DNA of 61,855 bases, the filler included. It is 14 parts of 14 records of this genome, joined end to end, with 100 filler letters (N's around TTAATTAATTAA, not from the genome) between each part and the next. Parts side by side here need not be neighbours in the genome. Positions count along the whole stretch, not along the records: positions 39,067 to 43,181 come from SRR7504441_12038; 13 more parts are not named here. The stretch is one strand, 5' to 3'. The position numbers and the translations under genes were made by a program. This document shows positions 1-61,855 of the stretch, piece by piece. The notes beneath the pieces were generated by a model. That model was not told where the DNA came from and made no database searches. It saw nothing but the letters and a program-made list of their open reading frames with translations. Every line of letters begins with the position of its first letter. The first letter of the stretch is position 1.

Positions 1-104
1 GCACAGCTAGCTGTAAGTTGTCTGTTGTTGACAGGCCAACGTTAAAACCGCCCCATCGAAGGTTGCCAGACCGAGATGTTGACTGATGTTCAGTTGAAAG
101 TCCG

Positions 105-130
105 CTGGACACACGGCGCCGTGTGTCCAG
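105..130. repeat. Perfect 26-bp palindrome upstream of the first gene
   Basis: CTGGACACACGGCGCCGTGTGTCCAG equals its own reverse complement. Confidence 0.9.
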
Positions 131-216
131 GCCACCGAGCCGTGGCAACCTCCCCACCGAGCTGCGAATTTCCGTTGGCCGTTCGGGCGGTGCCAGTGGG
201 CACAGTCTGGATTCAG

Positions 217-1678
217 ATGGAGGAGATGTCTGAGCGGGACAGGAAGAAGATGGAGGCCATGATGGCCCGTTTCTCTTCCCAGGACAAGCAGCAGGCCCGC
301 AAGACCAAGAAGCAGCTCAAGAAGCCGCAGCCGCGCACCGAGCAGCAGCCCAAGCCGACCGTCACCAAACCGCGGCCGGCAGCCAAGCCAGTCCAGGAGC
401 CTGTCGGCCCGTCGCTGTCTCCCAGCAATCCGGCGGCCGATCCACCGGCAGACCGTCCGGCGGGCGGGAAGGGCGAGCCGCTGTCGATCGCGGTGGGGAT
501 AGTGGTGGAGGCCAACGACCCACACGACCCGACCTGGGAGGGCAAGTGGTTCCGAGGCAAGGTGCTGGGGCACAACCCCAACGGCACGTACCACGTGTTC
601 TTTGACGACGGGGACGAGCGGCTCGAACTGGCCCCGCACAACGTGCGCGAGTTCATGAGCGAGCGCGAAAAGAGGAAACTCATCTCGATGGGGATACTGC
701 CCGCCGAGCAGCAGCCGCCCGCGGCGCGCAGCCCGGCGGCCCGACCCAAGAAGCGCAAGCGGCTGTCCAAGCCGTTGGCGCCTGTGGTGGATCCGAATGC
801 GAAGTGGGTGCAGTGTGTCAAGTGTGACAAGTGGCGGCAGTGGGTGTCGAGTCAGCCGCTCCCGGAGGACGAGGAGGACTGGGACTGCTCGCAGAACCTG
901 GATAGCCGTTACAACCGGTGCGATATCGAGCAGGAGCTGGACAGTAAAGTGATCGACGGACTAGTGCCTCCAGCCCCCGAGGAGGAGGAGGAGGAGGAGG
1001 AGTGTGACGATTCAAAAGACGACTCCGACGAGGACTCCGACGAGGACTCCGACGAGGCTCCGCTGCGCCGCGAAGTGCCCAAACGGCCAAAGCCCAAACC
1101 GAAGCCCAAGCCGAAGCCCAAGCCGAAGCCAAGCCTAAAGCGCAAGCCGGTTGAGCAGCGGGAGCAGAAGAAGCGGGTACAGCTTGAGAGCGGTTCTTCC
1201 AGTGAGCCGGACATCCCTTGGCCGACCGAGCCGAGCAAGCGGCCGGAGCCGCGTGAGCGGCCGGAGCAGCCTGTGGAGCGACCGAGCCGTCCGAAGAGAC
1301 CCGGTGAAGTGCTGATATTCGACATAAGCACGTCTGTTAGCCGGAGTGACGTCAGGCGGCTGGTGGGACGGTTCGGCCGGCTGAGTTCTTTTAAGATGGG
1401 CTATTCGGAGGACCGGCAGTACCAGGTGGCTAGCGCGCGCTCGGTGGTGTGATTGGGCTGGCCAGATTGGGCTGGCAGTGTTTGAGGACAGCAATGCGGC
1501 CAATTTTGCAGCCAAGAATCTCAACCGATTGGCCATTCACAAGAAGCCGCTCCGTTGTGTGCGCCGGTTCCCACCGATCCGGGCTGCAGAGCTACCTGGC
1601 TCGGGTCGTGCCACCGAACACTTGGGACACCCGGCTGGACCGGCAGTGCGGCCCAAAATATTGCCCCCCAAGACATAA
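217..1678 (+). CDS. Chromatin-reader-like protein: Tudor/Agenet-like + CW-type zinc finger + C-terminal RRM; 1 intron (1426-1465)
   Basis: WFRGKVLGHNPNGTYHVFFDDGD (Tudor-like); WVQCVKCDKWR...WDC...C (zf-CW). Splicing GT-AG 1426-1465 gives YQIGLAVFEDSNAANFAAKNLN (RRM RNP1 region). Confidence 0.8.
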
Positions 1679-2059
1679 CATGAGTTTGTACGCACTAATT
1701 GTTACGTTGTTACATTCGATGAATGCTAAGCCTTGCGGTTTTATGAAAGCGCCTCGCGTCCCTTATAATTCTCTTTTATCACACAAAGTTTGATCGGCAT
1801 TTTCGACTGAAAATTAGCTGCCGTAAAGGGTTTTCATTAAGGGGTTAAGGGTGGGATAAGCTCGCATTCGTTGGATTCGAATGAAAAGGCTATAGGAGGC
1901 GAGGAGGGACCGATGCGACCTCTATGTAGACGAGCGCGCATCTAATAAATAGCTATACTCTTCGCGTACTTTTACAACTTTAAAACAATACATGTAAAGT
2001 CCTCAGTGATCAGTTTCACGGACACGAAGTTGATAAAACAATGCCACACACGAAGAGTC

Positions 2060-4075
2060 TCACTGCTTCTCCTTCTCGGGCTCCCAATCACTCAGCTCTT
2101 GCACAAACTGTTTGAGCTTATGCTGGATCGCCCTGTACCCCTTGGTCCGCATCACCTTGGTCAACAGCCCCTGCTGGTGCTCCGCATGCTCCTTCCGGCC
2201 AGCCTCCACAGTGGTGCCTCTCTCTGGCTTGTCAGCCACCGGCTTGGCAGTGACCACTGTGCCGCCCTGGGCTATCTCCTCGGGGGTTAGCGTTGCGGCC
2301 AGCGCCTTGGCGTTCACCATGGCCTTCTCCTTGGCATGTCGCTCCTCGATCGCAGTCCGTTCCTCTGGTGTCAGCTCTTTCAACATCGCGCGCTTCTCCT
2401 CCGGTGCCATCTGCGCTAGCATCGCCGGGCTCACATGCGCCACTAGCTCGGTCCGCTCCTCGGCAGTCATCATGGCAAACCGCTGCTTGGCGGTCAGCGA
2501 AGCGCCCATAGCTCCACTCTCCTCGGGAGTCATCATGCCGAGCATCTTCTCCCTCTCGGCCGGTGTGAGCTCGACAAACATGGCCGCCTTGGCCTTGGGC
2601 TTCATCCCCGCCAGCATGGCCGGAGTGATGGCTTCGACCAGCGCGGCTCGATCCTGTGTGTGTAGTTGGTCCAACTCTGGGGTCACCCCGCTCAGCACCT
2701 CGGCATTGGAAACCACCACGTCTCCCTCAACCTCGGGTGCAGCGGGCTCCTCCTCGGCAGCCGCGGCCTCCTCCTCGGTAGCTGCAGCTTCCTCCTCGGC
2801 AGCCGCGGCCTCCTCCTCCTCGGCAGCTGCAGCTTCCTCCTCCGCTGGCTGGGCCTCGGCCCCGGCTGCATGCCCGTAGTGAGGCGGCTGCACAAGGCAC
2901 GCTACTTGCCGGGGTGCTGCAGCAGCCTTTCTTGTTTCACATAGACTGCAGTGTCCTTAACCGCACAGTCCTCCGTGAGCACCGGGATATCCAACCTGCC
3001 TGTGACGCACAGCCGGCCGCTTGCGTCGACAATCTCGCCTCGCCATTCGCAAATAATCGCCAGCTCGTAGCACACAATCCGCTTGCCTGCCCGCCAACCT
3101 CTCCCGGAGTCTGATGCCCAGGCCTGACCTTTGCGGATGCTGTTGCTGGCCGTGCCCGTGACCTCAGGCTTGTGCAGCTCGAGCCACATCTCGGTCCCAG
3201 GTGGCAACGCGCTCGGGTTGACCTTTGACACCAATTCTCAGCCTGGGATTGGCGCAGGCTATCATATGACAAATATATAGATCTGTGTGCTGCAACCTGG
3301 ACCAGCCGATCACATTCGAGCAGCTGCTTGAGTCTATCCGCTGCCCACGTGTCCAGGCAGCGCTCCTCCCAGTGGTACCCAGTATTCCACTTAGACATCC
3401 CCTGCACCACCCTGTGACGCAAGCCGCACCCAATGGGCTGCCTGCTCGGCCCCTCCAGTAGCCTCCCGCTCCACCTGCTCCACCTCCTCGGGCGCCAACG
3501 GCTTGTGCTCCACCGACGCCGGCTCCACCTCTTCCTGCGCCGCCTCCTCCTCCTGCTGCTGCTGCTGCTGCCGGCGGCTGCGTCTCCGATGCGCATAATA
3601 GTAGCCGCCGCCCATCTTTCGCTTGTCGTAATCGGCCTTCTTTTGCTGCTCGGCCCAGTAGTTCTGCAGCTGCAGCTCGTCGTTGTGCTCCAGCTGCTCC
3701 CCGATCACAGCTGCGCCCACCCGGGTGAGCGCACACCGCCCCGCCCCCCACCGGAGCTCGCAATCGGCTTGCCCCCCTTGAGCACCGCCAGATCCTCCGG
3801 CTTGAGCTTGGCCTTGTTGGCCACCAGCAGCTCCTCGGCTTGCTCGTATGCGTCGGCCAGGGGAGTCATTCCGTTGCTATTGAGCATGATCTCCTTGCCC
3901 AGGTCGCCCGCCCGCTTCTCATTGTAGTGATTGGCAAAGAACTCCAGGATGGCGCTGATCGGCTTATCCAGCCAGCTCACCGGCACCTGCCCCGACCCGC
4001 TCCCCCGGGTGGTGGGTGCCCGCGCGCCGTGAACTTGAGCGGCTTGCTCCGCGGGTACCGCAGTACCACCTTCAT
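2060..4075 (-). CDS. Activator of Hsp90 ATPase (Aha1) N-domain protein with an acidic/Ala-rich linker and M[TS]PEE-type helical repeats; about 6 short introns
   Basis: Spliced sequence reads MKVVLRYP...GYYYAH...GMSKWNTGYHWEERCLDTWAADRLKQLL...EVTGTASNSIRKGKRIVCYEL..EWRG, matching the Aha1_N pattern. One junction near 3220-3296 is uncertain. Confidence 0.7.
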
Positions 4076-4435
4076 GCCGGTGCGAGGCACGGTGCAGCAA
4101 GAGGCCGGCTGGACGACAATCAACGCGAGGTTAACAGACAAAAGTCCGTTAACAGTTGATCGGCCGAGAGCGCATGCACTGGCAGACTGGTGGCACCGCG
4201 CCCTGCACTCTCCGGCCTGGGGTTGGGGCTGATGCTGGCCGGGTAGCGCCGCCCGCCAACCCCCCCCGGTTAACTGACCCTGCCGCTGAGTGACCGGCGG
4301 CGGCAGGTCCGCGCCGGATAAACCACCTGTGGGCGTGCTTGAATACGGGCGCGTCGTGCTTTAGGCCGAACCTGTGAGACCAGCCGCGAGGAACAGCCGG
4401 GCACGTCGAGTGACCTAGCGGCGGGTAGGTTCACG

Positions 4436-4535
4436 NNNNNNNNNNNNNNNNNNNNNNNNNNNNNNNNNNNNNNNNNNNNTTAATTAATTAANNNNNNNNN
4501 NNNNNNNNNNNNNNNNNNNNNNNNNNNNNNNNNNN
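4436..4535. other. Artificial contig linker (N-run/TTAATTAATTAA/N-run); first of 13
   Basis: Identical 100-nt spacers with stops in all frames at 4436-4535, 7758-7857, 13091-13190, 16340-16439, 21324-21423, 26192-26291, 30172-30271, 34623-34722, 38967-39066, 43182-43281, 47991-48090, 51178-51277 and 58709-58808. Confidence 0.99.
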
Positions 4536-5727
4536 GAGCGCGGCTGGGAGCGGCGCGGTGCTGGTCTGGGCCCCGGAGCTGGCCGGAGTCGGGCTTTGGG
4601 TGCTGCTGGCCGTGGCCAATTGTCTAGCTTTCCTCTTCGGCTGGCTAGCACGTACGGCTGGTCTAGAGCGATGGGAGTACTCACCGAGTAAAGGGACTGT
4701 GTTGGGAGGGCTGGCGCGGACTGAGACCGTGTGGGCCGATTACGTTGTGAACGCGGCCGGCTGCAGGTCGGATCTTGTGGCTGCAATGGTCGGGCAAGAA
4801 TTCGTTGTCAAGCCTCGACTCGGTGAGTACATTCTGCTCCACAAAGATGAGGGATACAAATGCTCGCACACGCTGTTTCCGACCCCGCACCCGGTGTACG
4901 GCAAGGGGGTGCTGGTTCAGAATACGCTCTGGGGGAATTTGATTCTAGGGCCGACCGCGCGTGATACGATGCTGAAGGACGAACAATCGGGCAAGTACGT
5001 GGTCAATCAGAAGGTGGCTGACGAGGACAACAACAACATTATGGGCTACATCCTGAGCAAATGCCGCAGCCTAGTCCCATCCTTCGACGCGGCCAAGGTT
5101 ATCCACACATTCGCCGGTGTCCGAGCCAAGAACTCAACCGGCGACTGGATCATCGGCCCCGCCCCAGGCCAGCCATGCTTCATCAACGCGGCAAGCATTG
5201 ACTCCCCGGGCATCGCGGCAAGCCCTGCGATCGCCATCGACGTGGTGCGGATGCTCAAGGAGGCCGGGGCGCCTGTGAACCAGCTGGATCCTAACTTCAA
5301 CCCTGTCCGGGCTCCAATAGTGGTGCCAAAGGTCGGGCTACGCGGGCTTAAAATGAACAAAACGGCCTGGTGGAAGGAAAAAGACCCGGCCAAGAATGTT
5401 GTGTGCAAGTGTGAGCGGGTGACCGAGGCCGAGGTTGTGGACGCCATTCATCGGTCGCTTCCTATAGACTCAACCCAGGCGATTCGGAAGAGGACAAGAG
5501 CTGGCATGGGCCACTGCCAAGGCGACCCTGCCAACTACTGCTGCGAGGAGCGGGTAGCTACCATTATCGCCCGCGAGACCGGGCTCGGCTTGCATGAAGT
5601 CGGCAGGCGGCCATGGCCGGCGTCATCGATGCTCAGCAAGAGGTTGATTGGAGATACCGATAGGCAGCTGCTCAGGGAGCTGAGCCAACCGGGCCGGCAG
5701 TACAGCTTGCACGGCGCGGCCGACTAG
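4536..5727 (+). CDS. FAD-dependent oxidoreductase (GlpA / L-2-hydroxyglutarate oxidase-like) with C-terminal BFD-like [2Fe-2S] domain; 5' partial
   Basis: ADYVVNAAG, PRLGEYILL, GNLILGPTA, FAGVRA, IDSPGIAASPAIA; VCKCERVTEAEVVDAI...KRTRAGMGHCQG. Confidence 0.85.
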
Positions 5728-6189
5728 CGCCCGTGGTCATCTTAGCCGCAGCTGCTTATCAGCTGTAGCTCACTAGCCCACGCAGGCGACCTGTTGGCGA
5801 CCTGTTGTTTTGTGGTCTTTGCGCTTATCGCATCGATTTCAATTTTACATGTCATGTAGCAATTACCATATTACATGATTGTACATGTACATGATATTCG
5901 TTATTTGGCTCGTCCCGACCTTTCAATAAATGAACAGGTCTATACAACTGGTCATGATTATAATTTATACGGACAGACTGTATTGCAGTCCCCTACACAA
6001 CGCTTTACTGTTCGATCGCGCGATTGCATACCAGTATACCGTACAACATCTGCTAACAACCATTCAGCCATCCCCGACATCTACCGGTATCCCGGGCTCC
6101 ATCTCGATCAACCGCCTTGCCACCTCCCGCGGCTCCTCAATCCGGCCAGGCCAGAGGCCTCACCTCTACATCGCTAAGCCCCGCCCTGT

Positions 6190-7686
6190 CTAGCATCGCA
6201 GCCTCGCCTGCCCTCCCATCCGCTCAGCCGCCACCGCCGCACCTCCGCGCCGCCGCCACGCGTGCCTATAGCTCCGATCATAATACCTTTTAAACCAATG
6301 AGTCAGGCCATGCCAGCACCGTAAGGCGGCACCGGAGCAAGATAGCCGCCCCGCCTGCAGTGTCGCCTTCACTAATCAATTTCACTGCCCGGTCGGTGTC
6401 TTCTCGTCCCAGCCTGAAACCGCTTGCCAACGGACATGCTGGGCCACCTGGCAGCGATCTTGGCAGTAGCAGCCACCAGCTCTTCTCTCGGGCGATCCCC
6501 TGGCCACCCATTTTAATTTATTTATTATTAATAACTATGGCGGCAGCACCGTAAAGCTGCACCAAATGTCCCAACCGCTCGCCCAACGGTCGATCCAGCT
6601 CCACGCGCCACCCGCTGCCGGCCGATCAGTCCCGGAATTTCCGTTAAAGCCGTCACCGGCTCATCTGGTCCACAATTTCAGGTGGAATCCGCACGCTGGA
6701 GGGCCAATCAGGATTAAAAATAAATCGAATCGGGGCACCGGCCCAGCTGCGGGCTCTCGGCCTCGAGCCAGACCACCCGGCTCGGGTCGGTCTCGGCCTG
6801 CCAACGGACTTCAACGGACTCCAACGGACAATTCACCCAGAGTTTGGCCAGACAGTTTTCAAATAACTGCTGGCTCGGCTGATCCGGGAGCCCCAGCGCT
6901 GCCCCAACCGCTCCCCGGCCGCACTCCAACGGCAAACCGCCAAACGCCGAGCCGCGGTGCCCGGCCGCCCGCTCTAGATCGAGCACCTGAGCTCCGGCCG
7001 CGCTGAGCTTGGCGAGCACCGCGGTCTTGCCGGTCCCTGTGACTCCACCGAGCAAAGCGATCGCCCGACGGGACGTCAGCTGCTCTCGAACCTGCCCAAC
7101 CGACTGGCCCAACGGATTTTAACGGACATTTCACCCACTGCCGGTGCTGCTTGTACCCTCCGGCCAGAAGCTCGGCGCGGATCCCCCGCAGCGCCAGCAG
7201 ACCGGCCACAGTGCTGCACAAAATCCGTTAGAATCCGTTGGTTACCGTTGGTACCGGCTCCGGAGCCCACCTCGGGCGCAATACACTCCGATCTGCCCCG
7301 TCGCCTCCGCCCCCGGCCGTCAGTTCACTCACCGGCCCTTCGGCCGCCGTCCTGCGGGCCACGGCGACGATGTGCTCCGGTTCGACCCTCCGCAGGCCCT
7401 CAGCAACGGCAGCCGCGTCCCCGCGCTGCTTCCACAGTCTGCCCACCTGCCGGCCGCTCGGACCGCTCAGGGCGGGTTGCTGCCTCCGCCCGGCCGCTGT
7501 CATCCAGCACAGGCAGGTTGATCGCCCCCGGGATGTGCCTGCGGGACGTCATCACCAGGGAAGGTATCAGGGACGTCATCACCCCCGGGCGAACTCGGCC
7601 GGGCTGCGCACGTCCAGCCCCCGCACCCCGGGCCCCAGCTGCGCCACTGCCGCCGGGGCCCGCCGAATCAGCCAGTCCAGCCGCAT
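6190..7686 (-). CDS. selU: tRNA 2-selenouridine synthase (rhodanese + P-loop), bacterial-type, split by about 12 short introns
   Basis: Spliced: [99 protein letters not shown], YYD. These are the SelU/MnmH motifs in order. Confidence 0.88.
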
Positions 7687-8243
7687 TTCCGCGTTCCGGT
7701 TGTCCGTTAGCTGTCGTTAGGACCGGTTACTGTCCGTAAGGCCTGTACGAGAAGAATNNNNNNNNNNNNNNNNNNNNNNNNNNNNNNNNNNNNNNNNNNN
7801 NTTAATTAATTAANNNNNNNNNNNNNNNNNNNNNNNNNNNNNNNNNNNNNNNNNNNNAGCCTTCCTCGAGGCGCCGGTCCGCCACGGAATGGCGGGCCTC
7901 CAGTGGCGAGTGCGGACCATGGCAGTCTACATGGTCTGCAGGATGGCGGCGCTGGCGGTTAGCTCAGCGTGATCGGGCTGGCCATTACACATTTCGGTGG
8001 CCGGCAGCTCGGTATAGTTGCCGTGGATGCTACCGCCTATCCCGTCGCTCATGCTGATAGAACCATCTGAGCTCGCGAGGCTCAAGAGAGTGCCTAGTAA
8101 GTTGTAAGCTTAGGTAAAGCTTAGATGCGGATTTTATAACTAGTAGGTCTGTTACTAATCGACATCCTACAGTAGAAATAAAAATGCACACCAGATCTTG
8201 ACCAGATCTATATGCCTATATATGCCCACTATGCATACACTAA

Positions 8244-10952
8244 TTAGTGATAGGCCGATTGCGTCACTAACGAAGCCTTCAGTCGCGCCCTCAAATGGTC
8301 CTCACTAGCATTGGCCGGAGTGAACATAATCTCATGAGTTTCATTCGGTGGTAGCAACAGCCCATTTTCACTGAATACGCCCGGAATGTGCGTGCTCATC
8401 CACACGAATGCGGACAATTCTTGTGCCTTCAGCGAGAAGCAAACGCATCCATCACTGCACGCCTCAAAGGATTCAACAGAGAGCATAGGATCTTTGAGAG
8501 GCACACCGATGAAGCTGCGCGGCAACAACACCGAAGATGGTTGCTGCCCTCCGACCGACCTGAGCGTGCAGCGTATAGCTACATCAGCTCTAGTCCTGCC
8601 ATCTGTGATGTGACCGATTGCACCTGACCAGAGGACATCTGAGCTGAAGGCCGGGATGCTGACTGTTGTTTGGTTCCTGAATACCAATTTGGAAGTTTGC
8701 CATTCCCAGACCTCGACTTCGAGCTCTGCCGTCACATCTTCGGCCAAATCATTCACGTGGGTAATATTCACAAGGTTGGCTGGGCCCTCTTCAACACCCG
8801 CAAATATGCTGACGCTCACCGGCTCAAATGCCTCTTTCGCAACGTAGTGAAGAAGTTTCCATCGTCCCCCGTACTCGAGACTGCTCCAGCTCTGGGCTTG
8901 CCACACATCATTCAACTGCCAGTAAAGTGCGCCGTAAGTATATGCGCCTGGAGTCTGTTTGAGCGTTCGGTAATACCGAGCTTGCGTCCCAATGCACAGC
9001 GACTGCACCACTTGCGACAGGTAGATGAACCGCTCGAAGACAGAAGTCTTGTTGCCGCTTTTTGGCAGTGGAAAGAATCTAGAAATCTGTCGACTCAGCT
9101 CGATGTTGCCATTCGGATGGCGTTGTCGGTGGTTCATCATCGTTGAATTGTTGTCCCAGTCGGACGGACTAGTCACTTGAGATAGCGTGTACAGCGATGG
9201 GTATGATTGCCAGCCAAATTCAGAAACAAATCGGCCACGCGGGTACAGAGAAGTGAGGGTGCATTCAGAATTGTAATCGTAGTGCCTCACGTCTCCCCAG
9301 CGAGGGTCGAACGCATCATCGAGCCAGCGGTGTATGTACATACCGTCTGCCGGCCGATCCACAATCGCGTCGTTGCTCGGGCTTGAGGCAAAGAACGACA
9401 CAACTGGATTTACTTGCCAGAGCGCCTGACGAGCGGCTTGATCAAACAGAACTGCAAGGTCTGCGGTGAAAAGCCGAAGTTTGCCGATATCGACACCTCC
9501 GGGCACATTGGCACGGCTCTGGCGGTAAGTGTCTATCACAGCTTCATTGGAGCCGCACCAGAGCACTAAGCTCGGGTGGCCGGTCAGTCTCCTGGCCTGG
9601 TCTGTCACTTCCCTCGCCACATTCTCAACAAACTCGTCATCCCGAGGGTAAAGCGCACTAGCAAACTGCAAGTCTAGCCAGACGAGCAGCCCCAGTCGGT
9701 CGCACGCCTCCCACAGCGCGGCCCGGCCGTAGTCGCCGCCACCCCAGATCCGGAGCACGTTCATGTTGGCCGCAGCCGCTGCCTCGATTTGGGCCTCCAG
9801 TTGCGCATTGCTCAGCCGCGAGTCGAGTGCGTCAAACGGAACGATCGAGGCGCCGCGCGCAAAGATCGGGATTCCGTTGACCCGAAGGATCATCGAAGCG
9901 CCGGACTCGTTTGCCGGCAGTGAGCTCCTGTCGAGAGCAGCCACCCGGAACCCGATCGAGCGCTCCAAAGTATCTTGATCGTCCAGGCAGGCCGAAAGCC
10001 GATAAAGCGGCTGGGCTCCGTACCCGACTGGCCACCAGAGCCGCACCGCGCTGGCCGGCACCCGGAGAGTGGCCGTGCCAACTACCTCCTGGGCAGGCCC
10101 AGCGCACTCGACCCCGACAGTGGCCGTGCGGTTGGCCAACCGAAAGCGGAGAGTGCCCCGTCCAGCGACCGCGCAGCTGACCGACGCCCCAACTCGGACC
10201 AAGAATGTGCTGGCCTCGCCTATGCGGTACACAGCCGGCCAGCCGGTCGAGTTGACAGGGCTGAGGGCCGAGTCTAGCGACATGTCCGCCCACAGCTGAT
10301 CCAACCGGCGGCCCCGACCGGACCAGGCAAGCCCGACCGGGCGCCACACCCCGACCGGGGCGATGGCTGGCCCCCAGTCCCACCCGAAGTCGGACGGACG
10401 CTTCCGGATGAAGTTTGGGTGCGGCAGCCCGGACGGGAAGCTGGCCGCCCCGACCGAGTAAGGGTACGCCGCGGCTCGCCGGGCCGCGTACGGCACAGGG
10501 CCTTGGAACTCGATCTCCAGCAGGTTGCCGCCGGCCCGGAGCAGTCCAGCCGGGAGCAGCCACTGGTGCCTTCGGAACTGGTTGTTGGCAGCCCCGACGA
10601 GACGTCCATTCAGCCTGGCGACAGCGACAGTGTCCAGTCCGTCACACACCAGCCAGCAGTGCACCGGGGCCGGGCCGGGCCAGCCAAACTGAGTGCTGAA
10701 GGTCCAGTTGTCCGAACTCACCCACCGGCTGGCCAGATCGTTGGCCGCCCGGTACACCTCCCCAATCCGGCCGGCCCGGGTCAGCGCCAGGTGCACGTCG
10801 CCGGGGACCGTGACCCCCTCGAGCCAGATCGAGCCGTTGGCGTTCCGCAGCCGCCATTCGGCACTACCTAGGTCCCGGGTGCCAGCGTCGGCAGCAGCTG
10901 TTGCCGCCGCCACAGCCGCCGCCACAGCCACCGCCTTGCAGACAGCGCACAT
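8244..10952 (-). CDS. Secreted beta-mannosidase, glycoside hydrolase family 2; intronless
   Basis: Signal-like N-terminus; VPGDVH, FIRKRPSDFGWDWGP, LWWPVGYGAQPLY, NMNVLRIWGGG, HPSLVLWCGSNE, RFVSEFGWQS, LYWQLNDVW. Confidence 0.93.
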   Translation of the reverse strand: MCAVCKAVAVAAAVAAATAAADAGTRDLGSAEWRLRNANGSIWLEGVTVPGDVHLALTRAGRIGEVYRAANDLASRWVSSDNWTFSTQFGWPGPAPVHCWLVCDGLDTVAVARLNGRLVGAANNQFRRHQWLLPAGLLRAGGNLLEIEFQGPVPYAARRAAAYPYSVGAASFPSGLPHPNFIRKRPSDFGWDWGPAIAPVGVWRPVGLAWSGRGRRLDQLWADMSLDSALSPVNSTGWPAVYRIGEASTFLVRVGASVSCAVAGRGTLRFRLANRTATVGVECAGPAQEVVGTATLRVPASAVRLWWPVGYGAQPLYRLSACLDDQDTLERSIGFRVAALDRSSLPANESGASMILRVNGIPIFARGASIVPFDALDSRLSNAQLEAQIEAAAAANMNVLRIWGGGDYGRAALWEACDRLGLLVWLDLQFASALYPRDDEFVENVAREVTDQARRLTGHPSLVLWCGSNEAVIDTYRQSRANVPGGVDIGKLRLFTADLAVLFDQAARQALWQVNPVVSFFASSPSNDAIVDRPADGMYIHRWLDDAFDPRWGDVRHYDYNSECTLTSLYPRGRFVSEFGWQSYPSLYTLSQVTSPSDWDNNSTMMNHRQRHPNGNIELSRQISRFFPLPKSGNKTSVFERFIYLSQVVQSLCIGTQARYYRTLKQTPGAYTYGALYWQLNDVWQAQSWSSLEYGGRWKLLHYVAKEAFEPVSVSIFAGVEEGPANLVNITHVNDLAEDVTAELEVEVWEWQTSKLVFRNQTTVSIPAFSSDVLWSGAIGHITDGRTRADVAIRCTLRSVGGQQPSSVLLPRSFIGVPLKDPMLSVESFEACSDGCVCFSLKAQELSAFVWMSTHIPGVFSENGLLLPPNETHEIMFTPANASEDHLRARLKASLVTQSAYH

Positions 10953-10988
10953 TGGCCCGGTCAGATAATAACGGAATTGACCCCAACG

Positions 10989-13090
10989 ATGCCAGGGAGC
11001 CCCGGACAGCTCCGAGCCCAGCTGGCGCAGCTGGACAGTGCGGTAGTCCAGGCGGCCGAGCAGGCGCGCAGGGCCGGGGACGGGCTGCTCCGGCTCCAGC
11101 CGCCCAGCCCGGCCGCCCTCCAGGTCCAGCTCGACCTGGTCACTGCCGCGCTGGCCCGGGGGGAGACCGCGGCGGCGGCCGAGACCTTGATCCAGGCCAA
11201 GTGGGCGCACAGCTTGTCCGGTCAGCCGGGGTCGCCGGAGGAGGGGCGGCTGCCCGGGGGGGTGCCCTGCATGGGCGAGGAGGAGCCGGCAATTGGGCTT
11301 CCCCCGGCCCGGCGGTCGCAGGTCGAGTCGCTGGCGGCGGTCGAGGCGGGCGTGCTGGCCAGGCTGCAACGGATGATTGAAACGGACCGGCACCCCGAGT
11401 TGCAGCAAGCGCACCAGCTGCTCTGCCGGTGAGCCGGTCGGCCGGGCGTCTCGATCCGTGCGGCAGGCTGCATGGGGCAGATACGGCCTGGGAGCGGCAT
11501 CTAGCCCGGCGGGAGGCCCAGCTGGCCCAGATAGGCCGGGACAGCCCGCCCGATGAGCTGGCGCCGCAGCTGGCCCGGCTAGCCGACCTGGACCGGCCGC
11601 TGCTGCCGGACGCCTCGCGGGCCGATCGGCTTGCGAGAGCGCATCTCAAGGTGCTGAGCAGCGCGGTGGGCGAGCTGCCGCTTAGCGAGTCGGTGGGTAT
11701 GGCTCTGCTCGCGGACAAGCTGGCCGAGCCCAATCCGGAGCTGCTCCGGCCGGCCAGCTGCCCGATGGCGGACAACCTGCGTGCAGCGGTTGCGACGCAA
11801 GCCACCAGCGGGCTCGCAAGAGACTTGGCCAACCTGCCGCTAACTCATCGGGTAAACGAGCGGGCGGCCAGGCTGAGCGGGCGGCAGCTGGCGGAATGCG
11901 GCGAGCGGATGGTGCTGGCTGGGCTCCAGGAGCTGCTTGTGCTCACGGAGCAGCTAGCAAGGGTGCGCAGCCCAGAGTTGGCAGCCCAGCTGCTCCAAGG
12001 GCTGCTGGCCGGGCTAGGGGGCTACAGCGAGCACAGCCCGGCTGATACGCGGCTCGCCGTCTATTGGGTACGGAGGGGCCGGTGGCTGGGCTGAGTGGGG
12101 GGCAGCTCGGAGGGTGGCTGCACACACAGAGCAGGCTGAGTGCAATAGAGATGGAGCTGACTCCTTTGTTGGGGAAGACCAAGCCGCGGCTGATGGCAGA
12201 GTTGTATGGCCTGGTGGAGCAATCGGCCAGTGCCCAACTCGAGAAGCTCGGCCAACAGCTGGAGACTGAGCTCGTGAAGCACTGTCTGCCGGACTTGTTT
12301 CGGACTGACTGGGACTGCCCTAGAAAGTATGCTCGGCCCTGCCTGCTCGGGTATGGACTGCAGCTGTGGGGAGTGCGGCTCGATAGGCTTCTGACTGACG
12401 CCGAGGCAGCGCTGCCGGACCCGGCTGGTGCGGCTCTGCTGGCGCGACACATGCGAGACGCCTTGTGCGTGCTTGGTGCATATTATGGCCAGATCCAGCC
12501 CTCGCGGGCGCAGGCTGACCGTTTCGAGGCAGAATTGAGCCATTTGGTGGCAATTGCGGGTGCCGTGATCGGTTGGGTTGGTAGAACCGACCAGGAGCTG
12601 CCGCTAGCTGATCTGAAGGCTCAGCTTGAGGCACTACAGGGTCAGTTGGCAGTGATGTGCGGGCCCCTGGGCGTGTTAATGGCCCTGCTTGCTGGTCAAC
12701 CGGTGACTCCTAATGAGACAGGCGGATTGCTTCCGCCATTTGTGGCCTCAGAAGTGGCTCGGCTGGAGTTATCGAAGTTGGAGGCTGAGCGGTCGAGTCA
12801 AGACTGTCCGGTAGCGCTGGGGGAGTGCCAGCCTGGGCAGCTATTCCGTTGGGCATCCGCGCGGTGCGGCCAAGTGCGATGGCCAGCCGGTGAGTGGGCG
12901 GGCAGGCCGTTGCTACGCGAAGGAGACTATCCGCCTAGGAGCGAGGAAGAAGAGCGGTTAGCTAAACAATTGCGTGCGGCGGTGCAAAGCTACTCCATTC
13001 AAGCATTGTCTTGGATTCACCATCATGCCAGGCTCACCAAGCGTGAGGCGCTGATTCTTTCCCTAGACCTGAGCAAGGCCTTTGACAGCT
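10989..13090 (+). CDS. KIAA0825/DUF4495-like helical protein, at least 2 introns, 3' end disrupted or partial
   Basis: ORF segments 10977, 11429 and 12064 are joinable through GT-AG introns. W..P+...C...LQLW......D....LP......LLA.....AL..L...Y..I.PSR resembles KIAA0825 as recalled. Confidence 0.5.
12990..13090 (+). mobile_element. Non-LTR (LINE-like) reverse transcriptase fragment
   Basis: SIQALSWIHHHARLTKREALILSLDLSKAFDS contains the LD+xKAFD motif of non-LTR RTs. GC drops here, and the contig ends at 13090. Confidence 0.7.
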
Positions 13091-13311
13091 NNNNNNNNNN
13101 NNNNNNNNNNNNNNNNNNNNNNNNNNNNNNNNNNTTAATTAATTAANNNNNNNNNNNNNNNNNNNNNNNNNNNNNNNNNNNNNNNNNNNNACTCAGCAAT
13201 GAAACTGATGACTTGATTCTAAACTAATTTCTTTAGTGATCATGAGTACGGTTCTCAACATTTTAAATCTTGAGCAAAGCTCGCTTGATAATTTGATTGT
13301 GAGTGTGGTCA

Positions 13312-15195
13312 CTAGTTTGCGGGCAAAGCCTCAGGTGGGTTGCCATACGGGATTTTGTTAGTGGCAGGCGATGGTGAAGCGCTCTTGACCACACCCACAA
13401 ACGAGTGCATCAGGGCGTGCCATCGGGTCAGCTGGCTTTGGGTGTCGTCATGCGCATTCAGTTCGGCCGATAGCTTGTCCTGGACCTCCTCGAGCGCTTT
13501 CTCCACCTTCTCCCGCAGGATCTGGCCCTGCTCCAGCGACTCCTGCGTGTCGGACAGCTTGTGTGCTGTCCGGTCGAGCGCCTGCTGGGTGGCCACCAGC
13601 CTCCTCTCGGTCTCCTCTAGCTTGCGTTCGGCTGCGTCCCTCGCCTGCTGCTCGAGCTGCAGTCGCTCGATTGTCTGGGTCAGCCGCTTCTCCAGCTCGT
13701 GCCGGGCCTTCATCTCCTCGGCCAGCTGCTTCTGAGTCTCGGCTAGCTTGCGCTCCAGTTCGGCGCACTTGCGTTTGAAGCTCTCAAGTTCAGCGATTGC
13801 CTCGCGCAGCCGCCTTTCCATTTCCTTGAGCTTATCCCTCGTGGCCTGCCCTAGAGCTCAGACCAACCCAACCCCCCGGGCTCACCGCGTGCGCCCTCTT
13901 CTCTTGTTCGAGTGCGGCCATAGTCTCGGCAAGCTTGCGCTCGCACTCGCTCAGCGCCGCCTCGAGAGCTTCCTTCTGCTCAGTCAGCTCGACGACCTGC
14001 GCCTCGAGCTGGGCTCTGCCACCTCCATTCAGCCAGCCGCCAGCCCCCGGGGGCACATGTACTCGTTCGCCTTGCGCAGCTCCTCGCGCACGTCGGCCAG
14101 CTTCTTCTCGCAGATCCTCCTCGCCTGCCGCTCCGCGTCCAGTCGCGCCTCCGCTTCTTCCTTGAACTGCTCAGCATTCTGCCGCAGAGCAATCTCCACC
14201 CGCATCCTGTCCCGGCTCTCCTCCGCCTGCCCTCCCATCCTCGCCCCCGGCCGGCCCGTCTGTCGAACCTCGCGCAGCGCGTCGTCCTTTGCCTTGAGTG
14301 CAGCAGCAATCTCAGAATCCTTGGCTTCCAGGATGGCCTCCAGCTCGCGGCTGCGCTGGTAGTGCCCCAGGATGGCGCCCGACATAAGATCCTGCGGCGA
14401 CTCGAGCATTTGGCGCATCGGGTCCTGCCCGAGCTGGCCGGCCGGCCTGCACTCTATCATACCGATCGGGCCAACTCGAGTGGCGTGGCCTCCACCAGGC
14501 AGTCAGCGATCTGGACCGACGCCCCGTGCTCGATCAGCGCCTTGGCGCACTCCAGGTTGTTGTTCAGAGCCGCCAGGTGCAGCGCCGTCCGGCCGTACTG
14601 CCCCCCGCGTCAGCCCGGGCCTGCAGGGGGCGCACGTTGCTCTTGGCGTCCACCTGGGCTCCGGCGTCGAGCAGCACCCGGAGGCAGCCCTCGCTGCCGT
14701 GCTCGGCTGCCCAGTGCAGCGGCCGCTCGCCGTTCTTGGCCCGGGCGTCCTTGTCCGCCGTCTCGCACAGCACGCGGACGCAGGTCTCGTGCCCCTTCCA
14801 GCAGGCCCAATGGAGCGGGGTCTCGTCGTCCTGCCACACCTTGGTCAGCCAGCCGGCCGGCCGGGGTCGCACCTTGGTGCACGCGTCGGTGTTGGCACCG
14901 GCGTCGACCAGCCACTTGAGGCAGATCGAGTGGCCGTTCTGGGCGGCGAGGTGCGCCGCGGTGTAGTCGCCCTGCAGCCCGGGTGAGAGAGCGGCCGGCC
15001 GGAGCAGGCACATAGGACGGATCGCCCGAGTTGAGGTTGGCACCAGCCTCCTGCGCAGCCAGCACTCCCTCAACGTCGCCGTGCTTGGCCGCATCCAGCA
15101 GCCTGCGAGGCGGTGCCAGTGAGAGCATCGCGCTGCAACGTGCTGCAACGGACAATCAAGCACAAAAGCTTCACGTTCTGTTGCGAGTACGCCAT
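13312..15195 (-). CDS. Ankyrin-repeat + long coiled-coil protein, multiple short introns
   Basis: LLDAAKHGD, GDYTAAHLAAQNGH, DETPLHWACWKGH, GERPLHWAAEHG, YGRTALHLAA, followed by a heptad-rich C-terminus. The start codon (15195 or 15128) is uncertain. Confidence 0.8.
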
Positions 15196-15216
15196 CGCCC
15201 GACGAGCTTAGATAGC

Positions 15217-15858
15217 ATGTTGGCGAGCCTCCGAAGCCTGCGCCAGCCAGTGTTGGCCCGTAGCCTAGCGCGCTCTTTCCGGGCGTCCCCGGCCGTTTGG
15301 GACAAGCTGCCCGCCCAGCCGGAGTCCTTCCCGGCCGGCGAGCTCATAAATGAGATCCAAGGCGCCAACGGGATCCGCCGCGAGGAGATCGAGGCCCAAG
15401 CCCAAGGACTCGAGCGGTGCGCCGGCCGGATGCACCTAGTTAATCATTATTCCTGCCCCGGTCTGCGGCTGAGTCCGGCGGCCAGGTTTGAGGGAGAGTG
15501 GTCGGGCCCGGTGGGCACCAAGGCAAACCCAGTTGTAGTCGAGTCGATCAGCAACCATCGGATCGTCGGCATCCCTAGGTGAAACCCCGCCTAGCTAACC
15601 GTACACACCCCGAGCCGCCTCCCGCTTGCACGCGTAACCCACCCGCTCAACATTGCACGCGTAACTCACCCGCTCAATAGACCGAGCTCTGCTGGCTTAA
15701 CCCACCGCTGCAGGGACGACGGGCACGGCGGCGATGCGGGCGAGGCCAAGTGGTTTCACCTGCACGCGGGTGAGCCAGTGGAGGTGGACGGACAGTACTT
15801 TGTGCTCAAGCAGGTCACGCCCGAGATCGCACCCGAGTTCCAGCGGGCACACCACTAA
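15217..15858 (+). CDS. COX5B: Cytochrome c oxidase subunit 5b-like (mitochondrial presequence), 2 introns
   Basis: R/S-rich presequence; ANGIRREEIEA; GPVGTKANPVVVESISNHRIVG; KWFHLHAGEP...GQYFVLKQV. Confidence 0.8.
15626..15677. repeat. 25-bp direct repeat x2 inside COX5B intron 2
   Basis: TTGCACGCGTAAC(C/T)CACCCGCTCAA at 15626-15650 and 15653-15677. Confidence 0.85.
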
Positions 15859-16602
15859 GCCCCAACCATCCACTCGAGGCCCTCAAACGGCCCTCTAAGC
15901 GCGGATGCAAGCTCTTCTCCCCTAGGGATTTCAGATAAAGTGCAACAAAGCTCGCAACATACAATCATGAATTGATGGTTGCATCGCATCGCTCGATTTG
16001 TGGATCCATCGTGTAAACAAGATCGGGATTCTCAGATCCGGTGGAATGGACACCCACCCACTCGTGCCTTCGTCTTCTATCAGGCGCATGTAAGAAATGC
16101 ACTGCGATCGACGTTGCGAATTCTTTGATTCTCGGCGCGTTCGAATGTATTGCAATAATCCATGTCTAATACTCGTTGGTTTGCAGGTTCGGAATCGGTC
16201 CATCATGGGGGATGCTGCTTGGGGCAGGAACATCTACCGCACGTGCCATCTCGGCTCAATCGCATGTACATGACCACTCTGAACTGTTTGAAGTGAGTGA
16301 ACGAGTCGGTGAGTGAAGTTCACCTCGAGCGTAACGGAANNNNNNNNNNNNNNNNNNNNNNNNNNNNNNNNNNNNNNNNNNNNTTAATTAATTAANNNNN
16401 NNNNNNNNNNNNNNNNNNNNNNNNNNNNNNNNNNNNNNNGAAGACAGGCGTCGCCGGGGTCGATGTGGATCCGCCAGCAGCGATAGGCCTGCACCAAGAC
16501 CGTCACACAGCCGCGCTGCGCGCCGGCTGGTTCGGCACACCGGTGCGTGGTCGGCTCGGGGAGGATCTCCTAAAAAACTAACGGAATCCGTTGCTCCTCA
16601 TC

Positions 16603-17966
16603 ATGCTCCTGCTCCTGGTGGGCCTTCTGCTGCGGATGGCTGCCGCCACGGCCGCGGATGACCCGGCCGCCGAGCTCGAGGCTAGGTGCCCCTGCCCGCC
16701 GGGCCGAGGACCGAGCCGGTCGGCAGGCTGCAGCAGTATTTCGACGCCGCGGCGGCCCAACGAAACACCTCTTTCAGCTTCGCGGTCAAGACCAGCGCGT
16801 TCGAGCTGGCGGTGGCCAGCGGAATCAACGATCACAGGACCGGGTCGCGGGTGACCACCGAGGCGGTCTATCCCAGCGGCTCGATTACAAAGTCGTTCAC
16901 AGCGGCGGCGGTGCTCCAGCTTGTGGAGCGGGGCGCGCTGGCGCTGGATGGCCGGGTGGCCCCGATGGTGGATGACGTGCTTGGCCTGCTGCACAACACC
17001 TCGCTCCAGCGGCTGTGGGAGGGCAACCCGGCGGTGCTCGAGATCACCCTGCGCCAGATGCTTAACATGCAGAGCGGGCTACCGGATTACAGCGACGGCT
17101 GGCTCCAAAATCTATCCAGGGCGCACCCGCGTCGGGATATTACGCCGATGGCCTACTTGCAGAGTGTAGACAAGAAGCTGTCGTGCGTGCCGGGCACGTG
17201 TGGTGAATACTCGAGCGTAGGCTTTATTCTGCTAGGGTATGTACTTGTGCAGGCTGTGGTGATGCCGCAGGCGGGTGCCGCGACTAGGTGGCAAGACTAC
17301 AACCAGCGGGATGTGATCCCGGCCGAGCTCGCTGAGGAGTTGCAGCGCGTGATATTCATGATGGAGGGTCCGTGCACTCAGTACGAGCCCGAGGGTCTGG
17401 TGCAGCAATACAGCATAGTGCCGGAAGCTCCTTCAGCAAGCTCAGCTGTGTTTTCAAACATCAACGACTGGTCGTGCCTCGACGGCTGGACCTGTGGCAA
17501 CGTGGCATTGACCGCATTGGACGCGGCCAGGTGGTTCTTTTACCTGTTAGGCAAGAAGCCGATGATTGTGAAGAACGAGAGTCTTAGAAATGAGATGCTC
17601 CAGTTCAAGGAATTCGTTGTGCCCGGCTGGGGCAGAGGCAACTACTATGGGCTCGGACTGGAGTTGATACCGGAGTACGCTGGCTGCTTGGAGCCTCCAG
17701 AGAAGGCTGTTCCGGGTGGCCGGTTGGAGATCGTGGGGCATGGCGGAATGGACTATGGCTCGTCAGGGCAGGCTTACTACATCGCTCTTTACGACTTGTC
17801 AATAGGCTTCACCTCCAACAGCATGCCAGACAACATGAACAGATCCACGTTTGTTCATGGATTTCCGGGATTGTCTATTAAGACTGGGTGTGATGCTCTT
17901 AGCATCGTGTTTGAGGTACTCGGAGCCGGCACTTGGCTCAACTTGAATTGTAGCGGCCTCTCGTAG
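16603..17966 (+). CDS. Secreted serine hydrolase, beta-lactamase/AmpC-like family; 1 intron
   Basis: Signal peptide; SGSITKSFT (SxxK), ITLRQMLNMQSGL, YSSVGFILLG, YGLG, GHGG. Confidence 0.85.
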
Positions 17967-18182
17967 TAACTACGTACGAGTAGTAACAATGTCATTACAA
18001 TGTCATGATCATGACGATTGCAGTATTTACAATACTGTTAAGCTTAACAGTATTTGAATACTCAGGCTAGCAGTGATTCATTCGTTGCGACTACTTTAGT
18101 TAGAATAAGTTAGAAGCATGCTATGGGTACGTGTATCCATCGATCTGGAGCGCCAATAGGGCATGAACGTCTCTCGTCTCCT

Positions 18183-21100
18183 TCATGTTGTAAGCCTGGC
18201 TCCGGTAGCGTGCAGCGAAAATAAATGCTTTAGCATGTACTGCGATCCTGTGGTGATGTAGCCGTCGTCAGTGGCAGTGCTCTTCACAACTTGCCCGTCG
18301 ACTCTAAACTCGTATTGCTTGCCATCAGATGCTGCGGGTAGAGCGATGATGGCACTCACGCCGACAGGCAGATCTAGGTCCAGAGTGAAGCTCTCTCCTG
18401 AGTTACTGGTGAAAGAGGCTCGAATTGGCCCCTTGATAGTCGGCATTGTGTAAGACCCGTGTCGTAACTCGCCTGGCGCCGGTTTGATGGAGACCATGTC
18501 GAAGCCGGGCGAGGTGGGAGTGAGCCCAAACAAGAACCAGGGTATGATGAACCCCGGTGAGGATGCCCACGGATGGCTCCAAGTCAGATTGGGCTTCTCG
18601 TCGGCGCTCCACATTTCCATCGTAGTTGTGGCGCCCTGCTTCAACATGTTCCCCCAGGAGTTCTTAGCATCCGACTGCAGAACTGCCAACGCAGCCCGGC
18701 CCTTGTCAGATGGGTTCCCAGCATACAGAGCTTGCAGCACAAACTGTGAGACGTAGGTGCCACACGGCATGCCATCCCTGCTGCCAGGCGGGGGTGGTGG
18801 TGGCCAACTGCTGACGACTTCTTGCTCAAACGGTGGGTCGATTCGGCCCCTCACATACTCCCACGCTGCAAGCTGTTGCGATTTGGACTCGACCGCTCCC
18901 AATGCCAGCATGTGCACAGACGCGTGGAAGGATGTGTGAGTGGTCTCCTCGCCGCAAATTCCATCGCAAAAAGCAGTGCCGTTCCAAAGTTTAGTGGCTA
19001 TAGCTGCCCGCAGGCTCACGGCCCTTGCAGTGTAAATGCCCTGCTCAGCAGTGCGACCGAGCCAACCAGCCATCTCGGCCATGTACGTTAGGCTGTAATG
19101 AGCAAACGCGTTTGCAACAGTGCTGTGCGCCGCGGAGGTGTCATACCGATCCTGCATGCCATATGGCCAGTCGATCAGGCAGTCGCTCCTGTTGAGCAGT
19201 CCAGAGCTGTCAGTTCGGTTCAAAACCTCCAACTCCATCATGATCATCAGGTGGTCGAAATGCTGGTGCAGAAACGTCAAGTCGCCCGTGTGCAGCGCGT
19301 CATCCCGAGCCATCACGATCGGCAACACTGTCCAATCAAACCGGCATCCGCCAGCACCGAGCGCACCACTCCCACAAATCGTGAGAGCTTGCTGCAACGC
19401 GTACCTCTGCAACGCTAGCGAAGAGGAGGTGGCGTAAGCCGTGCGCATTGCGGTGTTGTCGTCAGCCATGCAGTCGATCGAGCGTTGCCGGGCATTCGAG
19501 TCCGAGTACATGTCGAGCGAGGTCGCTTCCGATGTATATCGACAGAGCTCCCAGACGGCGTCTAGCAGCGCACTGCTCGAATTCATTACCGCAGGCTGAT
19601 CGTACCGCTGCCTCACAACAAACGCACCGACAAACAGGATGCTCTCCAGCGTGATGGAAGTGTCGTTGAACACCAACTCGCCGTACCGTCCTTCAATGTA
19701 TTCGTGGTTCTGGGCCATCGCATCGGGTGCGGCGGGCAGCACCCACACGTCCTCGTATCGGCTGCCGGTCCGCATGTTAAAGCACACGCGGTCCACTTGC
19801 TCTGGCGCGGTGGCTGTGCAGAACCCGGCCGTGAGGGGGTCTGCTTCCGGCTTGAGCAGTTCCTCGCCGAACCTGACTCTCACCTCAACCGCTCGAGTCA
19901 GGCTGAGCTCGAGCACCAGTCCGCCTTGGATCTCCCGGCCCATGTCGAAACCGAATACGCCAGCCCCGAGTGACCGGAGGGAGGAGGCGGGCTGGCGGGG
20001 GAGAATCTCGACGGGCGGCACATTGCGCACAATCAGGTTGGCGAATGGAGGCTTGCGCACTGCAGGGTGCCACCCGTTGGCTGCACCTGCCCCGGATCCG
20101 TTGAACGAGAGAGCCCGCATCTCTGGTGGCATCAGCGTCAGGTCCAAGTACTCGTGCGGCGCATAGTACCAGGCGCCTCCACCCGAGCTGCTCAGCTGTG
20201 CCTTGCTGTGCCCGCCACCGCCGGCTTTCCACAGTCTGGCGAGGTAGATCCCATCTGCATCGTACGCCGTCCAGGCGGTGGGATCACACAGTGGGCACAC
20301 GATCGTCCCATTGATATACCGCACCCACACCGCTGCGGCCACCCGCCGGGTCACATTCGGCTGATCGTAGCCGTAAGCTTCGATTAGCAACTCACTCGCA
20401 GCATGCATCAGCGGGGTGACGTCAAATGCATCGAACACGGACTCGACGCCATGTGGGCAGAGGGCAGGACTGGATTGGGCGTAGTTGAGGTCGCACTTGG
20501 ACCGGCCCGGACCAATCCCGACAAGCTTCCCGCCCAGCCAAGCCTTGTAACCTCCCAAGAGCGGCCGCGACCCGATCGGGCCAGGCTTGGGAGCTCTGCC
20601 AGGCCCATCCGCAGTGACATAGAGCAGGGCAGACTGGATTGGGCCCTGGAGACTGGGCAGTTTCCCCCTGAGGAAGGCAAACTCGGGTCCGGTGCGTGAC
20701 GCGTTGTCCGCAGCCCAGATGGCTGGCCCGAGTGGCGCTGGGGTGATGATATACTGTGGTGAAGACCAGGGCTGGCCAGATGCGCGGGCGACCCAGCTGA
20801 ACCGGCAGGCCGGGCAGGCGGGCAGCTGGAGCCTGTGGTCTGCCTGCCGCTGGCCCGAGGCAGCATGGAGCAGACTGCCGTTGGGCCATCGGAGTTGGAG
20901 TTCCCATCCGCGGCCCGGGCACGACTGGAAGCTGATCCGGACGGCCGCCTCGGCCAGCACTGGGCTCGACTGCATGTTGGCGCGGAGCTGGCTCACTGTG
21001 CACTCGGGGGGCGACTGCATGCTGGGGAGGCTGGTGGCGTTCCAGCAGACGCAAAGGTCGCAGCCGGGTCGGGTGGGCGAGGCGCCGCAGCCGGTGCACG

Positions 21101-21203
21101 GGGTGAATGCCGTGCACATTGTGCTGAAGCAGCAGCCACACCGCTGCCCGGTCGGACAGCCGACGGCCAGCCCCAGCCACACCACCAGCGACAACCACTG
21201 CAT
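18183..21203 (-). CDS. Secreted alpha-L-rhamnosidase, GH78; intronless
   Basis: FDMGREIQGG, VRFGEEL, DMYSDSNARQR, LIDWP..MQD, GATTTMEMW, NLTWSHPWASSP, PTIKGPI. Confidence 0.9.
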   Translation of the reverse strand: MQWLSLVVWLGLAVGCPTGQRCGCCFSTMCTAFTPCTGCGASPTRPGCDLCVCWNATSLPSMQSPPECTVSQLRANMQSSPVLAEAAVRISFQSCPGRGWELQLRWPNGSLLHAASGQRQADHRLQLPACPACRFSWVARASGQPWSSPQYIITPAPLGPAIWAADNASRTGPEFAFLRGKLPSLQGPIQSALLYVTADGPGRAPKPGPIGSRPLLGGYKAWLGGKLVGIGPGRSKCDLNYAQSSPALCPHGVESVFDAFDVTPLMHAASELLIEAYGYDQPNVTRRVAAAVWVRYINGTIVCPLCDPTAWTAYDADGIYLARLWKAGGGGHSKAQLSSSGGGAWYYAPHEYLDLTLMPPEMRALSFNGSGAGAANGWHPAVRKPPFANLIVRNVPPVEILPRQPASSLRSLGAGVFGFDMGREIQGGLVLELSLTRAVEVRVRFGEELLKPEADPLTAGFCTATAPEQVDRVCFNMRTGSRYEDVWVLPAAPDAMAQNHEYIEGRYGELVFNDTSITLESILFVGAFVVRQRYDQPAVMNSSSALLDAVWELCRYTSEATSLDMYSDSNARQRSIDCMADDNTAMRTAYATSSSLALQRYALQQALTICGSGALGAGGCRFDWTVLPIVMARDDALHTGDLTFLHQHFDHLMIMMELEVLNRTDSSGLLNRSDCLIDWPYGMQDRYDTSAAHSTVANAFAHYSLTYMAEMAGWLGRTAEQGIYTARAVSLRAAIATKLWNGTAFCDGICGEETTHTSFHASVHMLALGAVESKSQQLAAWEYVRGRIDPPFEQEVVSSWPPPPPPGSRDGMPCGTYVSQFVLQALYAGNPSDKGRAALAVLQSDAKNSWGNMLKQGATTTMEMWSADEKPNLTWSHPWASSPGFIIPWFLFGLTPTSPGFDMVSIKPAPGELRHGSYTMPTIKGPIRASFTSNSGESFTLDLDLPVGVSAIIALPAASDGKQYEFRVDGQVVKSTATDDGYITTGSQYMLKHLFSLHATGARLTT

Positions 21204-21423
21204 GATTTGCCGTTAGGCTGACTGCAAGCTAAGATGGATACGTGTAGTCAGGTGCCACATCTTACAACACACCTTACAAAACAAACTGAAAAGCACATCT
21301 TCAAAAAGCACTTCTTACAAAGTNNNNNNNNNNNNNNNNNNNNNNNNNNNNNNNNNNNNNNNNNNNNTTAATTAATTAANNNNNNNNNNNNNNNNNNNNN
21401 NNNNNNNNNNNNNNNNNNNNNNN

Positions 21424-22220
21424 TCCGGGCGGCCCAAGGCCCGCACACGGTCAAGCTGCTCGGGGAGGAACGCCGGAGCGCCAAGGGGCACGCTATCATC
21501 ATGGAGCTATGCCACGGCAGCCTGAACGACTGGATACAAACAGCCCGGGCGGACCGGAAGGCCCCCGCACCGAAGCGATTACTTCAGCTACTCGAGCGGC
21601 TCTGCCAGGGCTTGAAGGCGCTCCACGGCAAGCAGCTGGTCTACGGCGACCTCAAGCCAGACAACCTCCTGGTCAACGAGAGCGGCTTGCTGGTCTTTTC
21701 TGACTTCGGGGACGGCCGCGGGCCCCAGTCGGATCGGTGCGGGGCCGGGCAGCTCGGCTGGGGCCACCCGGACTACCACGCCAAGCCGGATGTAAGGTCG
21801 GGTCGGATCAGCTCTGAGAGCGACATGTGGATGCTCGCCCAGACAGCAATCCACTTTTGGACCCGGGAAGCCCCGGCGCTCAACCCGTCACCAGTGCCGG
21901 CAGACATCCCACTCAGGGGCCAGCTGCAAGCCTGCTTGGCCGCTAGTCCGAGCGCCAGGCCGAGTGCAGCTCAGCTGCTGGAGGAGGTGCAGAGGGAGCT
22001 CAAGTGGATCGAGCGGCATGCCAAACCAGCCCCAAAGAACCGGATGAGCGAGCCCAAGCGGGACAAGACGCACCGACGGTCCAATTCAATCGACCCCAAA
22101 GGCAGCCCAGTCCAGCCGCCACGGAATCGGTCAAACAGCGACCTTTCGCCAGGGAATGGCATGGGTGAACTCATGTCGCGAATGAAGCGAATCAACAAGG
22201 TCAGCAGTCGGCACAGGTAG
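21424..22220 (+). CDS. Protein kinase, 5' partial
   Basis: IIMELCHGSL, LVYGDLKPDNLLV, SDFG, SDMWMLA, RPSAAQLL. Confidence 0.85.
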
Positions 22221-22513
22221 GGTGGCCGGCGTTCTGTACATTGTACCATTAGCCGAGTCGCTGCATTGCGGCTCTCATTGCACCATATGTGCACGGATGT
22301 CACGGTTTTTCTTATCTATTGTACATTAACACACTCCGGATGCTCGTGTTCCGGGAACACCGTGTGAAGCAACGAAATGCTCATAAAGAAAAGTTTATAA
22401 AATTCAAGCTAGTTCTTACTTTTATTTGGTTGGGTTTTAGTTTTTGTAAGTCGTCACGATGATTGTGATGTTTTGCCAACGTTACTTGCTCCGTATAGAG
22501 TAGCGTGCATGTG

Positions 22514-23543
22514 CTAGTCAGTGAAAAAGACGCTAATGCGAGCCTCGAGAGATCGCCGGGTCTCCTTACCAAGCGGCAGCTCTTGCTGCTTGATGGCACA
22601 ATGCAAGTTGGCGCAGAATTCGTCTTTCGTATAGTGCCGGAAGATGAGCACTTCGTTGACGGTCATCTGATTGTAATAGTACCATTTCTGTCTTGGGTGG
22701 TGCCGGGCGTGCGCTGCCAGGTTCTTCACACGGTCCATCTCTCCGTCAAACCGCCTGTGCCAAAAGTCCTGCGACAGGCCTTAGGCAGCGGTGGGAGCCA
22801 CGGCGAGACACCTGCTCGAACCTGACCATGTCTTCCTGCCGAAAGCTCGCTGCGTCCATCAGCACCAGCGGGTGGTCCAGCACCGGGTTCACCATCTCAA
22901 CTGGGCACCATATGCCCAGTATCAGATCCGGTTCCTCCGGCAGCTCTTGGTGCCGGCCCGAGTAATTGCTGTACAGCTCCCAGTCCTGGAAGAAATCGAG
23001 ATGCAGCCCATCGACTGCAGGCGGGTTCTGGTCTGGACCGCCGCGCTTGAGGAAGTCCAGCGTCCAGTCGATCCGCCGAGCAGCTGGGTGCAGCCGCCGG
23101 ACGATGGCCTCGATCTCTTGCTTAAATAGGTCGAGCTGCGCCCTGTCTTCTGAGTGCTGCACAGGCCTCGCCAGCTCCTCCAGAACAAACCCAGCCTGCT
23201 CGTACTCAACAGGGTGCACACGGGCATCCCAGATCACCACCGGCACAATCACGGTCCGTGCCGCCAGCCGGGTGACAAGCTTGTACAGCGTAATCAGCGG
23301 TTCCCACAGTCGGAGCTGCAGGCGGGGCAGCCCCGGGAATTCTACCACCTCCACGCCAGGCTTGGCAAACCTCAGCCCGCTGTAAGCCAGATCACTCTCC
23401 CCGAGTTCCTCCGCCTGCGCGGCCTGCACGGCCGGCGCGGGGCTCCGCAGCTGCCAGAGCAGGGCCAGTCCGCCGGCGCAGAGCGCTGTGGTCAGCCAGG
23501 GCCGCAGGCGCACTGGCTCGAGCAGCCCGGACAGCGTGGGCAT
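22514..23543 (-). CDS. CmcJ/AsaB-like (hydroxylase/desaturase-methyltransferase-like) protein, 1 intron
   Basis: GFVL..., LHLDF, GIWCP...PVLDHPLVLMDAAS, HPRQKWYYYNQMTVNEVLIF, HCA, RRSLEARISVFF. Confidence 0.7.
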
Positions 23544-23767
23544 TGTACTGTGGACTGCTGCGCAGGTGGGGGCTAAAGGAAGGTACAGGGACACTCCTTC
23601 TCTCCCCCCCCCGTCGGCACGACTGCCGTCGACGGCCTTCTTAGAAACCGTTGCTTTTAACGGCAAATGCTCGGCCTCGGCAATTATCGGGAGGTGCGAA
23701 ACCTCGGATCAATTATGCGCGCAACCCGGTTGCCTTCGACCTGGAGGCCCACAACGAAACAACGCAC

Positions 23768-25711
23768 ATGGGCGCATCACCAGCCTTCGACCTGGAGGCC
23801 CCGCCCTCGATCCAGCCTGTCCACGCCCACCAGCCACCTGCTCCTCACAAGCCCCCAGCCACCGTCGACCTGGAGGCCCCGCCGGCACACGACTCGCTCA
23901 AGTTGTCGTCCGGGCCGCGGCCGCAGCTCAGCCTGGAGTGGAGCCTGAGCTACACGGTCACCGCCAGCGAGACCGGCCTGCAGAAGACCCTGCTAGACCG
24001 GGCCGTGGGCGTGGCCCGTCCGGGGGAGCTGCTGGCGATCATGGGCCCGTCGGGGGCCGGCAAGACCACCCTGCTCAACTGCCTGTCCGGGCGGAACAAG
24101 AAGCACGATGGGAGCATCACGCTGGTGGACCAGGACGGGGCCCGGCAAGGCTGGAGCAAGAGTATGAAGCGAGTGACCGCCTACGTGCAGCAGGACGATC
24201 TGATCCAGCCCACCATCACCCCGAGGGAGCACCTGCTCTTCCACGCGGCGCTGGCCATGGACCAGAGCCTGCCCGAGGCCGAGCTCGCCGCCGCGGTGGA
24301 CGAGCTGCTCCAAAGTCTCAACCTGGTCAAATGCGCAGACACGCCGGTGGGCAACCCAGGGCTGGTTCGAGGCGTGTCGGGAGGCGAGCGCAAGCGGCTG
24401 AGCTTCGCCACGCGGCTGCTCGGGGACCCGTCGGTCCTGTTTGTGGACGAGCCCACTTCGGGGCTCGACTCGCACATGGCGGAGGAAGTGATACGGATGC
24501 TGCAGCGGCTGGCCAGTCTGGACCGGCCACGCACTGTGATCGCAACCATCCACCAGCCGAGCTCGCACGCGTTCAACCAGTTTGACCGGCTGCTGCTGCT
24601 CACCAACGGACGCGGCGTCTACCTCGGCCCGGCCGACCAGGCGGTGCAGCACTTTGGCCAGTTTGGGCTGAACTGCCCTGAATACATGAACCCAGCTGAT
24701 TTCTTCCTTCACGTGCTCGGAGTGGAAGAGTTCAGCCAGGCCCGCGACCAGCTGTGCGACGGGTACAACAAGAGCTGGCCGGTGACCAACCTGGAGCCAG
24801 AGCCAGCTGTGGCTGCCAAGTCTGAGAGCGAGTACACGGCGAGCTGCTTCAGGCAGTTCAAGATGTTACTCTGGCGGGAGTGGGTCACGCGGATGCGAGC
24901 CCAGCGGGAGACCAAGGCGCTGATTCTGATGACGGTGTTCATTAGCACTGTGCTCGGGCTCGTGTACTACCAGCTCGACAATACACAGAAGGGCGTGCAG
25001 AGCATGAACGGCCTAATGTTCCTGTCGTTGGTCAACCTGGCGATGCAGAACGCCGCACCTACCATCATAAGCATCGCCGGCAACCTGCCCATGTACATGC
25101 GCGAGCACAAGGACGACCGGTTCTATAGTATGTCCACGCTCTACTTGGCCAAGTCAGTGGGTGATTTGCCCTGGCAGATTGCAGTCCCGCTGGTGTTTAC
25201 ACTCCCGCTTTACTTCCTGGCCGGCCTGCCGCTCAATGCCGGTGTATTCCTCAAGTACTTGCTCGTGATGACCTTAACCACCAACGCGGCCTGCTCACTC
25301 GGCTACCTGCTTGGATGTGCTGCACGGGACGTGGACATGGCTCAACTGCTCCAGCCAATGGTGCTGCTCCCCAACATGATCCTCTCTGGGTTTGTCATCA
25401 ATCTTGACAACCTGCCTGTCTGGATGCAGCCGTTCTCATACGCTAGTTTTGTCCGATATGGCTTCACTGCCCAGTCGATCAATATCTGGACCAGCGAAGA
25501 TTACAACAGCATTCCATGCTCGAGTGCTGAGCAGGCTGCTGACCAATGCATGTTCAAGAGTGGAGATCAAGTACTCAATTACCTGTCGATGGACAAGAAC
25601 GCCTTCTGGTTCAACGTTGTTATCCTGGCCGCGATCACTCTGGCCTTTCGTGTGATTGCGTATGTGGCACTCCGGCTGAGGGCACGCAAGTACAAGACAG
25701 TAGTGAGCTAG
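23768..25711 (+). CDS. ABCG (White/Scarlet-like) half transporter; intronless
   Basis: GELLAIMGPSGAGKTTLL, VSGGERKRLS, DEPTSGLD, TIHQPS, NPADF and an ABC2 membrane domain. Confidence 0.95.
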   Translation: MGASPAFDLEAPPSIQPVHAHQPPAPHKPPATVDLEAPPAHDSLKLSSGPRPQLSLEWSLSYTVTASETGLQKTLLDRAVGVARPGELLAIMGPSGAGKTTLLNCLSGRNKKHDGSITLVDQDGARQGWSKSMKRVTAYVQQDDLIQPTITPREHLLFHAALAMDQSLPEAELAAAVDELLQSLNLVKCADTPVGNPGLVRGVSGGERKRLSFATRLLGDPSVLFVDEPTSGLDSHMAEEVIRMLQRLASLDRPRTVIATIHQPSSHAFNQFDRLLLLTNGRGVYLGPADQAVQHFGQFGLNCPEYMNPADFFLHVLGVEEFSQARDQLCDGYNKSWPVTNLEPEPAVAAKSESEYTASCFRQFKMLLWREWVTRMRAQRETKALILMTVFISTVLGLVYYQLDNTQKGVQSMNGLMFLSLVNLAMQNAAPTIISIAGNLPMYMREHKDDRFYSMSTLYLAKSVGDLPWQIAVPLVFTLPLYFLAGLPLNAGVFLKYLLVMTLTTNAACSLGYLLGCAARDVDMAQLLQPMVLLPNMILSGFVINLDNLPVWMQPFSYASFVRYGFTAQSINIWTSEDYNSIPCSSAEQAADQCMFKSGDQVLNYLSMDKNAFWFNVVILAAITLAFRVIAYVALRLRARKYKTVVS

Positions 25712-26306
25712 GCTCATGCACGCTAATTCATGACCGGACAAAAGTATGATCGTTACACTGTAACTATAAATTGCCAATAAACCTTAAACTTGTTGAATTA
25801 TTGATCAATGTGAATTATTGTACTCTAGATTTTCGAATTAGTCGATGAGTACAGTGTAGCGAATGAGCGGATGGGTCGGGTGGGTCACTTGATAGGTCAC
25901 TTGAGGGCGGGCTGTCACGGCGCCGGCGGGGCCTTCCGAGTCCGCACGAGTCACTACAGGCAGGCCCAGCACCGGCCGTGGGGAACATAATTAATATGAG
26001 TGTACATCACTAAGGTCGGTAATGCTCCCTCGGGCTGGATCATGATGACACCGAGACAAGTCAGTTGCATCAACCTCTAAGTCATATTTCTATACACACT
26101 ATAAGCTGACGCCTCACGTCGCCTCTCAGCACCTCACTGCTGGTTGTTGGCCTCGCCCTCCGAGGCCGCTGGCGCCAGAACCATCGAGGCCNNNNNNNNN
26201 NNNNNNNNNNNNNNNNNNNNNNNNNNNNNNNNNNNTTAATTAATTAANNNNNNNNNNNNNNNNNNNNNNNNNNNNNNNNNNNNNNNNNNNNCGCACTCTG
26301 ACCGCC

Positions 26307-26945
26307 GTGATGCTCTTGGGAACGGCCGGGGCGGCCCTCGCTCCTCCTCGGCAGGGCGGCAAGGCCATGGTGTGCGGCGACGGCGTTGCGGCTTGCGGGG
26401 TTTTAGCGCTCATGACCGGGCTCGGATCGGGCGTCCAGAACGTCACTGGCGGGGCGATCTACGGCCATCCTGCTCCGGTGCTCCACGGCTTGTGGCCAGA
26501 GACCCCGCCGTACGGCACCTCCAAGTGCCTGCCCCCCGGCAGCCCGGACCCGCCCGCTACTGTCTACCCGTGCTACGCCTGCGGGCGCGCTGACACTAAC
26601 TGCAGCGACACCGTTGGGCACTCGCCGAGTCAGTTTCAAGCGCACGAGTTCGGCAAGCACGGGATCTGCGCTGGCGTGGCCTCCGCCGACGATTACTTCA
26701 CCCAGCTCTGCGCCATATCGGCCAAGCCGCTTGCGGCTCTCAGAGCGGCTCGGACCGGTGGGGTCACGTCACTGAGCGGATTCTCCGCGGCTGTTGAAGC
26801 CTCGGACGAGGCGGTAGAAGTCTTTGGGACAAACCAGGCCACGATGGAGCTGTACCTGTCGGCTTGCCGGGACGAGGCAGCCGGCAAGTGGGTGCTTGCG
26901 CCGGCCAAGAGCTTTCCGGCGAGGTGTGGCGGCCACGGTCGTTGA
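26307..26945 (+). CDS. Ribonuclease T2 family, secreted (5' end at contig edge)
   Basis: CAS I LHGLWP and CAS II HEFGKHGIC. Confidence 0.9.
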   Translation: MMLLGTAGAALAPPRQGGKAMVCGDGVAACGVLALMTGLGSGVQNVTGGAIYGHPAPVLHGLWPETPPYGTSKCLPPGSPDPPATVYPCYACGRADTNCSDTVGHSPSQFQAHEFGKHGICAGVASADDYFTQLCAISAKPLAALRAARTGGVTSLSGFSAAVEASDEAVEVFGTNQATMELYLSACRDEAAGKWVLAPAKSFPARCGGHGR

Positions 26946-27297
26946 TGAACTCGGTACTGGTACGTACTCAGTAGTTAAGGGAGTAGGAGTTGGCTCAGCG
27001 CTGGCGCGGGAGCGGATTCGGTGGAGGGTCTAGAGGAGGGCACTGTGACTGACTTGCGACCTTGCCGCTAAGGTTCCGCCGCTCGCTTCAATGTTTTTAA
27101 TCATTTTAATTAAAAACATGAATACGAGTAGTCGTACTGACAATACTGCGTACTCGTACGAGTATACTGAGTAAGTAAAGACTGATACTCTTAGTGCTCG
27201 CTAGTTCATGAATCAGCTTCCTAGCAAACTGCGCGCCAGTCGCGCCTTAAATCACACCGGCATTCAATACGATGCTTATGTAGTACATCACATTACA

Positions 27298-28807
27298 TCA
27301 CATCCACGTACTGCATTTCCGCAAATCGAGCGCATTCGGCGGCAGCTTTGACAGACTTAACTCCAGCTCGCGCGCCGGCTCGTCGTTCCGCTCAAACACG
27401 CAGATGTGCATCTCACATTCGACAGAGGCCAGCAGCGGCTGCAGCGTGGGAAAGCAAGGCCCCGCAGCTGGCTCCTTCCACCGATCCTTCGGGGCTCGGT
27501 CGCCACAGTAATGCAAATCTGCCATGATTTGTGGCAGAAACTGGGTCCTGTCCAGTGTCCGTCATACATTTGCAGCCGGCGCCAATCAGTGCCTGAATTT
27601 ATTGCTCGCGGCAGTCGGTTGTATATCCTCGACCACGAGCAACCCTCGAGGAGCAAGCCTAGGGAACCAAAACAACATCGACCCGACCTGCGGTTAGATT
27701 CCGTTAGAGTCAGTTGGGACTAAACCATGTGCGTCGCGTGGTGCGACCCGTCGTCCACCACCAGCTTAAGCGGCGGCGCGCCTGGCACCGTGTTAAGCTC
27801 ACCTTCCTAATCGGGAAAGCGTTGTTAACCTGGCCGGTTGAGCCTCTCGCTCCAGGTTTTGTTCAGAAATTCAACGTTGCTGGCATCGCCACAGTGCAGC
27901 CGCCGTTCGGTTAGGTATTTCTGGTAGTTTTCATGCTTTGCGGCCTCGTTGACGTGAGGGTATTCCTTGGAGCAAGCCACCTCTATCGAATGAGCCTCTG
28001 CATTTGGCATGAATGCTTCATAGGCTTCAAACCCGCCGCCCAAGTAGAAGCCTGCCCCAACAGCAGCCCTAAATCATCGTTATTAGCTGTACCATTATAC
28101 ATAGTAATTACCGTATGCTATCAATACTAGTATTAACACATTATTAACACATATTGTCACCGATCTCCAGAAATAGAAATCTTGGCGTCTCCGGCCGTGA
28201 CAAGTGCCCTATTCGCCTCTGATAGAGCGTATTATAAAAGTGGCCCCACGGCCTGGCCGTTACTTTCCGTTAAATCCAACGGCCGGCACCTGCACGCCTC
28301 GCGGACTGCAGTCGGATATATGCAAGCCGTCCCGTCCCGCAGGCACCGCTCCAGGTTGGCGTTGGCCTGCCACAAGCCGCTCTCAGGCCACAGATATGTC
28401 CGTTAAAACTCCGTTACCAGCCCCTTGTCGCTGCCCGTCTTCTGGCTCAGCGCCAGGAATTCCTTCTCGCCTTCCCTCCGAGTCGTCACGCCGACCATGT
28501 TCGCCCCCACCCGCCGGCCAGGCTTGCCGACCGTCCGGCAGGACCCGCCGTCCGGATTTCCGTTGGAATTGCCGTTGGGTTTGGCCGTTACATCCCGCGC
28601 CTGCTGCCGCAGCTTGGTCTGGAGGGAGCCGACCAGGGCCTGCAGCTGCGCCACCCGGGCCGCGGCGCCGTCGTCCGTTGGGGCCAACGGCAGGGGCGTC
28701 CGTTGGTGCAGCTGGTCGCGGGCTGCGTTCTGGGCCAGCAGCAGGCACAGCCCCAGCGTGGCCAGCAGGTTGAGTCCCACTGCCACGTCGCGCAGCTCGA
28801 GCCGCAT
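27298..28807 (-). CDS. Membrane-anchored class I SAM-dependent methyltransferase-like protein, several introns
   Basis: N-terminal TM; GSDK, CRPWGHFYNTLYQ, FLEIG, HSIEVAC, LHCGDAS, LVVDDGSH, LLVVEDIQP after splicing. Confidence 0.75.
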
Positions 28808-28865
28808 TCCTCCGGAATCCTCGCACAAATTCCGTTATAAGTACAGACTCAACGGCCATATTCCT

Positions 28866-30171
28866 ATGGCAGCAGCAGCAGATCTGGACAGGCGAGCCTC
28901 CGCCGCACTGCAGTACGTCGAGTCCGCGGCCCGGCAGCAGCAGCCCGGGGCGGTGGGCACAATCACCGAGATCTGCACCATGTCTAATCTCCCCGGCTCG
29001 GTGCCCGCCGCGCTGCTGGATCGGCTGGGCTCGGCGGCCAGGGTGGCCATCCACTTCCATCCGGACAGGACGGTGCACAACGGCAATTCGGTGGTGGGCT
29101 CGATGCTCGAATCGGGCACCGTCCAAAACCAGTTCGAGACGTTGATTTCCAACGGACGGCTCGACCCGGACCCGACCGGCCAGCGCGCCGGGTGGGAGGC
29201 CAACCTGTTCGGCGGGGCGTACAGCAACGCCCCGCCGGCTGAGCGGCCAAAGTATGGCGCGATGGCGCTGCTCGGCCAGGCGGACGGCCCATCGCCGCGG
29301 TTCGGCTCGTGCTATTTCGTGTTGAACCCGGAGGTGTGTGGCGGTTAGTGGCGGTTATTTCAACGGTCGGCAGGTGACGCACCGGAGCACGTTCTGCTTC
29401 GGCGACTCGCACACAAACCCAACGGTCCGGGGCACAAGCAGCACCTGGGAGCCGGTGATTTCCAACGGCTTTCCAACGGCTTTCCAACGGAATTTAGGTG
29501 CTCGCGGAGCTGCTGAGGGAGAGTTTCACCCGCGACGAGGCGGTGCAGCCAATGCTGTCGGGTCAAAGTCCGTTAAATGTCGTTAGGTGGGGGTGCGCCC
29601 GTTGCGGCCTGCGGGGCTGGTGCGCCGGATGAGTGGGCTGCTGGAGGGCCCGCTGGAGCTGCTCTGGAATCAGCATCCCGCGGCACGGAACCTCGATCAC
29701 TATGTCGAAGCGCAGGTGCTGCCACTATGCTTTAGGCTATACAATAGTGTATTATATAGTATGTAGTATATTATTATGGCGGGGGTAGGTGCATGGCGAG
29801 GTCCGGCTGGATCGGGACGTGGCAGCGCTGGTGGCCGACCCGTCGTTCCAGGTTAACACCGCCTCCCCGATTAGGAAGGTGGCGCTTAACACGCTGCTCA
29901 GGGCACAGAAGCCGGCGAGCAGATGGCCGCGCTAGCTGACCGGTGCGGCTATTGCCGTTAATTCCAACGGAATTCAACGGGCAGATATGGCGTGCTGCTG
30001 CAGTGGCATCCGGGTTCTGCTCTGCTTGTGAACCAAGTGCTCAGTTTGATTTGATTTATTAATAATAATATTTAGTATTAACAGAGATTATTCTGCAGGT
30101 GCCGTCGGACTTTCGAGGGCCTCAGATGCCAAACATGGCAAAGATGGTGCCCAACCGACTAATCTGTGGCC
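28866..30171 (+). CDS. DUF3626-family protein (bacterial-like), at least 7 introns, 3' partial
   Basis: RVAIHFHPDR, QFET.ISNG, WE..LFGGAY, RPKYGA, GPSPRFGSCYFVL, RSTFCFGDS, LDHYVEAQVHG.V.L..DV..LVADPSF, VPSDFRGP. Confidence 0.8.
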
Positions 30172-30271
30172 NNNNNNNNNNNNNNNNNNNNNNNNNNNNN
30201 NNNNNNNNNNNNNNNTTAATTAATTAANNNNNNNNNNNNNNNNNNNNNNNNNNNNNNNNNNNNNNNNNNNN

Positions 30272-31303
30272 TTGTATATAGGAACCCCGGCCCAGAAGTT
30301 CCAAGTCTGCTTCGACACTGGCTCCGGCCAGCTCTGGGTGCCCAACGCCGGGTGTACCGGTGAGGGGTGCACCAAGCGCCGCAAGTTCAACGGCACAGCC
30401 TCGAGTACCTACGAGCCCGGCTCGGAGCACTCCAGCATGTCGTACGGCATAGGGTACGCCGGGGGCACGCTCTCCCGGGACACTGTGTCCATGGGTCCGT
30501 TGAGTAACGGAAACCGTCAGCCAACGAACTTGGTTGTCGAGCAGCAGCGGTTTCTTGAAGCCTCTGTGCTCAAGGGAGGGACGTTCACTGCGACGGTATT
30601 TGACGGCGTGATGGGTCTCGCGATGGCCGGGGCGCACGGCAAGCCGTGGTTCAGCCGACTCGGCCGGCAGCTGCAAAGACCTTGGTTCTCGATGTTCTAT
30701 TCGGACACAGACAAAGTGCCAGGCCAGATTGTATTCGGGGGCGCAGATCCAGCGCTGTACAGCGGGGAGATTCAGTGGCACAAGCCTGGGCCTTCTTATC
30801 CCCAGTTCTGGACGACCTCGCTGGCCAGGATTGCCGTTGGAGGCGAGGTGGTCTGGACGAGCCAGCCGGGCCGGACTCGGGAAGTGATGCTGGACACCGG
30901 AACGAGCCTGATCATCAACTCGAACGATCTGATCTCAGCGGAGCATGCGAAGAAGTTTTCGCCGGACGGGTGCAACGGACTGGGCCAGATGCCAAACGTG
31001 ACGTACTGGCTGCACACGGCCGACGGGGCGGAGGAGCCGTATGTGATGACACCGGAGGATTATGTGATACACAGGGAAAACGATTGCCTGGCGGGGATGA
31101 CGGTTCAAAACAATGCGCACGCCCAGGGGATGGTGATTCTGGGGGATGTGTTCATCCGCAAGTACCTGACGGTGTTTGACTTTGGGGAGTCGCCGGGGCA
31201 GTTAGGATTCGCTAGAGCCAATCAGCAGATCAACGATCGGGTGAAGCGATCGGGGACCGAGGCGACGACTGCTTGGGTCAAAACACAATTGCATGCCACT
31301 TGA
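30272..31303 (+). CDS. Pepsin-like aspartic protease (A1), 5' partial
   Basis: IGTPAQKFQVCFDTGS, FDGVMGLA, MLDTGTS, ILGDVFIRKY..VFD. Confidence 0.93.
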   Translation: MYIGTPAQKFQVCFDTGSGQLWVPNAGCTGEGCTKRRKFNGTASSTYEPGSEHSSMSYGIGYAGGTLSRDTVSMGPLSNGNRQPTNLVVEQQRFLEASVLKGGTFTATVFDGVMGLAMAGAHGKPWFSRLGRQLQRPWFSMFYSDTDKVPGQIVFGGADPALYSGEIQWHKPGPSYPQFWTTSLARIAVGGEVVWTSQPGRTREVMLDTGTSLIINSNDLISAEHAKKFSPDGCNGLGQMPNVTYWLHTADGAEEPYVMTPEDYVIHRENDCLAGMTVQNNAHAQGMVILGDVFIRKYLTVFDFGESPGQLGFARANQQINDRVKRSGTEATTAWVKTQLHAT

Positions 31304-31656
31304 GGGCGCTATGATGACGCTATATCATATGTAGTTGTATCACTATACTCGCAGCCATAAGTTTCAGTTAAAATTCTTATCATAGACAACGATCTTTTTA
31401 GACTTAGTCCACTTTCTTAGACGTTAATGACGGTTGACGGTTGATCTTAGCTTGATCTGTACTCGTACCTGATCATCGGAAGACTATTAGTGACGTTGAA
31501 CGCACGTGCGATAACTGGATTGCGCAGGAGCTGCCACGGCAGTTGTAAATGGATCCGTGTGCGTCAAGCGGGCCAATATCCACTTACGGGTGGAACAGCT
31601 ATATATCTGACCTCCACAGAGAGCTCCCAACAGCTGCATCTGGCTGGCTGTTGAGC

Positions 31657-34613
31657 TCAGGCGACTCGGAGCTGCGTAACCAGCTGCATAACGTCTGGCT
31701 CGGCCTCGAAATCGTATCGCATCAGCATCTCGACCAGCTTGTCGCACCGCTGCTCGAGCCCCACCGCCGCCGGATTCACCACCTCAACTATCGGCTCGCT
31801 GTTCTTTAGGTTGTCGAGCACTGTCAGCGCCCTGATCACAACGGAATCGCACAGCCCGGCATGCTTGGCTACAAAGTGCGCAAATGGCTGGTGGCTGGTC
31901 GCGCCGCTCTGGACAGTATAGAGAAAAGCGGCCTGAATGGCGGTGTCGGCCGGGTCTATGTGCACGCTCATGTGCGACAGCTGCAGCGCCGGGTGATCCA
32001 GCGGCAGCAGCCCCGGGCTGAACAACTCCCAGAAATGAGTCGTGAAGATAGCCCGAGGGCAGTCGGAGCCCCGGTTGAGCAAGTCTGTTATGGTAGCAGC
32101 CATGAGCGCGCAGCCGCTGAACTGCTCGGTGCCCTTGCCGAATTCATCGACGAGCAGCAAAGAGTGGCCGGTTGCGTGGTTCAGCATCGAGAGGATCTGG
32201 GGTTAGCGTTAGGATCCAACGCCAGCCGGTCGGTACCTTGCACAAGTCCATCTCAAACATCGACTGGGCGCGAGTAACAGTCTCAACTGACGAGATTCGG
32301 GTGGCGATTCTGTCCACGGGGCCGATCATGGTTGCCCGAGCAGGCACGAAGCATCCGATATGGGCCATGAGCTACAACATAGGCGCCTCCCGTCAGGCTA
32401 AAGCTGGGCTCACCCAGCGTGTCACCGTGATCAGCCCGACTTGAGTCAGGTAAACAGACTTCCCGCTGCTGTTCGGGCCGGCCAACAGCTGAACTAGCTG
32501 CCTGTGGTCGCCCCCGAGCTCTGTGGTATTCGGAATAAAGTCTCTGTCGCCCTGGATGCTGATCAGCGGGTGCCTCCCACCTTGGATCACAAGCAACAGC
32601 TCCTGTGCCACACGCTCGGCCGCGTCAGCGGAGCCGAGGACCTCGGTCAGGCATGGCCGGTTCCAGTCGTATTCAAGAGCAGCTGAGGCCATTCCGACTG
32701 CGACATCCAGCTCGGCGATTCGAGCGGCCGCCTGGATGATGAATGGCACGCTCTGATTCACGTGGTCGCACAGAGTCCTGGCAGCCGGTCTGACCGAACG
32801 TGGCTGGCTGCCACCTTTCCATCTCACTGTGCAAGTCGTTCAGCTCGCCCTGCAGGTCGCCGAGCCGATTGTCCAGCATCTTCATCGTTGGCGTCTTGCA
32901 GTAGCAAAAGATCCCCTCAGCAGAGTTGTTTTTGAAGACCCACTGAGCAGGCCGCTCAGCCGAGTGCTCGCGGGACATGGACCTCGATATCTGGATTGCG
33001 CTGTGTAAGGCCGGAGCCAGTTGAGCGCTCTGCGGCGTCGTTGCTCACTGAACAACCGAAACGCTCACTGTGAGGTCCCGCTGGCTGACGACTTACTGCA
33101 CAGGAAGTATCCCATCGTCGGCAGGTAGACGCAGCTGACCTTCAGGCAGGCCCGCAGGTCAGAAACAGCCCAGAATAGCAGCTGGATACTTCCTGAAGCA
33201 GTGGGTAGCGGGCCATTTCCTCTGAGCAGACTTGCTGGAGCAAGTCTGGAAGACCGGACAGCGTGCGTTCGACTTCGTCGATTTTGGAGTTGATGCCATA
33301 TTTGCATCGGAACTCCTTTCGATTCCTGAAAGAAAGCTCAACTGTTGTGTCTGCGCAGCCTCGACTCACTTCATCTCTGCGAAGTCGAGCAGTCTCTCAA
33401 GGGTCGCATAAATCAGATTGCAGGCGTCAGCCATCTGGCCCGTCAACCGCAGGCTAGGCGCAGCTTCCGACTGAGCCATTTTCTTTTCGATTTCTCTCAT
33501 TGCTCGCATTGTACCTACCACCCGCTTGTGGGCGGACATCCGCTAGAGAAAGGCGTCTCACTGTGAAGAGACATCCAGTCGGTGGTTTTCATCCTGGCTT
33601 GGCGGAGTTTGACAGGGAATTTGGCCACCTCTTTCACAGACCTGAGGCTGAAAGACAGATCCTGGAGCTCGCGGTGATTCTCTGGGGCCGTCAGATAGCT
33701 GACTCGGTCCAGCCGCGTCTCCAGCTCATGCACGTCGTTGATTGGGCGGAGCAGCCAGGATCGGAGCAGCCGCCGGCCCTGAAATCTGAGCTCAAACTGG
33801 GTGCGGCTGGCGCCTCGTTGCCTGAAGCGTCTTCATTCGCTCGGCGAGAATCCCGTAGAGCGAGAATCCCTCTTTAGATGTGCCAGTGATCGAACCTTCC
33901 TTGGTGAAGACCATCAGCGCATTCAGAGATTCTGGGCTGACGTGGACCGGCCCGTTGAGAAGAAACGAGGCGCAGTCGAAGATGGAAAATCCGGGGTAGT
34001 GCTTATCCAGAAACCAGACCAGCGCCCCGACCGCCCTGACCGCCACGGTCTCGTCCTGTGGATTGATGACGCTCGCGAGCCTCCGCGGGTTGTCCCCCAG
34101 ATGGGTTTCCAGCCTGGCGTTGCCCTTGATCACCTGAAACTCGCTGTTGGGGCTGCCCCCCGACCCGGACAGTCAGCCCTCCTCCCGCCGATCAGTAGCG
34201 CACCACGAGAACGTTTCGGTGGGCGCCTCGCTGTTGGGGCTGAAAGGCTGCTCGGCGGCATCGATGAAGCCAGCCGTGGCAGCCGAGCTGCAGATCAGCA
34301 GGTTCGGCTGCAGGTCGAACTTGAGCATCCTGAGCGCATCGTGCTCGGCAGTCTCGGGGAACTCGCCGATGAACAGGCAGCCGTTCTCGAGGTACGAGGC
34401 GCCCAGCTTGCCCCCTGCGCTCAGCACCGCTACGATGCGACCGGGCTGCTCCTCGGAAGACGGCTCGCCGTCGGAGCACGGCGCGGAGGCTCGCGCGCTG
34501 GCCAGATCCATCACGGGAAGCTGCTGCAAGCCAAAGACAGTACTGGGCGGCACGTCGTATAGATCATTACCCGTCAAATCGGTGGAGGCAAGCCCTGCAG
34601 CACCCGAAGCCAT
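31657..34613 (-). CDS. MSH5: MutS homologue 5 (meiotic), many introns
   Basis: KEGFSLYG, GRRLLRSWLLRP, GPNSSGKSVYLTQVGLI..MAHIGCFVPA, SMFEMDL, SLLLVDEFGKGT, IFTTHF. The DEFGKGT and GKSVYL signatures fit MSH5 rather than MSH2/3/6. Confidence 0.85.
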
Positions 34614-35352
34614 ACGTCCGCANNNNNNNNNNNNNNNNNNNNNNNNNNNNNNNNNNNNNNNNNNNNTTAATTAATTAANNNNNNNNNNNNNNNNNNNNNN
34701 NNNNNNNNNNNNNNNNNNNNNNTTCAAGTGGTCCCTCCCCTCCCCACCACACTGATCTCCAACTCCCTCTCACCGGACTGGACTGGACTACGACAAGGCA
34801 CAATAGACCTTTATATACCATCTACCTTCAAGTCGAGGCACCACAATCGCGGAACCACTGCACGGCGGTCCGCGCCCCGGCGTTTGGGACCGGCTGGAAG
34901 GTCGGCTTGGCCTTCTTATCCGTGGCCTGTCGCTTGGTTGCCCCACCACGAGGCACACTGGGCAGGCGGTGCTTTCCCATCTTAGATTTAACGACTCCGG
35001 TACGATTTGCCAAGGAATTTATTTTTCCCATGAGCGGGTCATGGGCTCTAGACTACGTAGACTAAGAGATTCCTGCGTTACAGAGAGAGTCTTTTTTACT
35101 GAGAAATCAGTCCGTTGGGTTGGCTATACCTTGAGGGCGGGTTACATGATAGATGATAATGCCATTCTAAATGTCATTTAGGAGGGTTCCAGACACTTTT
35201 CAGAGTGTTCCAGACATCCCGACATACTTCCAGACATCCAGACTGGGTTCACTCAGACTTCCAGACAGCCAACTCCTCACCCCTCCACAATCACCGGTCT
35301 TGAACATGACGTCTCCTCTCATATGAAGCTTTGTTGCACTGCGGATCTCGAC

Positions 35353-36453
35353 CTACTCGCCGCCAAAATTCTTGCCCCCACTGTATGTATAATGGATCCG
35401 GACACCGCGAGCACGAGCATCTTTTCTGCCATTGCCCCTGCCGCCTTTGCCTGCCATCATCTTCTCTATGTCCACCGGTTTCCAGACAGGACGCGGGTAC
35501 TTGCTACAGTCGATGTAGCCGCTAGGACACACAGGCCCCATCATGTAGCCGCAACGTGAGCAATAGCCCCTGCATTTGCTGTAGTCTCCATTTCCATTGC
35601 AGTGACTCTGCTGGAGCTTGGACTCTTCCTGCTTGGCCACTCTCTCGGCTTCTTCCAGTGCTTGCGGCTCGTAGTCGAGATAGTGCTTGTACATGCACAT
35701 GATCTGCGCAAACTGCGCCTGGGCTGTAGCCTGCGAGAATATCCCGGGTGCGATGTTACCTGGCACTCCGAACATGTTGCCCTTGTTGTTGACTTCGTCC
35801 CAACACCAGTTGTTCAGTAGGTGTGTAAAAATGCTTGTGCCCAGCTGCTCTTTGATAAAGTCCACCGCTGCCTTCCTGCTGCTAAAGATGTATTTCCAGT
35901 ACTTCTGTGCATCCGCCAGATCGCCCATCACTTCGCCCAGCAGGATTAAGGCTTCGGCGACTTTTTGAGCGAGTTCCTCCTTGATGTCGGTCATGGTCCC
36001 GTACTCACGCTTCTTTATTTCCTCCATTTCCCTTGTCTTCTTACTGAGCACAATACCCTTGGCCACCTCGGACACTTGGTTGGTGTTGTAGATTGTTTTC
36101 TTCAGCGTAGCCGTGGCGTCAATGACGTAATTTGCCACCGCTGCCTTATCAATTGGGCTCAGTTTTGGTGGCGCCAGATTCCTGGCCTTCTTGGCCTTCC
36201 TGAGCTTCCGGAATTTGGCCACTCTATAGGGTTTGAAAACGGTCTTTAACCTGTGAACTTGTGCGAGTTCAACCCCTTTCGTCTGCTCGGTGCCTCCAGG
36301 GACCAATGCGTCGGCCTCGATGAATTCGGCCTCGAGCGGGGTGGAGGTTGTAGGCTCCTCGGGGACGACTAGGTCAGTATTGAGGAAAGCCTTCTCGGAA
36401 GTCACAAGCGCCGCGATCGCGAGGAGCACGGTGGTAAGCAGCAGCCTCGACAT
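35353..36453 (-). CDS. Secreted protein of unknown function with a Cys-rich C-terminal segment; intronless
   Basis: Signal peptide MSRLLLTTVLLAIAALVTS; acidic 'DLVVPE/DALVP' pro-region; long open frame. Confidence 0.7.
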   Translation of the reverse strand: MSRLLLTTVLLAIAALVTSEKAFLNTDLVVPEEPTTSTPLEAEFIEADALVPGGTEQTKGVELAQVHRLKTVFKPYRVAKFRKLRKAKKARNLAPPKLSPIDKAAVANYVIDATATLKKTIYNTNQVSEVAKGIVLSKKTREMEEIKKREYGTMTDIKEELAQKVAEALILLGEVMGDLADAQKYWKYIFSSRKAAVDFIKEQLGTSIFTHLLNNWCWDEVNNKGNMFGVPGNIAPGIFSQATAQAQFAQIMCMYKHYLDYEPQALEEAERVAKQEESKLQQSHCNGNGDYSKCRGYCSRCGYMMGPVCPSGYIDCSKYPRPVWKPVDIEKMMAGKGGRGNGRKDARARGVRIHYTYSGGKNFGGE

Positions 36454-36637
36454 GTTTGCCAATGAGCTGAGCCCGGGCGGCCGAACGTGAGTGTGTCAGT
36501 TGCAGACTCTCTAGTCTATTTTCTTAGTAATACGGTATTACAAGTACCGGTACTTGTAAAAAATAATATATTCAAGAAACTATCAAACTAGAGAGTAGGG
36601 TACCACCAAAAGCGACGACGACGACAGACACCTAAGC

Positions 36638-36739
36638 CTACGCAAAGAACCCGCGCTTCTTCTTCTTCTTCTTCCACTTTGACTTGGTAGACTGTCCACC
36701 AAACCGGGACTTGATGACCTCAGCAAACCTACTCAGCAT
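36638..36739 (-). CDS. Candidate 33-aa lysine-rich microprotein
   Basis: MLSRFAEVIKSRFGGQSTKSKWKKKKKKRGFFA*, divergent from the prenyl synthase and followed by an AT-rich 3' region. Confidence 0.3.
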   Translation of the reverse strand: MLSRFAEVIKSRFGGQSTKSKWKKKKKKRGFFA

Positions 36740-36911
36740 GCGACGACAACGAAACTTGTCTACCACCAGGAACCACTTGACCCTCCTCAGTGAGAATTGC
36801 TATAAAACTTCGGCGACCGTTGGTGATTGGTCGGAAAGGCGTAAGGTAAGGGCGTCAGCTCAGTTCAGCTCAGATCACAGAAAGCGAGGAAAGCAGGTCG
36901 TGTGGATCCGG

Positions 36912-38307
36912 ATGGCACGGCCCGCGCTCGTGCAGCGCCTCGGCTGCCTCCGGCGCGCGTTCTCTTCACGGCATCAGCTGCATCGCGGGCTGGGCGGGGT
37001 GACCGGCACAGAGGGCTTACCGACCCCGGCCCGCCCGGCACCCCGGGCGAATGCCACCTATGCCGCCAGCCTGCACGCGGCGCTCACAAACCCGCCGACC
37101 GAGCTGGGCGTGTCGCCTTTCGACCTGATCAAGAAGGTGGGGCGAGTCGGGGCGGGCTGAGCGGGGCGCAGGACCTCAAGCTGCTCACCGGCAGCCTAAA
37201 GCAGCTAGTGCAGTCCGACCACCCGGTGCTCACCACAGTGGCAGAGTACCTGCGCTGCGGCTCCGAGGCAATCCACCCGCCCGGCCACCCGGCCGAGCGG
37301 CCCGGGCAGGGCAAACGGATCCGCCCGTCCCTCGTCCTGCTGATGGCCCGCGCCTGCTCCAACGGCGCCGAGCCGAACGCCAAGCAGCAGCGGCTCGCCG
37401 AGATTACCGAGGCAGCCTCCGGGCCCCGGCTGGCCGCCGAGCGGGTTGGCAGATGATCCACACGGCCAGTCTGCTGCACGACGACGTAGTCGACCTGTCC
37501 AACTCCCGCCGCGGCCGCCCGACCGCTCACGTGAACTTTGGTGCGACGCCGTGCGTGGTGGCCAGTTCACCATGGGCACAGGCAACAAGGTGGCAGTGCT
37601 AGGGGGGGATTTCCTGCTGGCGCGGGCTTTGATCCAGCTGGCGCGGCTGCACGATGTCGAGGTGGCGCGGGCCGGTGGCGCGGCTGACCCAGTGCAGGTG
37701 ATTGAGATGCTGTCGACTGTGATCGAACATCTGGTCAAAGGGGAGATAATGCAGATGCGCGACTCATGGGAGTGCATATCGAGCATGGAGCACTACATGC
37801 ACAAGACCTTCATGAAGACCGGCTCGCTGGTAGCCCACAGCTGCAAGGCAAGTGCTCTGCTCGGGCTGCACAGCCCAGAGACTGCTGAGATCGCATACGA
37901 GTATGGCCGGCACGTGGGCATGGCCTTTCAGCTGGTGGACGACGTGCTCGACTGCGAGGGCGACAACAACAAGCTGGGCAAGTCCGCCCAGGCCGATCTG
38001 GAGCACGGCGTGGTGACTGCCCCTCTGCTGTACGCCCTCGAAGAAAACAGTGCACTCGGGCCGCTCATGCGCCGCCGGTTCTCTCACGAGGGCGACGTGG
38101 CCCAGGTGACTGCGCTGTCGGGCGGGGCTCAGTGCTTGGGGGCAGGCGTACGATTGGATTGCTCGGAGCGGTGCGGCCGAACGAACTCGTGCCAAGGCGG
38201 AAGAACATTGTCATCAAGCGATCGAGTGGATATCTAGCTTGGAGCCTACTCCAGCTGTCGAGTCGCTGGCCTCGATAACGTATAAGATTCTGCGCCGCGA
38301 AAAGTAG
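36912..38307 (+). CDS. Mitochondrial long-chain trans-polyprenyl diphosphate synthase (Coq1/PDSS1-like), 6 introns
   Basis: GKRIRP, EITE|MIHTASLLHDDVVD...RRG, GNKVAVLGGDFLLARA, GEIMQ, KTGSL, GMAFQLVDDVLD, GK....DL..G..TAP. Confidence 0.92.
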
Positions 38308-39066
38308 TCGGCAATTGATAGTAGCGGTGTCAGTTGATTCTCGAGCACGACCGGCTTATTCGGAACCTCCAAGGACCTTCGGATGGCCGGGTTGGCGTGC
38401 TGCTTCAGCAGCTAGGCAAAGCGTTGCCCGAAGGCGATCATGGCTCCCAGTACAGTGAGTACACTCTGTTTGAGGGATCGCCCCATCGCCGATCCTGGCT
38501 GTGAGGTCCGCGAGACAGCCTCGGCCTCCCTGTCGCCGCCTGGAGGCCTCTGTCACTGCTGCCAGTTCGGAATTGATCCGTTGAGCTGAGTAAAAATCCG
38601 TTGGGAGACGAGCTTGCTCACATTGGCCGATTAGCCTACCTCGACCCGCGCGAAGCACCATGCTCAAAGCAGTCGCTGCGGTAGTTGCTTCCTTCTTGGT
38701 TGCTGCTGTGGTGGTGGTCGCATTATAATTATCTATTATCCTGACGGCCTGTGAGGGTCAGTAAGCACAACTCGCGATAATATCTATTTACTGTTCCTCA
38801 CTGCGCTCTCGGCGGGCCTGTGGGGCTTTCGAGCCATAACCCTCGGTGCTAGTCACTCACACCGTTAGCGCCCCTCGCGCTTAAAGGGCAGAGGGTACGT
38901 ATTAGGTTTTAATTCCTAATCAATGAGTTGATCGTTTACTGTTCCTCGTGTTCATACTATCCTAAGNNNNNNNNNNNNNNNNNNNNNNNNNNNNNNNNNN
39001 NNNNNNNNNNTTAATTAATTAANNNNNNNNNNNNNNNNNNNNNNNNNNNNNNNNNNNNNNNNNNNN

Positions 39067-41700
39067 GCTGCTGCTGCTGCTGCTGCTGCTGCTACTACTA
39101 CTACTATACTATGGTATACTATACCTGCCCCAGGGCTCAGGTACGACGAAGGCCATGCTGACAACAGACACAGCAAACACCAAGGAGGCCACCATCAACG
39201 GAATTAGGCTATTCCAGTTGACTTGTGTTCGTGATCGCACAAAGCTCTGCAGGTTTTCCTGGTCGATCGATTCGTCGATCAGACCAGCAAGCCTGTCATA
39301 GCATCGCATATACCAGGTTAGATAAGCTAGCAACGAGCCCGAGATCACTGCGGCCGCCAATGGAACCGAGAAGAACTTGCTGCAACGGCTGTCCCGCAGA
39401 GGCGACGTCCTCTTGATACTAAGCCAGACCAAAGGCAGCTGTGCGGCGCAGGTGACGCCCAGTATGATATAAGTCTCTATTCCAGCTTGGTAACACATTT
39501 GGCACATGTCGGCATCAAGGCCCTTGTTGCACAGATGGCTGATCTGCTGCCACTCGCCGGTGCCCTCGTGCCCGACATCGACACATGCACCGTACGAGTT
39601 CACGCACTGCTGGTATTGTCCGGTCGGGAGGCCCCGGGTGGTCTGGGCGAAGCTGTCTGCAAAACGCAGTAGAATGGTCAGCATACATTGTACTATACTG
39701 TGTACTACTATACTACTATGCCGTGTAGCTATATACTATCGAGCACCTGCGGAGACGCAGTAGAACGCGAAGACAAGCCCACCGATAGTTAGATCGTACG
39801 GCACTGTCACTGCCAGCTCTTCAGTCCCGGTGCTCAGCACTCCGCCGGTGAGGCTTTCACACCTTGTAACCCCGCAGTTAGCACTACTGTGTACTACTAT
39901 ACTGGATACTACTGTATACTACTATACACGCTCTCACACATTATCAACCTGCAGTTAGCATACATTGTACTGTATACTATTATACACACCTTAGCCCGGT
40001 GTACGAGAACACCCCCCCGGCGTTGACCCCGGCGTTGACGCTCATCCCGTTGATACCGGTAACCGAACTGCTCTGCACCACCACCGCTGCAGTCCTACGC
40101 TCGGCCGTGCCGTTCCGCAAGCTGACAAGACCTTGAGCCGACCGGCGGGCAGCGGTGCAGATCTCTGCGGGGCACCACGCGGCACCCCCCCCAGTTGGGA
40201 TGGAGGGGTCGATCGCACAGGCGTAGTTGGTGTCGTCGCAAAGGTTGGTGCAGTCAGGGTTGTTGGCCCGGTACTGTGAGGGTTCCCTGCACCTTGATAC
40301 AGAGCTTAGTATATGGTATACCGTATGCATATAGTGTTACACTATATATAGGATTTAGCTTAGCATGGCAGCTGGTCGTAGCACCATTCAGTGTTGGTGT
40401 TGATCGCGCATTCCATGTGAGGATCAAACGACCTGCACAGGCCGCTCAGCCACAGACGACGCCGGCCTGGCCGCTCTCAGCCACAATCACCTGCAGGTTT
40501 CAACTTCGGTCGACTGGTCCGTAATCGACGCCGCGGTGAAACTCACATCGTTCTGAAGATCCGACACGAACTGATCCGTTACAATGTAAGCAGCCACGCT
40601 CTCCAGTGCGGAGGCCGCCTTCACGTCGCTCCGAGTGGTCAACGTAAAAGTCACAACCCCCGATGCCGTTGAGCTCGTGATGGTGACGTCCTTGGCCGTA
40701 CATACACTGACCCCAGTCCAACCGCACACGCTGCCCGGAATAATAATGACAACAACGATTAAATAATAAAAATAATAAGCACCTGCCAGCCTTCGCCGCA
40801 ACCACTGCCTTGAACTTCGCCTGGGCGGCTTCGTTGAAGGCACCGGCGGTCATGCCAGCTAATACCATTATAATCCGTGCGGCAACGGCTTCCGTGTCGG
40901 AAAAGTAGACCTGGGCGGTCGGAAGGAACGTCTGAGCTGTTCGTCTGGTGTCGAGATTTGTCTCGACAGCCGCGTTGCAGCTGAGTTTCAGGCTCATGCT
41001 GTACGGCATGCCCTGGACGGAGAAAGCAACGGCAAAGCAGCTGTTGTCGCTGAAGACTCCGCCCCACAGGTCGGCGCTGGCATCGAGCCCGGCGCACTCA
41101 GCCGTGCTGGAGTATTCCTGGAGCGCGAGCGTGCGCGTATGACAGTTCACCTAGACACACACAGCTCAGTACATGTAAACAGTGCATGCATTGTATGCAG
41201 TGTATTAGCTTAGTATGTAGTATATTAGCTTAGTACCTTGACACAAAGCTTGATGGAGGCCGGCCTGAACGCCAGCACCTGGCTGACCGCCCCATACTGC
41301 CACGCCAGCTCTGAGTAACTCTGGGTGGCCACGCTGCAGGTCGTGTCGTACTCATACAGAATCAACCCAGCTGTCTGTAGGTATGCAACGTTCTTTGTGA
41401 TCATGTCCCCGAGGTACGCGTAAGTAAGCACCCCTAGATCAAACGCCTTACTGTCCCAGTCCACTACAAACCCCGAGCCCGGCCCAGCCATGCTCGTCGC
41501 TCTAAGCTCCATCCCACCGGAGGCCCAGGGCAACGCCGAGATGAACCCAAAGTCCGTTGAGGCTCCATACACCAACGCCAGCCCGCACGCTAATAAACTA
41601 ACCACAGCCAGCACCCCAACCAGCAGCCGGAATCGCACTCGAAGCCAGTCGAACCTCCGGCTGCCCAGCTTGGCGATCCCCCCACACAGGTCATTCCCGG
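39067..41700 (-). CDS. Multi-pass membrane protein with Cys-rich extracellular region, about 8 introns, runs off the contig
   Basis: ORF pieces 41225, 40500, 39980 and 39109 are joinable in frame through GT-AG introns, with several TM helices. It is in frame with the upstream LCAT-like ORF, so the gene boundary is unclear. Confidence 0.55.
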
Positions 41701-43181
41701 CACAGAGAGAGCTGCCCCAGCGCTTCTGGGCGGCGGCTGCAGCACCGTCGATCCCCTGCGCGGCTACCTGGTGCTCCTGCGGGCTACAGAGGCCCAGAAT
41801 GCCCCTGAGCAGCTGCAGCATACGAGGGTCGGATGAGACGCTGCGGTGGTCGCAATTTGGGAGCTCGTGCACTTGCACGCGGCAGTCAGTCGAAGCCCAG
41901 GTGGCTGCGTGCCGCAGGCTCCGGTACGAGACGGTGCCGTCGCCGCTTGCAAACACCTGCGCCGAGTCGTCAGGTCGGGTCTGCGGTATCTGCGCGGTCT
42001 CGTAGCCCACTCCGTCCACGCACACCAAACCGTCAAAATCGCCCGAGCTGTCAAGCTCAAAACAAGACCGCAGCGCATGCTCATCCACAGGCCCCCCTGT
42101 GCACAGTGCCGCGGGGTGTTGAATAAACAGCGTCCTCGGTGTCGGCATATTGATCCCATAAATAGCAGTCACTCGTCCCACGGGCGGCGGGCACCGATGG
42201 CAGTCCGCCAACCCCCCGGCCCCGTCCGGCACCTGCCAGATCTCCGGGCGCTGCTCGAACATTCCCTCAAACTCCCGGAGCGCAAACGGACTTGCCGGGC
42301 TCCAGGCGTGGTTGCCCATGGTACACGAGTTGTATTGCGCCGGCTGGCCGCCGGTGTGCTGGGCCAACGCGTGCTCCGACGGGCTGAACCATGTCCCGGG
42401 CTCGCACACCTTGCGCCCGCAGTTAGCATACACTGTGTGCTAACACTACCCTAGCCCGCAGTTAGCTAGTACAGTATAGCATATAGTGTATATATATGTA
42501 CTACTACACTATGCTATACTATTGTACTAGCGTCAGGCTCGCACCGTCAGGCTGAAGCGGAGGTCGATCCGGGCGGCTTGGACTTTGCCCGAAGCATTGG
42601 ATGAGCTGTACGAGTCGTCCTGCGAGGTGTGGATGATCAGGTCGGTGCACACGATACTACTACACTAGTCTATAGCATTGCTCTACTATACCTGCGAGGT
42701 GTGGATGATCTGGTCGAGCCGCCGCCGCAGTGCCGCCCGGCGAGTGAAGGCGAGCGGCACCTCAATCTGCCCGGCGCAGTGCCCCGACTCGGCCCACTCG
42801 GCACTCGGGATTGTGTGGCTCCCAGATGCTTCCACATATCCGTCATGTAACAGCGAGATCTTGAGGCTGATGCAGTCGGCATCGGGAGCCAACGAGTAGC
42901 TGATACACTCAGCAAACGGACTGTTGCTGTGGAAGTCGAGCGATTGAAGGCAGGCCACCCTTGTGTCGTTGACCTTGACCCGCAGACCGAGCTCAGCGGC
43001 GGGCTCGTTGACATTGAGATCGTGCAACCGTCCGATGAAGACTCTACAGGAGATCGCCTCTCGCAGATACACAAACGGCAAATCTAACCCGTCGTGCCAA
43101 TCCCCAACGGGCAGTAAATACTGGCCGACTGGCACGCTCCGGAGGATGGTGAGCATCTCGGCCTGTGAGAAGAGCATGTCT
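41701..43181 (-). CDS. LCAT/PDAT-like acyltransferase, C-terminal part (5' partial), 2 introns
   Basis: PPPVGRVTAIYGINMPT, SGDGTVSYRSL, ELPNCDHRSV (catalytic Asp/His region). Confidence 0.75.
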
Positions 43182-43281
43182 NNNNNNNNNNNNNNNNNNN
43201 NNNNNNNNNNNNNNNNNNNNNNNNNTTAATTAATTAANNNNNNNNNNNNNNNNNNNNNNNNNNNNNNNNNNNNNNNNNNNN

Positions 43282-45738
43282 GGGTTTGAGCTGATCTTTG
43301 CAGCCACCCAGCAGCACAGGGCCAACGTGGAAATCCTCAAGACCGCGCTCGAGGTGCTCTCGCTGCTCCGGACCGCCACTCCCCAGCAGCCGCAGCAGCC
43401 AGAGCCGGAGATGCTGCTCGGGCCTGCAGCGGCAGAGCGGCTCGAGGCGCACGAGCTCTCCTCCTCGAGCGACGACGAGGAGGATGAGGAGGAGGAAGAG
43501 CCACAGCCCGAGCCGGAGGAGCTGGCCGGGCAGCGCGGGGAGGCAGCTCCAAGGCCAGTGCAGGGCGCGCCGCTCGAGCCCGGCCCGCCCACTGCCCAGG
43601 AGCCACAGCGGCCACCCACCGCAGCAAGAAGTTCGACGCCGTCGTCAAGCGAGACGACAGCACGGTTTGCGGAAGCGCCGGACGATTTGCTCGGATGGAT
43701 CCCAGGTCCAGAGGGGGCGGAGCCGGAGCCGTTCTTTGCGACGGATAAGACGCTGGTGCCGGATATGATCTTGCATGACCTTGAACGGCTGGCGGCGAGC
43801 GACCGCGGGGTGGTGGTGTACGACTGCGCGAACAAGCAGGCCGAACAGCCAGCGAGCGGGATGCTCCAGTTCGAGTCCAAATTTGAGTCGGGCAACCTGC
43901 GGCGGGCAGTGTGGGTGGGGGAGCACGAGTATGATCTGATGCTCGAGGTGGACGTGAACACCAAGGGCAACACCCAGTGGTACTACTTCTCAGTGCTCGG
44001 GATGGAGCCTGGCGTCATGTACCGGATCAACATGATCAACTTGCTCAAGCCAGACTCGCAGTACAACTATGGGATGCGCCCGCTGCTGTACTCGGAGGCG
44101 GCCGGCACTGGATGGCAGCGGGCAGGTGAGGACATCTGCTATTACCCCAACCACCACGGCAACCTGCACGGCAAGAAGAAAGTGGAGCAGTTTTACACAT
44201 TAACCTTCAGGATTGAGTTCCCACGTGCCAATGACCGTTGCCACCTGGCCTACTGCTATCCTTACACTTTCACCCGGCTGCAGCGGCACCTGACCAGGAT
44301 CGACACCTGCTGCCACCTGCGCCGGCGGACGCTCTGCCAGACACTGGGCGGATACTCGTGTGACATTCTGACCATAACAGACTTTGGTTGCTCCCAGGAG
44401 CAGATGAGGGACCGGCCTGGGGTAGTGCTCACTGCGCGGGTGCACCCCGGAGAGAGCAACGCCTCGTGGATAATGCAGGGTATCGTCGACTTTCTGTGCT
44501 CAGACAACCCGACTGCGGCCTTGCTCCGAAACAACTTTGTTTTTAAAATTGTGCCGATGCTCAAGTAAGTCGTGCGCACTCGGGTAGTGACTGACTGGTG
44601 GTGGTGCAGCCCAGACGGTGTGGCTCATGGCAACTACCGGTGAGCGGCTGCTGGCTCTGGGCTTGCTCAGTGGGGGGGCAGCTGCTCGCTGGCTGGAGTG
44701 GACCTGAACCGGCGTTGGGCCAAGCCGTCCAGGAAGCTCAACCCAGAGATCTACTACACCAAGCAGATGATCCAGAAGCTCCAGCAGACCCGCGAGGTGT
44801 TCGCGTTTGTCGACATTCACGGGCACTCGCGCAAGAAGAATGCATTCATGTATGGGGTGGAATCGCGGCACCAGCGATTTCATGAATGCATCCTGCCTCG
44901 GCTGCTTGCCCAGAACGCGAGCATATTCTCTTATGACGATTGCTCCTTCGTTGTGCCGAAGTCCAAGGAGACCACCGCACGTGTAGTAGTGGCCCGCGAG
45001 CTGGGAGTGCCTAAGTCTTACACACTCGAAGCCTCCTTCTGCGGCGCCAGCTTTGGGCGGTGGGTCGGTCGGACTGGCTCTGGCGAGCGTGTTTGGGCAG
45101 GTATAAGGACTCGCACTTCACCCCGCGGCACTTTGAGCAGCTCGGGCACGCGTTCTGCCACACGTTGCGCGACCTGCTCGACCCGGACAAGCCGGCCAGC
45201 ACGCTCAGCCAGCTGCAGGAGATCCACCGGCGCGAGACAGGTCAAGATGACGACGACGACGACTCGGATTGGGAGCCTGAATCAGGCGCCGAGCCCAAGA
45301 AGAGTAGAACAAAGAAGAAGAGCAAGGACAAGGACAAGAAGAGCGAGAGGCGTGAGCTGTCGGGCCGCAAGGTCTCCAGCCGGCTTGCTGCTTGGACTGA
45401 CTTGCACGCAGGCCACTAGCCGAAAGATCAAGTCCAAGCAAAAGAATAATGATGAGAACTCGAGCGTCGTGTCTGCGCTCACTAGTCGTACGCGCCGGCA
45501 TCAGCCGTCAGGGCTGAAGCGGCAAGTGAGTGCTCCGCCATCTGTGCTCCGGTCCGGGGAAAGTAAGGAGCTTGAGGAGACATGGCCTCGTAGAAGGAGC
45601 AGCGCAATCGAAGTGTCTACAAGTTTAACTGGTAGGAGACGAAGTGTCGAGATGGCACCACGCGTCAAGTCGAAGACAAACGGGTCAAGTAGAGCGCGGG
45701 CAGGCAATAGTACTGTGCGGGCCCCGCATATCAAATAA
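43282..45738 (+). CDS. Cytosolic carboxypeptidase (M14D, CCP1/Nna1-like tubulin deglutamylase), 5' partial, 4 introns
   Basis: FESKFESGNL, NTQWYYF, AYCYPYT, ARVHPGESNASW, VPMLNPDGV..GNYRC..GVDLNR, DIHGHSRK, SYTLEASFCG. Confidence 0.92.
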
Positions 45739-46113
45739 TGACCAATATCGTTTATAACAACCATACTCGTAAAAACATGATAAAATCTTTGAGGTCGACT
45801 TCCTTCAGGACTCGTCGTCAAAATTACATGTACATGTCATCAACTTTGTCGCGTTAATTGCTCGATGTGTACATTGTCAAGATTTCATGATTGTACCAGA
45901 ACTCGTACCATACTCGTACCAGAATGATACCAGAATGATCTAAGAATGATACAGTACCAAACTGTCACTGTCAGCATTGAACCGAGGCTAAACAGCATAT
46001 GCATGTAACCACGATTACAATCACGCGCTGGCATAGTTTGCATGTATAACGTTCACGCTAATAATATGACCAGCATGATTGTAGATCTATAGTAGATCTA
46101 GATTGTATTTTGG

Positions 46114-47990
46114 TTAGCCGTATCTAGATCGTATCTTGCTCCTGGTTAGTCGCGTCACTCCGGATCCCTTGCGTGATCGGCCTAGAGAACTAGATAGCAA
46201 CGGAGAGGTGTTCGACCGAGAATGACGAGCAACAGCTAGTCTATTCGAACCAAGTTTTGGTGGTGTTGGGTGGCCGGCTGCCATATTGCACATGTGATTC
46301 TTCAAAGCGCCTCCCGATGAACGAAGAGCTGAACCAACGCCATGCGGAACCAAAAGCTGTTGGATGCCCTCTGGCATCAACGAGAACCATGGATCATGAC
46401 GCATTACCCACATTGCTGACTCACAGTCATCTGCGTTGCCCCGGACCCCCGCCAGCTGTAGCCGCAGCATTTCGATCCGGTGCTTTGTCATGGTTGGGCT
46501 GCGTTGGAGTATTGAGACTGCGTCGATTATGGAATTATGAAGGTGTTGAGGAGTTGGTATTTGCTCATACTGCTGTAAAATGCATATCAAAGATGCAAAC
46601 TGTTTTGATCGAGCAACTGACCGATGCAGCCGGTCCACTCCACAAGCTTCGACTGTTTCAAATAACCCGCGGTCTTGAATGCTCTTGAGAACGAGACCAA
46701 CGCAATTGTGGAAAGACTTCTGGTCCCATGCTGGCATTCTGTCCATGCAGACAGAATGGCCATTCTCGTGCTCCTCGACAGCATACAGCTGAATGTTTGA
46801 TACTGCCGAGGAGCCATCGGCTGCAGCCAAATTTGGTGCGGTCCGGCTTTGGCCCTCATTCCGGCCGGTACTTGAAGTAGAATCTCTGGATGCGGCAATG
46901 CATTCGTCTGCTCCAGGTTGACTTCGAGGATGCACCCGCTGCTGTCTGTTTGCTTGCTCACTCCTGGAATTCAGCTCATCGTCTGTCTCGAGGGAGGACA
47001 ATGAGAGCTTGTTACCCTGGACCTGCTCGCTAGGTCCATCAAACAGCTCGTGGCTCTGCATGGCCTTGCCCAGACCTTCCGACGAGGTCGCAGACTGGAT
47101 AAGCATATCCGAAGCGTGAGGCGATTCTTGCTCTACAATGCCGCAGTGCTTTGGGGCAGTCGCTGCTTCAGCGTCAAATAGTCGACCCTCCTCTACGTCC
47201 GTCACTCGATCCGCTTCTGGGTCAGATAGCTCAGGCCTCAGAGGCCGGCTGGGCTCCTTCCCTGGTGTACCGAGTGCCTCTCCCGACTGTGTCAGCTCAA
47301 CGGTCTGGCGAGAGTCTCTCTGTTTGGATTCAGTTTCGCGCTGCACCAAGCCGTCATCAACTGGGTCAGCTATACTGCCGGCATCGACCGGATCTGATAG
47401 ACTGCCGCCATCAACTGGGTCAGCAGTCTGTGCGGATGCGATAGAACAGTGGTTTGCGCCAGGTCCCCCTTGAGTACACTCGTGCTGCTGTCTAGCCGAA
47501 GGCTTCTGCTCTTTAAATCGAGCTGCTTGGTCCTTGGGAGCTCCTTTGAACCACCCCTCATGCGATACACAGGCTTTAAGTGTCTCAGACCGAACCTCGC
47601 CGTGTAGGCCAGCAAAGGCCGCAATCCTGTCATCTGGAGTCATCAAAGCCAGCGCGGCAGCCCTCTCTTCAAGTGACATGTCCCCCAGTGCCGCGTCCAC
47701 ACGAGTAGCCTTGGTGACGGCCTCGGCAGCAGCTTTAGCGGCCTTAGCGGCAGCCTCCTCTGCAGCGGCTCTGGCAGTAGCTTCCTCTGCAGCGGCCTTG
47801 GCCTGCTCCTGGCGTTTTAGTAGCTGTTTGAGCTCCTCGTTGAGCCTGCCTATCTCGTCACAGTCGTCGTTGTCAATCGCGCTCTGCAGTAGGTTCTTCT
47901 TAGTTGCAATCTGCTCAACCAGAATCGTAGCAGCCTCGACAGCAGCTTCCTCTGCAGCGGCTTTGGCAGCGGCCTTTGCAGGCGCCTCCT
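46114..47990 (-). CDS. Hypothetical low-complexity protein, 5' partial (AAAEEA repeats, MSLEERAAAL/MTPDDR helices)
   Basis: Long open frame continuing to the contig edge; no family recognised. Confidence 0.55.
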
Positions 47991-48090
47991 NNNNNNNNNN
48001 NNNNNNNNNNNNNNNNNNNNNNNNNNNNNNNNNNTTAATTAATTAANNNNNNNNNNNNNNNNNNNNNNNNNNNNNNNNNNNNNNNNNNNN

Positions 48091-49695
48091 GCCGCGCTGC
48101 AGCTCCGGCCCGAGCCTCGCGGGAAGCGGCTCCGGAGCACCCCCTCCCATGGCCGCGACCCCGACGGCACTTGGCGGGCGGTGACGCGGCTGGTAGAGGT
48201 CCTAGCGGGTAGCGACCCCTGGATGCAAGAGGTGGCGGCGGACACGTTGGGGAACGTGGCCCGGTCCGCGGCGGACGCGGAGGTGGTGGCGGCGGCCGGG
48301 GCGATCCCCGTGCTGGTACGGCTGCTTCGCGACGACATGGAGACGGGAGAGGGGATGGGCAGGGCGAGGGTGAGTAATGAGCTCAAGGAGGTTGTGGGGA
48401 ATACGTTGAGTATCATAGCCCGGGACCCGCGGCACACCGGGCTGGTGGTCGAGGCGGATGTGATTCCGTTGCTCGTTTCGATGCTGTCGGATGGCGCGAA
48501 TCCGCTCAAGGAGGTGGCGGCTGATACGTTGAGTAGCATCGCTCGGGTGGTAGAGCATGCTGAGAGGATTGTGGAGGCCGGGGCGGTGCCCAGGCTGGTC
48601 CAGATGCTCCGGGGGGGCGACTACGAGCTGCAACAGGCCGCTGCCTATACGCTGAGCATCATCACACATGCGGGGCAGCACGCGGGCGCAGTGGTCGACG
48701 CGGGCGCGCTGGCGGTTTTAGTTTCGATGCTGATCACTTGGATCTGCCACTCTGGGACCGACAACTACAGCGGGGATGGCTTGCAGGAGACCTGTACTAA
48801 CACGCTGAGTAACGTCGCACGAAGTGCGTCACACACGAAAGATGTGGTCGCGGCGCGCACGATACCGGTGCTCGTGTCGCTGCTGCAAGGGGGCACGGAC
48901 GAGCTTCAGAAGGCGGCGGCCGAGGCCATGAGCAACATCGCCCGGAATGACGAGCATGCCCCCGACTTAGTCTCTGCAGGGTCTCTTCCAGTGCTCGTAG
49001 CCCTCATCCAAGCCAACAACGATGAGCTTAAGGAATTAGCTGCCGACGCCCTCCGGGGGATTGTCCGCTGCCCGGCCTGCGTCCAGCCGGTGGTCCGGGC
49101 CGGGGCTGTGCCAGTGCTCTGCCGGCTGTTGCAAGGCTGGTCACCGGAGCTCAAGGAGGTCGCCGCGGATGTGCTGAGCTGCATAGTGAGGGTGGGCTCC
49201 AACGCGGAGCTGCTGGTGGAGGCCGGTGCGGTGCCGGTGCTGGTGCAGATGCTGGACGGCTCCGTGGAGGAGCTTAAGGAGCTCAGTCTGGATCTGCTGA
49301 ACTGCATAGCGCAGGAGCACTCACACCTCGAGACTGTCACAGCCACCGGGGTGGTGCCGGTGCTGGTGGGGATCCTGCAGAGCCCCGACCAAGCCACCGA
49401 GCTCCGGCAGATGGCTGCCGAGCTGGTCGGGAGCCTTGCGGTCAGCCACGCGTACACGGAGTCGATTGTGGCCGCCGGGGCAGTCGAAGCGTTAATGTCG
49501 CTACTCCAGCACGACGACCAGGGCTCGCTGCACCAGGTGGTGGCCGATACGCTCCAGAGCATTTTCGAGAACCAGCCGCACCACAATGCGCTCTCGGACG
49601 CGACTAGCGCCGGCGGATGCTCGTCGTCAAGCAGTAGCTGCTGTGTCGAACAAGACAATGAAATGTTGGGCGGTTCCATGAGCGCTTCGGTGTAG
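48091..49695 (+). CDS. Armadillo-repeat protein, 5' partial; intronless
   Basis: About 10 repeats of the form AGAVPVLV.LL....ELKE.AA..L..IA. Confidence 0.92.
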   Translation, partial: AALQLRPEPRGKRLRSTPSHGRDPDGTWRAVTRLVEVLAGSDPWMQEVAADTLGNVARSAADAEVVAAAGAIPVLVRLLRDDMETGEGMGRARVSNELKEVVGNTLSIIARDPRHTGLVVEADVIPLLVSMLSDGANPLKEVAADTLSSIARVVEHAERIVEAGAVPRLVQMLRGGDYELQQAAAYTLSIITHAGQHAGAVVDAGALAVLVSMLITWICHSGTDNYSGDGLQETCTNTLSNVARSASHTKDVVAARTIPVLVSLLQGGTDELQKAAAEAMSNIARNDEHAPDLVSAGSLPVLVALIQANNDELKELAADALRGIVRCPACVQPVVRAGAVPVLCRLLQGWSPELKEVAADVLSCIVRVGSNAELLVEAGAVPVLVQMLDGSVEELKELSLDLLNCIAQEHSHLETVTATGVVPVLVGILQSPDQATELRQMAAELVGSLAVSHAYTESIVAAGAVEALMSLLQHDDQGSLHQVVADTLQSIFENQPHHNALSDATSAGGCSSSSSSCCVEQDNEMLGGSMSASV

Positions 49696-49944
49696 CTCTG
49701 GGGGGAGCCGGATGTATGTGTGATTAGTAGAGCTCCGCGCCGATTCCGCCTGTCTTTGAAGAAAGTTGGAGGTCGCGCGGAGCCGATTATAATTATAGAT
49801 CGAGCTAATATTTAGGAATGATTAAAACATAATGATATATTGAAAGGCTAGTTGGCTGACTCGAGCTGAACCTCATCCTACAGCGCAACGTGACAGCGCG
49901 TCACACGTTTAATATACATAGATCTCCGACTGCAGGCCGGCTGC

Positions 49945-50622
49945 TCAGTTGACGTATCTGACCGGGTCTGGGCCTCCTGACGGCCTCCAGCTCTGGCCTC
50001 GGACTCTCCAGAGCGGCTCAACCGCCCGGCCCCGGAGCGACTCGGCGTAGCTCCGATCGATGGCCATGGCCGTCTCGGCCATGTCCTCCCGCTCCATCAC
50101 CCAAAGCCCTTGCTGGATCGTCCCCGGGTCGCCCAGCCGGTACCTGACACCACCACTCTCCACCACCGGCGCGCGCGGCGGCAGACACGGGGCCGGGCCG
50201 GCGCGGGCGTTCACTACCCGACCGTCCCGGGAGGGTAAATGGGCCTCGGTGGGTGGGGTGTGCCGCCAGCAGTCGCGCGGTCGGCAGCCGGGCGGCTTGG
50301 TACCCGCCCGAGCCGGGACCGGTGGGGCGATCTCGGGCGAGTCTCGGGCATGCGCCCACAGGTGGCACCCCGGGGGTGGGTCGAAACGCTGCTCGGTCGG
50401 CCGGATCACTCCGAGCTCGACTCCATCGGCTCGGACTAGGCGGACCACCAGCTGATTGATCATGCCGGGAGGGACCTCCAGCTGGCGCGCCGCTTGCTGG
50501 AGCAGCTGGCGGTGTGTAACGGAACGGCCAACCGACAGCTGCGAGCACGAACCTGTTGAAGTGAGCAGCGGCAGCACCTGCGCCCGCTCAACGCCCAAAG
50601 AGCCCGCCACAACCCTCACCAT
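49945..50622 (-). CDS. Hypothetical protein
   Basis: ATG-initiated ORF in divergent arrangement with CCGTT motifs upstream; no family recognised. Confidence 0.45.
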   Translation of the reverse strand: MVRVVAGSLGVERAQVLPLLTSTGSCSQLSVGRSVTHRQLLQQAARQLEVPPGMINQLVVRLVRADGVELGVIRPTEQRFDPPPGCHLWAHARDSPEIAPPVPARAGTKPPGCRPRDCWRHTPPTEAHLPSRDGRVVNARAGPAPCLPPRAPVVESGGVRYRLGDPGTIQQGLWVMEREDMAETAMAIDRSYAESLRGRAVEPLWRVRGQSWRPSGGPDPVRYVN

Positions 50623-50670
50623 TGCCGTTGGAGACCGTTGAGATTCACGGTGTGGTGCGCGGCGGTCGCG

Positions 50671-51177
50671 ATGGCCTGTGTGACGGCAACAAGCCCCGAG
50701 CAGGCCGAGGAGAGCCGGCGGCTAGTGCGTCAGCTCGCCTCCAAGTACAACCTCACCACCCACCCTGTCCTCGCTCGACAAGCGGATATCTGCCGCCGGT
50801 TCAGCCAACGCCAGGGCCTTCCGCGCCGCCGAAACTGCGTGCGGCCGGCTCCAGCGCGCAATCCCAACGGACGCGTCGAGCCGACAGGGAATCAGCTCGT
50901 CGGCAGTTGGTCAGCCGGGCGCATGGCTGGGGCGGAATGGCCATTGCCCCGGGCGGGTGCGCGGCCCACTCCTCGGCCCAAATCCACCACTTGGCCGAGC
51001 GTCGCACTAAGCGCCTGGTTCAGGCAGCCGGGATGTGCCGACGGGGATGCAAGCCACAGGGCGCGGGGCTCCGGAATCAGGCTTCTATGAGCATGAGCTC
51101 AGCGTGCCGCTGGCTACTCATGTTGCTGGCTACATCGACCCGGAAGAAGCAGTGGCGGCTGTGGCTGTACCTGACAC
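50671..51177 (+). CDS. Hypothetical protein, intron-containing, 3' partial
   Basis: MACVTATSPEQAEESRRLVRQLASKY... with frame shifts consistent with short introns. Confidence 0.4.
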
Positions 51178-51277
51178 NNNNNNNNNNNNNNNNNNNNNNN
51201 NNNNNNNNNNNNNNNNNNNNNTTAATTAATTAANNNNNNNNNNNNNNNNNNNNNNNNNNNNNNNNNNNNNNNNNNNN

Positions 51278-51827
51278 CCGAAGTGCCGGGCGGCGGGGTC
51301 ACCCCAGTATGCATCGGCGCTGTTGTGTGGTTGAATCGGTTGTCGGCCAATACGAACAGCTCGTTCAGTCGGCCCGGCCGGAGCAGCTCGCTCGGCACGT
51401 CCAGCCAGAAGGCCACATACCCGCCGGCCTTGTGCTCGCCCAGCTCTTTGCCGTTGACGAACACCCGGCAGTAGAAGGAGCACGACTGAAACTGGAGACG
51501 GGCCGCCAGCCCGGCCGCCGGCCCCTCGAACTCAGTCCTGTAGAAGGCGGTGCCGCGCGGGCCGAGGTACCCCGGGGCGCCGCCGGCCACCACGTCCATG
51601 CAGCTCGGGACGTCGGTGGTGTTTGGGGTCAGATCGGCCCGGGGGACCAAGCCCGGGTCCATGGCGTCGAAGCCTGCGATGGCGCCGTCCCCGCCGTCGA
51701 TGTACCCATAGGCCCAGCGGCCGTCCAGGGTGGACACAGCCCTTGAGCCGCCGAACCGGGGCCAGTACCGAGGCGACTCCGCCCAGACGCAGCTGCTCAG
51801 CAGCGCCACAGCTACAGGCAAACGCAT
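51278..51827 (-). CDS. Secreted GH2 glycosidase (beta-glucuronidase/galactosidase-like), sugar-binding domain, 3' partial
   Basis: Signal peptide; LDGRW, VPSC, GTAFYRT.F, LQFQSCSFYCRVFVNG..LGEH..GGY..F, NELFVLADN. Confidence 0.85.
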
Positions 51828-51928
51828 TCTCCTCGAAGACCTCGGCTCGGCTGCCGGCCGTTACTCAGTGCCGTTACTCAGGCTCAGTTGAGTTCGCTGC
51901 GAGGCAGGTGACAGGGCCGCAGGCAGCG

Positions 51929-54900
51929 ATGTCCTCGCCGGGGAGTCCTGCTATAGACCGCGACGTCGGGGTGAGAGACCGGGCCACACCCCGATCTGAG
52001 CCGGCCGCGCCAGGGCGGGCTCACCCTGCTGCACTACGCAGCGCTCTGGGGGCACGTTGACACGGCAAACGCGCTGCTAGACAACGGCGCCTCGCACCAA
52101 GCTGTCGACAACCAGGCGCTAGCCCGGGCCCGGCCTGGAGCGACCTGGTCGGGGGCGCAGGGCAACACCCCGCTTCACACGGCCGCGGCGGAGGGCCACG
52201 CGGACGTTGTGCAGTGCCTGCTCGGCTGCGGCAGCGATAAGGCAGTTGTAGCCTCCGCCCGAGGTTGACCCCGCCGACAGGCCGCGCGGAACAACGCCAG
52301 GCAGCGGCCGGTGGATGTGACAACTGACGCCGGTGCGCTGGCCAGCTACAGCCCGGGCTGATTCAGGCTGCAGAGTGCAAACGGTTACTGGAGTGCGCCG
52401 ATGACGGCCAGAACGGTGGTGACGCTGGTTCGACCGGACCGGGCAGCGCGGGCGGGCGGCGAGAGGTGGGTTGGGTGGCTGGGTGGGCTGGTTGAGGCGG
52501 GCGGTGTCAGATCGCAGGCCCGGGCGCGCTGCAGGCGGGCGGCTCAGGCAGGCTGGGCGATGGCGCGGAATCGTCTGGCTCCTGGCTCTCCCAGCCGAGC
52601 AGCACAGGCCCGCGAGGCCGGTCGGCGGACCCGTCGGGATCGGTGGCTGAGCTCGAAGCCGAGGCGCTGGCTCACGACATGGCCAACACGGTTGTGTCAC
52701 TTGTGGAGCAGAAGCACAGTTTCCCAGTCAAGGCGACCCAAGTGAACCAGGCGTTAGCTCGGACCCGGTACGAAGGGTTTGGCGACTGGCTCCAAAGCAA
52801 GGCGCGGGGCGCCGGCAAAATGGACAGGCGAGCGGGGCGGGGTATCGGCGCTGATGTTGGTTGCAGGGCCCAGTTGGAGAGATATGTGCTGGCGCACTTG
52901 GACGGACAGAGCTGCAGCCTGCCGACGGAGACGGACGGGCTGCGCTACCCATCGATGCGCGCCGTGTTCGATCAATATAAGACAGAGCGGTGCCTGCCGG
53001 TCCGCTGGGCTCAATTGGAGGCCTCAGGTCTGTGTTTGGACAAGCCCGGGTGGGCGTGGAGCTGGAAGGGCTGACAGCGTGCCTTACCGAGTTTGACATG
53101 TCGCCGGAGCTGTTCACCGACGAGATGGTCCTGGAACAGTTTGAACGCGAGTCGGTCCAGCTCGGTGCGTGCACCGTGCTTTCTTGTGTGAGCCTCGAGT
53201 GCAGGGCCGTCCGAATACCTCCCAGAGGATCAGTTCTACGTGGTGGTTGCGCGGTGCGTCGAGGCCGCTATCGAGGCCACAGTCAACGAGCCGCCCATCC
53301 CCGGAGTGCTCGAGCTCGCTGAGCTGGAGCATTTGCGTCAGGCAGCCCTCCGGTCTCCGGAGCAGGTGCACCCGTGTCCCTCTCGAGCGGGTCTGACGGG
53401 CTGGGGCAGGTGGCGGCTGCCCACAAGCTTTTCGACGAGATCGACTCGGATAAGAACGGCGTGATCACCCGCGACGAGGTGTGCTCAGCCTGCGGCCGGG
53501 CTGAGTTTGGGCAGTTCCAAGAGGCGCACGATAAGGCGGCTGAGCAGGCAGTCGCCGAGGAGGTCAAGCGCAATGCGGAGCAGCAAGCTGCGCAGATCCG
53601 GCGAAGATCTGAGGACGAGGCCGCCAGGCGGGAGGCGGACAAGGCTGCGGGCAAGGCCGCGGGCAAGGCGGGCAACACAGCGACGGCAGCTCAGGAAGCA
53701 GAGCTGCGCAAGCAAGCCGAGGCAGCAGCGGCCGAAATCCGGAGGCAAGCCGAGGCAGATGCAGCGCGGATCAGGAAGGAAGCTAAAGATGAGGCAGCGC
53801 GGATCAGGAGAGAAAGTAAAGATGAGCTGGCCAAGAGCAGAAGGGACGAGCAGGAGGCTGAGCGGAGGCGAAAGCAGGAGGAAACTGCAGAGAGAGAGAG
53901 GAAGCAGAGGCAGGAGGCGGAGAAGAAGAGTAAACAGAAGCGGGAGGCACTGGCCAAGCGGTCTGCTGCCCGGGCTGCAAAGGAGCAGAAGCCGCAGGAT
54001 GACATCGGGCTGCGGATCGTGCTCAAAGGGGAAGATGGTGATGAGGTTCGGGTAGTGACTGCAGGCCCGAGCGATACAATAGGCTCTCTGCTGGATCAAA
54101 TGCAGCCAAATTTCGAGAGCAGGCTCCGGAAAGCTGGCTCAACAGAGGATTTGCCCGAGGCGGCCACTCTGCGTCAATGTGGGGTCCACTCCGGCACAGA
54201 GCTCGAGCTGTTTGTGTCGGGGATTCCCAAAGGATCGAGGGAGGCTATGCAGTTTGAGGTGAGATCGGCTTTTTGGGCTGGAACAACTGATCAGCTGGTG
54301 CAGACGCAGCCCCGAGTGGTGTCTCCAGAGAGCGAGCAGCTACCACGTGTAGATCAGATGCCCAAGCCAGCTTCGCAGCCTGGCAATACTCGTGGCAAGC
54401 CTGCCAAATCGCAGTTCCCTCCACGCAAGACACTGGTGTCCAGGTCGCAGCCGATGCCAGTCCAGCGCCAGCCTGCCCCATTGTCGTTGTGGGATCGCGT
54501 GGTCGGTACTTCATGGGTCTGCCCTCAGATTGAGCGCATATTTGACACATATGTTAAGGCCCGGGCTCCTCCACGAGGTCACGCAGGCCGAGTCGAGGAG
54601 GCTGAGGGGTTGCAGGTGCCACATTTGACGAGATCGCCACAGCTAATGAAAGAATGGACCTATCAGAGGTGAGCGACTGTGATGCTTGAAATGCAGGCCT
54701 GGATATAACGACCTGAGGTGTCGTGTGCAGTTCACTCAAATGGCTGTGGACTATGGCTTTGTGCCTGAGCTGCTTTCTGTCGAAATGCTCAGAGCTGTCT
54801 TCTTCGAGGTTTGAACTTGTCCTGGGTACCGCTGACAGAGCATGCTGCTGCAGGCTAGCTCGGGAGATGATGATCGAGCCCACCTGGACGTCAAGCAGTT

Positions 54901-56238
54901 TGAGGCCAGCATAGCCAGAATGGCGGATGCTGCAGTCTCTGTCTGTGTAGACTCCGCCATGCCACAAGGAGTGATGGCTCTCCTCACTATTCTGGAGGCG
55001 GCTCATGGCGACAGCCAAGCTGAACATGAACGGTGCATCCCCAACCCAAGTAGCCCAGCGCCCATCTACCAATGGGAGACGCGCAACAACCCTGAGAGGC
55101 CTGCAGTCCGAGCCAACAGCAATCCGCGGAGTCGACAACGAGTGCCGCTGCGGACCCGACCTGGAAGCCCCCTGCGGATGCTACCAAATGGCAAGCTGGC
55201 ACGTCAGCGCGTGATGCTGCTACCCAATGACGGTGGGATGACCAAGGTTCCGGTTCCAGCTTTCATACATGATTCCACGTCGTTGCTGGAAGAGGCTGCG
55301 CGCAAGCTGCAGCTGCCATGGGCAGCTCGACGATTCTTCAACCCAAACGGTGTCGAGATCTCCTCGCTCCATCAGATCCAGCCCGAGGATGTGCTTATTG
55401 TGTCTACTGGTGAGGATTTCAAGCCGTGGAAAGGCAATAGCGGGCCGCCTCGGGCTCGCTCTCCGGTCCGTGTGCCGACAGAGTACAGTTCCTCAAGCAC
55501 AGTGCTGAACCAGGACCTGAAGAAAGCGTCCAATGCCAAGCCGTCCGACGCCTTCTTCAGGTCTGGTGAGGCAAGAAACCGGAAGATTTCGCCAGGCCGC
55601 CGGATGCAGCATGTGCGACGGTACCTCTCATCTGATCTAGTGTTGTACCGCTTTGCTAGTTCGACTGGTGGGTCCAGGTGCTCGATAAGAATGAATGATG
55701 GCGGCAAAGCGCCAGACCGTGGAGTGGTGCAGGCTTCCAGTTGGCAAGGGCTCTGCGACGAGGCTGCCTTTCAGCTGGGACTACCCTACGGCGTCACTAG
55801 GCTGTTTACAATCTTTGGGCAGGAGATCACTGCTATCAGTCAGGTGCCTGGTGGTGAGCCTGAGCAGCCTCAGTAGGCTCTACCTGTGCAGGTGGTCAGT
55901 GGGATGGACTTGGTGGCATCGTGTGGTGAGGATTATGTGGACCGAAGGCCAAATAGGTTTGCCCAGACAGAATTGCCGCCACGTTTGACGTCGCCGGACA
56001 GGTCAAGCATACGCGATCTAGAGAGGGAGGTTATGGTCAGCGAGCAGCGGTTGCTGGATGCGCAGCAGGAGCTGGAACAGGCGCGGGTAGGCTTCTCCCT
56101 GTGTGTCGACACACTCGCTGTAGCTATTACTTCCATTTATTTTTCGTGATGGATCGTCACTGAGCTGTAACTGAGCTGTTTGGTGTGGTACAGTCATCAT
56201 CAACCGGACCGGCTGCTAGCACATCCCAGTTCCCCTGA
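51929..56238 (+). CDS. Large multi-exon locus (one or two genes): ankyrin repeats, EF-hand, coiled coil, ubiquitin-like and two doublecortin-like domains
   Basis: LTLLHYAALWGH, GNTPLHTAAAEGH; FDEIDSDKNGVITRDE; TLRQCGVHSGTELELFV; LLEEAARKLQLPWAARRFFNPNGVEI..L.QI....VLIVSTGEDF; LGLPYGVTRLFTIFGQEI. Confidence 0.7.
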
Positions 56239-56483
56239 CGGAACTAAGGACGCATGATTGTATGCCAAGTGACCATTGTTAGATCATTGTACAACTAAAA
56301 TACAGGGCGCAAGTAGGGCGCCGGTGCATGCACGCAAGAAAGCGCACGTTGAGCACTGAGCGTTGCACGAGTACAAAACGACTTAAAACGAAAGGATTTA
56401 AATAAATCATTCGGGAGGCAATTAGGAGGCAATCGGCTTTCCTATCGATTTAGTAAAACACGCGCCTGGGATGTAACATTGTA

Positions 56484-57879
56484 CTATATTGTCCATATGC
56501 TTCGTGAAAGGTTGTCCACTCCGCCAGCAATGCCAGCTTTCGCTTGCTCCTTGAACCTTGGGAGCTCTGTCGCGCTTCCAAATGCACCAACCATAACCTC
56601 TTTCTCAGCATTTGCTGGCTCGTTTGTTGGAGGGGGCACTGTCATCTTGTGTCCATGGGTGCCTGTGATTTCATTCCAATCAAATACAGCGAGCAAAATC
56701 AAGTTAAATCAAGTGGCACTTGCCTGTGTAAAATTCCGTCCATAGCATGCTGCCAGGGAAGCCCATTTCCCCTTGCCCGCCCATCCAAATTCGCACATAG
56801 CCAGCTTGCTGATACACGACAGCTGCGCCATGGTGCCCAATCCGAGCCCAAGGGTTCTGATCTATCTGACCACGCTGGTCCCACCTCCACTCAGCCAGGA
56901 ACCTCTCTGAATACCACGCGTTGACAGCGTGCTTTCCCACGTTGCCTTCAGGGGGCCAATGGCGGTCATAATTGGCCATCTGTGTCGTATTTGTCATCGG
57001 AAAGCCGTTCTTGGCAAAAGCGCCAGAGACCTTAGCAGTCACCAGTGCAACAGGAGAGCAGCCATGCCATCGCCTGATCTCGTTGACCCTTTCTACTATT
57101 TCCCATTGAAGCCGGCGCATGAACTCCGGATCGTCCGGGCGCTCTTCCCTCCATGCCAGCCAGCTGCCGCCTCCAGCAGGCCTGACAAGAGGGCTCTGCA
57201 CCTGTTGCTTGCTGCTGCACGGCACCCAGATTCCGGAGCACACATCGCTCATGAAGAAACGAACCCGCACAAGCTCCCCGTTCGCCGCTCGCTGGGGCCG
57301 GAATGCCCATCGCTGGCCGTAAGCGGTCCCAGCGAGCTGATCGCCGTCCAGCTCGCCCTGGAGTCCGTTGTGCTGCCCCAGGTTGTCGGTCCACTCATAA
57401 CTCCGGCCGGACTGCTTGGCGAAGCGCCCGCGGATGTGGCTCATCCCTTTTAGCTCGTACTCAATCCCTTCCAGCCACCGCCCCGTGCCACCGCCGCCTG
57501 TGCTCGGCGGGAGCTCGCCCACCTCCTCGATCGTGAAATCAACCGTCTGGCCGTCCGGCTGGGCAGCGCTGCAGATCTGCCCCACCGCCACAACCTCCTT
57601 GGGGAATCGGAGCAGGTCGTGGTCGCCGTCTCGTGCGACCTTCACGGTCCTGCCAGGCTCGAGTGTGTAGCTCGTGACACCCGACATGTGGCTGTGCTCG
57701 CACCGGCCGTTCTGGTGGAACCGCGCCGTCATGAGGTCACTCGGGACCCCCGGCAGGTGGACCCGGAACCGGATGTAAGTGCCCCGTAGCGCCACTAGAC
57801 CGGCGGGCCGCTGGTTCGAGATCCGCTCCAGGTCAGCCTGCAGTGCCTTCTTGTCTGAGCTGGAACCGCACCCTCCCAT
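56484..57879 (-). CDS. Probably N-myristoylated protein with a divergent CAP/SCP domain; 1 GC-AG intron
   Basis: MGGCGSS start; IVERVNEIRRWHGCSPV, AVNAWYSE, IGHHGAAV. Intron 56663-56723 joins the final exon. Confidence 0.65.
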
Positions 57880-58116
57880 GAATTCGCCAGGTACCGGTAG
57901 GGACCTACAGTCGTAGAGACCGGACGCGGTACGCAGTAGCATAGCAAATGCTCTGAGCTACATCGGATACAGGACCCTATGCCTTACAAGTTTGAACATA
58001 ATAATGTTTGCATGCTACTACATGCTGCTCGCACTTTAAAATGAAGAGCATGATAGTAAAAACCTGATTGCTACTAAGAGTAAATGTTGGATTGCAAGCG
58101 TGCAATCATGATGCCA

Positions 58117-58656
58117 TCACTTCTTAGAGTGTTTTTTGACATAGTTCTTTGCTGCCGACTCGGCTGCTGCCACTTTGCCCATTGCATCCACTGTCGAATT
58201 GTTCTTTGCATGGTGCCTTTTGCTTGCCTGTTCAAGAATGTGCTTGTACTTTCGGAGCTCCATTTCTTTATCCAGCATGGTTTTAGCAAGCAGCTGACTC
58301 TGCTCTGCAATCTGCTGTCCACGCTGCATTGCTGCATCGACGTCCTCAGGATCCGCTTTCACAACACCACTTGTAGCATTTTGACGTAGAGCAAAGCTTT
58401 CTCTATTGTATCGACTGTTCAGAGATCGGAATATCTCGCATTTCTCCAAGAGTGGCATCTTGGTGGCTGGAGTTTTAAGGTCAGATGCATCTGCAGGTGG
58501 AACACCGCCACAGAGAGTCTGCTCCATCCTGAGCAAATAGGTATGGAATGCTGGGATGGTGCCTTGCTCGGCCGCAGTCTGAAATTTTGACTGCAAAAGG
58601 CGGAACGAAGTGCAAAAGGCGGACTTGTCTTCATTTGGACAATACTTCTTGGTCAT
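58117..58656 (-). CDS. Hypothetical protein, probably 5' partial
   Basis: 179-aa helical ORF next to the contig edge. Confidence 0.45.
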   Translation of the reverse strand: MTKKYCPNEDKSAFCTSFRLLQSKFQTAAEQGTIPAFHTYLLRMEQTLCGGVPPADASDLKTPATKMPLLEKCEIFRSLNSRYNRESFALRQNATSGVVKADPEDVDAAMQRGQQIAEQSQLLAKTMLDKEMELRKYKHILEQASKRHHAKNNSTVDAMGKVAAAESAAKNYVKKHSKK

Positions 58657-58911
58657 CCCAGCAAGTGCGCGAGAATACTGATCAGGGGTTTGGTGGCGCT
58701 GTGCGCTTNNNNNNNNNNNNNNNNNNNNNNNNNNNNNNNNNNNNNNNNNNNNTTAATTAATTAANNNNNNNNNNNNNNNNNNNNNNNNNNNNNNNNNNNN
58801 NNNNNNNNGGGGGTGGGGGTGGCGACCGACTTTGACCATCATCAACTTCCATTGTCTGGTCTTGACTTGGAGATTTTGCCGGGGCATCCCAGGTTGATGT
58901 GCCGGAATCAA

Positions 58912-59109
58912 ATGCGGGATGAATATGGAAATCAGCTGATCCATATTGCATGCCAGAAAAACAACAAGCGTGTCTGCAAGCTCCTGCTGCGCACTCGTGC
59001 AGATATCGATTCACAAAACGACAATGGCAATACACCACTTCACTACTGCTATCAGTACAGGCATGCAGAGCTAGCTGAGTACTTGCTTTCAAAAGGAGCA
59101 GATTCCAAA
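58912..59109 (+). CDS. Ankyrin-repeat coding segment lying antisense within a minus-strand coding region
   Basis: RDEYGNQLIHIACQKNNKRVCKLLL...NGNTPLHYCYQY....LAEYLLSKGAD. Confidence 0.75.
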
Positions 59110-59289
59110 CGTAACCCTGTTGATCATAAGAGGACTGGTGATAGGCGTACTGTGGCTGCTGTGGCTGAGCCACTTGGTCGTAGTGAGGCTGCAGGCTCTG
59201 GTGTGCTGGCTCATAGTGAGGCTGCAGATTTTGATGCGCTGGCTCGTAACGATCTGTCAAACACCAAGGAGTTTAGTCTCAAGAATCTA

Positions 59290-60316
59290 GAGAGAGCAAG
59301 AAATGGCACACACCTCATCCCCAACACAGATCTTTTGACAAGCAGCAGCCAGGCTTCCAGGAACAATGGACGCCACTGTCACAGTGCCTTCTCCTTCTCT
59401 CTGGCGCAGCTGTAAACCGTATTTCTGCTCTTGGCTCTCCTTAGTAAGCTGAATCAGGGTTTCATCTTGCTTGGCAGCTACCTGCAATCAAATTGAGGGA
59501 ATATGGACAATGACAAGAGGAAGTAACCTCGTCCATTGGTTCCCTAGGAGGGTTGGCTTCACACCATTTAGCTTGGCGGGCCATCGCATACCGCAGTCCA
59601 TGAAGCCATTCTTTGACGACCTTTTCATCTGTCGCAGCAATGTCGAGCGTGCGGTCAGAAGTTGTCTGCATTGTTGGAGTAAGGGGCTTAACTGCCCATA
59701 GGGTGGACACATACCAATGAAAAGCACAGCCAAGGTTTGTGCCTATCTTTAACGTTGACTCTTTCAAATGCTTTGCTGAAGTGCCCCAGCTCAACAGTCC
59801 TCACCTCTGCCAGTGGTACAGCCTTGCTCTCGTCTAGACTTCCAGGCTTTTTCCCTGGAGCCCAGAATGTCAATACAGGAGCAAGTACGGTAGCAAGTTT
59901 GGCAGCTGACCCCATATGATACGTGCTTGTCCAACATCAACGCCCACCACACGGAAGAAACGCTCCTCTGGTGAGGCAGAGACTATTGCTCCCAAGACTG
60001 GTCTGGTGGTCGGACCCATACCAACGGGAGAACTCGGTACATCACTCGAGTCCCATGCCGAGGTGCTGACCCGATACTTGTCCGCTGGGGCCTCCTGGCA
60101 GCACTGTGTCAGCGGCGTGACGAGCGGCAGCGGGGGTGCTACATTGACGGAGAACATTGCGGGGTGCTGAGAGCCTTGCGCCGATGACTTGCCCCCTGTT
60201 GCAGTGCGCGGTAGCGGAAGCGAGGAGCTGCGCCGCTCACCGTTGAGGCCCCTTTGCCATTCAGAGACAAACACACTGACAAAAATTTCCGTTGTGGATC
60301 GTCCTCTCGAAGACAT
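59290..60316 (-). CDS. PH (PLC-like) + PDZ domain protein, multi-exon; PDZ appears truncated
   Basis: EVRTVELG..SKAF...LCFSL...RTLDIAA....VKEWLHGLRY; KYGLQL....VTVASIVPGSLAA...ICVGDE|ILE. Confidence 0.7.
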
Positions 60317-60551
60317 GGCGGTGCATTTATAAATAGAGGGGAGGATGGGCGACGGACCAATCATTCTGAGATGGCCAAACAAGGGCAAGGATTTCTCCAA
60401 GGTTGGATGCCCGGCTGGCCCTGTGGCCGCCAGCTCTGATTGGGGCCCCAGCTCACACCTGCGTTCCCACTCAATGTGGACAATCCAGGCTGCCCATGCC
60501 AACTGGTGCGCTGCTTTGCTGCCTGTAGCTTTCTGAGGCCGTTTCAACAGC

Positions 60552-61742
60552 ATGTATTACATGATGGACAGAGCAAAAGGAACCGGAGGCTACCTTCGCA
60601 GAAAAGGAATGTTGCATGAGCACAAAGCCTCCAAGCGCTTTAGGAAATGGCGTGATAAGCAACGGCAGTGGAAAATTGAGAAGGCGACGATTGAAGTAGA
60701 GACACCTTTGGAAGCTGCGTCAACAGCATCCATGTATCCGCCAACCATTGCATTCCCGGGACCAGGACGCCGAGCTGGGGTCGACACCCCAGATCTTGGT
60801 GCACCCTCAATCCACGAGGCCCGCCAGAACAAGAAGATCGACCGTATCCTGCGAAATGTACACCATGAAATGAATACAAGATTACAGGTCACAGGAAAGG
60901 TCAGAGCACGGGTTAAAGAACGGTTTGAGGATGACGAAGAGGAGGTCATGGCTCAAAAGCAAGGATTAGCGCCCGGGACGATACATCCTCGTTTTGGGAA
61001 ACATGCAGGCAAAGAGTTGCCTGGCGAAGACCTGCACATGGCCTCTCCTGGCGGCGATGGAATGCCAACAGATTCCGATGTAGATGCACAGGCTGGTGCT
61101 GCCCGAGATTTCCTCATGCAGCAACTGACAACTAAAGCACAGCAGATGGCAATGCAAAGTGCGTCTAATCACCGTGTCCGTGCACTGCTGGTAAAACAGA
61201 AGAAGGTGCGTGAAGCAACTAATCTAAATAAGAGAAAGGCTCGCAAAGCCTCCCAAATTGGGACCCGACCGCACACCGAAGGTGTTAGTCGAGGATCCCT
61301 ACACTCGTCTCCTACAAGAGCCAGTTCAACTGTGCCAGCTGCTCGTGTAGATGTTGCCCAGCAGCAGGCAGACATTATTCGTCAGCATGTCCAACAAGAC
61401 AGGGCAAGATTGAACCAGTCAGTTCAGCGTGCGGTCACGGCTGGACACCAACTTGTGCAATCTACAGTCGGAGCCACTGGTGAAATGCTCCAAGCTCAGC
61501 CCCGGCGCCCTCAAGCAAAGGCTGAAATGATGTATAAAGCACACCTTCTCCAGGATTGGGACTCAGGTGACAGTGCACAGCTACGAGTTGCTGCGGGGGA
61601 AATTGTTTTCATCATTCAGGAGGCAGGGCTAGGATTCTTTGACTGCATGAATCAGAATGGCATTGTGGGGAGACTCCCTCAAGACATAGTTCAATTTGAC
61701 GAAGCAGTCCCTAAGACTAGACCAACTGACATGCCAATCTGA
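60552..61742 (+). CDS. Protein with C-terminal SH3 domain; intronless
   Basis: YKAHLLQDWDSGDSAQLRVAAGEIVFIIQE...FFDCMNQNGIVGRLPQDIVQ. Confidence 0.75.
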   Translation: MYYMMDRAKGTGGYLRRKGMLHEHKASKRFRKWRDKQRQWKIEKATIEVETPLEAASTASMYPPTIAFPGPGRRAGVDTPDLGAPSIHEARQNKKIDRILRNVHHEMNTRLQVTGKVRARVKERFEDDEEEVMAQKQGLAPGTIHPRFGKHAGKELPGEDLHMASPGGDGMPTDSDVDAQAGAARDFLMQQLTTKAQQMAMQSASNHRVRALLVKQKKVREATNLNKRKARKASQIGTRPHTEGVSRGSLHSSPTRASSTVPAARVDVAQQQADIIRQHVQQDRARLNQSVQRAVTAGHQLVQSTVGATGEMLQAQPRRPQAKAEMMYKAHLLQDWDSGDSAQLRVAAGEIVFIIQEAGLGFFDCMNQNGIVGRLPQDIVQFDEAVPKTRPTDMPI

Positions 61743-61855
61743 GAGCGAAGCGCCAGGTTCCTTTGTCTAGGTAGTACCCCATGATCAAATCAGGAGCAGA
61801 AAAGAATCGACGGAGTCTAGACGGTCGGGAGTCATCTACAATAAACTACAATAAA

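Follow-up and report, generated by a model that had tools for sequence, protein, structure and literature searches.

Helically phased YAACGG arrays in tiny introns of three genes, and enrichment of the same word before predicted start codons

Described Myb-type words and intron elements

In the oomycete Phytophthora infestans, all 2R-Myb proteins that yielded motifs bind sequences sharing CCGTTAC (PMC11267843), and the plant MSA consensus is given as (T/C)C(T/C)AACGG(T/C)(T/C)A, counted on both strands (PMC5405339). The YAACGG arrays described here resemble such 2R-Myb/MSA sites in the same core, a pyrimidine in front of it, the use of both orientations, often several copies per gene and a promoter-near position. 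They differ in their location within 40-nt introns and in the constant distance, one helical turn, between copies. The flank upstream of the core fits MSA, whereas the bases after GG prefer A and then C or A rather than two pyrimidines followed by A. In Trichomonas vaginalis, the Myb-like protein M3BP binds the core-promoter motif M3, which the available part of that account does not report in introns or phased arrays (PMC4450334). The likeness is that a Myb-type word acts very near the start of genes with short leaders in a protist, but the organisms are unrelated.

Plant intron-mediated enhancement offers another parallel. In the portion of the preprint available, the word TTNGATYTG raises expression without splicing when placed in introns, the 5'-UTR or coding sequence, and helical phasing is not described (bioRxiv 10.1101/269852). 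The plant word acts downstream of transcription start, and its three placements match the places of the arrays; the word itself, however, is another one and the plant introns are long. By the account in PMC11282704, introners are defined as large families of nearly identical copies, which usually carry target-site duplications and in many cases terminal inverted repeats. Related introns in unrelated genes, a likely recent gain and one hairpin-forming duplicated pair are introner-like traits of our introns, but these show neither an excess of target-site duplications nor inverted termini, and a single clear pair was found within 62 kb. A literature search on introners and on CCAACGG in introns found no ~40-nt decamer-repeat elements or such arrays in the portions of text that it returned. 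Homotypic clusters of transcription-factor sites with helical phasing usually lie in intergenic enhancers or promoters. They share with the arrays several copies of one site, multiples of ~10.5 bp and mixed orientations, whereas the arrays are confined by splice sites to 40-nt slots.

Tiny introns and phased arrays in three genes

The window, i.e. the whole stretch of 61,855 nt that was analysed, contains 25 homology-supported introns in three genes, coding for SelU/MnmH, a Methyltransf_24-like protein and a DUF3626 protein (Table 1). The introns end in GT-AG in 23 cases and in GC-AG in two, and 21 of the 25 are 34-51 nt long. After intron removal the frame is continuous and collinear with homologs in all three genes, and each intron was also tested singly. 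SelU was identified by NCBIfam TIGR03167 matches on two exons and by tblastn with five homologs. Against a profile built from 60 homologs, its model with 12 introns reaches 318.3 bits, compared with 37.3 bits unspliced, and the score drops whenever any single intron is retained. The model includes 6798-6836, 7092-7134 and 7214-7254, which the earlier note had proposed as introns with exactly these boundaries. The methyltransferase model reaches a BLOSUM62 local score of 739 when spliced and 66 when unspliced against a single homolog (P0204), and retaining any one intron lowers the score. For DUF3626, the Pfam PF12294 profile coordinates are contiguous from exon to exon, with 395.7 bits spliced and 211.1 unspliced (profile of 72 homologs).

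Four introns preserve the reading frame (SelU introns 6, 7 and 9; DUF3626 intron 6), and for these read-through is possible in principle. SelU intron 7 has no stop codon; its removal is based on a matching gap in five of five homologs in tblastn and a gain of 13 bits, with no frame shift involved. At the place of SelU intron 6, all five homologs have a 13-residue gap; this intron had been missed earlier because it is in frame. SelU intron 5, on the other hand, must be spliced out, since its length shifts the reading frame.

Table 1. Coordinates of the genes, introns and YAACGG sites in the window
Feature	Position	Strand	Details
SelU/MnmH (tRNA 2-selenouridine synthase) gene	6190..7686	-	12 introns, 34-50 nt
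SelU introns 1-3	7539-7582, 7447-7489 (GC-AG), 7293-7332	-	
SelU intron 4	7214-7254	-	41 nt; three sense YAACGG sites at intron positions 5, 15, 25
SelU intron 5	7092-7134	-	43 nt; two antisense YAACGG and one YAACNG, at intron positions 10, 20, 33
SelU intron 6	6899-6937	-	39 nt; one antisense YAACGG and one YAACNG, 22 nt apart
SelU intron 7	6798-6836	-	39 nt; antisense YAACGG sites start at intron positions 10, 20, 30
SelU introns 8-10	6696-6738, 6615-6656, 6500-6549	-	
SelU introns 11-12	6414-6447, 6287-6332	-	
Phased units upstream of SelU ATG	7700-7748	-	four YAACGG-like units; strict site at 7704
Methyltransf_24-like gene	27298..28807	-	6 introns
Methyltransf_24-like introns 1-3	28367-28417, 28253-28289, 28052-28160	-	
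Methyltransf_24-like introns 4-6	27782-27829, 27688-27725, 27548-27592 (GC-AG)	-	
Divergent spacer	28808..28865	.	58 nt between the start codons of the methyltransferase and DUF3626 genes
DUF3626 gene	28866..30171	+	7 introns; runs off contig end
DUF3626 introns 1-4	29334-29373, 29455-29497, 29543-29586, 29716-29788	+	
DUF3626 intron 2	29455-29497	+	43 nt; sense YAACGG at 9, 20, 31; perfect 11-nt tandem repeat
DUF3626 introns 5-7	29852-29901, 29943-29984, 30037-30098	+	
Convergent YAACGG pair	16579..16593	+	10-24 nt upstream of predicted ATG 16603, beta-lactamase-family gene
Single sense TAACGG	21210..21215	-	12 nt upstream of predicted ATG 21203, rhamnosidase-family gene
Two sense YAACGG, 10 nt apart	50625..50640	-	8 and 18 nt upstream of predicted ATG 50622
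Two YAACGG, 13 nt apart	51858..51876	-	divergent spacer, predicted ATGs 51827 (-) and 51929 (+)

The earlier note had proposed counting the motif by sequence class. Within the window, strict YAACGG occurs at 21.1 per kb in the verified introns (25 sites in 1,186 nt, 15 sense and 10 antisense, in 13 of the 25 introns), at 3.9 per kb in the exons of the three genes (12 sites in 3,083 nt) and at 1.18 per kb in the rest (66 sites in 56,141 nt). Half of the exon sites sit in methyltransferase exon 1, where two arrays (28560-28590 and 28675-28705) occupy a non-conserved coding stretch; the other arrays of this gene are in introns 1, 2 and 5. The DUF3626 gene carries arrays in introns 1, 2 and 6 and a single site in intron 3. 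In SelU, intron 4 looks like an inverted copy of introns 5 and 7. A pyrimidine precedes AACGG in all 39 copies of the two rich loci, compared with 66 of 105 elsewhere; position -2 is C or T in 32 of the 39, and the first base after GG is A or C in 33. The earlier description of a conserved core with varying spacers is correct insofar as the spacers vary more, but they are not free, as A follows GG in 21 of 39 copies. Other words were too few to interpret (CCAAT-box-like, 3 of 19 window copies in the 25 introns; CRE-like, two copies in SelU intron 1), and neither known RNA families nor tRNAs were found in the window.

AACGG was reported at 6803, 6813, 6823, 7111 and 7121 and CCGTT at 7225, 7235 and 7245, and these positions are exact. 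A period of exactly 10 applies to these three introns but not window-wide, where spacings of same-orientation YAACNG sites range over 10 (11 pairs), 11 (4), 12 (3) and 13 (4); the spacing analysis that had been suggested thus gives, within the window, a peak at 10. Same-orientation 5-mer pairs at 9-13 nt number 15, compared with a mean of 0.45 and a maximum of 4 in 300 order-2 Markov simulations, and there are four runs of at least three YAACNG sites at 9-12 nt (mean 0.01 in 200 simulations). A chance origin of the arrays is ruled out by these simulations. All four three-copy runs fall in verified introns. Opposite-orientation YAACNG pairs also peak at 10, with seven at 9-12 nt versus 2.0 expected, a count reached in none of 200 simulations. 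In six of nine multi-site introns, the first site begins 8-10 nt from the 5' splice site, in either orientation, and the 10-nt lattice is preserved through orientation flips inside 28253-28289, 29334-29373 and 29943-29984. Degenerate lattice neighbours (12 cases, four of which fail at the N of YAACNG) show no significant excess at that position. Every array lies within about 1.3 kb of the ATG of its gene, a distance that is uninformative because the genes are only 1.3-1.5 kb long.

Within the window, the arrays are confined to these three genes on two contigs. Introns and start codons elsewhere were predicted with a crude gene finder, its splice model trained on the SelU introns and its setting chosen as the one recovering 11 of the 12 SelU introns. 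None of the 41 introns predicted outside the three genes carries AACGG, among them Pfam-supported ones in a polyprenyl synthetase gene and in an ankyrin gene, which rules out the arrays as a general intron property. The typical eukaryotic genes of the window have a different, G+C-rich intron type. The ABCG protein has its best named relatives in oomycetes and brown algae (~40% identity), with 53-59% to proteins from transcriptomes and metagenomes.

YAACGG upstream of predicted start codons

A new finding is that, directly before the predicted start codons of other genes, no word is more enriched than YAACGG. With the three array-rich genes left out, 20 predicted ATGs gave 800 nt in 40-nt upstream windows, and eight of 66 sites fall there, compared with 0.94 expected (8.5-fold, P=7e-6). 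Such sites are present in six of the 20 genes, and five of the eight are sense. When k-mers were counted without bias in the 50-nt stretches preceding 23 predicted ATGs, TAACG came top among 381 5-mers and TAACGG top among 707 6-mers. In the divergent spacer between the methyltransferase and DUF3626 genes, one YAACGG faces each gene (28832-28837 and 28850-28855).

Upstream of SelU, the interval 7711-7748 on the minus strand has GT..AG ends, a length of 38 nt and units at positions 10, 20 and 30. Going by these features, it may represent a degraded 5'-UTR intron built like the SelU array introns. The upstream arrays at 7711-7748, and possibly at 50625-50640, could themselves be 5'-UTR introns or insertions.

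Regulatory and alternative readings of the arrays

The reading that we prefer, at a probability of roughly 45%, is that YAACGG is a promoter-near, protein-binding DNA element of the 2R-Myb type that was amplified by 10-11-nt duplication into phased clusters in tiny introns. The data show the introns, the word with its phasing, and its enrichment both in introns and before start codons; binding by a protein, the Myb identity of that protein and an effect of the intron clusters on expression are inferred from the sequence. The ordinary site would lie within a few tens of bases before start codons. In the three genes, the word would have been multiplied by local duplication of a 10-11-nt unit into clusters of two to three copies about one helical turn apart, filling the interior of 37-51-nt spliceosomal introns from the 5' splice-site region to the 3' end and also occupying one non-conserved coding stretch. 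The clusters would be retained in register, whichever way they point, since every copy then lies on the same face of the helix and the same factor can load on all of them. With intergenic spacers as short as 58 nt, introns would provide room for extra regulatory sites, by analogy with intron-mediated enhancement. No Myb/SANT domain was found in the ORFs and exon pieces sent to Pfam, a sample of 62 kb that says little about the genome.

The earlier note had argued for a function at the DNA level rather than in splicing. The first part is favoured by the enrichment upstream of start codons, the top-ranking k-mer, the in-register flips, the exon 1 arrays and the oomycete 2R-Myb motif. The exclusion of splicing goes too far, as the sense word resembles the CTAAC-type branch site. 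It had also been held that spacers as conserved as the core would point to slippage. This describes 29459-29490 (2.9 copies of an 11-mer, 100% match) and 6801-6829 in SelU intron 7 (TRF period 10, 89% matches), and such perfect or near-perfect tandem arrays are what recent neutral slippage would give. It does not describe 7214-7254, 28253-28289, 29334-29373 and 29943-29984, in which the spacers are not alike or the units are flipped while keeping the register. The spacer bias common to the arrays, A after GG, could reflect common descent rather than binding.

The main rival reading, somewhat unlikely, is that the arrays stem from a functionless, selfish or neutral element of YAACGG decamers, introner- or minisatellite-like, copied into transcribed DNA in either orientation. 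Such an element would survive only where it is spliced out or harmless (introns, 5' leaders, non-conserved linkers), and its arrays would mark recently gained introns. Copying of introns between genes does take place here, as seen in methyltransferase intron 4 (27782-27829) and DUF3626 intron 5 (29852-29901), the best non-trivial repeat in the window (88% identity over 50 nt, E=2e-9). Both fold as hairpins, and a 5-nt direct repeat flanks the former. End-to-end folding is limited to this pair, and methyltransferase intron 4 is without YAACGG. The array introns are loosely alike in both orientations (scores of 13-16.5 versus 12.5 for the 99.9th percentile of shuffled pairs) and some arrays are perfect tandem repeats, yet the resemblance comes mostly from the word. 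The genes that carry the arrays are bacterial in type. Among 600 pattern-matched stretches from bacterial and archaeal genomes, 565 contain DUF3626 relatives, with identities of 40-56%, and the named SelU relatives are bacterial. The introns of the host genes were therefore probably gained, and the G+C-rich introns of the typical eukaryotic genes fit the same explanation. Target-site duplications, however, are not in excess, with a mean junction repeat of 2.88 nt in the 25 introns versus 2.90 nt in permuted flanks and repeats of at least 4 nt in 10 of 25 versus 35% expected. By reading, the array introns have no terminal inverted repeats, and the ORFs scanned contain no transposase. An array element also leaves unexplained the single, unrepeated YAACGG sites found 8-30 nt before the start codons of unrelated genes, and the lattice kept through orientation flips within one intron is not producible by head-to-tail slippage. 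A bacterial co-transfer of the methyltransferase and DUF3626 genes was considered separately and rejected, as none of 80 bacterial DUF3626 loci has a methyltransferase or SelU relative.

Sense YAACGG overlaps or resembles the CTAAC-type branch site consensus, and the unit could be a slippage-duplicated branch-site region that keeps introns above a minimum length. In SelU intron 4 and methyltransferase intron 5, sense copies do include CTAAC at a distance of 15-17 nt from the 3' end. Ordinary introns of the window have duplicated CTGAC/CTGAG-like units at the same place, internal tandem duplications are common (e.g. SelU introns 1 and 2, DUF3626 intron 1), and intron lengths fall in a narrow range. 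This explanation is nevertheless improbable. Of the 25 strict sites in introns, ten are antisense, and three SelU introns have antisense copies only. The invariant GG and the invariant pyrimidine fall outside the branch consensus, the word is also enriched ahead of start codons, a place where splicing is not expected, and the 41 introns predicted elsewhere do without it.

Very improbable is a role in RNA pairing, in which inverted arrays would pair in the pre-mRNA between or within introns and steer splicing by exon looping, exon skipping or back-splicing: the predicted fold of SelU intron 4-exon 5-intron 5 does pair both arrays at -83.6 kcal/mol (200 shuffles, -68.4 +/- 4.7, z = -3.24, none as stable) and methyltransferase intron 2 has a predicted internal hairpin (z = -2.09), but such a fold arises from any inverted repeat, nine of 13 single introns folded no more stably than shuffles (z -1.03 to +1.11; the remaining four, -1.24 to -2.20), same-orientation arrays are unable to pair, and the sites before start codons are left unexplained.

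A broader proposal, which we regard as unlikely, is that the tiny introns of an ultra-compact protist genome provide slots in which helically phased arrays of its main promoter word are placed. The arrays would be either regulatory DNA that was shifted into introns because the spacers between genes measure only tens of bases, or a new intron-forming element, active in both orientations and built of transcription-factor-site decamers, that seeds introns in acquired bacterial-type genes. Either way, a Myb-type factor acting at the level of DNA, not the spliceosome, would shape what the introns contain.

For gene annotation, ORF-based methods would overlook introns that are in frame and 39 nt long, like 6798-6836 and 6899-6937. 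If a factor is bound by the arrays and expression changes as a result, they would be a natural case of introns kept or gained for regulatory DNA, and the simple architecture of three sites, one helical turn apart, in 40 bases would make reporter testing easy. If they are the footprint of an intron-generating element, that element would be an introner of very small size, independent of orientation, composed of repeated binding-site units and active in bacterial-type genes, which bears on the origin of new introns. Under either reading, YAACGG is a candidate for the main promoter element of the host lineage.

Genes, introns and source of the DNA

The analysis covered 61,855 bases, assembled from 14 contigs of 3-7 kb whose joins consist of N44, a fixed 12-base linker and N44. 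Across these joins, distance and neighbourhood have no meaning, and the linkers dominate repeat-finder output. The DNA is eukaryotic, has about 58% G+C and is very compact, with 58 nt between the start codons of one divergent gene pair (28807 and 28866). The best named relatives of an encoded ABCG transporter are from oomycetes and brown algae (~40% identity), and transcriptome and metagenome proteins match it at 53-59% identity. These oomycete and brown algal relatives make a stramenopile-like protist from an unsampled lineage the probable source. Long intron-free ORFs of families common in bacteria (see table) contrast with the intron-dense genes SelU and DUF3626, which are also of bacterial type.

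The exon pieces of SelU, the minus-strand tRNA 2-selenouridine synthase gene, hit the MnmH/SelU model TIGR03167, and five homologs align piecewise to the minus strand with gaps falling exactly over the proposed introns. When 12 introns (34-50 nt, one GC-AG) are removed, the sequence matches positions 9-323 of a profile made from 60 homologs at 318.3 bits, compared with 37.3 bits unspliced, and restoring any intron singly lowers the score. The three intervals described in an earlier note as tiny array-filled introns are SelU introns 7, 5 and 4, and spliced-model scoring places their ends exactly as claimed. A fourth motif-bearing intron, intron 6 (6899-6937), had been overlooked because it is in frame. 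The plus-strand DUF3626 gene with seven introns scores 395.7 bits spliced vs. 211.1 unspliced (72 homologs), and the minus-strand Methyltransf_24-like gene (methyltransferase) with six introns scores 739 vs. 66 (a single homolog). By these sequence comparisons, the introns of the three genes are real.

GC-AG ends are apparent in two of the 25 homology-supported introns, 7447-7489 and 27548-27592 (both minus strand), on the basis of homolog alignment only. In SelU intron 1 (7539-7582, minus strand) a 13-nt unit containing the 5' splice site together with a CRE-like TGACGTC occurs twice, 27 nt apart, which places a second potential donor inside the intron. Some introns of the three genes are A+T-rich (24-37% G+C) and resemble one another as well as the A+T-rich stretches found where genes end on the 3' side, such as those near 40293 and 41211. 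Three of the 25 introns contain a CCAAT-box-like word (CCAATCA/CCAATGA), at 6704, 27582 and 6295; these are 3 of 19 copies in the window, in 2% of its sequence, too few to judge.

Outside SelU and contig 26292-30171, a small custom gene finder predicted 41 introns; its splice model was trained on SelU introns, and the setting used recovered 11 of those 12. A high G+C content, CTGAC/CTGAG-like words and a run of G ahead of the final CAG characterize the predicted introns. Pfam profile coordinates back three of them, one between ankyrin repeats and two in the gene for a polyprenyl synthetase (between positions 49 and 50 and between 75 and 78). None of the 41 contains AACGG, which indicates that the arrays are not a general intron feature.

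Density and phasing of YAACGG

The AACGG copies reported at 6803/6813/6823 and 7111/7121, and the CCGTT copies at 7225/7235/7245, were all recovered at exactly these positions. On both strands the 5-mer occurs 145 times in the window, where 300 order-2 Markov simulations give 105 +/- 10. This excess is concentrated on contigs 4536-7757 and 26292-30171, which hold 44 copies, 39 of them within 6200-7757 and 28150-30100. Same-orientation pairs 9-13 nt apart number 15, against a simulated mean of 0.45 and maximum of 4. C or T precedes all 39 copies of the two loci vs. 66 of 105 elsewhere, and the unit is therefore YAACGG.

Strict YAACGG reaches 21.1 per kb in the 25 verified introns (25 sites in 1,186 nt; 15 sense, 10 antisense; at least one site in 13 introns), 3.9 per kb in exons of the same genes (12 sites in 3,083 nt) and 1.18 per kb in the rest of the window (66 sites in 56,141 nt). 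Half of the 12 exon sites come from exon 1 of the methyltransferase, which is not conserved. For the looser form YAACNG, spacings of 10 nt (11 pairs), 11 nt (4), 12 nt (3) and 13 nt (4) were found, and all four three-site runs at 9-12 nt (0.01 expected) fall in verified introns. Opposite-orientation pairs also peak at 10 nt, with 7 at 9-12 nt vs. 2.0 expected, a number reached in none of 200 simulations. In introns 28253-28289, 29334-29373 and 29943-29984 the 10-nt register survives an orientation flip.

Arrays at 28560-28590 and 28675-28705 (minus strand) lie in frame in the apparent methyltransferase exon 1, where they encode a linker of low complexity that follows a hydrophobic N-terminus. 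Having GT..AG ends and a length of 69 nt, the stretch 28525-28593 could be an additional in-frame intron.

Positions of selected features
Position	Feature	Context
6802	YAACNG three-site run	verified intron
7225	YAACNG three-site run	verified intron
27691	YAACNG three-site run	verified intron
29463	YAACNG three-site run	verified intron
50625/50635	phased YAACGG pair	5' of predicted start codon
51858/51871	phased YAACGG pair	5' of predicted start codon
6500-6549	A+T-rich intron	array-rich gene
28052-28160	A+T-rich intron	array-rich gene
29716-29788	A+T-rich intron	array-rich gene
30037-30098	A+T-rich intron	array-rich gene
4537-5727	glycerol-3-phosphate oxidase-like ORF	no introns
8244-11645	GH2 mannosidase-like ORF	no introns
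16686-17966	beta-lactamase family ORF	no introns
18183-21212	alpha-L-rhamnosidase ORF	no introns

YAACGG 5' of start codons

Over the 40-nt windows 5' of 20 ATGs that were predicted automatically and lie outside the array-rich genes, strict YAACGG occurs 8 times vs. 0.94 expected (P=7e-6), in 6 of the 20 genes. In an unbiased count of the 50 nt 5' of 23 predicted ATGs, TAACG ranks first among 381 5-mers (10 vs. 0.86 expected), and TAACGG ranks first among 707 6-mers in the same windows (7 vs. 0.44, in 6 of the 23 regions). Phased pairs are also found in this position. Four YAACGG-like units precede SelU at 7700-7748; within this array, 7711-7748 has GT..AG ends, a length of 38 nt and units at positions 10, 20 and 30, and may be a decayed leader intron. 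One predicted ATG is directly followed by a 42-nt G+C-rich intron (50580-50622, minus strand), and exon 1 would then be the ATG alone.

Interpretation of the arrays

The reading of YAACGG as a protein-binding DNA word is favoured because the promoter signal depends neither on introns nor on splicing, because the pyrimidine is strict and both orientations are used, and because the register is kept across flips and arrays occur in a tolerant coding stretch. On this view, rated the most likely at roughly 45%, local duplication of a 10-11-nt unit would have multiplied a promoter-type site into the phased homotypic clusters that make up the intron arrays.

That the arrays are instead the trace of a functionless intron-forming or minisatellite-like element is the main rival and rated less likely; several observations fit. 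Array introns resemble each other more than shuffled sequences do, in either orientation, some arrays repeat perfectly in tandem, and DUF3626 relatives occur in 565 of 600 matched bacterial/archaeal genome stretches (40-56% identity), so that the introns of these bacterial-type host genes were probably gained. Gene-to-gene copying does happen: introns 27782-27829 and 29852-29901, 88% identical over 50 nt, rank first among the window's non-trivial repeats, and both have hairpin folds. However, junction repeats show no excess (2.88 vs. 2.90 nt), the arrays have no inverted termini, no transposase was found among the ORFs scanned, and single YAACGG sites before unrelated genes are left unaccounted for. 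The copied introns (minus and plus strand, respectively) lie in different adjacent genes and both begin with the palindrome GTTAAC; a 5-nt direct repeat flanks 27782-27829. The pair resembles a small introner or MITE-like element and is apparently separate from the YAACGG arrays.

Branch-site filler would account for the CTAAC-containing sense copies but is at odds with the 10 antisense sites and with sites before start codons, and is improbable. Pairing of inverted arrays as RNA is a weaker rival, predicted when SelU introns 4 and 5 are folded with exon 5 between them (z = -3.24), whereas 9 of 13 introns folded singly are no stabler than shuffles and the other four give z = -1.24 to -2.20.

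For the favoured protein-binding word, the analogy is with two-repeat Myb domains, whose binding sequence YAACGG matches; a factor of this kind may bind it. In Phytophthora infestans, CCGTTAC is described as common to the targets of all 2R-Mybs that gave a motif (PMC11267843), the plant MSA element as having an AACGG core with pyrimidines in front (PMC5405339), and a Trichomonas core-promoter motif as being read by a Myb-like protein (PMC4450334). A short plant motif is described as boosting expression without splicing from introns, leaders or coding sequence (bioRxiv 10.1101/269852), the same three locations in which YAACGG arrays occur here, and the intron arrays may likewise affect expression of the genes that carry them.

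Follow-up and report, generated by a model that had tools for sequence, protein, structure and literature searches.

The window, a stretch of 61,855 nt, consists of 14 short contigs separated by N spacers, and the contig at positions 39067-43181 (4115 nt, GC 0.574) carries ten exons of a gene that is open at both contig ends (Table 1). Excision of nine GT..AG segments yields a single frame of 1117 amino acids with no stop codon, the remaining two frames containing 32 and 35 stops, and the joined exons have a GC3 of 0.739. The introns of this gene have a GC of 0.427 versus 0.606 in its exons. With the frame restored and the homologues colinear, the segments behave as introns that would be removed by splicing. 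The original prediction had placed seven of them at exact GT..AG borders on the minus strand; I4 and I5 were not on its list, and it is the removal of all nine that gives the 1117-aa frame. A generic ORF-joining intron finder returned 14,141 candidates and was uninformative because the DNA is GC-rich. Rfam had no match in the window.

The gene product is predicted to be a fragment, 1117 aa long, of a membrane protein to which the LCAT family would be a distant relation. A full HMMER search returned 217 homologues (E<=0.001), and PF02450 was detected in three of the seven homologues scanned; the Pfam scan of the gene's own exons gave nothing above cut-off, and a word-index search for longer proteins found no match. 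The host is an uncultured marine protist that can be called "stramenopile-like" at the finest: its Atlas assignment is Eukaryota, and the best named ABCG matches, 38-40% identical, come from oomycetes and brown algae.

Table 1 Position, strand and character of the features described, in coordinates of the window.
Feature	Position	Strand	Length (nt)	Description
Partial gene	39067-43181	-		10 exons, 9 complete introns and 1 partial intron; both contig ends open
Exon copy of the I1 duplication	42692-42716	-		One base differs: exon CAGATC, intron CTGATC
I1	42620-42691	-	72	Sense class, exact GT..AG
I2	42410-42544	-	135	Exact GT..AG
I3	41151-41236	-	86	Antisense class, TACTA words, exact GT..AG
I4	40731-40782	-	52	T-rich, outside the family
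I5	40433-40490	-	58	GC 0.69, outside the family
I6	40293-40384	-	92	Antisense class, exact GT..AG
Tandem duplication in exon 7	40015-40038	-	12	Perfect, in frame (VNAG VNAG)
I7	39949-39989	-	41	Sense class, exact GT..AG
I8	39863-39939	-	77	Sense class, exact GT..AG
I9	39657-39746	-	90	Sense class, exact GT..AG
I10 (partial)	39087-39124	-		Sense class; after ..GGGGCAG, begins GTATAGTA like I1
Di4, intron 4 of the DUF3626 gene	29716-29788	+		Family member; DUF3626 profile positions 184 and 185 adjoin across it

A family of nine related introns occupies nine sites in two genes, eight of the members lying in the gene at 39067-43181 and the ninth in a DUF3626 gene on a second contig; the sample is thus 9-10 members within 62 kb of host sequence. 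The ten introns of the first gene (45 pairs) share 21 12-mers, against a mean of 0.35 and a maximum of 7 in dinucleotide shuffles (n=500) and a mean of 3.7 and a maximum of 16 under an order-3 Markov model (n=300), and their 10-mer and 12-mer sharing exceeds that of all 300 order-3 simulations. A common block of at least 12 nt occurs in 8 of the 45 pairs (shuffle mean 0.23, maximum 2). Sharing beyond that of composition-matched shuffles, one of the points on which the original prediction could be judged, is therefore present, and every longer block that it quoted was found in the introns that it named. GCTAACTGC has four copies, all inside these introns, where 0.69 are expected and none of 100 shuffles reaches four; AGTACAATGTATGCT is common to I9 and I7, a 19-nt block that includes TATAGTAGTACACAGTA is common to I9 and I8, and all nine occurrences of TAGTAGTA in the window fall within this contig, each on its minus strand. 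A 3' module (..ATGTATGCTRAC..) is shared across members, the 5' parts vary, and the alignments reveal no common termini: only blocks are shared, in inserts of 41-135 nt with differing ends. The bodies of the family introns are AT-rich filler (GC 0.34-0.47), and copied exon sequence is limited to 9-35 nt at the junctions. Those of the organism's introns that lie outside the family are GC-rich, T-rich or made of other words; one of them, I5, has an internal repeat, TGTGGCTGAG..GCGGCC, in two copies.

The family is present in both orientations. Pairwise alignment z scores reach 10.9; I3 matches I6 in sense (z 8.6), whereas it matches Di4 and I10 in antisense (z 9.5 and 6.2, against 0.2 and 0.8 in sense), as I6 does I8 (6.8 against 1.9). 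I3 and I6 are thus antisense to the other members, the one on the second contig included, and the counts of TAGTA and TACTA words divide the introns into the same two classes. The shared "TAGTA" filler of the original prediction is accordingly a real family, but these two introns carry it inverted. On the second contig, where similar filler had also been noted, Di4 is a real member (z 9.5), whereas the segment at 28069-28160, a plausible intron on the minus strand, is weakly similar (z <=4.8). Within the gene, the expected decay of similarity with genomic distance is absent (Spearman -0.14, p 0.49, 28 pairs), and copying strictly from neighbour to neighbour is not borne out, because one of the best matches sits on another contig, in inverted orientation.

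Five of the nine complete introns (I1, I2, I3, I8 and I9) carry direct repeats, 8-25 nt long, that span the junction and copy the neighbouring exon, with 8, 9, 12, 12 and 22 matched bases, while none of 135 exonic GT..AG decoys reaches eight matches. The other four have no junction repeat above decoy level. None of the seven introns of the DUF3626 gene has a repeat of at least eight matches, which rules out junction repeats as a host-wide property of introns. The length of the duplication is not fixed and short but variable, and the duplicated copy provides one splice site, which is the acceptor for I1, I3 and I9; for I2 and I8 it is the donor. The original prediction, which had seen nothing transposon-like here, had overlooked these target-duplication-like repeats and was wrong on this point.

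The clearest duplication is that of I1, which consists of 47 nt of filler beginning GTATAGTA and then 25 nt copied from the end of the upstream exon, which supply the 3' splice site; 42619-42644 and 42691-42716 are identical at 25 of 26 positions (96%), with 22 matches in register. Such a copy could not, judging by its identity, be old, and it is solely this one duplication that would suggest the "active" intron generation of the original prediction. At I3 the exon end TGTGTCAAG, followed by GT, recurs as TGTGTCTAG before GT at the 3' end of the intron (9 matches), and at I9 the exon end TTCTACTGCGTCTCCGCAG recurs as TTCTACTGCGTTTTGCAG (12 matches). The first 9 nt of I2 copy the start of the downstream exon, followed by 6 nt that copy the end of the upstream exon; the intron (fold z -1.97) also contains two GCTAACTGCGGGC modules, an internal direct repeat and a palindrome of ~67 nt at 42465-42531. 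Terminal inverted repeats or hairpins are absent as a general feature, long inverted arms occurring in I2 alone, and a fold z below -1.5 was obtained for one of the ten introns tested; I6 contains two short palindromes. The earlier statement that no terminal inverted repeats are visible holds for shared termini and for inverted repeats in general, but not for the palindrome of I2. In I8 the 5' junction region is a repeat, 35 nt long, of the region at the intron's own 3' junction (12 matches), and this unit, an intron 3' module plus an exon start, stands in tandem at 39863-39989; copies of this direct repeat lie at 39856-39891, 39933-39968 and 42401-42436. I7, the 9 nt at 39940-39948 and I8 could alternatively be read as a single intron of 127 nt, which would keep the frame equally well. 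Tandem arrays lie inside I3 (2.2 copies of a 20-nt unit), I8, I9 and I10, the last of which gives way to (TAG)n/(CAG)n where the contig ends.

Distant relatives (31-38% identity, from a metagenome protein search) are uninterrupted across four of the intron positions (aa 163, 188, 579 and 940). The alignment with the homologues has no gap at aa 579 and a short one, of 3 aa, close to the aa 940 junction, single-frame tblastn matches span aa 163, 188 and 579, the alignment around 163 and 188 being poor, and homologue ORFs cross the sites of I3, without interruption, and of I9. Relatives of the intron-less kind looked for in the original prediction thus appear to exist at four positions, but being only 31-38% identical, they may instead have lost the introns. 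No family member was found in the loci of the relatives (48 kb). The gene copy of one relative, L009, has an interruption ~6-7 codons from aa 701, the position of I4 (borders approximate), which was considered as a possible old intron common to both, and a 45-nt intron (347-391) whose 3' half is an 18/20 copy of the next exon, a match that none of 1000 shuffles attained. Small contigs of four other studies reproduce junctions at 97-100% identity (X3 record 9, X2 records 6 and 8, X1 record 2); X2 record 8 spans the whole of I2, and X3 record 9 crosses the donor of I9 with no difference. No intron-skipping joint was found in a few small contigs covering parts of the stretch. A fraction of 0.05-0.06 of the sampled words was present in four DNA runs, and the 19-nt shared block had no match in genome_contigs or viral_contigs.

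We propose, with roughly even confidence, that these are young introns that arose by DNA-level insertion at breaks, with duplication of the flank and templated copying from existing family members. The candidate spliceosomal introns would be recent and lineage-specific. A related AT-rich sequence would insert into the gene's DNA, in one orientation or the other, and become an intron, duplicating 8-25 nt of the target, and splicing would remove the insert with one copy of the duplication, so that the mRNA stays unchanged. Two arrangements are predicted: in I1, I3 and I9 the donor (GTATAG.. or GTACTA..) would come from the insert and the acceptor (..CAG) from the duplicated exon end; in I2 and I8 the donor (GTGYG..) would come from the duplicated exon start, and the branch site and acceptor (GCTAAC..AAG) from the insert. 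The most likely source of the insert is break repair with template switching, in which a polymerase would copy the break's own flanks and existing family members, slippage would lengthen the inserts afterwards, and no fixed-end transposase would take part.

Several marks at the locus fit copying and duplication better than a fixed-end element: the flank scraps in I2, the 35-nt tandem unit, the internal arrays and the 12-nt duplication in exon 7. The first three agree with the templated or local copying of the original prediction, however, the copying would not be simply from the nearest neighbour, because a close member sits on another contig. The lack of common termini, the uneven length of the duplications and the exon copy in the 45-nt intron of L009 point the same way, towards copying. 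Filler DNA, the templated insertions of plant end joining and polymerase-theta joining, is copied from nearby in direct or inverted orientation and contains scrambled copies of the break's flanks, in variable lengths of usually tens of bases. The present inserts resemble it in their two orientations, their scrambled flank copies and their variable length, and to our knowledge filler DNA is not known as a source of intron families. A broader idea, which we put forward tentatively and with somewhat less than even confidence, is that introns beget introns without a transposase: family members would template break repair in transcribed DNA in either orientation, a long target duplication would provide the splice site, and some genes would fill while their neighbours stay intron-free.

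Introners of marine algae were reportedly described by Huff et al. in 2016. A non-autonomous mobile element of this kind (a strict Introner), inserting in either orientation with variable-length, unusually long target duplications, is in our judgement an unlikely but serious explanation. It might be a short element moved by the target-primed reverse transcription of a non-LTR retrotransposon, with variable duplications, 5' truncation and a tail of TACTA simple repeats, or else a decayed foldback element (I2 being its fullest copy), with which the I2 palindrome would also be compatible. The family's unrelated sites, second contig and two orientations, the target-duplication-like repeats at five of nine members, the common 3' module with differing 5' parts and the lack of distance decay all agree with a mobile element, and one acting in trans explains the close member on another contig equally well. 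As described in PMC9860276 and PMC11282704, Introners carry one splice site in the insert and recruit the other, in either arrangement, from the target duplication, as would happen here, and PMC12130899 describes non-LTR-derived Introner families, families of unknown mechanism, and tens of introns within a single gene. Like the Introners of Micromonas, Aureococcus, Chrysochromulina, Symbiodinium and others, the present introns are similar at unrelated sites, lower in GC than the exons, and apparently inserted at the DNA level in a marine host with the mRNA unchanged (PMC9860276, PMC11282704). However, the families described in PMC9860276 have fixed duplications of 3-9 bp (a property of many families, no universal requirement), and often terminal inverted repeats as well as full-length copies that are nearly identical; in the present family the duplications vary between 8 and 25 nt, the ends are unshared and the similarity is confined to blocks. 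Also against a mobile element, fold z scores are without structure in eight of nine introns, no copies were found outside introns in the 62 kb, where the family profile has no match in the other 12 contigs, and no reverse transcriptase or transposase was found among the 18 long ORFs scanned. Eight of the nine members are crowded into one 4-kb gene while genes of 1133, 1009 and 688 aa on other contigs are uninterrupted, and the scrambled flank copies of I2 and the 35-nt tandem unit are unlike the traces of a clean insertion. Our literature search found no described intron family with variable duplications of 8-25 nt; the tables of PMC9860276 and PMC12130899, which list duplication lengths by family and take in TARA metagenome genomes, might include this organism or a similar family.

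That the segments are older, ordinary introns, alike through an AT-rich, slippage-prone composition to which intron gene conversion and later tandem duplications would add, appears improbable. They are partly tandem arrays of short units, an order-3 Markov model accounts for a large part of the shared 8-mers (the observed value is attained in 26 of 300 simulations), similar GTA/TAC words occur in the AT-rich intergenic DNA of the window, four introns have no junction repeat and the compared relatives are distant; but the 10- and 12-mer sharing lies above all 300 order-3 simulations, members are inverted or on another contig, other introns of the organism differ in composition, I1 holds the 25/26 identical exon copy, and the relatives read through the four positions in one frame. 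It is very unlikely that the segments are not introns at all, that is, metagenome assembly artefacts or low-complexity insertions, left unspliced, in a gene undergoing decay. The contig does come from a fragmented assembly and ends in a microsatellite, however, the single 1117-aa frame from nine GT..AG excisions, the GC3 of the joined exons, the junctions reproduced in four other studies and the colinear homologues all speak against it.

Repair at breaks, the reading we prefer, has its closest parallel in the new introns of Daphnia pulex, which are short and lineage-specific; in 33 cases the adjacent exon end is repeated at the intron's other end over 4-12 bp, and internal direct repeats occur in 61%; staggered breaks were given as the cause (PMC4202315). 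Exon-end repeats are likewise found here (5/9 versus 0/135 decoys), as are frequent internal repeats, however, the duplications reach 18-25 nt, the introns form a single sequence family in two orientations, of a kind not described for the Daphnia inserts in PMC4202315, and polymorphism was shown directly in Daphnia, while the few small contigs at hand for the present gene contain no intron-less joint. In the tandem duplication of AGGT-containing exon segments (PMC3443670) a duplicated junction also supplies the splice site, and this model is directly matched by the 35-nt unit and by the 45-nt intron of L009; unlike its products, the intron bodies here are mostly AT-rich filler and not derived from the neighbouring exon. 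Reverse-splicing transposition and fungal introner-like elements likewise give new introns similar to others in the genome, at times to ones in the same gene, but as treated in PMC3443670 these models predict sense copies that lack flank duplications, whereas the present set includes two antisense members and five introns with such duplications.

The origin of new spliceosomal introns is an old open question with two supported answers, the specialised transposons called Introners and error-prone break repair as in Daphnia. The present locus joins marks of both: a family in two orientations, long and variable target duplications, one of them nearly unmutated, and scrambled flank copies. Its introns look as if caught soon after their creation, and the event behind the 25/26 identical duplication would be so recent that population data could yield both the pre-insertion and the post-insertion state. 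Should a mobile element be at work, it would be an Introner whose insertion chemistry is unusual, in an uncultured, stramenopile-like marine protist. If the introns arose by repair, intron families can spread without an element-encoded enzyme, and if existing members template that repair, the family would propagate itself through repair, as a counterpart of Introners.

The window consists of 14 short contigs separated by N spacers. The contig 39067-43181 (4115 nt, GC 0.574) carries a single minus-strand gene, open at both ends, with exons of GC 0.606 (GC3 0.739) and introns of GC 0.427. Nine excisions yield one stop-free frame of 1117 aa, with 32 and 35 stops in the other two frames. Of the eight intron segments originally predicted, seven are exact GT..AG units and were kept, while the eighth, I10, is partial and ends in repeats; I4 and I5 had not been listed. 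Frame restoration, colinearity with homologues and the reproduced structure indicate that the nine segments are probably spliced introns. The largest exon has 217 homologues (E<=0.001), and all ten that were looked up derive from metagenome assemblies. A Pfam LCAT domain (PF02450) was found in three of seven scanned homologues; a scan of the gene's own exons gave no match above the cut-off. At aa 579, the site of I3, homologues P0104, P0012, P0024 and P0157 align gap-free to the spliced product, and at aa 940, the site of I9, P0124 and P0001 continue across with a 3-residue gap beside the junction. The protein family (39067-43181, minus strand; P0001-P0160) is represented solely in marine metagenome assemblies. 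Its proteins combine a domain at the N-terminus and a core resembling LCAT (SGDGTV..Y.SLR, ELPGCDHRG) with a membrane segment, a middle part that is variable and rich in cysteine, and a C-terminal membrane part that is conserved.

Introns of the host gene and related features of the window (a slash marks a splice junction, except in AACGG/CCGTT)
Feature	Position	Strand	Description
I1	42620-42691	-	
I2	42410-42544	-	
I3	41151-41236	-	
I4	40731-40782	-	T-rich intron
I5	40433-40490	-	intron, GC 0.69
I6	40293-40384	-	
I7	39949-39989	-	
I8	39863-39939	-	
I9	39657-39746	-	
I10	39087-39124	-	start like I1, ..GCAG/GTATAGTA; then (TAG)n and (CAG)n at contig end
Family intron in DUF3626 gene	29716-29788	+	
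AACGG/CCGTT sites	6798-6836, 7104-7138, 7214-7254	-	among several sites
AACGG/CCGTT sites	28398-28420, 29455-29497, 29943-29984	+	among several sites

The original observation of a family of related AT-rich introns is confirmed and strengthened, within a scope of nine to ten members and distant comparison relatives. The likeness is more than composition: the ten introns have 21 12-mers in common (dinucleotide-shuffle mean 0.35, maximum 7 in 500; order-3 Markov model trained on the same introns, mean 3.7, maximum 16 in 300), and blocks of at least 12 nt are common to 8 of 45 intron pairs (mean 0.23). Sharing of 8-mers is nearly explained by the order-3 model, which attained the observed value in 26 of 300 simulations, so the family signal resides in long blocks. 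GCTAACTGC occurs four times, always inside introns of the host gene (expected 0.69), and all nine occurrences of TAGTAGTA in the window lie in this gene, in sense orientation.

The family is present in two orientations. When pairwise local alignments were scored against shuffles and the best 30 pairs listed, I1, I2, I7, I8, I9 and I10 resembled one another in sense (z 4.1 to 10.9; I1-I7 fell below the 30 listed pairs). I3 and I6 are alike in sense (z 8.6) and resemble the remaining members in antisense only (I6-I8, antisense 6.8 versus sense 1.9; I3-I10, 6.2 versus 0.8). Word counts concur, with TAGTA in the larger group and TACTA in I3 and I6; I4 and I5 are unrelated to the family. The similar filler noted at about 29717-29790 on another contig also held up: the DUF3626-gene intron matches I3 in antisense (z 9.5; sense 0.2), and I2 (6.9) and I1 (5.5) in sense. 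This intron is well supported, since its flanking exons match the DUF3626 profile up to 184 and from 185. A sense-only process at the RNA level, such as reverse splicing, does not fit a family with both orientations.

The original prediction overlooked duplications of the flanks. In I1, the final 25 nt of the upstream exon reappear as the final 25 nt of the intron with one difference; in I9, the exon end TTCTACTGCGTCTCCGCAG is repeated at the intron end as TTCTACTGCGTTTTGCAG; in I3, TGTGTCAAG/GT is repeated as TGTGTCTAG/GT; I2 opens with 9 nt (GTGCGAGCC) copied from the beginning of the downstream exon (GTGTGCGAGCC); and in I8, the donor and acceptor regions match each other over 35 nt. Counting in-register matches within 3 nt, with at most one mismatch and the core AG/GT excluded, five of the nine introns have at least 8 junction matches (22, 12, 12, 9 and 8), versus none of 135 exonic GT..AG decoys and 3 of 56 mismatched donor/acceptor pairs, the latter because the 3' module is shared. 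Among the seven introns in the DUF3626 gene the highest count is 6, which rules out junction repeats as a general property of the organism's splice sites. Splicing would remove the insert together with one copy of the duplication, leaving the coding sequence as before insertion. Inserts next to a duplicated exon end bring a donor of unusual form, GTATAG or GTACTA, in an organism whose other introns mostly start with GTG. The sole difference between the I1 copies, CAGATC to CTGATC, 17 nt from the acceptor, may be a branch-site-like change. I5, unrelated to the AT-rich family, consists mostly of TGTGGCTGAG(A)GCGGCC, present twice, and CCTGCAG/GT at its donor resembles CCTGTGCAG/GT at its acceptor; this intron, too, is duplication-like.

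We propose, with about even confidence, that the introns would arise by break repair with templated copying. I2 starts with a copy of its downstream flank followed immediately by one of its upstream flank. A unit composed of the branch module GCTAACTGCRGG..AAK and about 11 nt after it is present in three copies, a tandem pair at 39853-39968 and a single one at 42399-42436, with the exon portion lying in differing frames. Tandem arrays lie inside I3, I8, I9 and I10, and within exon 7 a 12-nt sequence is duplicated in tandem, perfectly and in frame (40015-40038, minus strand; VNAG VNAG), which shows that such short duplications have happened recently in the gene. L009, a relative at 31% identity, has a 45-nt intron (347-391) at a position without an intron in the window's gene; its 3' half is an 18/20 copy of the next exon (0 of 1000 shuffles), and it looks like an intron made by duplicating coding sequence. 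Together these features argue for copying during repair. The same marks, flank copies and internal or tandem repeats, are described for new introns of Daphnia, with exon-end repeats of 4-12 bp and internal repeats in 61% (PMC4202315).

The templated or iterative insertion originally suggested is partly supported, by flank copies and tandem units; its local aspect is not, as intron similarity inside the gene is unrelated to distance (Spearman -0.14, p 0.49, 28 pairs) and one of the closest pairs spans two contigs. Both points argue for a mobile element; one whose duplications are long and variable is a possible but less likely source. Duplications of variable length, the two orientations, and 5' parts that vary beside a conserved 3' module would also fit an element moved by target-primed reverse transcription, and Introner families of that origin, as well as of unknown mechanism, are among those reported (PMC12130899). 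Against an element with fixed ends, the inserts lack common ends, the duplications measure 8-25 nt versus 3-9 bp in the Introner families described in PMC9860276, and a family profile search of the other 12 contigs of the window found no match. Long inverted arms occur in I2 alone, whose palindrome of about 67 nt (42465-42531) qualifies the earlier statement that no terminal inverted repeats are visible; of the ten introns tested for folding, I2 alone did better than its shuffles (z -1.97, 11 of 200), the rest giving z from -1.27 to +1.30.

Old introns with convergent sequence are improbable. The original prediction had called for a search for intron-less orthologues in relatives, and tblastn of the host protein against ten metagenome loci (31-38% identity) gave single-frame matches in L001 (q1-557), L002 (q171-624) and L009 (q367-696); these relatives are therefore uninterrupted at the positions corresponding to aa 163, 188 and 579, the first two positions being approximate because alignment there is poor. 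L009 and L010 are interrupted elsewhere (near q233, q330, q427, q522 and q696), which shows that their data set, the same as that of L001, contains genomic DNA, and that intron positions vary among lineages of the gene family. An artefact is scarcely credible: the structure recurs, at 97-100% identity, in small contigs of four other studies. In these other marine samples, X2 record 8 covers the whole of I2 (one substitution, one 3-nt deletion), X3 record 9 crosses the I9 donor without differences, X2 record 6 crosses the I6 acceptor, and X1 record 2 covers 40750 to 41172. X2 record 4 (199 nt) matches 39883-39921 only, with gaps, then continues with different TACTATTGT-type sequence; it may represent another member of the family, located elsewhere in this genome or in a related one.

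A second word family, AACGG/CCGTT clusters, occurs 20 times in the window (against 5.6 +/- 2.2, and no more than 15, in 100 order-3 simulations), on 10 of 14 contigs. Many clusters sit within stretches of 23-55 nt bounded by GT..AG, in one orientation or the other, and near-identical pieces recur on different contigs; the clusters may be a family of tiny introns or a binding-site motif. Two are candidate introns in the DUF3626 gene model, roughly agreeing with the Pfam match; 6798-6836, with in-frame read-through, is a candidate only. About seven introns, 25-73 nt long, interrupt the DUF3626 gene (28866-30171, plus strand) within 1.3 kb, and profile positions adjoin across two of them (100 to 102 and 184 to 185); the gene model loses its frame after the third intron, and borders are provisional. 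Another gene (2850-4435, minus strand) has apparent small introns, GC-rich or mixed and not of the TAGTA kind, with putative borders.

The organism is, with moderate confidence, an uncultured marine stramenopile-like protist. Oomycetes and brown algae supply the best named relatives (38-40% identity) of an ABCG transporter encoded on another contig; a metagenome protein reaches 59%, and the runs with traces of the studied contig are marine. All contigs may come from one organism, a view supported only by their shared word families. Eight of nine family members lie within the 4-kb host gene, the second gene with a member is packed with about seven tiny introns, and frames of 1133, 1009 and 688 aa on other contigs are uninterrupted. 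The intron-creating process, whatever its nature, is concentrated in particular genes.

Follow-up and report, generated by a model that had tools for sequence, protein, structure and literature searches.

Intron A1, a predicted spliceosomal intron in a protein-coding gene of a probable marine eukaryote, is very probably a real and fairly young intron that arose by insertion accompanied by a long target duplication. On the minus strand, positions 42716-42691 and 42644-42619 form a 26-nt direct repeat in which 25 of 26 positions (96%) are identical and the start-to-start spacing is 72 nt, so that the predicted intron ends in a copy of the end of the preceding exon. The recent age suggested for A1 rests on this one difference in 26 nt. 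The preliminary description had claimed copies at 42620-42644 and 42692-42716 matching at 24 of 25 positions; the repeat itself stands, and its length has to be extended by one base, since the G that follows the CAG is common to both copies. The sequence after the copies is as described there, with TATAGTAG after the first and ACGAC after the second, and the minus-strand layout, with slashes at the predicted junctions, reads ...CGACCAGATCATCCACACCTCGCAG/GTATAGTAG...GTGCAC CGACCTGATCATCCACACCTCGCAG/GACGAC....

The window, that is the whole stretch of DNA analysed (61,855 nt), consists of 14 contigs of 3.0-7.4 kb each, separated by linkers of 44 N, TTAATTAATTAA and 44 N. A1 sits in the contig at 39067-43181, which is read throughout on the minus strand. 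Four marine metagenome studies yielded Logan contigs that are 95-100% identical to stretches of this contig, parts of A2, A3, A4 and A8 among them, suggesting that its source is an uncultured or poorly assembled marine eukaryote. Removal in silico of eight GT-AG introns (A1-A8, Table 1) leaves a frame that is open over 1114 codons with no stop, and third-position GC is highest in the model frame for all nine exons of the host gene (9/9). A phmmer search with exon 3 as query returned 217 relatives at E<=0.001, the best of them 44-61% identical; an alignment of the conceptual product with six homologues shows matches over exon 1, exon 3 and the last exon. The predicted product is a membrane protein of an unnamed family, the homologues of which have an alpha/beta-hydrolase-like N-terminal part. 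No Pfam family was found at E<=0.01 for exons 1, 3 and 4, and an Rfam search of the contig 39067-43181 gave nothing at E<=1. A match of PF10785 to a segment of the last exon is sub-threshold (17.6 bits against a cut-off of 25) and was taken as chance. A plus-strand reading, based on an 81-codon antisense ORF (42605-42850) that runs through the repeat, was rejected because the homology-supported gene lies on the minus strand. Candidate intron A9 at the end of the contig could alternatively be 3' untranslated region, since the frame closes a few codons further on.

Table 1. Coordinates of the host gene, its predicted introns, the parts of A1 and a related candidate intron elsewhere in the window.
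Feature	Position	Strand	Description
Host gene	39127..43180	-	nine exons and eight complete introns; 1114 open codons after intron removal; based on GC3 and homologues
Exon 2	42545..42619	-	25 codons; GC3 0.80 in the model frame vs 0.50 and 0.54 in the others
Intron A1 (predicted)	42691-42620	-	72 nt, GT-AG, phase 0; 3, 2 and 2 stops in the three frames
Repeat copy R1	42691..42716	-	last 25 nt of exon 1 and first intron base (G of GT); A at 42711 gives an internal CAG
Filler	42645..42690	-	46 nt; TAGTA-rich family fragment; gives T and the remainder of the donor (G/TATAG)
Repeat copy R2	42619..42644	-	last 25 nt of A1 (branch-like site, pyrimidine-rich run, CAG acceptor) and first base of exon 2
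CTGAT	42636..42640	-	only CTRAY in A1; putative branch A at 42637, 17 nt from the intron end; variant T at 42639
Intron A2 (predicted)	42544-42410	-	135 nt, GT-AG; TAGTA-rich family member
Intron A3 (predicted)	41236-41151	-	86 nt, GT-AG
Intron A4 (predicted)	40782-40731	-	52 nt, GT-AG
Intron A5 (predicted)	40490-40433	-	58 nt, GT-AG
Intron A6 (predicted)	40384-40293	-	92 nt, GT-AG
Intron A7 (predicted)	39989-39863	-	127 nt, GT-AG; two tandem TAGTA-rich family units
Intron A8 (predicted)	39746-39657	-	90 nt, GT-AG; TAGTA-rich family member
Candidate intron A9	starts 39126	-	contig end cuts off the rest
Candidate intron, family member	29716..29788	+	73 nt, phase-0 GT-AG, on another contig; 17/17 match to A3; flanking GC3 0.81 and 0.83

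A1 has the termini GTATAG...CGCAG, with GT at its 5' end and AG at its 3' end as in a U2-type spliceosomal intron, and its removal fuses exon 1 (...HTSQ) in frame to exon 2 (DDSY...). The sequence-level predictions that can be drawn from the preliminary description hold: A1 has the GT-AG form, phase 0 and stops in all three frames, and the model spliced in silico is open over 1114 codons. GC3 supports the coding character of the exons on either side, exons 1 and 3 align clearly to the protein family, and exon 2 is placed by eye. The by-eye placement of exon 2 is at the last beta-strand ahead of a conserved HPLxQHxGG motif in the homologues; the MAFFT placement differs. Because the protein has a variable loop at the A1 junction, the homologues require the loss of the 72 nt but cannot set the junction to the base. 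In a search for a protein product, spliced or unspliced, of the same species, the exon 2-bearing ORF gave no match to longer proteins, and exon 1 likewise gave none. A coding tandem repeat at A1 was rejected because the filler has stops in all frames. Coding tandem repeats were accepted as the explanation of look-alikes, for example at 47350-47424.

In first-order Markov simulations (n=100, all 14 contigs), in which direct repeats were scored at spacings of 35-500, the best score had a mean of 13.1 and a maximum of 17; the observed score of the A1 repeat is 23, and it was reached in 0 of 100 simulations. A blastn comparison of the contig with the whole window returned the self match and the A1 repeat only. 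Among the Logan contigs of four marine metagenome runs that were placed on the contig, none spans 42619-42716 and no joint was found; a 35-nt metagenome match of 86% identity beginning at 42717 has unrelated flanks and was taken as chance. Neither these contigs nor a metagenome contig collection gave orthologous DNA for the site.

The sole mismatch between the copies, A at 42711 in the exon copy and T at 42639 in the intron copy, falls where it would matter for splicing. It had been claimed that this T makes CTGAT and abolishes an AG, and both effects are seen in the sequence: the T accounts for the loss of the only internal AG in the intron copy. The exon copy reads CCAGAT, contains no CTRA[CTG] motif and has an AG 19 nt ahead of the position of the real acceptor. 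A branch-like motif that lies at the usual distance and is followed by no AG is present in the intron copy and absent from the exon copy. In seven of the eight introns of the gene the A of a CTRA[CTG] motif lies 13-21 nt from the 3' end, and no AG intervenes. The 25-nt exon copy can be altered by a single substitution in 75 ways; six of these abolish the AG and one makes CTRAY, and the observed one does both, in a count that was made post hoc. We infer that T at 42639 is the derived, selected state; alternatively, T may be the original base and the exon copy may have mutated to A, so that the target would have been suitable from the outset. Whichever copy changed, the intron copy as it reads now would be competent for splicing and the exon copy would not.

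The preliminary description read A1 as a long duplication plus filler. The long duplication holds, whereas the filler is not anonymous sequence and is a fragment of a TAGTA-rich repeat family that resides in neighbouring introns. A 31-nt stretch of the filler is 81% identical to a part of A2 located 156 nt away. The 13-mer core of the family, TAGTGTAGTAGTA (with up to two mismatches), occurs six times in the window, always in the contig 39067-43181, against an expectation of 0.15, and 0 of 100 shuffles reached six occurrences. In an alignment of six intron units the core is invariant (6/6), and there is a donor-side GT(G/A)...TAG part; the longer family members have GCTAAC or GCTGAC as a branch module in addition. 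Between A7 and A8 there are exact matches of 19/19 and 15/15. The family members are A1, A2, A7 (two units), A8 and candidate A9 in the host gene, together with the candidate intron at 29716-29788. The TAGTA-rich repeat is accordingly present in at least five introns besides A1, one of them on another contig, and the family is found on two of the 14 contigs of the window. As in introner families, sequence-similar introns thus stand at unrelated positions in different genes. The filler opens with GTATAGTA, as A9 does, and is without the family's own branch and acceptor module; judged by its sequence, it is a fragment of an introner-like family in which the 5' part has been retained.

Further copies of the family were sought in sequence collections. 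A degenerate 20-nt pattern had 0 hits in a viral contig collection, and the 19-nt core had 0 hits both in a genome contig collection and in the viral contig collection. A gapped pattern of the branch module matched four metagenome-contig loci, all of them without TAGTA context, and these were dismissed as chance matches. Words of the family were not found in the text supplements searched of two introner surveys (PMC9860276, PMC12130899), the PDF supplements of which may hold consensus sequences.

Duplications related to that of A1 are found at other introns of the same gene. At A8, the 19 nt that end the upstream exon (39765-39747) recur as the final 18 nt of the intron (39674-39657), the copies differing by one indel and by C-to-T changes; the gapped score is 11. 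An 11-nt repeat lies across the junctions of A3 (41245-41235 vs 41159-41149, 10/11), and its exon copy has AAG where the intron copy has TAG. Relative to the exon copies, the intron copies of both A3 and A8 are shifted towards better signals (AAG to TAG; CTCC to TTT). The start of the intron resembles the start of the downstream exon in A2, A6 and A7, and in A2 it is the first 9 nt that are like the start of exon 3. A2 also contains a 13-nt branch motif repeated 13/13 at a spacing of 39 as well as inverted repeats of 11-12 nt, and in A5 a 14-16-nt segment containing CTGAG is repeated, as judged by eye. In A7, a 31-nt repeat (39960-39930 vs 39883-39853, 25/31) takes in the acceptor and extends 10 nt into the following exon; its internal copy has lost the AG and reads AAT at the place of AAG in the working copy. 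The filler of A7 has the same length as that of A1 (46 nt), and this equality was discarded as a meaningful feature: the A7 filler begins with a 19/20 copy of A7's own 5' end, indicating that A7 is a tandem duplication and that the match in length with A1 is probably a coincidence. The flanking repeats of the gene measure anywhere from about 5 to 26 nt and have no fixed length. Inverted repeats were found in A2 only; A1 has none.

Exon-end copying had been expected to extend beyond A1, and the expectation held within the host gene when the exon-end and intron-end duplications of the other introns were tested against permuted pairs and decoys. Exon-end segments scored against the end segments of their own introns give 23.5, 9, 8.5, 8, 7, 5, 8 and 11 for the eight introns, so that six of the eight reach at least 8. 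The non-cognate pairs (n=56) have a mean of 5.65, with 3/56 at or above 8, and 6.5% of random GT..AG decoys (n=5884) score at least 8. The cognate excess persists without A1 (Mann-Whitney p = 0.0008; permutation of pairings p = 0.0016). The top non-cognate score is 12, between the exon end before A3 and the 3' end of A6, which indicates that some of the end similarity is borne by the family rather than by the target. The short flanking similarity of the other introns is in part splice-site consensus. A heuristic scan outside the contig gave candidate introns with 14 distinct acceptors, of which only that at 34153 scores above 8, suggesting that flanking repeats are not general to the introns of the window; the finder requires 40 open codons on each side and therefore misses A1 and most host-gene introns, which makes the scan a rough control only.

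It is proposed that the segment 42691-42620 is a real, relatively recent spliceosomal intron that was made in one step by an insertion carrying a long target duplication, a reading that we consider the likely one. A 46-nt fragment of the TAGTA-rich repeat, resident in other introns of the host gene and in at least one other gene, would have entered the exon after ...CAGG, and the preceding 26 nt of exon would have been duplicated on the far side of the insert. The donor should then have arisen at the junction, with G contributed by the first exon copy and TATAG... by the insert. Since the insert brings with it no branch and acceptor module of the family, the 3' module would come from the second exon copy, in the form of the branch-like CTGAT, the pyrimidine-rich run and the CAG acceptor. 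Predicted splicing would take out the filler and one repeat copy and so regain the reading frame that existed before the insertion; because splicing from the junction between R1 and the filler to the end of R2 leaves a single repeat, the mRNA would be identical to the pre-insertion sequence. The route was probably staggered-break repair, or template switching from a family member, rather than the action of a transposase with a fixed cut, in view of the variable repeat length, the lack of common filler ends and the further duplications in A2, A5 and A7. We infer both the splicing of A1 and the insertion route of its filler.

A more novel reading, which we regard as rather unlikely, is that the genome has a class of "half introners", A1 among them, which would be short donor-only modules (GTATAGTA..., with a TAGTRTAGTAGTA core and no branch or acceptor) that spread with long, variable target duplications of about 13-31 nt, the host exon giving each new intron its branch site, pyrimidine tract and acceptor. 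Such modules might move by retroposition of the 5' part of an excised intron or by template-switch repair primed at splice-junction microhomology, and later point changes would tune each intron (A to T in A1, AAG to TAG in A3, C to T in A8).

It could also be supposed that A1 is a truncated copy of an ordinary introner, that is a non-autonomous DNA transposon moved by a transposase with a true target-site duplication. The occurrence of the filler's repeat family in several introns of two genes, the 11-12-nt inverted repeats of A2, which are like those of a small inverted-repeat element, and the fact that published introners draw one splice site from the duplication (PMC9860276; 10.1101/2020.10.14.339549) would all suit such an origin. 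It is made rather improbable by the flanking repeats of the gene, which are not fixed in length, by insert ends that have no common termini beside the repeats, by the lack of an inverted repeat in A1, and by the lengths of 3-9 bp (PMC9860276) or 3, 4, 5 and 8 nt (10.1101/2020.10.14.339549) given in the available text of these papers for introner duplications. Retroposition of excised intron RNA would explain why the filler begins with the 5' end of a family intron and is without the branch and acceptor module; in this reading, target-primed reverse transcription inserts a cDNA that starts at the first G of a family intron and stops short of its branch. Such transcription typically leaves long duplications that differ in length, and those seen here are long and variable; there is, however, no tail or common 3' end beside the downstream repeat copy, and the copies of the family in the window are few, so that this origin appears distinctly improbable.

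We also think it decidedly unlikely that A1 is not a working intron at all, being instead a recent disruptive insertion into the exon with a chance GT..AG, or an artefact of assembly or amplification. Such a reading draws on the lack of an environmental contig across the repeat in the four marine metagenome runs, on the shortness of the contigs, and on the ending of the repeat in CAGG, by which the first base of the filler (T) alone suffices for GT..AG. Against it stand the remaining gene, intact over its 1114 codons and with strong GC3 periodicity, the related duplications at other introns of the gene, and the nature of the sole difference between the copies, which is the one substitution in 75 that abolishes the internal AG and at the same time gives a branch motif with the usual spacing; as for an artefact, the 98-nt repeat unit would presumably fit inside single short reads. 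A pure tandem duplication of an AGGT-containing exon segment that later diverged (the Rogers model) is consistent with a 3' end of A1 that copies the upstream exon end, and in the same gene A7, with its duplicated acceptor and 10 nt of exon, is an instance of tandem duplication. The model does describe A7. For A1 it is extremely improbable, because it needs the 5' part of the intron to be copied from the downstream exon, whereas the A1 filler is unlike exon 2 beyond the shared G and matches other introns.

The origin of new spliceosomal introns is debated between transposon insertion and break repair. If A1 arose by insertion with a long target duplication, as we favour, the locus shows base by base how an insert incapable of splicing could at once become an intron, the duplicated 26 nt of exon serving as a full 3' module, with one substitution between the exon sequence and a branch site, predicted to work, that has an AG-free tail. 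The host gene carries what look like older versions of the same event. If the pattern were borne out by a whole-genome survey, intron births in this organism could be arranged as a dated series, by which to test whether long variable duplications are the mark of a repair route or of a new kind of mobile element.

Several known systems resemble A1 in part. Introner mechanisms are reportedly the subject of a paper by Huff and colleagues (2016). Published introners take one splice site from the element and one from the target-site duplication, the duplications being 3-9 bp in length (Gozashti et al. 2022, PMC9860276), and for dinoflagellate introners duplications of 3, 4, 5 and 8 nt are given (Roy et al., 10.1101/2020.10.14.339549). 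As far as the text available for these two papers goes, A1 is like introners in that its repeat family occurs in introns of different genes, one splice site comes with the insert and the other from the duplicated target, the mRNA keeps its length through splicing, and the inserts are lower in GC than the exons. It is unlike them in the length of its duplication, 26 nt instead of 3-9 bp, in that duplication length varies between introns instead of being fixed per family, and in that the duplication brings acceptor, branch site and pyrimidine run together while the insert is a fragment without defined ends; in addition, only a handful of family copies are seen here, in a window of 14 contigs. 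Gozashti et al. do accept introner families that have neither a fixed duplication length nor inverted repeats (PMC9860276).

The neointrons of Daphnia pulex have 33 exon-end repeats of 4-12 bp, which are attributed to the repair of staggered double-strand breaks (Li et al. 2014, PMC4202315); their fillers mostly have no known source, and intron polymorphism has been demonstrated (PMC4202315). On what is described there, A1 shares with them the repeat-filler-repeat anatomy and an AT-rich insert, and the internal direct repeats of young introns have counterparts in A2, A5 and A7. It differs in its 26-nt repeat, which lies outside the range of 4-12 bp, and in a filler that comes from an intron repeat family. 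A survey that took in 213 introns of every class reports direct repeats of 4-30 bp (mean 11.4) at intron-exon borders or close to them and interprets them as insertion scars (Rogers and Bendich 2025, PMC11782384). Unlike the cases in the part of that survey considered here, the repeat copy of A1 amounts to a whole 3' splicing module, as predicted, and the filler derives from an intron family. Another known route to an intron is the tandem genomic duplication of an exon segment that contains AGGT (Hellsten et al. 2011, PMC3265369), with a case reported in a potato RdRp gene (PMC4974935). As in those introns, a duplicated exon gives A1 a splice site and the spliced product would be unchanged; in the accounts available of them the whole intron is duplicated exon, whereas in A1 only the last 25 nt are, and the remainder is foreign filler. 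The principle is therefore already in print, in splice sites recruited from target-site duplications of 3-9 bp and in the 4-12-bp exon-end repeats of Daphnia; what is new in A1 is the length of the duplication, the complete 3' splicing module drawn from exon sequence, and the series of similar events in one gene.

Beside the 72-nt candidate intron A1, whose direct repeats flank a TAGTA-rich filler, another direct repeat lies on a contig other than that of the A1 host gene, in a gene that by eye looks MutS-like. The two copies, identical and 16 nt long, stand at 34140-34155 and 34227-34242 on the minus strand, at a spacing of 87, and the 3ˊ end of a candidate GT-AG intron of 60 nt falls within the second copy. 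Because the candidate intron ends inside that copy, both copies would be partly coding, and about nine codons would have been gained by the event. The filler between the copies is GC-rich and does not belong to the TAGTA family. The TAGTA-rich repeat itself is found in a further candidate intron of another gene, where the flanking repeat is only 6 nt long (AG|GTGC).

Coordinates of introns, candidate introns and direct repeats in the window
Feature	Position	Strand	Remarks
Candidate GT-AG intron, 60 nt	34212-34153	minus	CTGAC 20 nt before CAG; flanking GC3 (third-position GC) 0.88
Candidate phase-0 intron, 73 nt, with TAGTA-rich repeat	29716-29788	plus	different contig and gene
A2, host-gene intron	42410-42544	minus	branch module repeated (13/13) at spacing 39; 11-12-nt inverted repeats
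A7, host-gene intron, with 10 nt of the following exon	39853-39989	minus	tandem duplication of the whole short intron unit and 10 nt of the following exon
Two ordinary short GC-rich introns	~44565-44609, ~44640-44681	plus	donors GTAAGT, GTGAGC; coordinates by eye
Direct repeats, 19-21 nt	47350-47424, 23732-23883, 2456-2537		spacings multiples of 3

Within the host gene itself, other introns carry duplications of their own. The old acceptor of A7, which lies in the internal copy of the duplicated unit, has changed from AAG to AAT. The inverted repeats of A2 form a core of roughly 67 nt that resembles a hairpin. Three nt of the TAG-rich part of this intron, at 42499, are deleted in one environmental contig. 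The last 15-18 nt of A6 (40293-40384, minus strand) are closer to the end of exon 3 (41237-41251, before A3) than to the end of their own upstream exon, a likeness that may come from an end shared by the family or from intragenic copying. Past the last exon, positions 39090-39126 (minus strand) read GTATAGTATACC..., which leads into (TAG)n(CAG)n repeats where the contig ends; this segment may be a ninth intron, belonging to the TAGTA family, or a 3ˊ untranslated region.

Each of the three 19-21-nt direct repeats has at least one open frame on either strand, and 23732-23883 has them on both; they are coding tandem repeats rather than scars of introns. Flanking repeats are absent from the two ordinary introns, whose gene, on the contig that follows the host gene's in the window, resembles by eye one for a cytosolic carboxypeptidase. 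The window is composed of 14 contigs of 3.0-7.4 kb each, joined by artificial linkers (44 N, TTAATTAATTAA and 44 N), and therefore "genes" on either side of a linker are not genomic neighbours.

No Pfam family was found for the host protein (gene 39127-43180, minus strand) among the three exons tested. In the window's copy, exons 4-8 hold what appears to be an additional cysteine-rich segment, some 350 codons long; in an unaligned comparison no counterpart of it was matched in the two homologues that extend to the C-terminus. The protein has 217 relatives at E ≤ 0.001, and the features common to its family are GDGTV, CDHR and a cysteine-rich membrane part at the C-terminal end.
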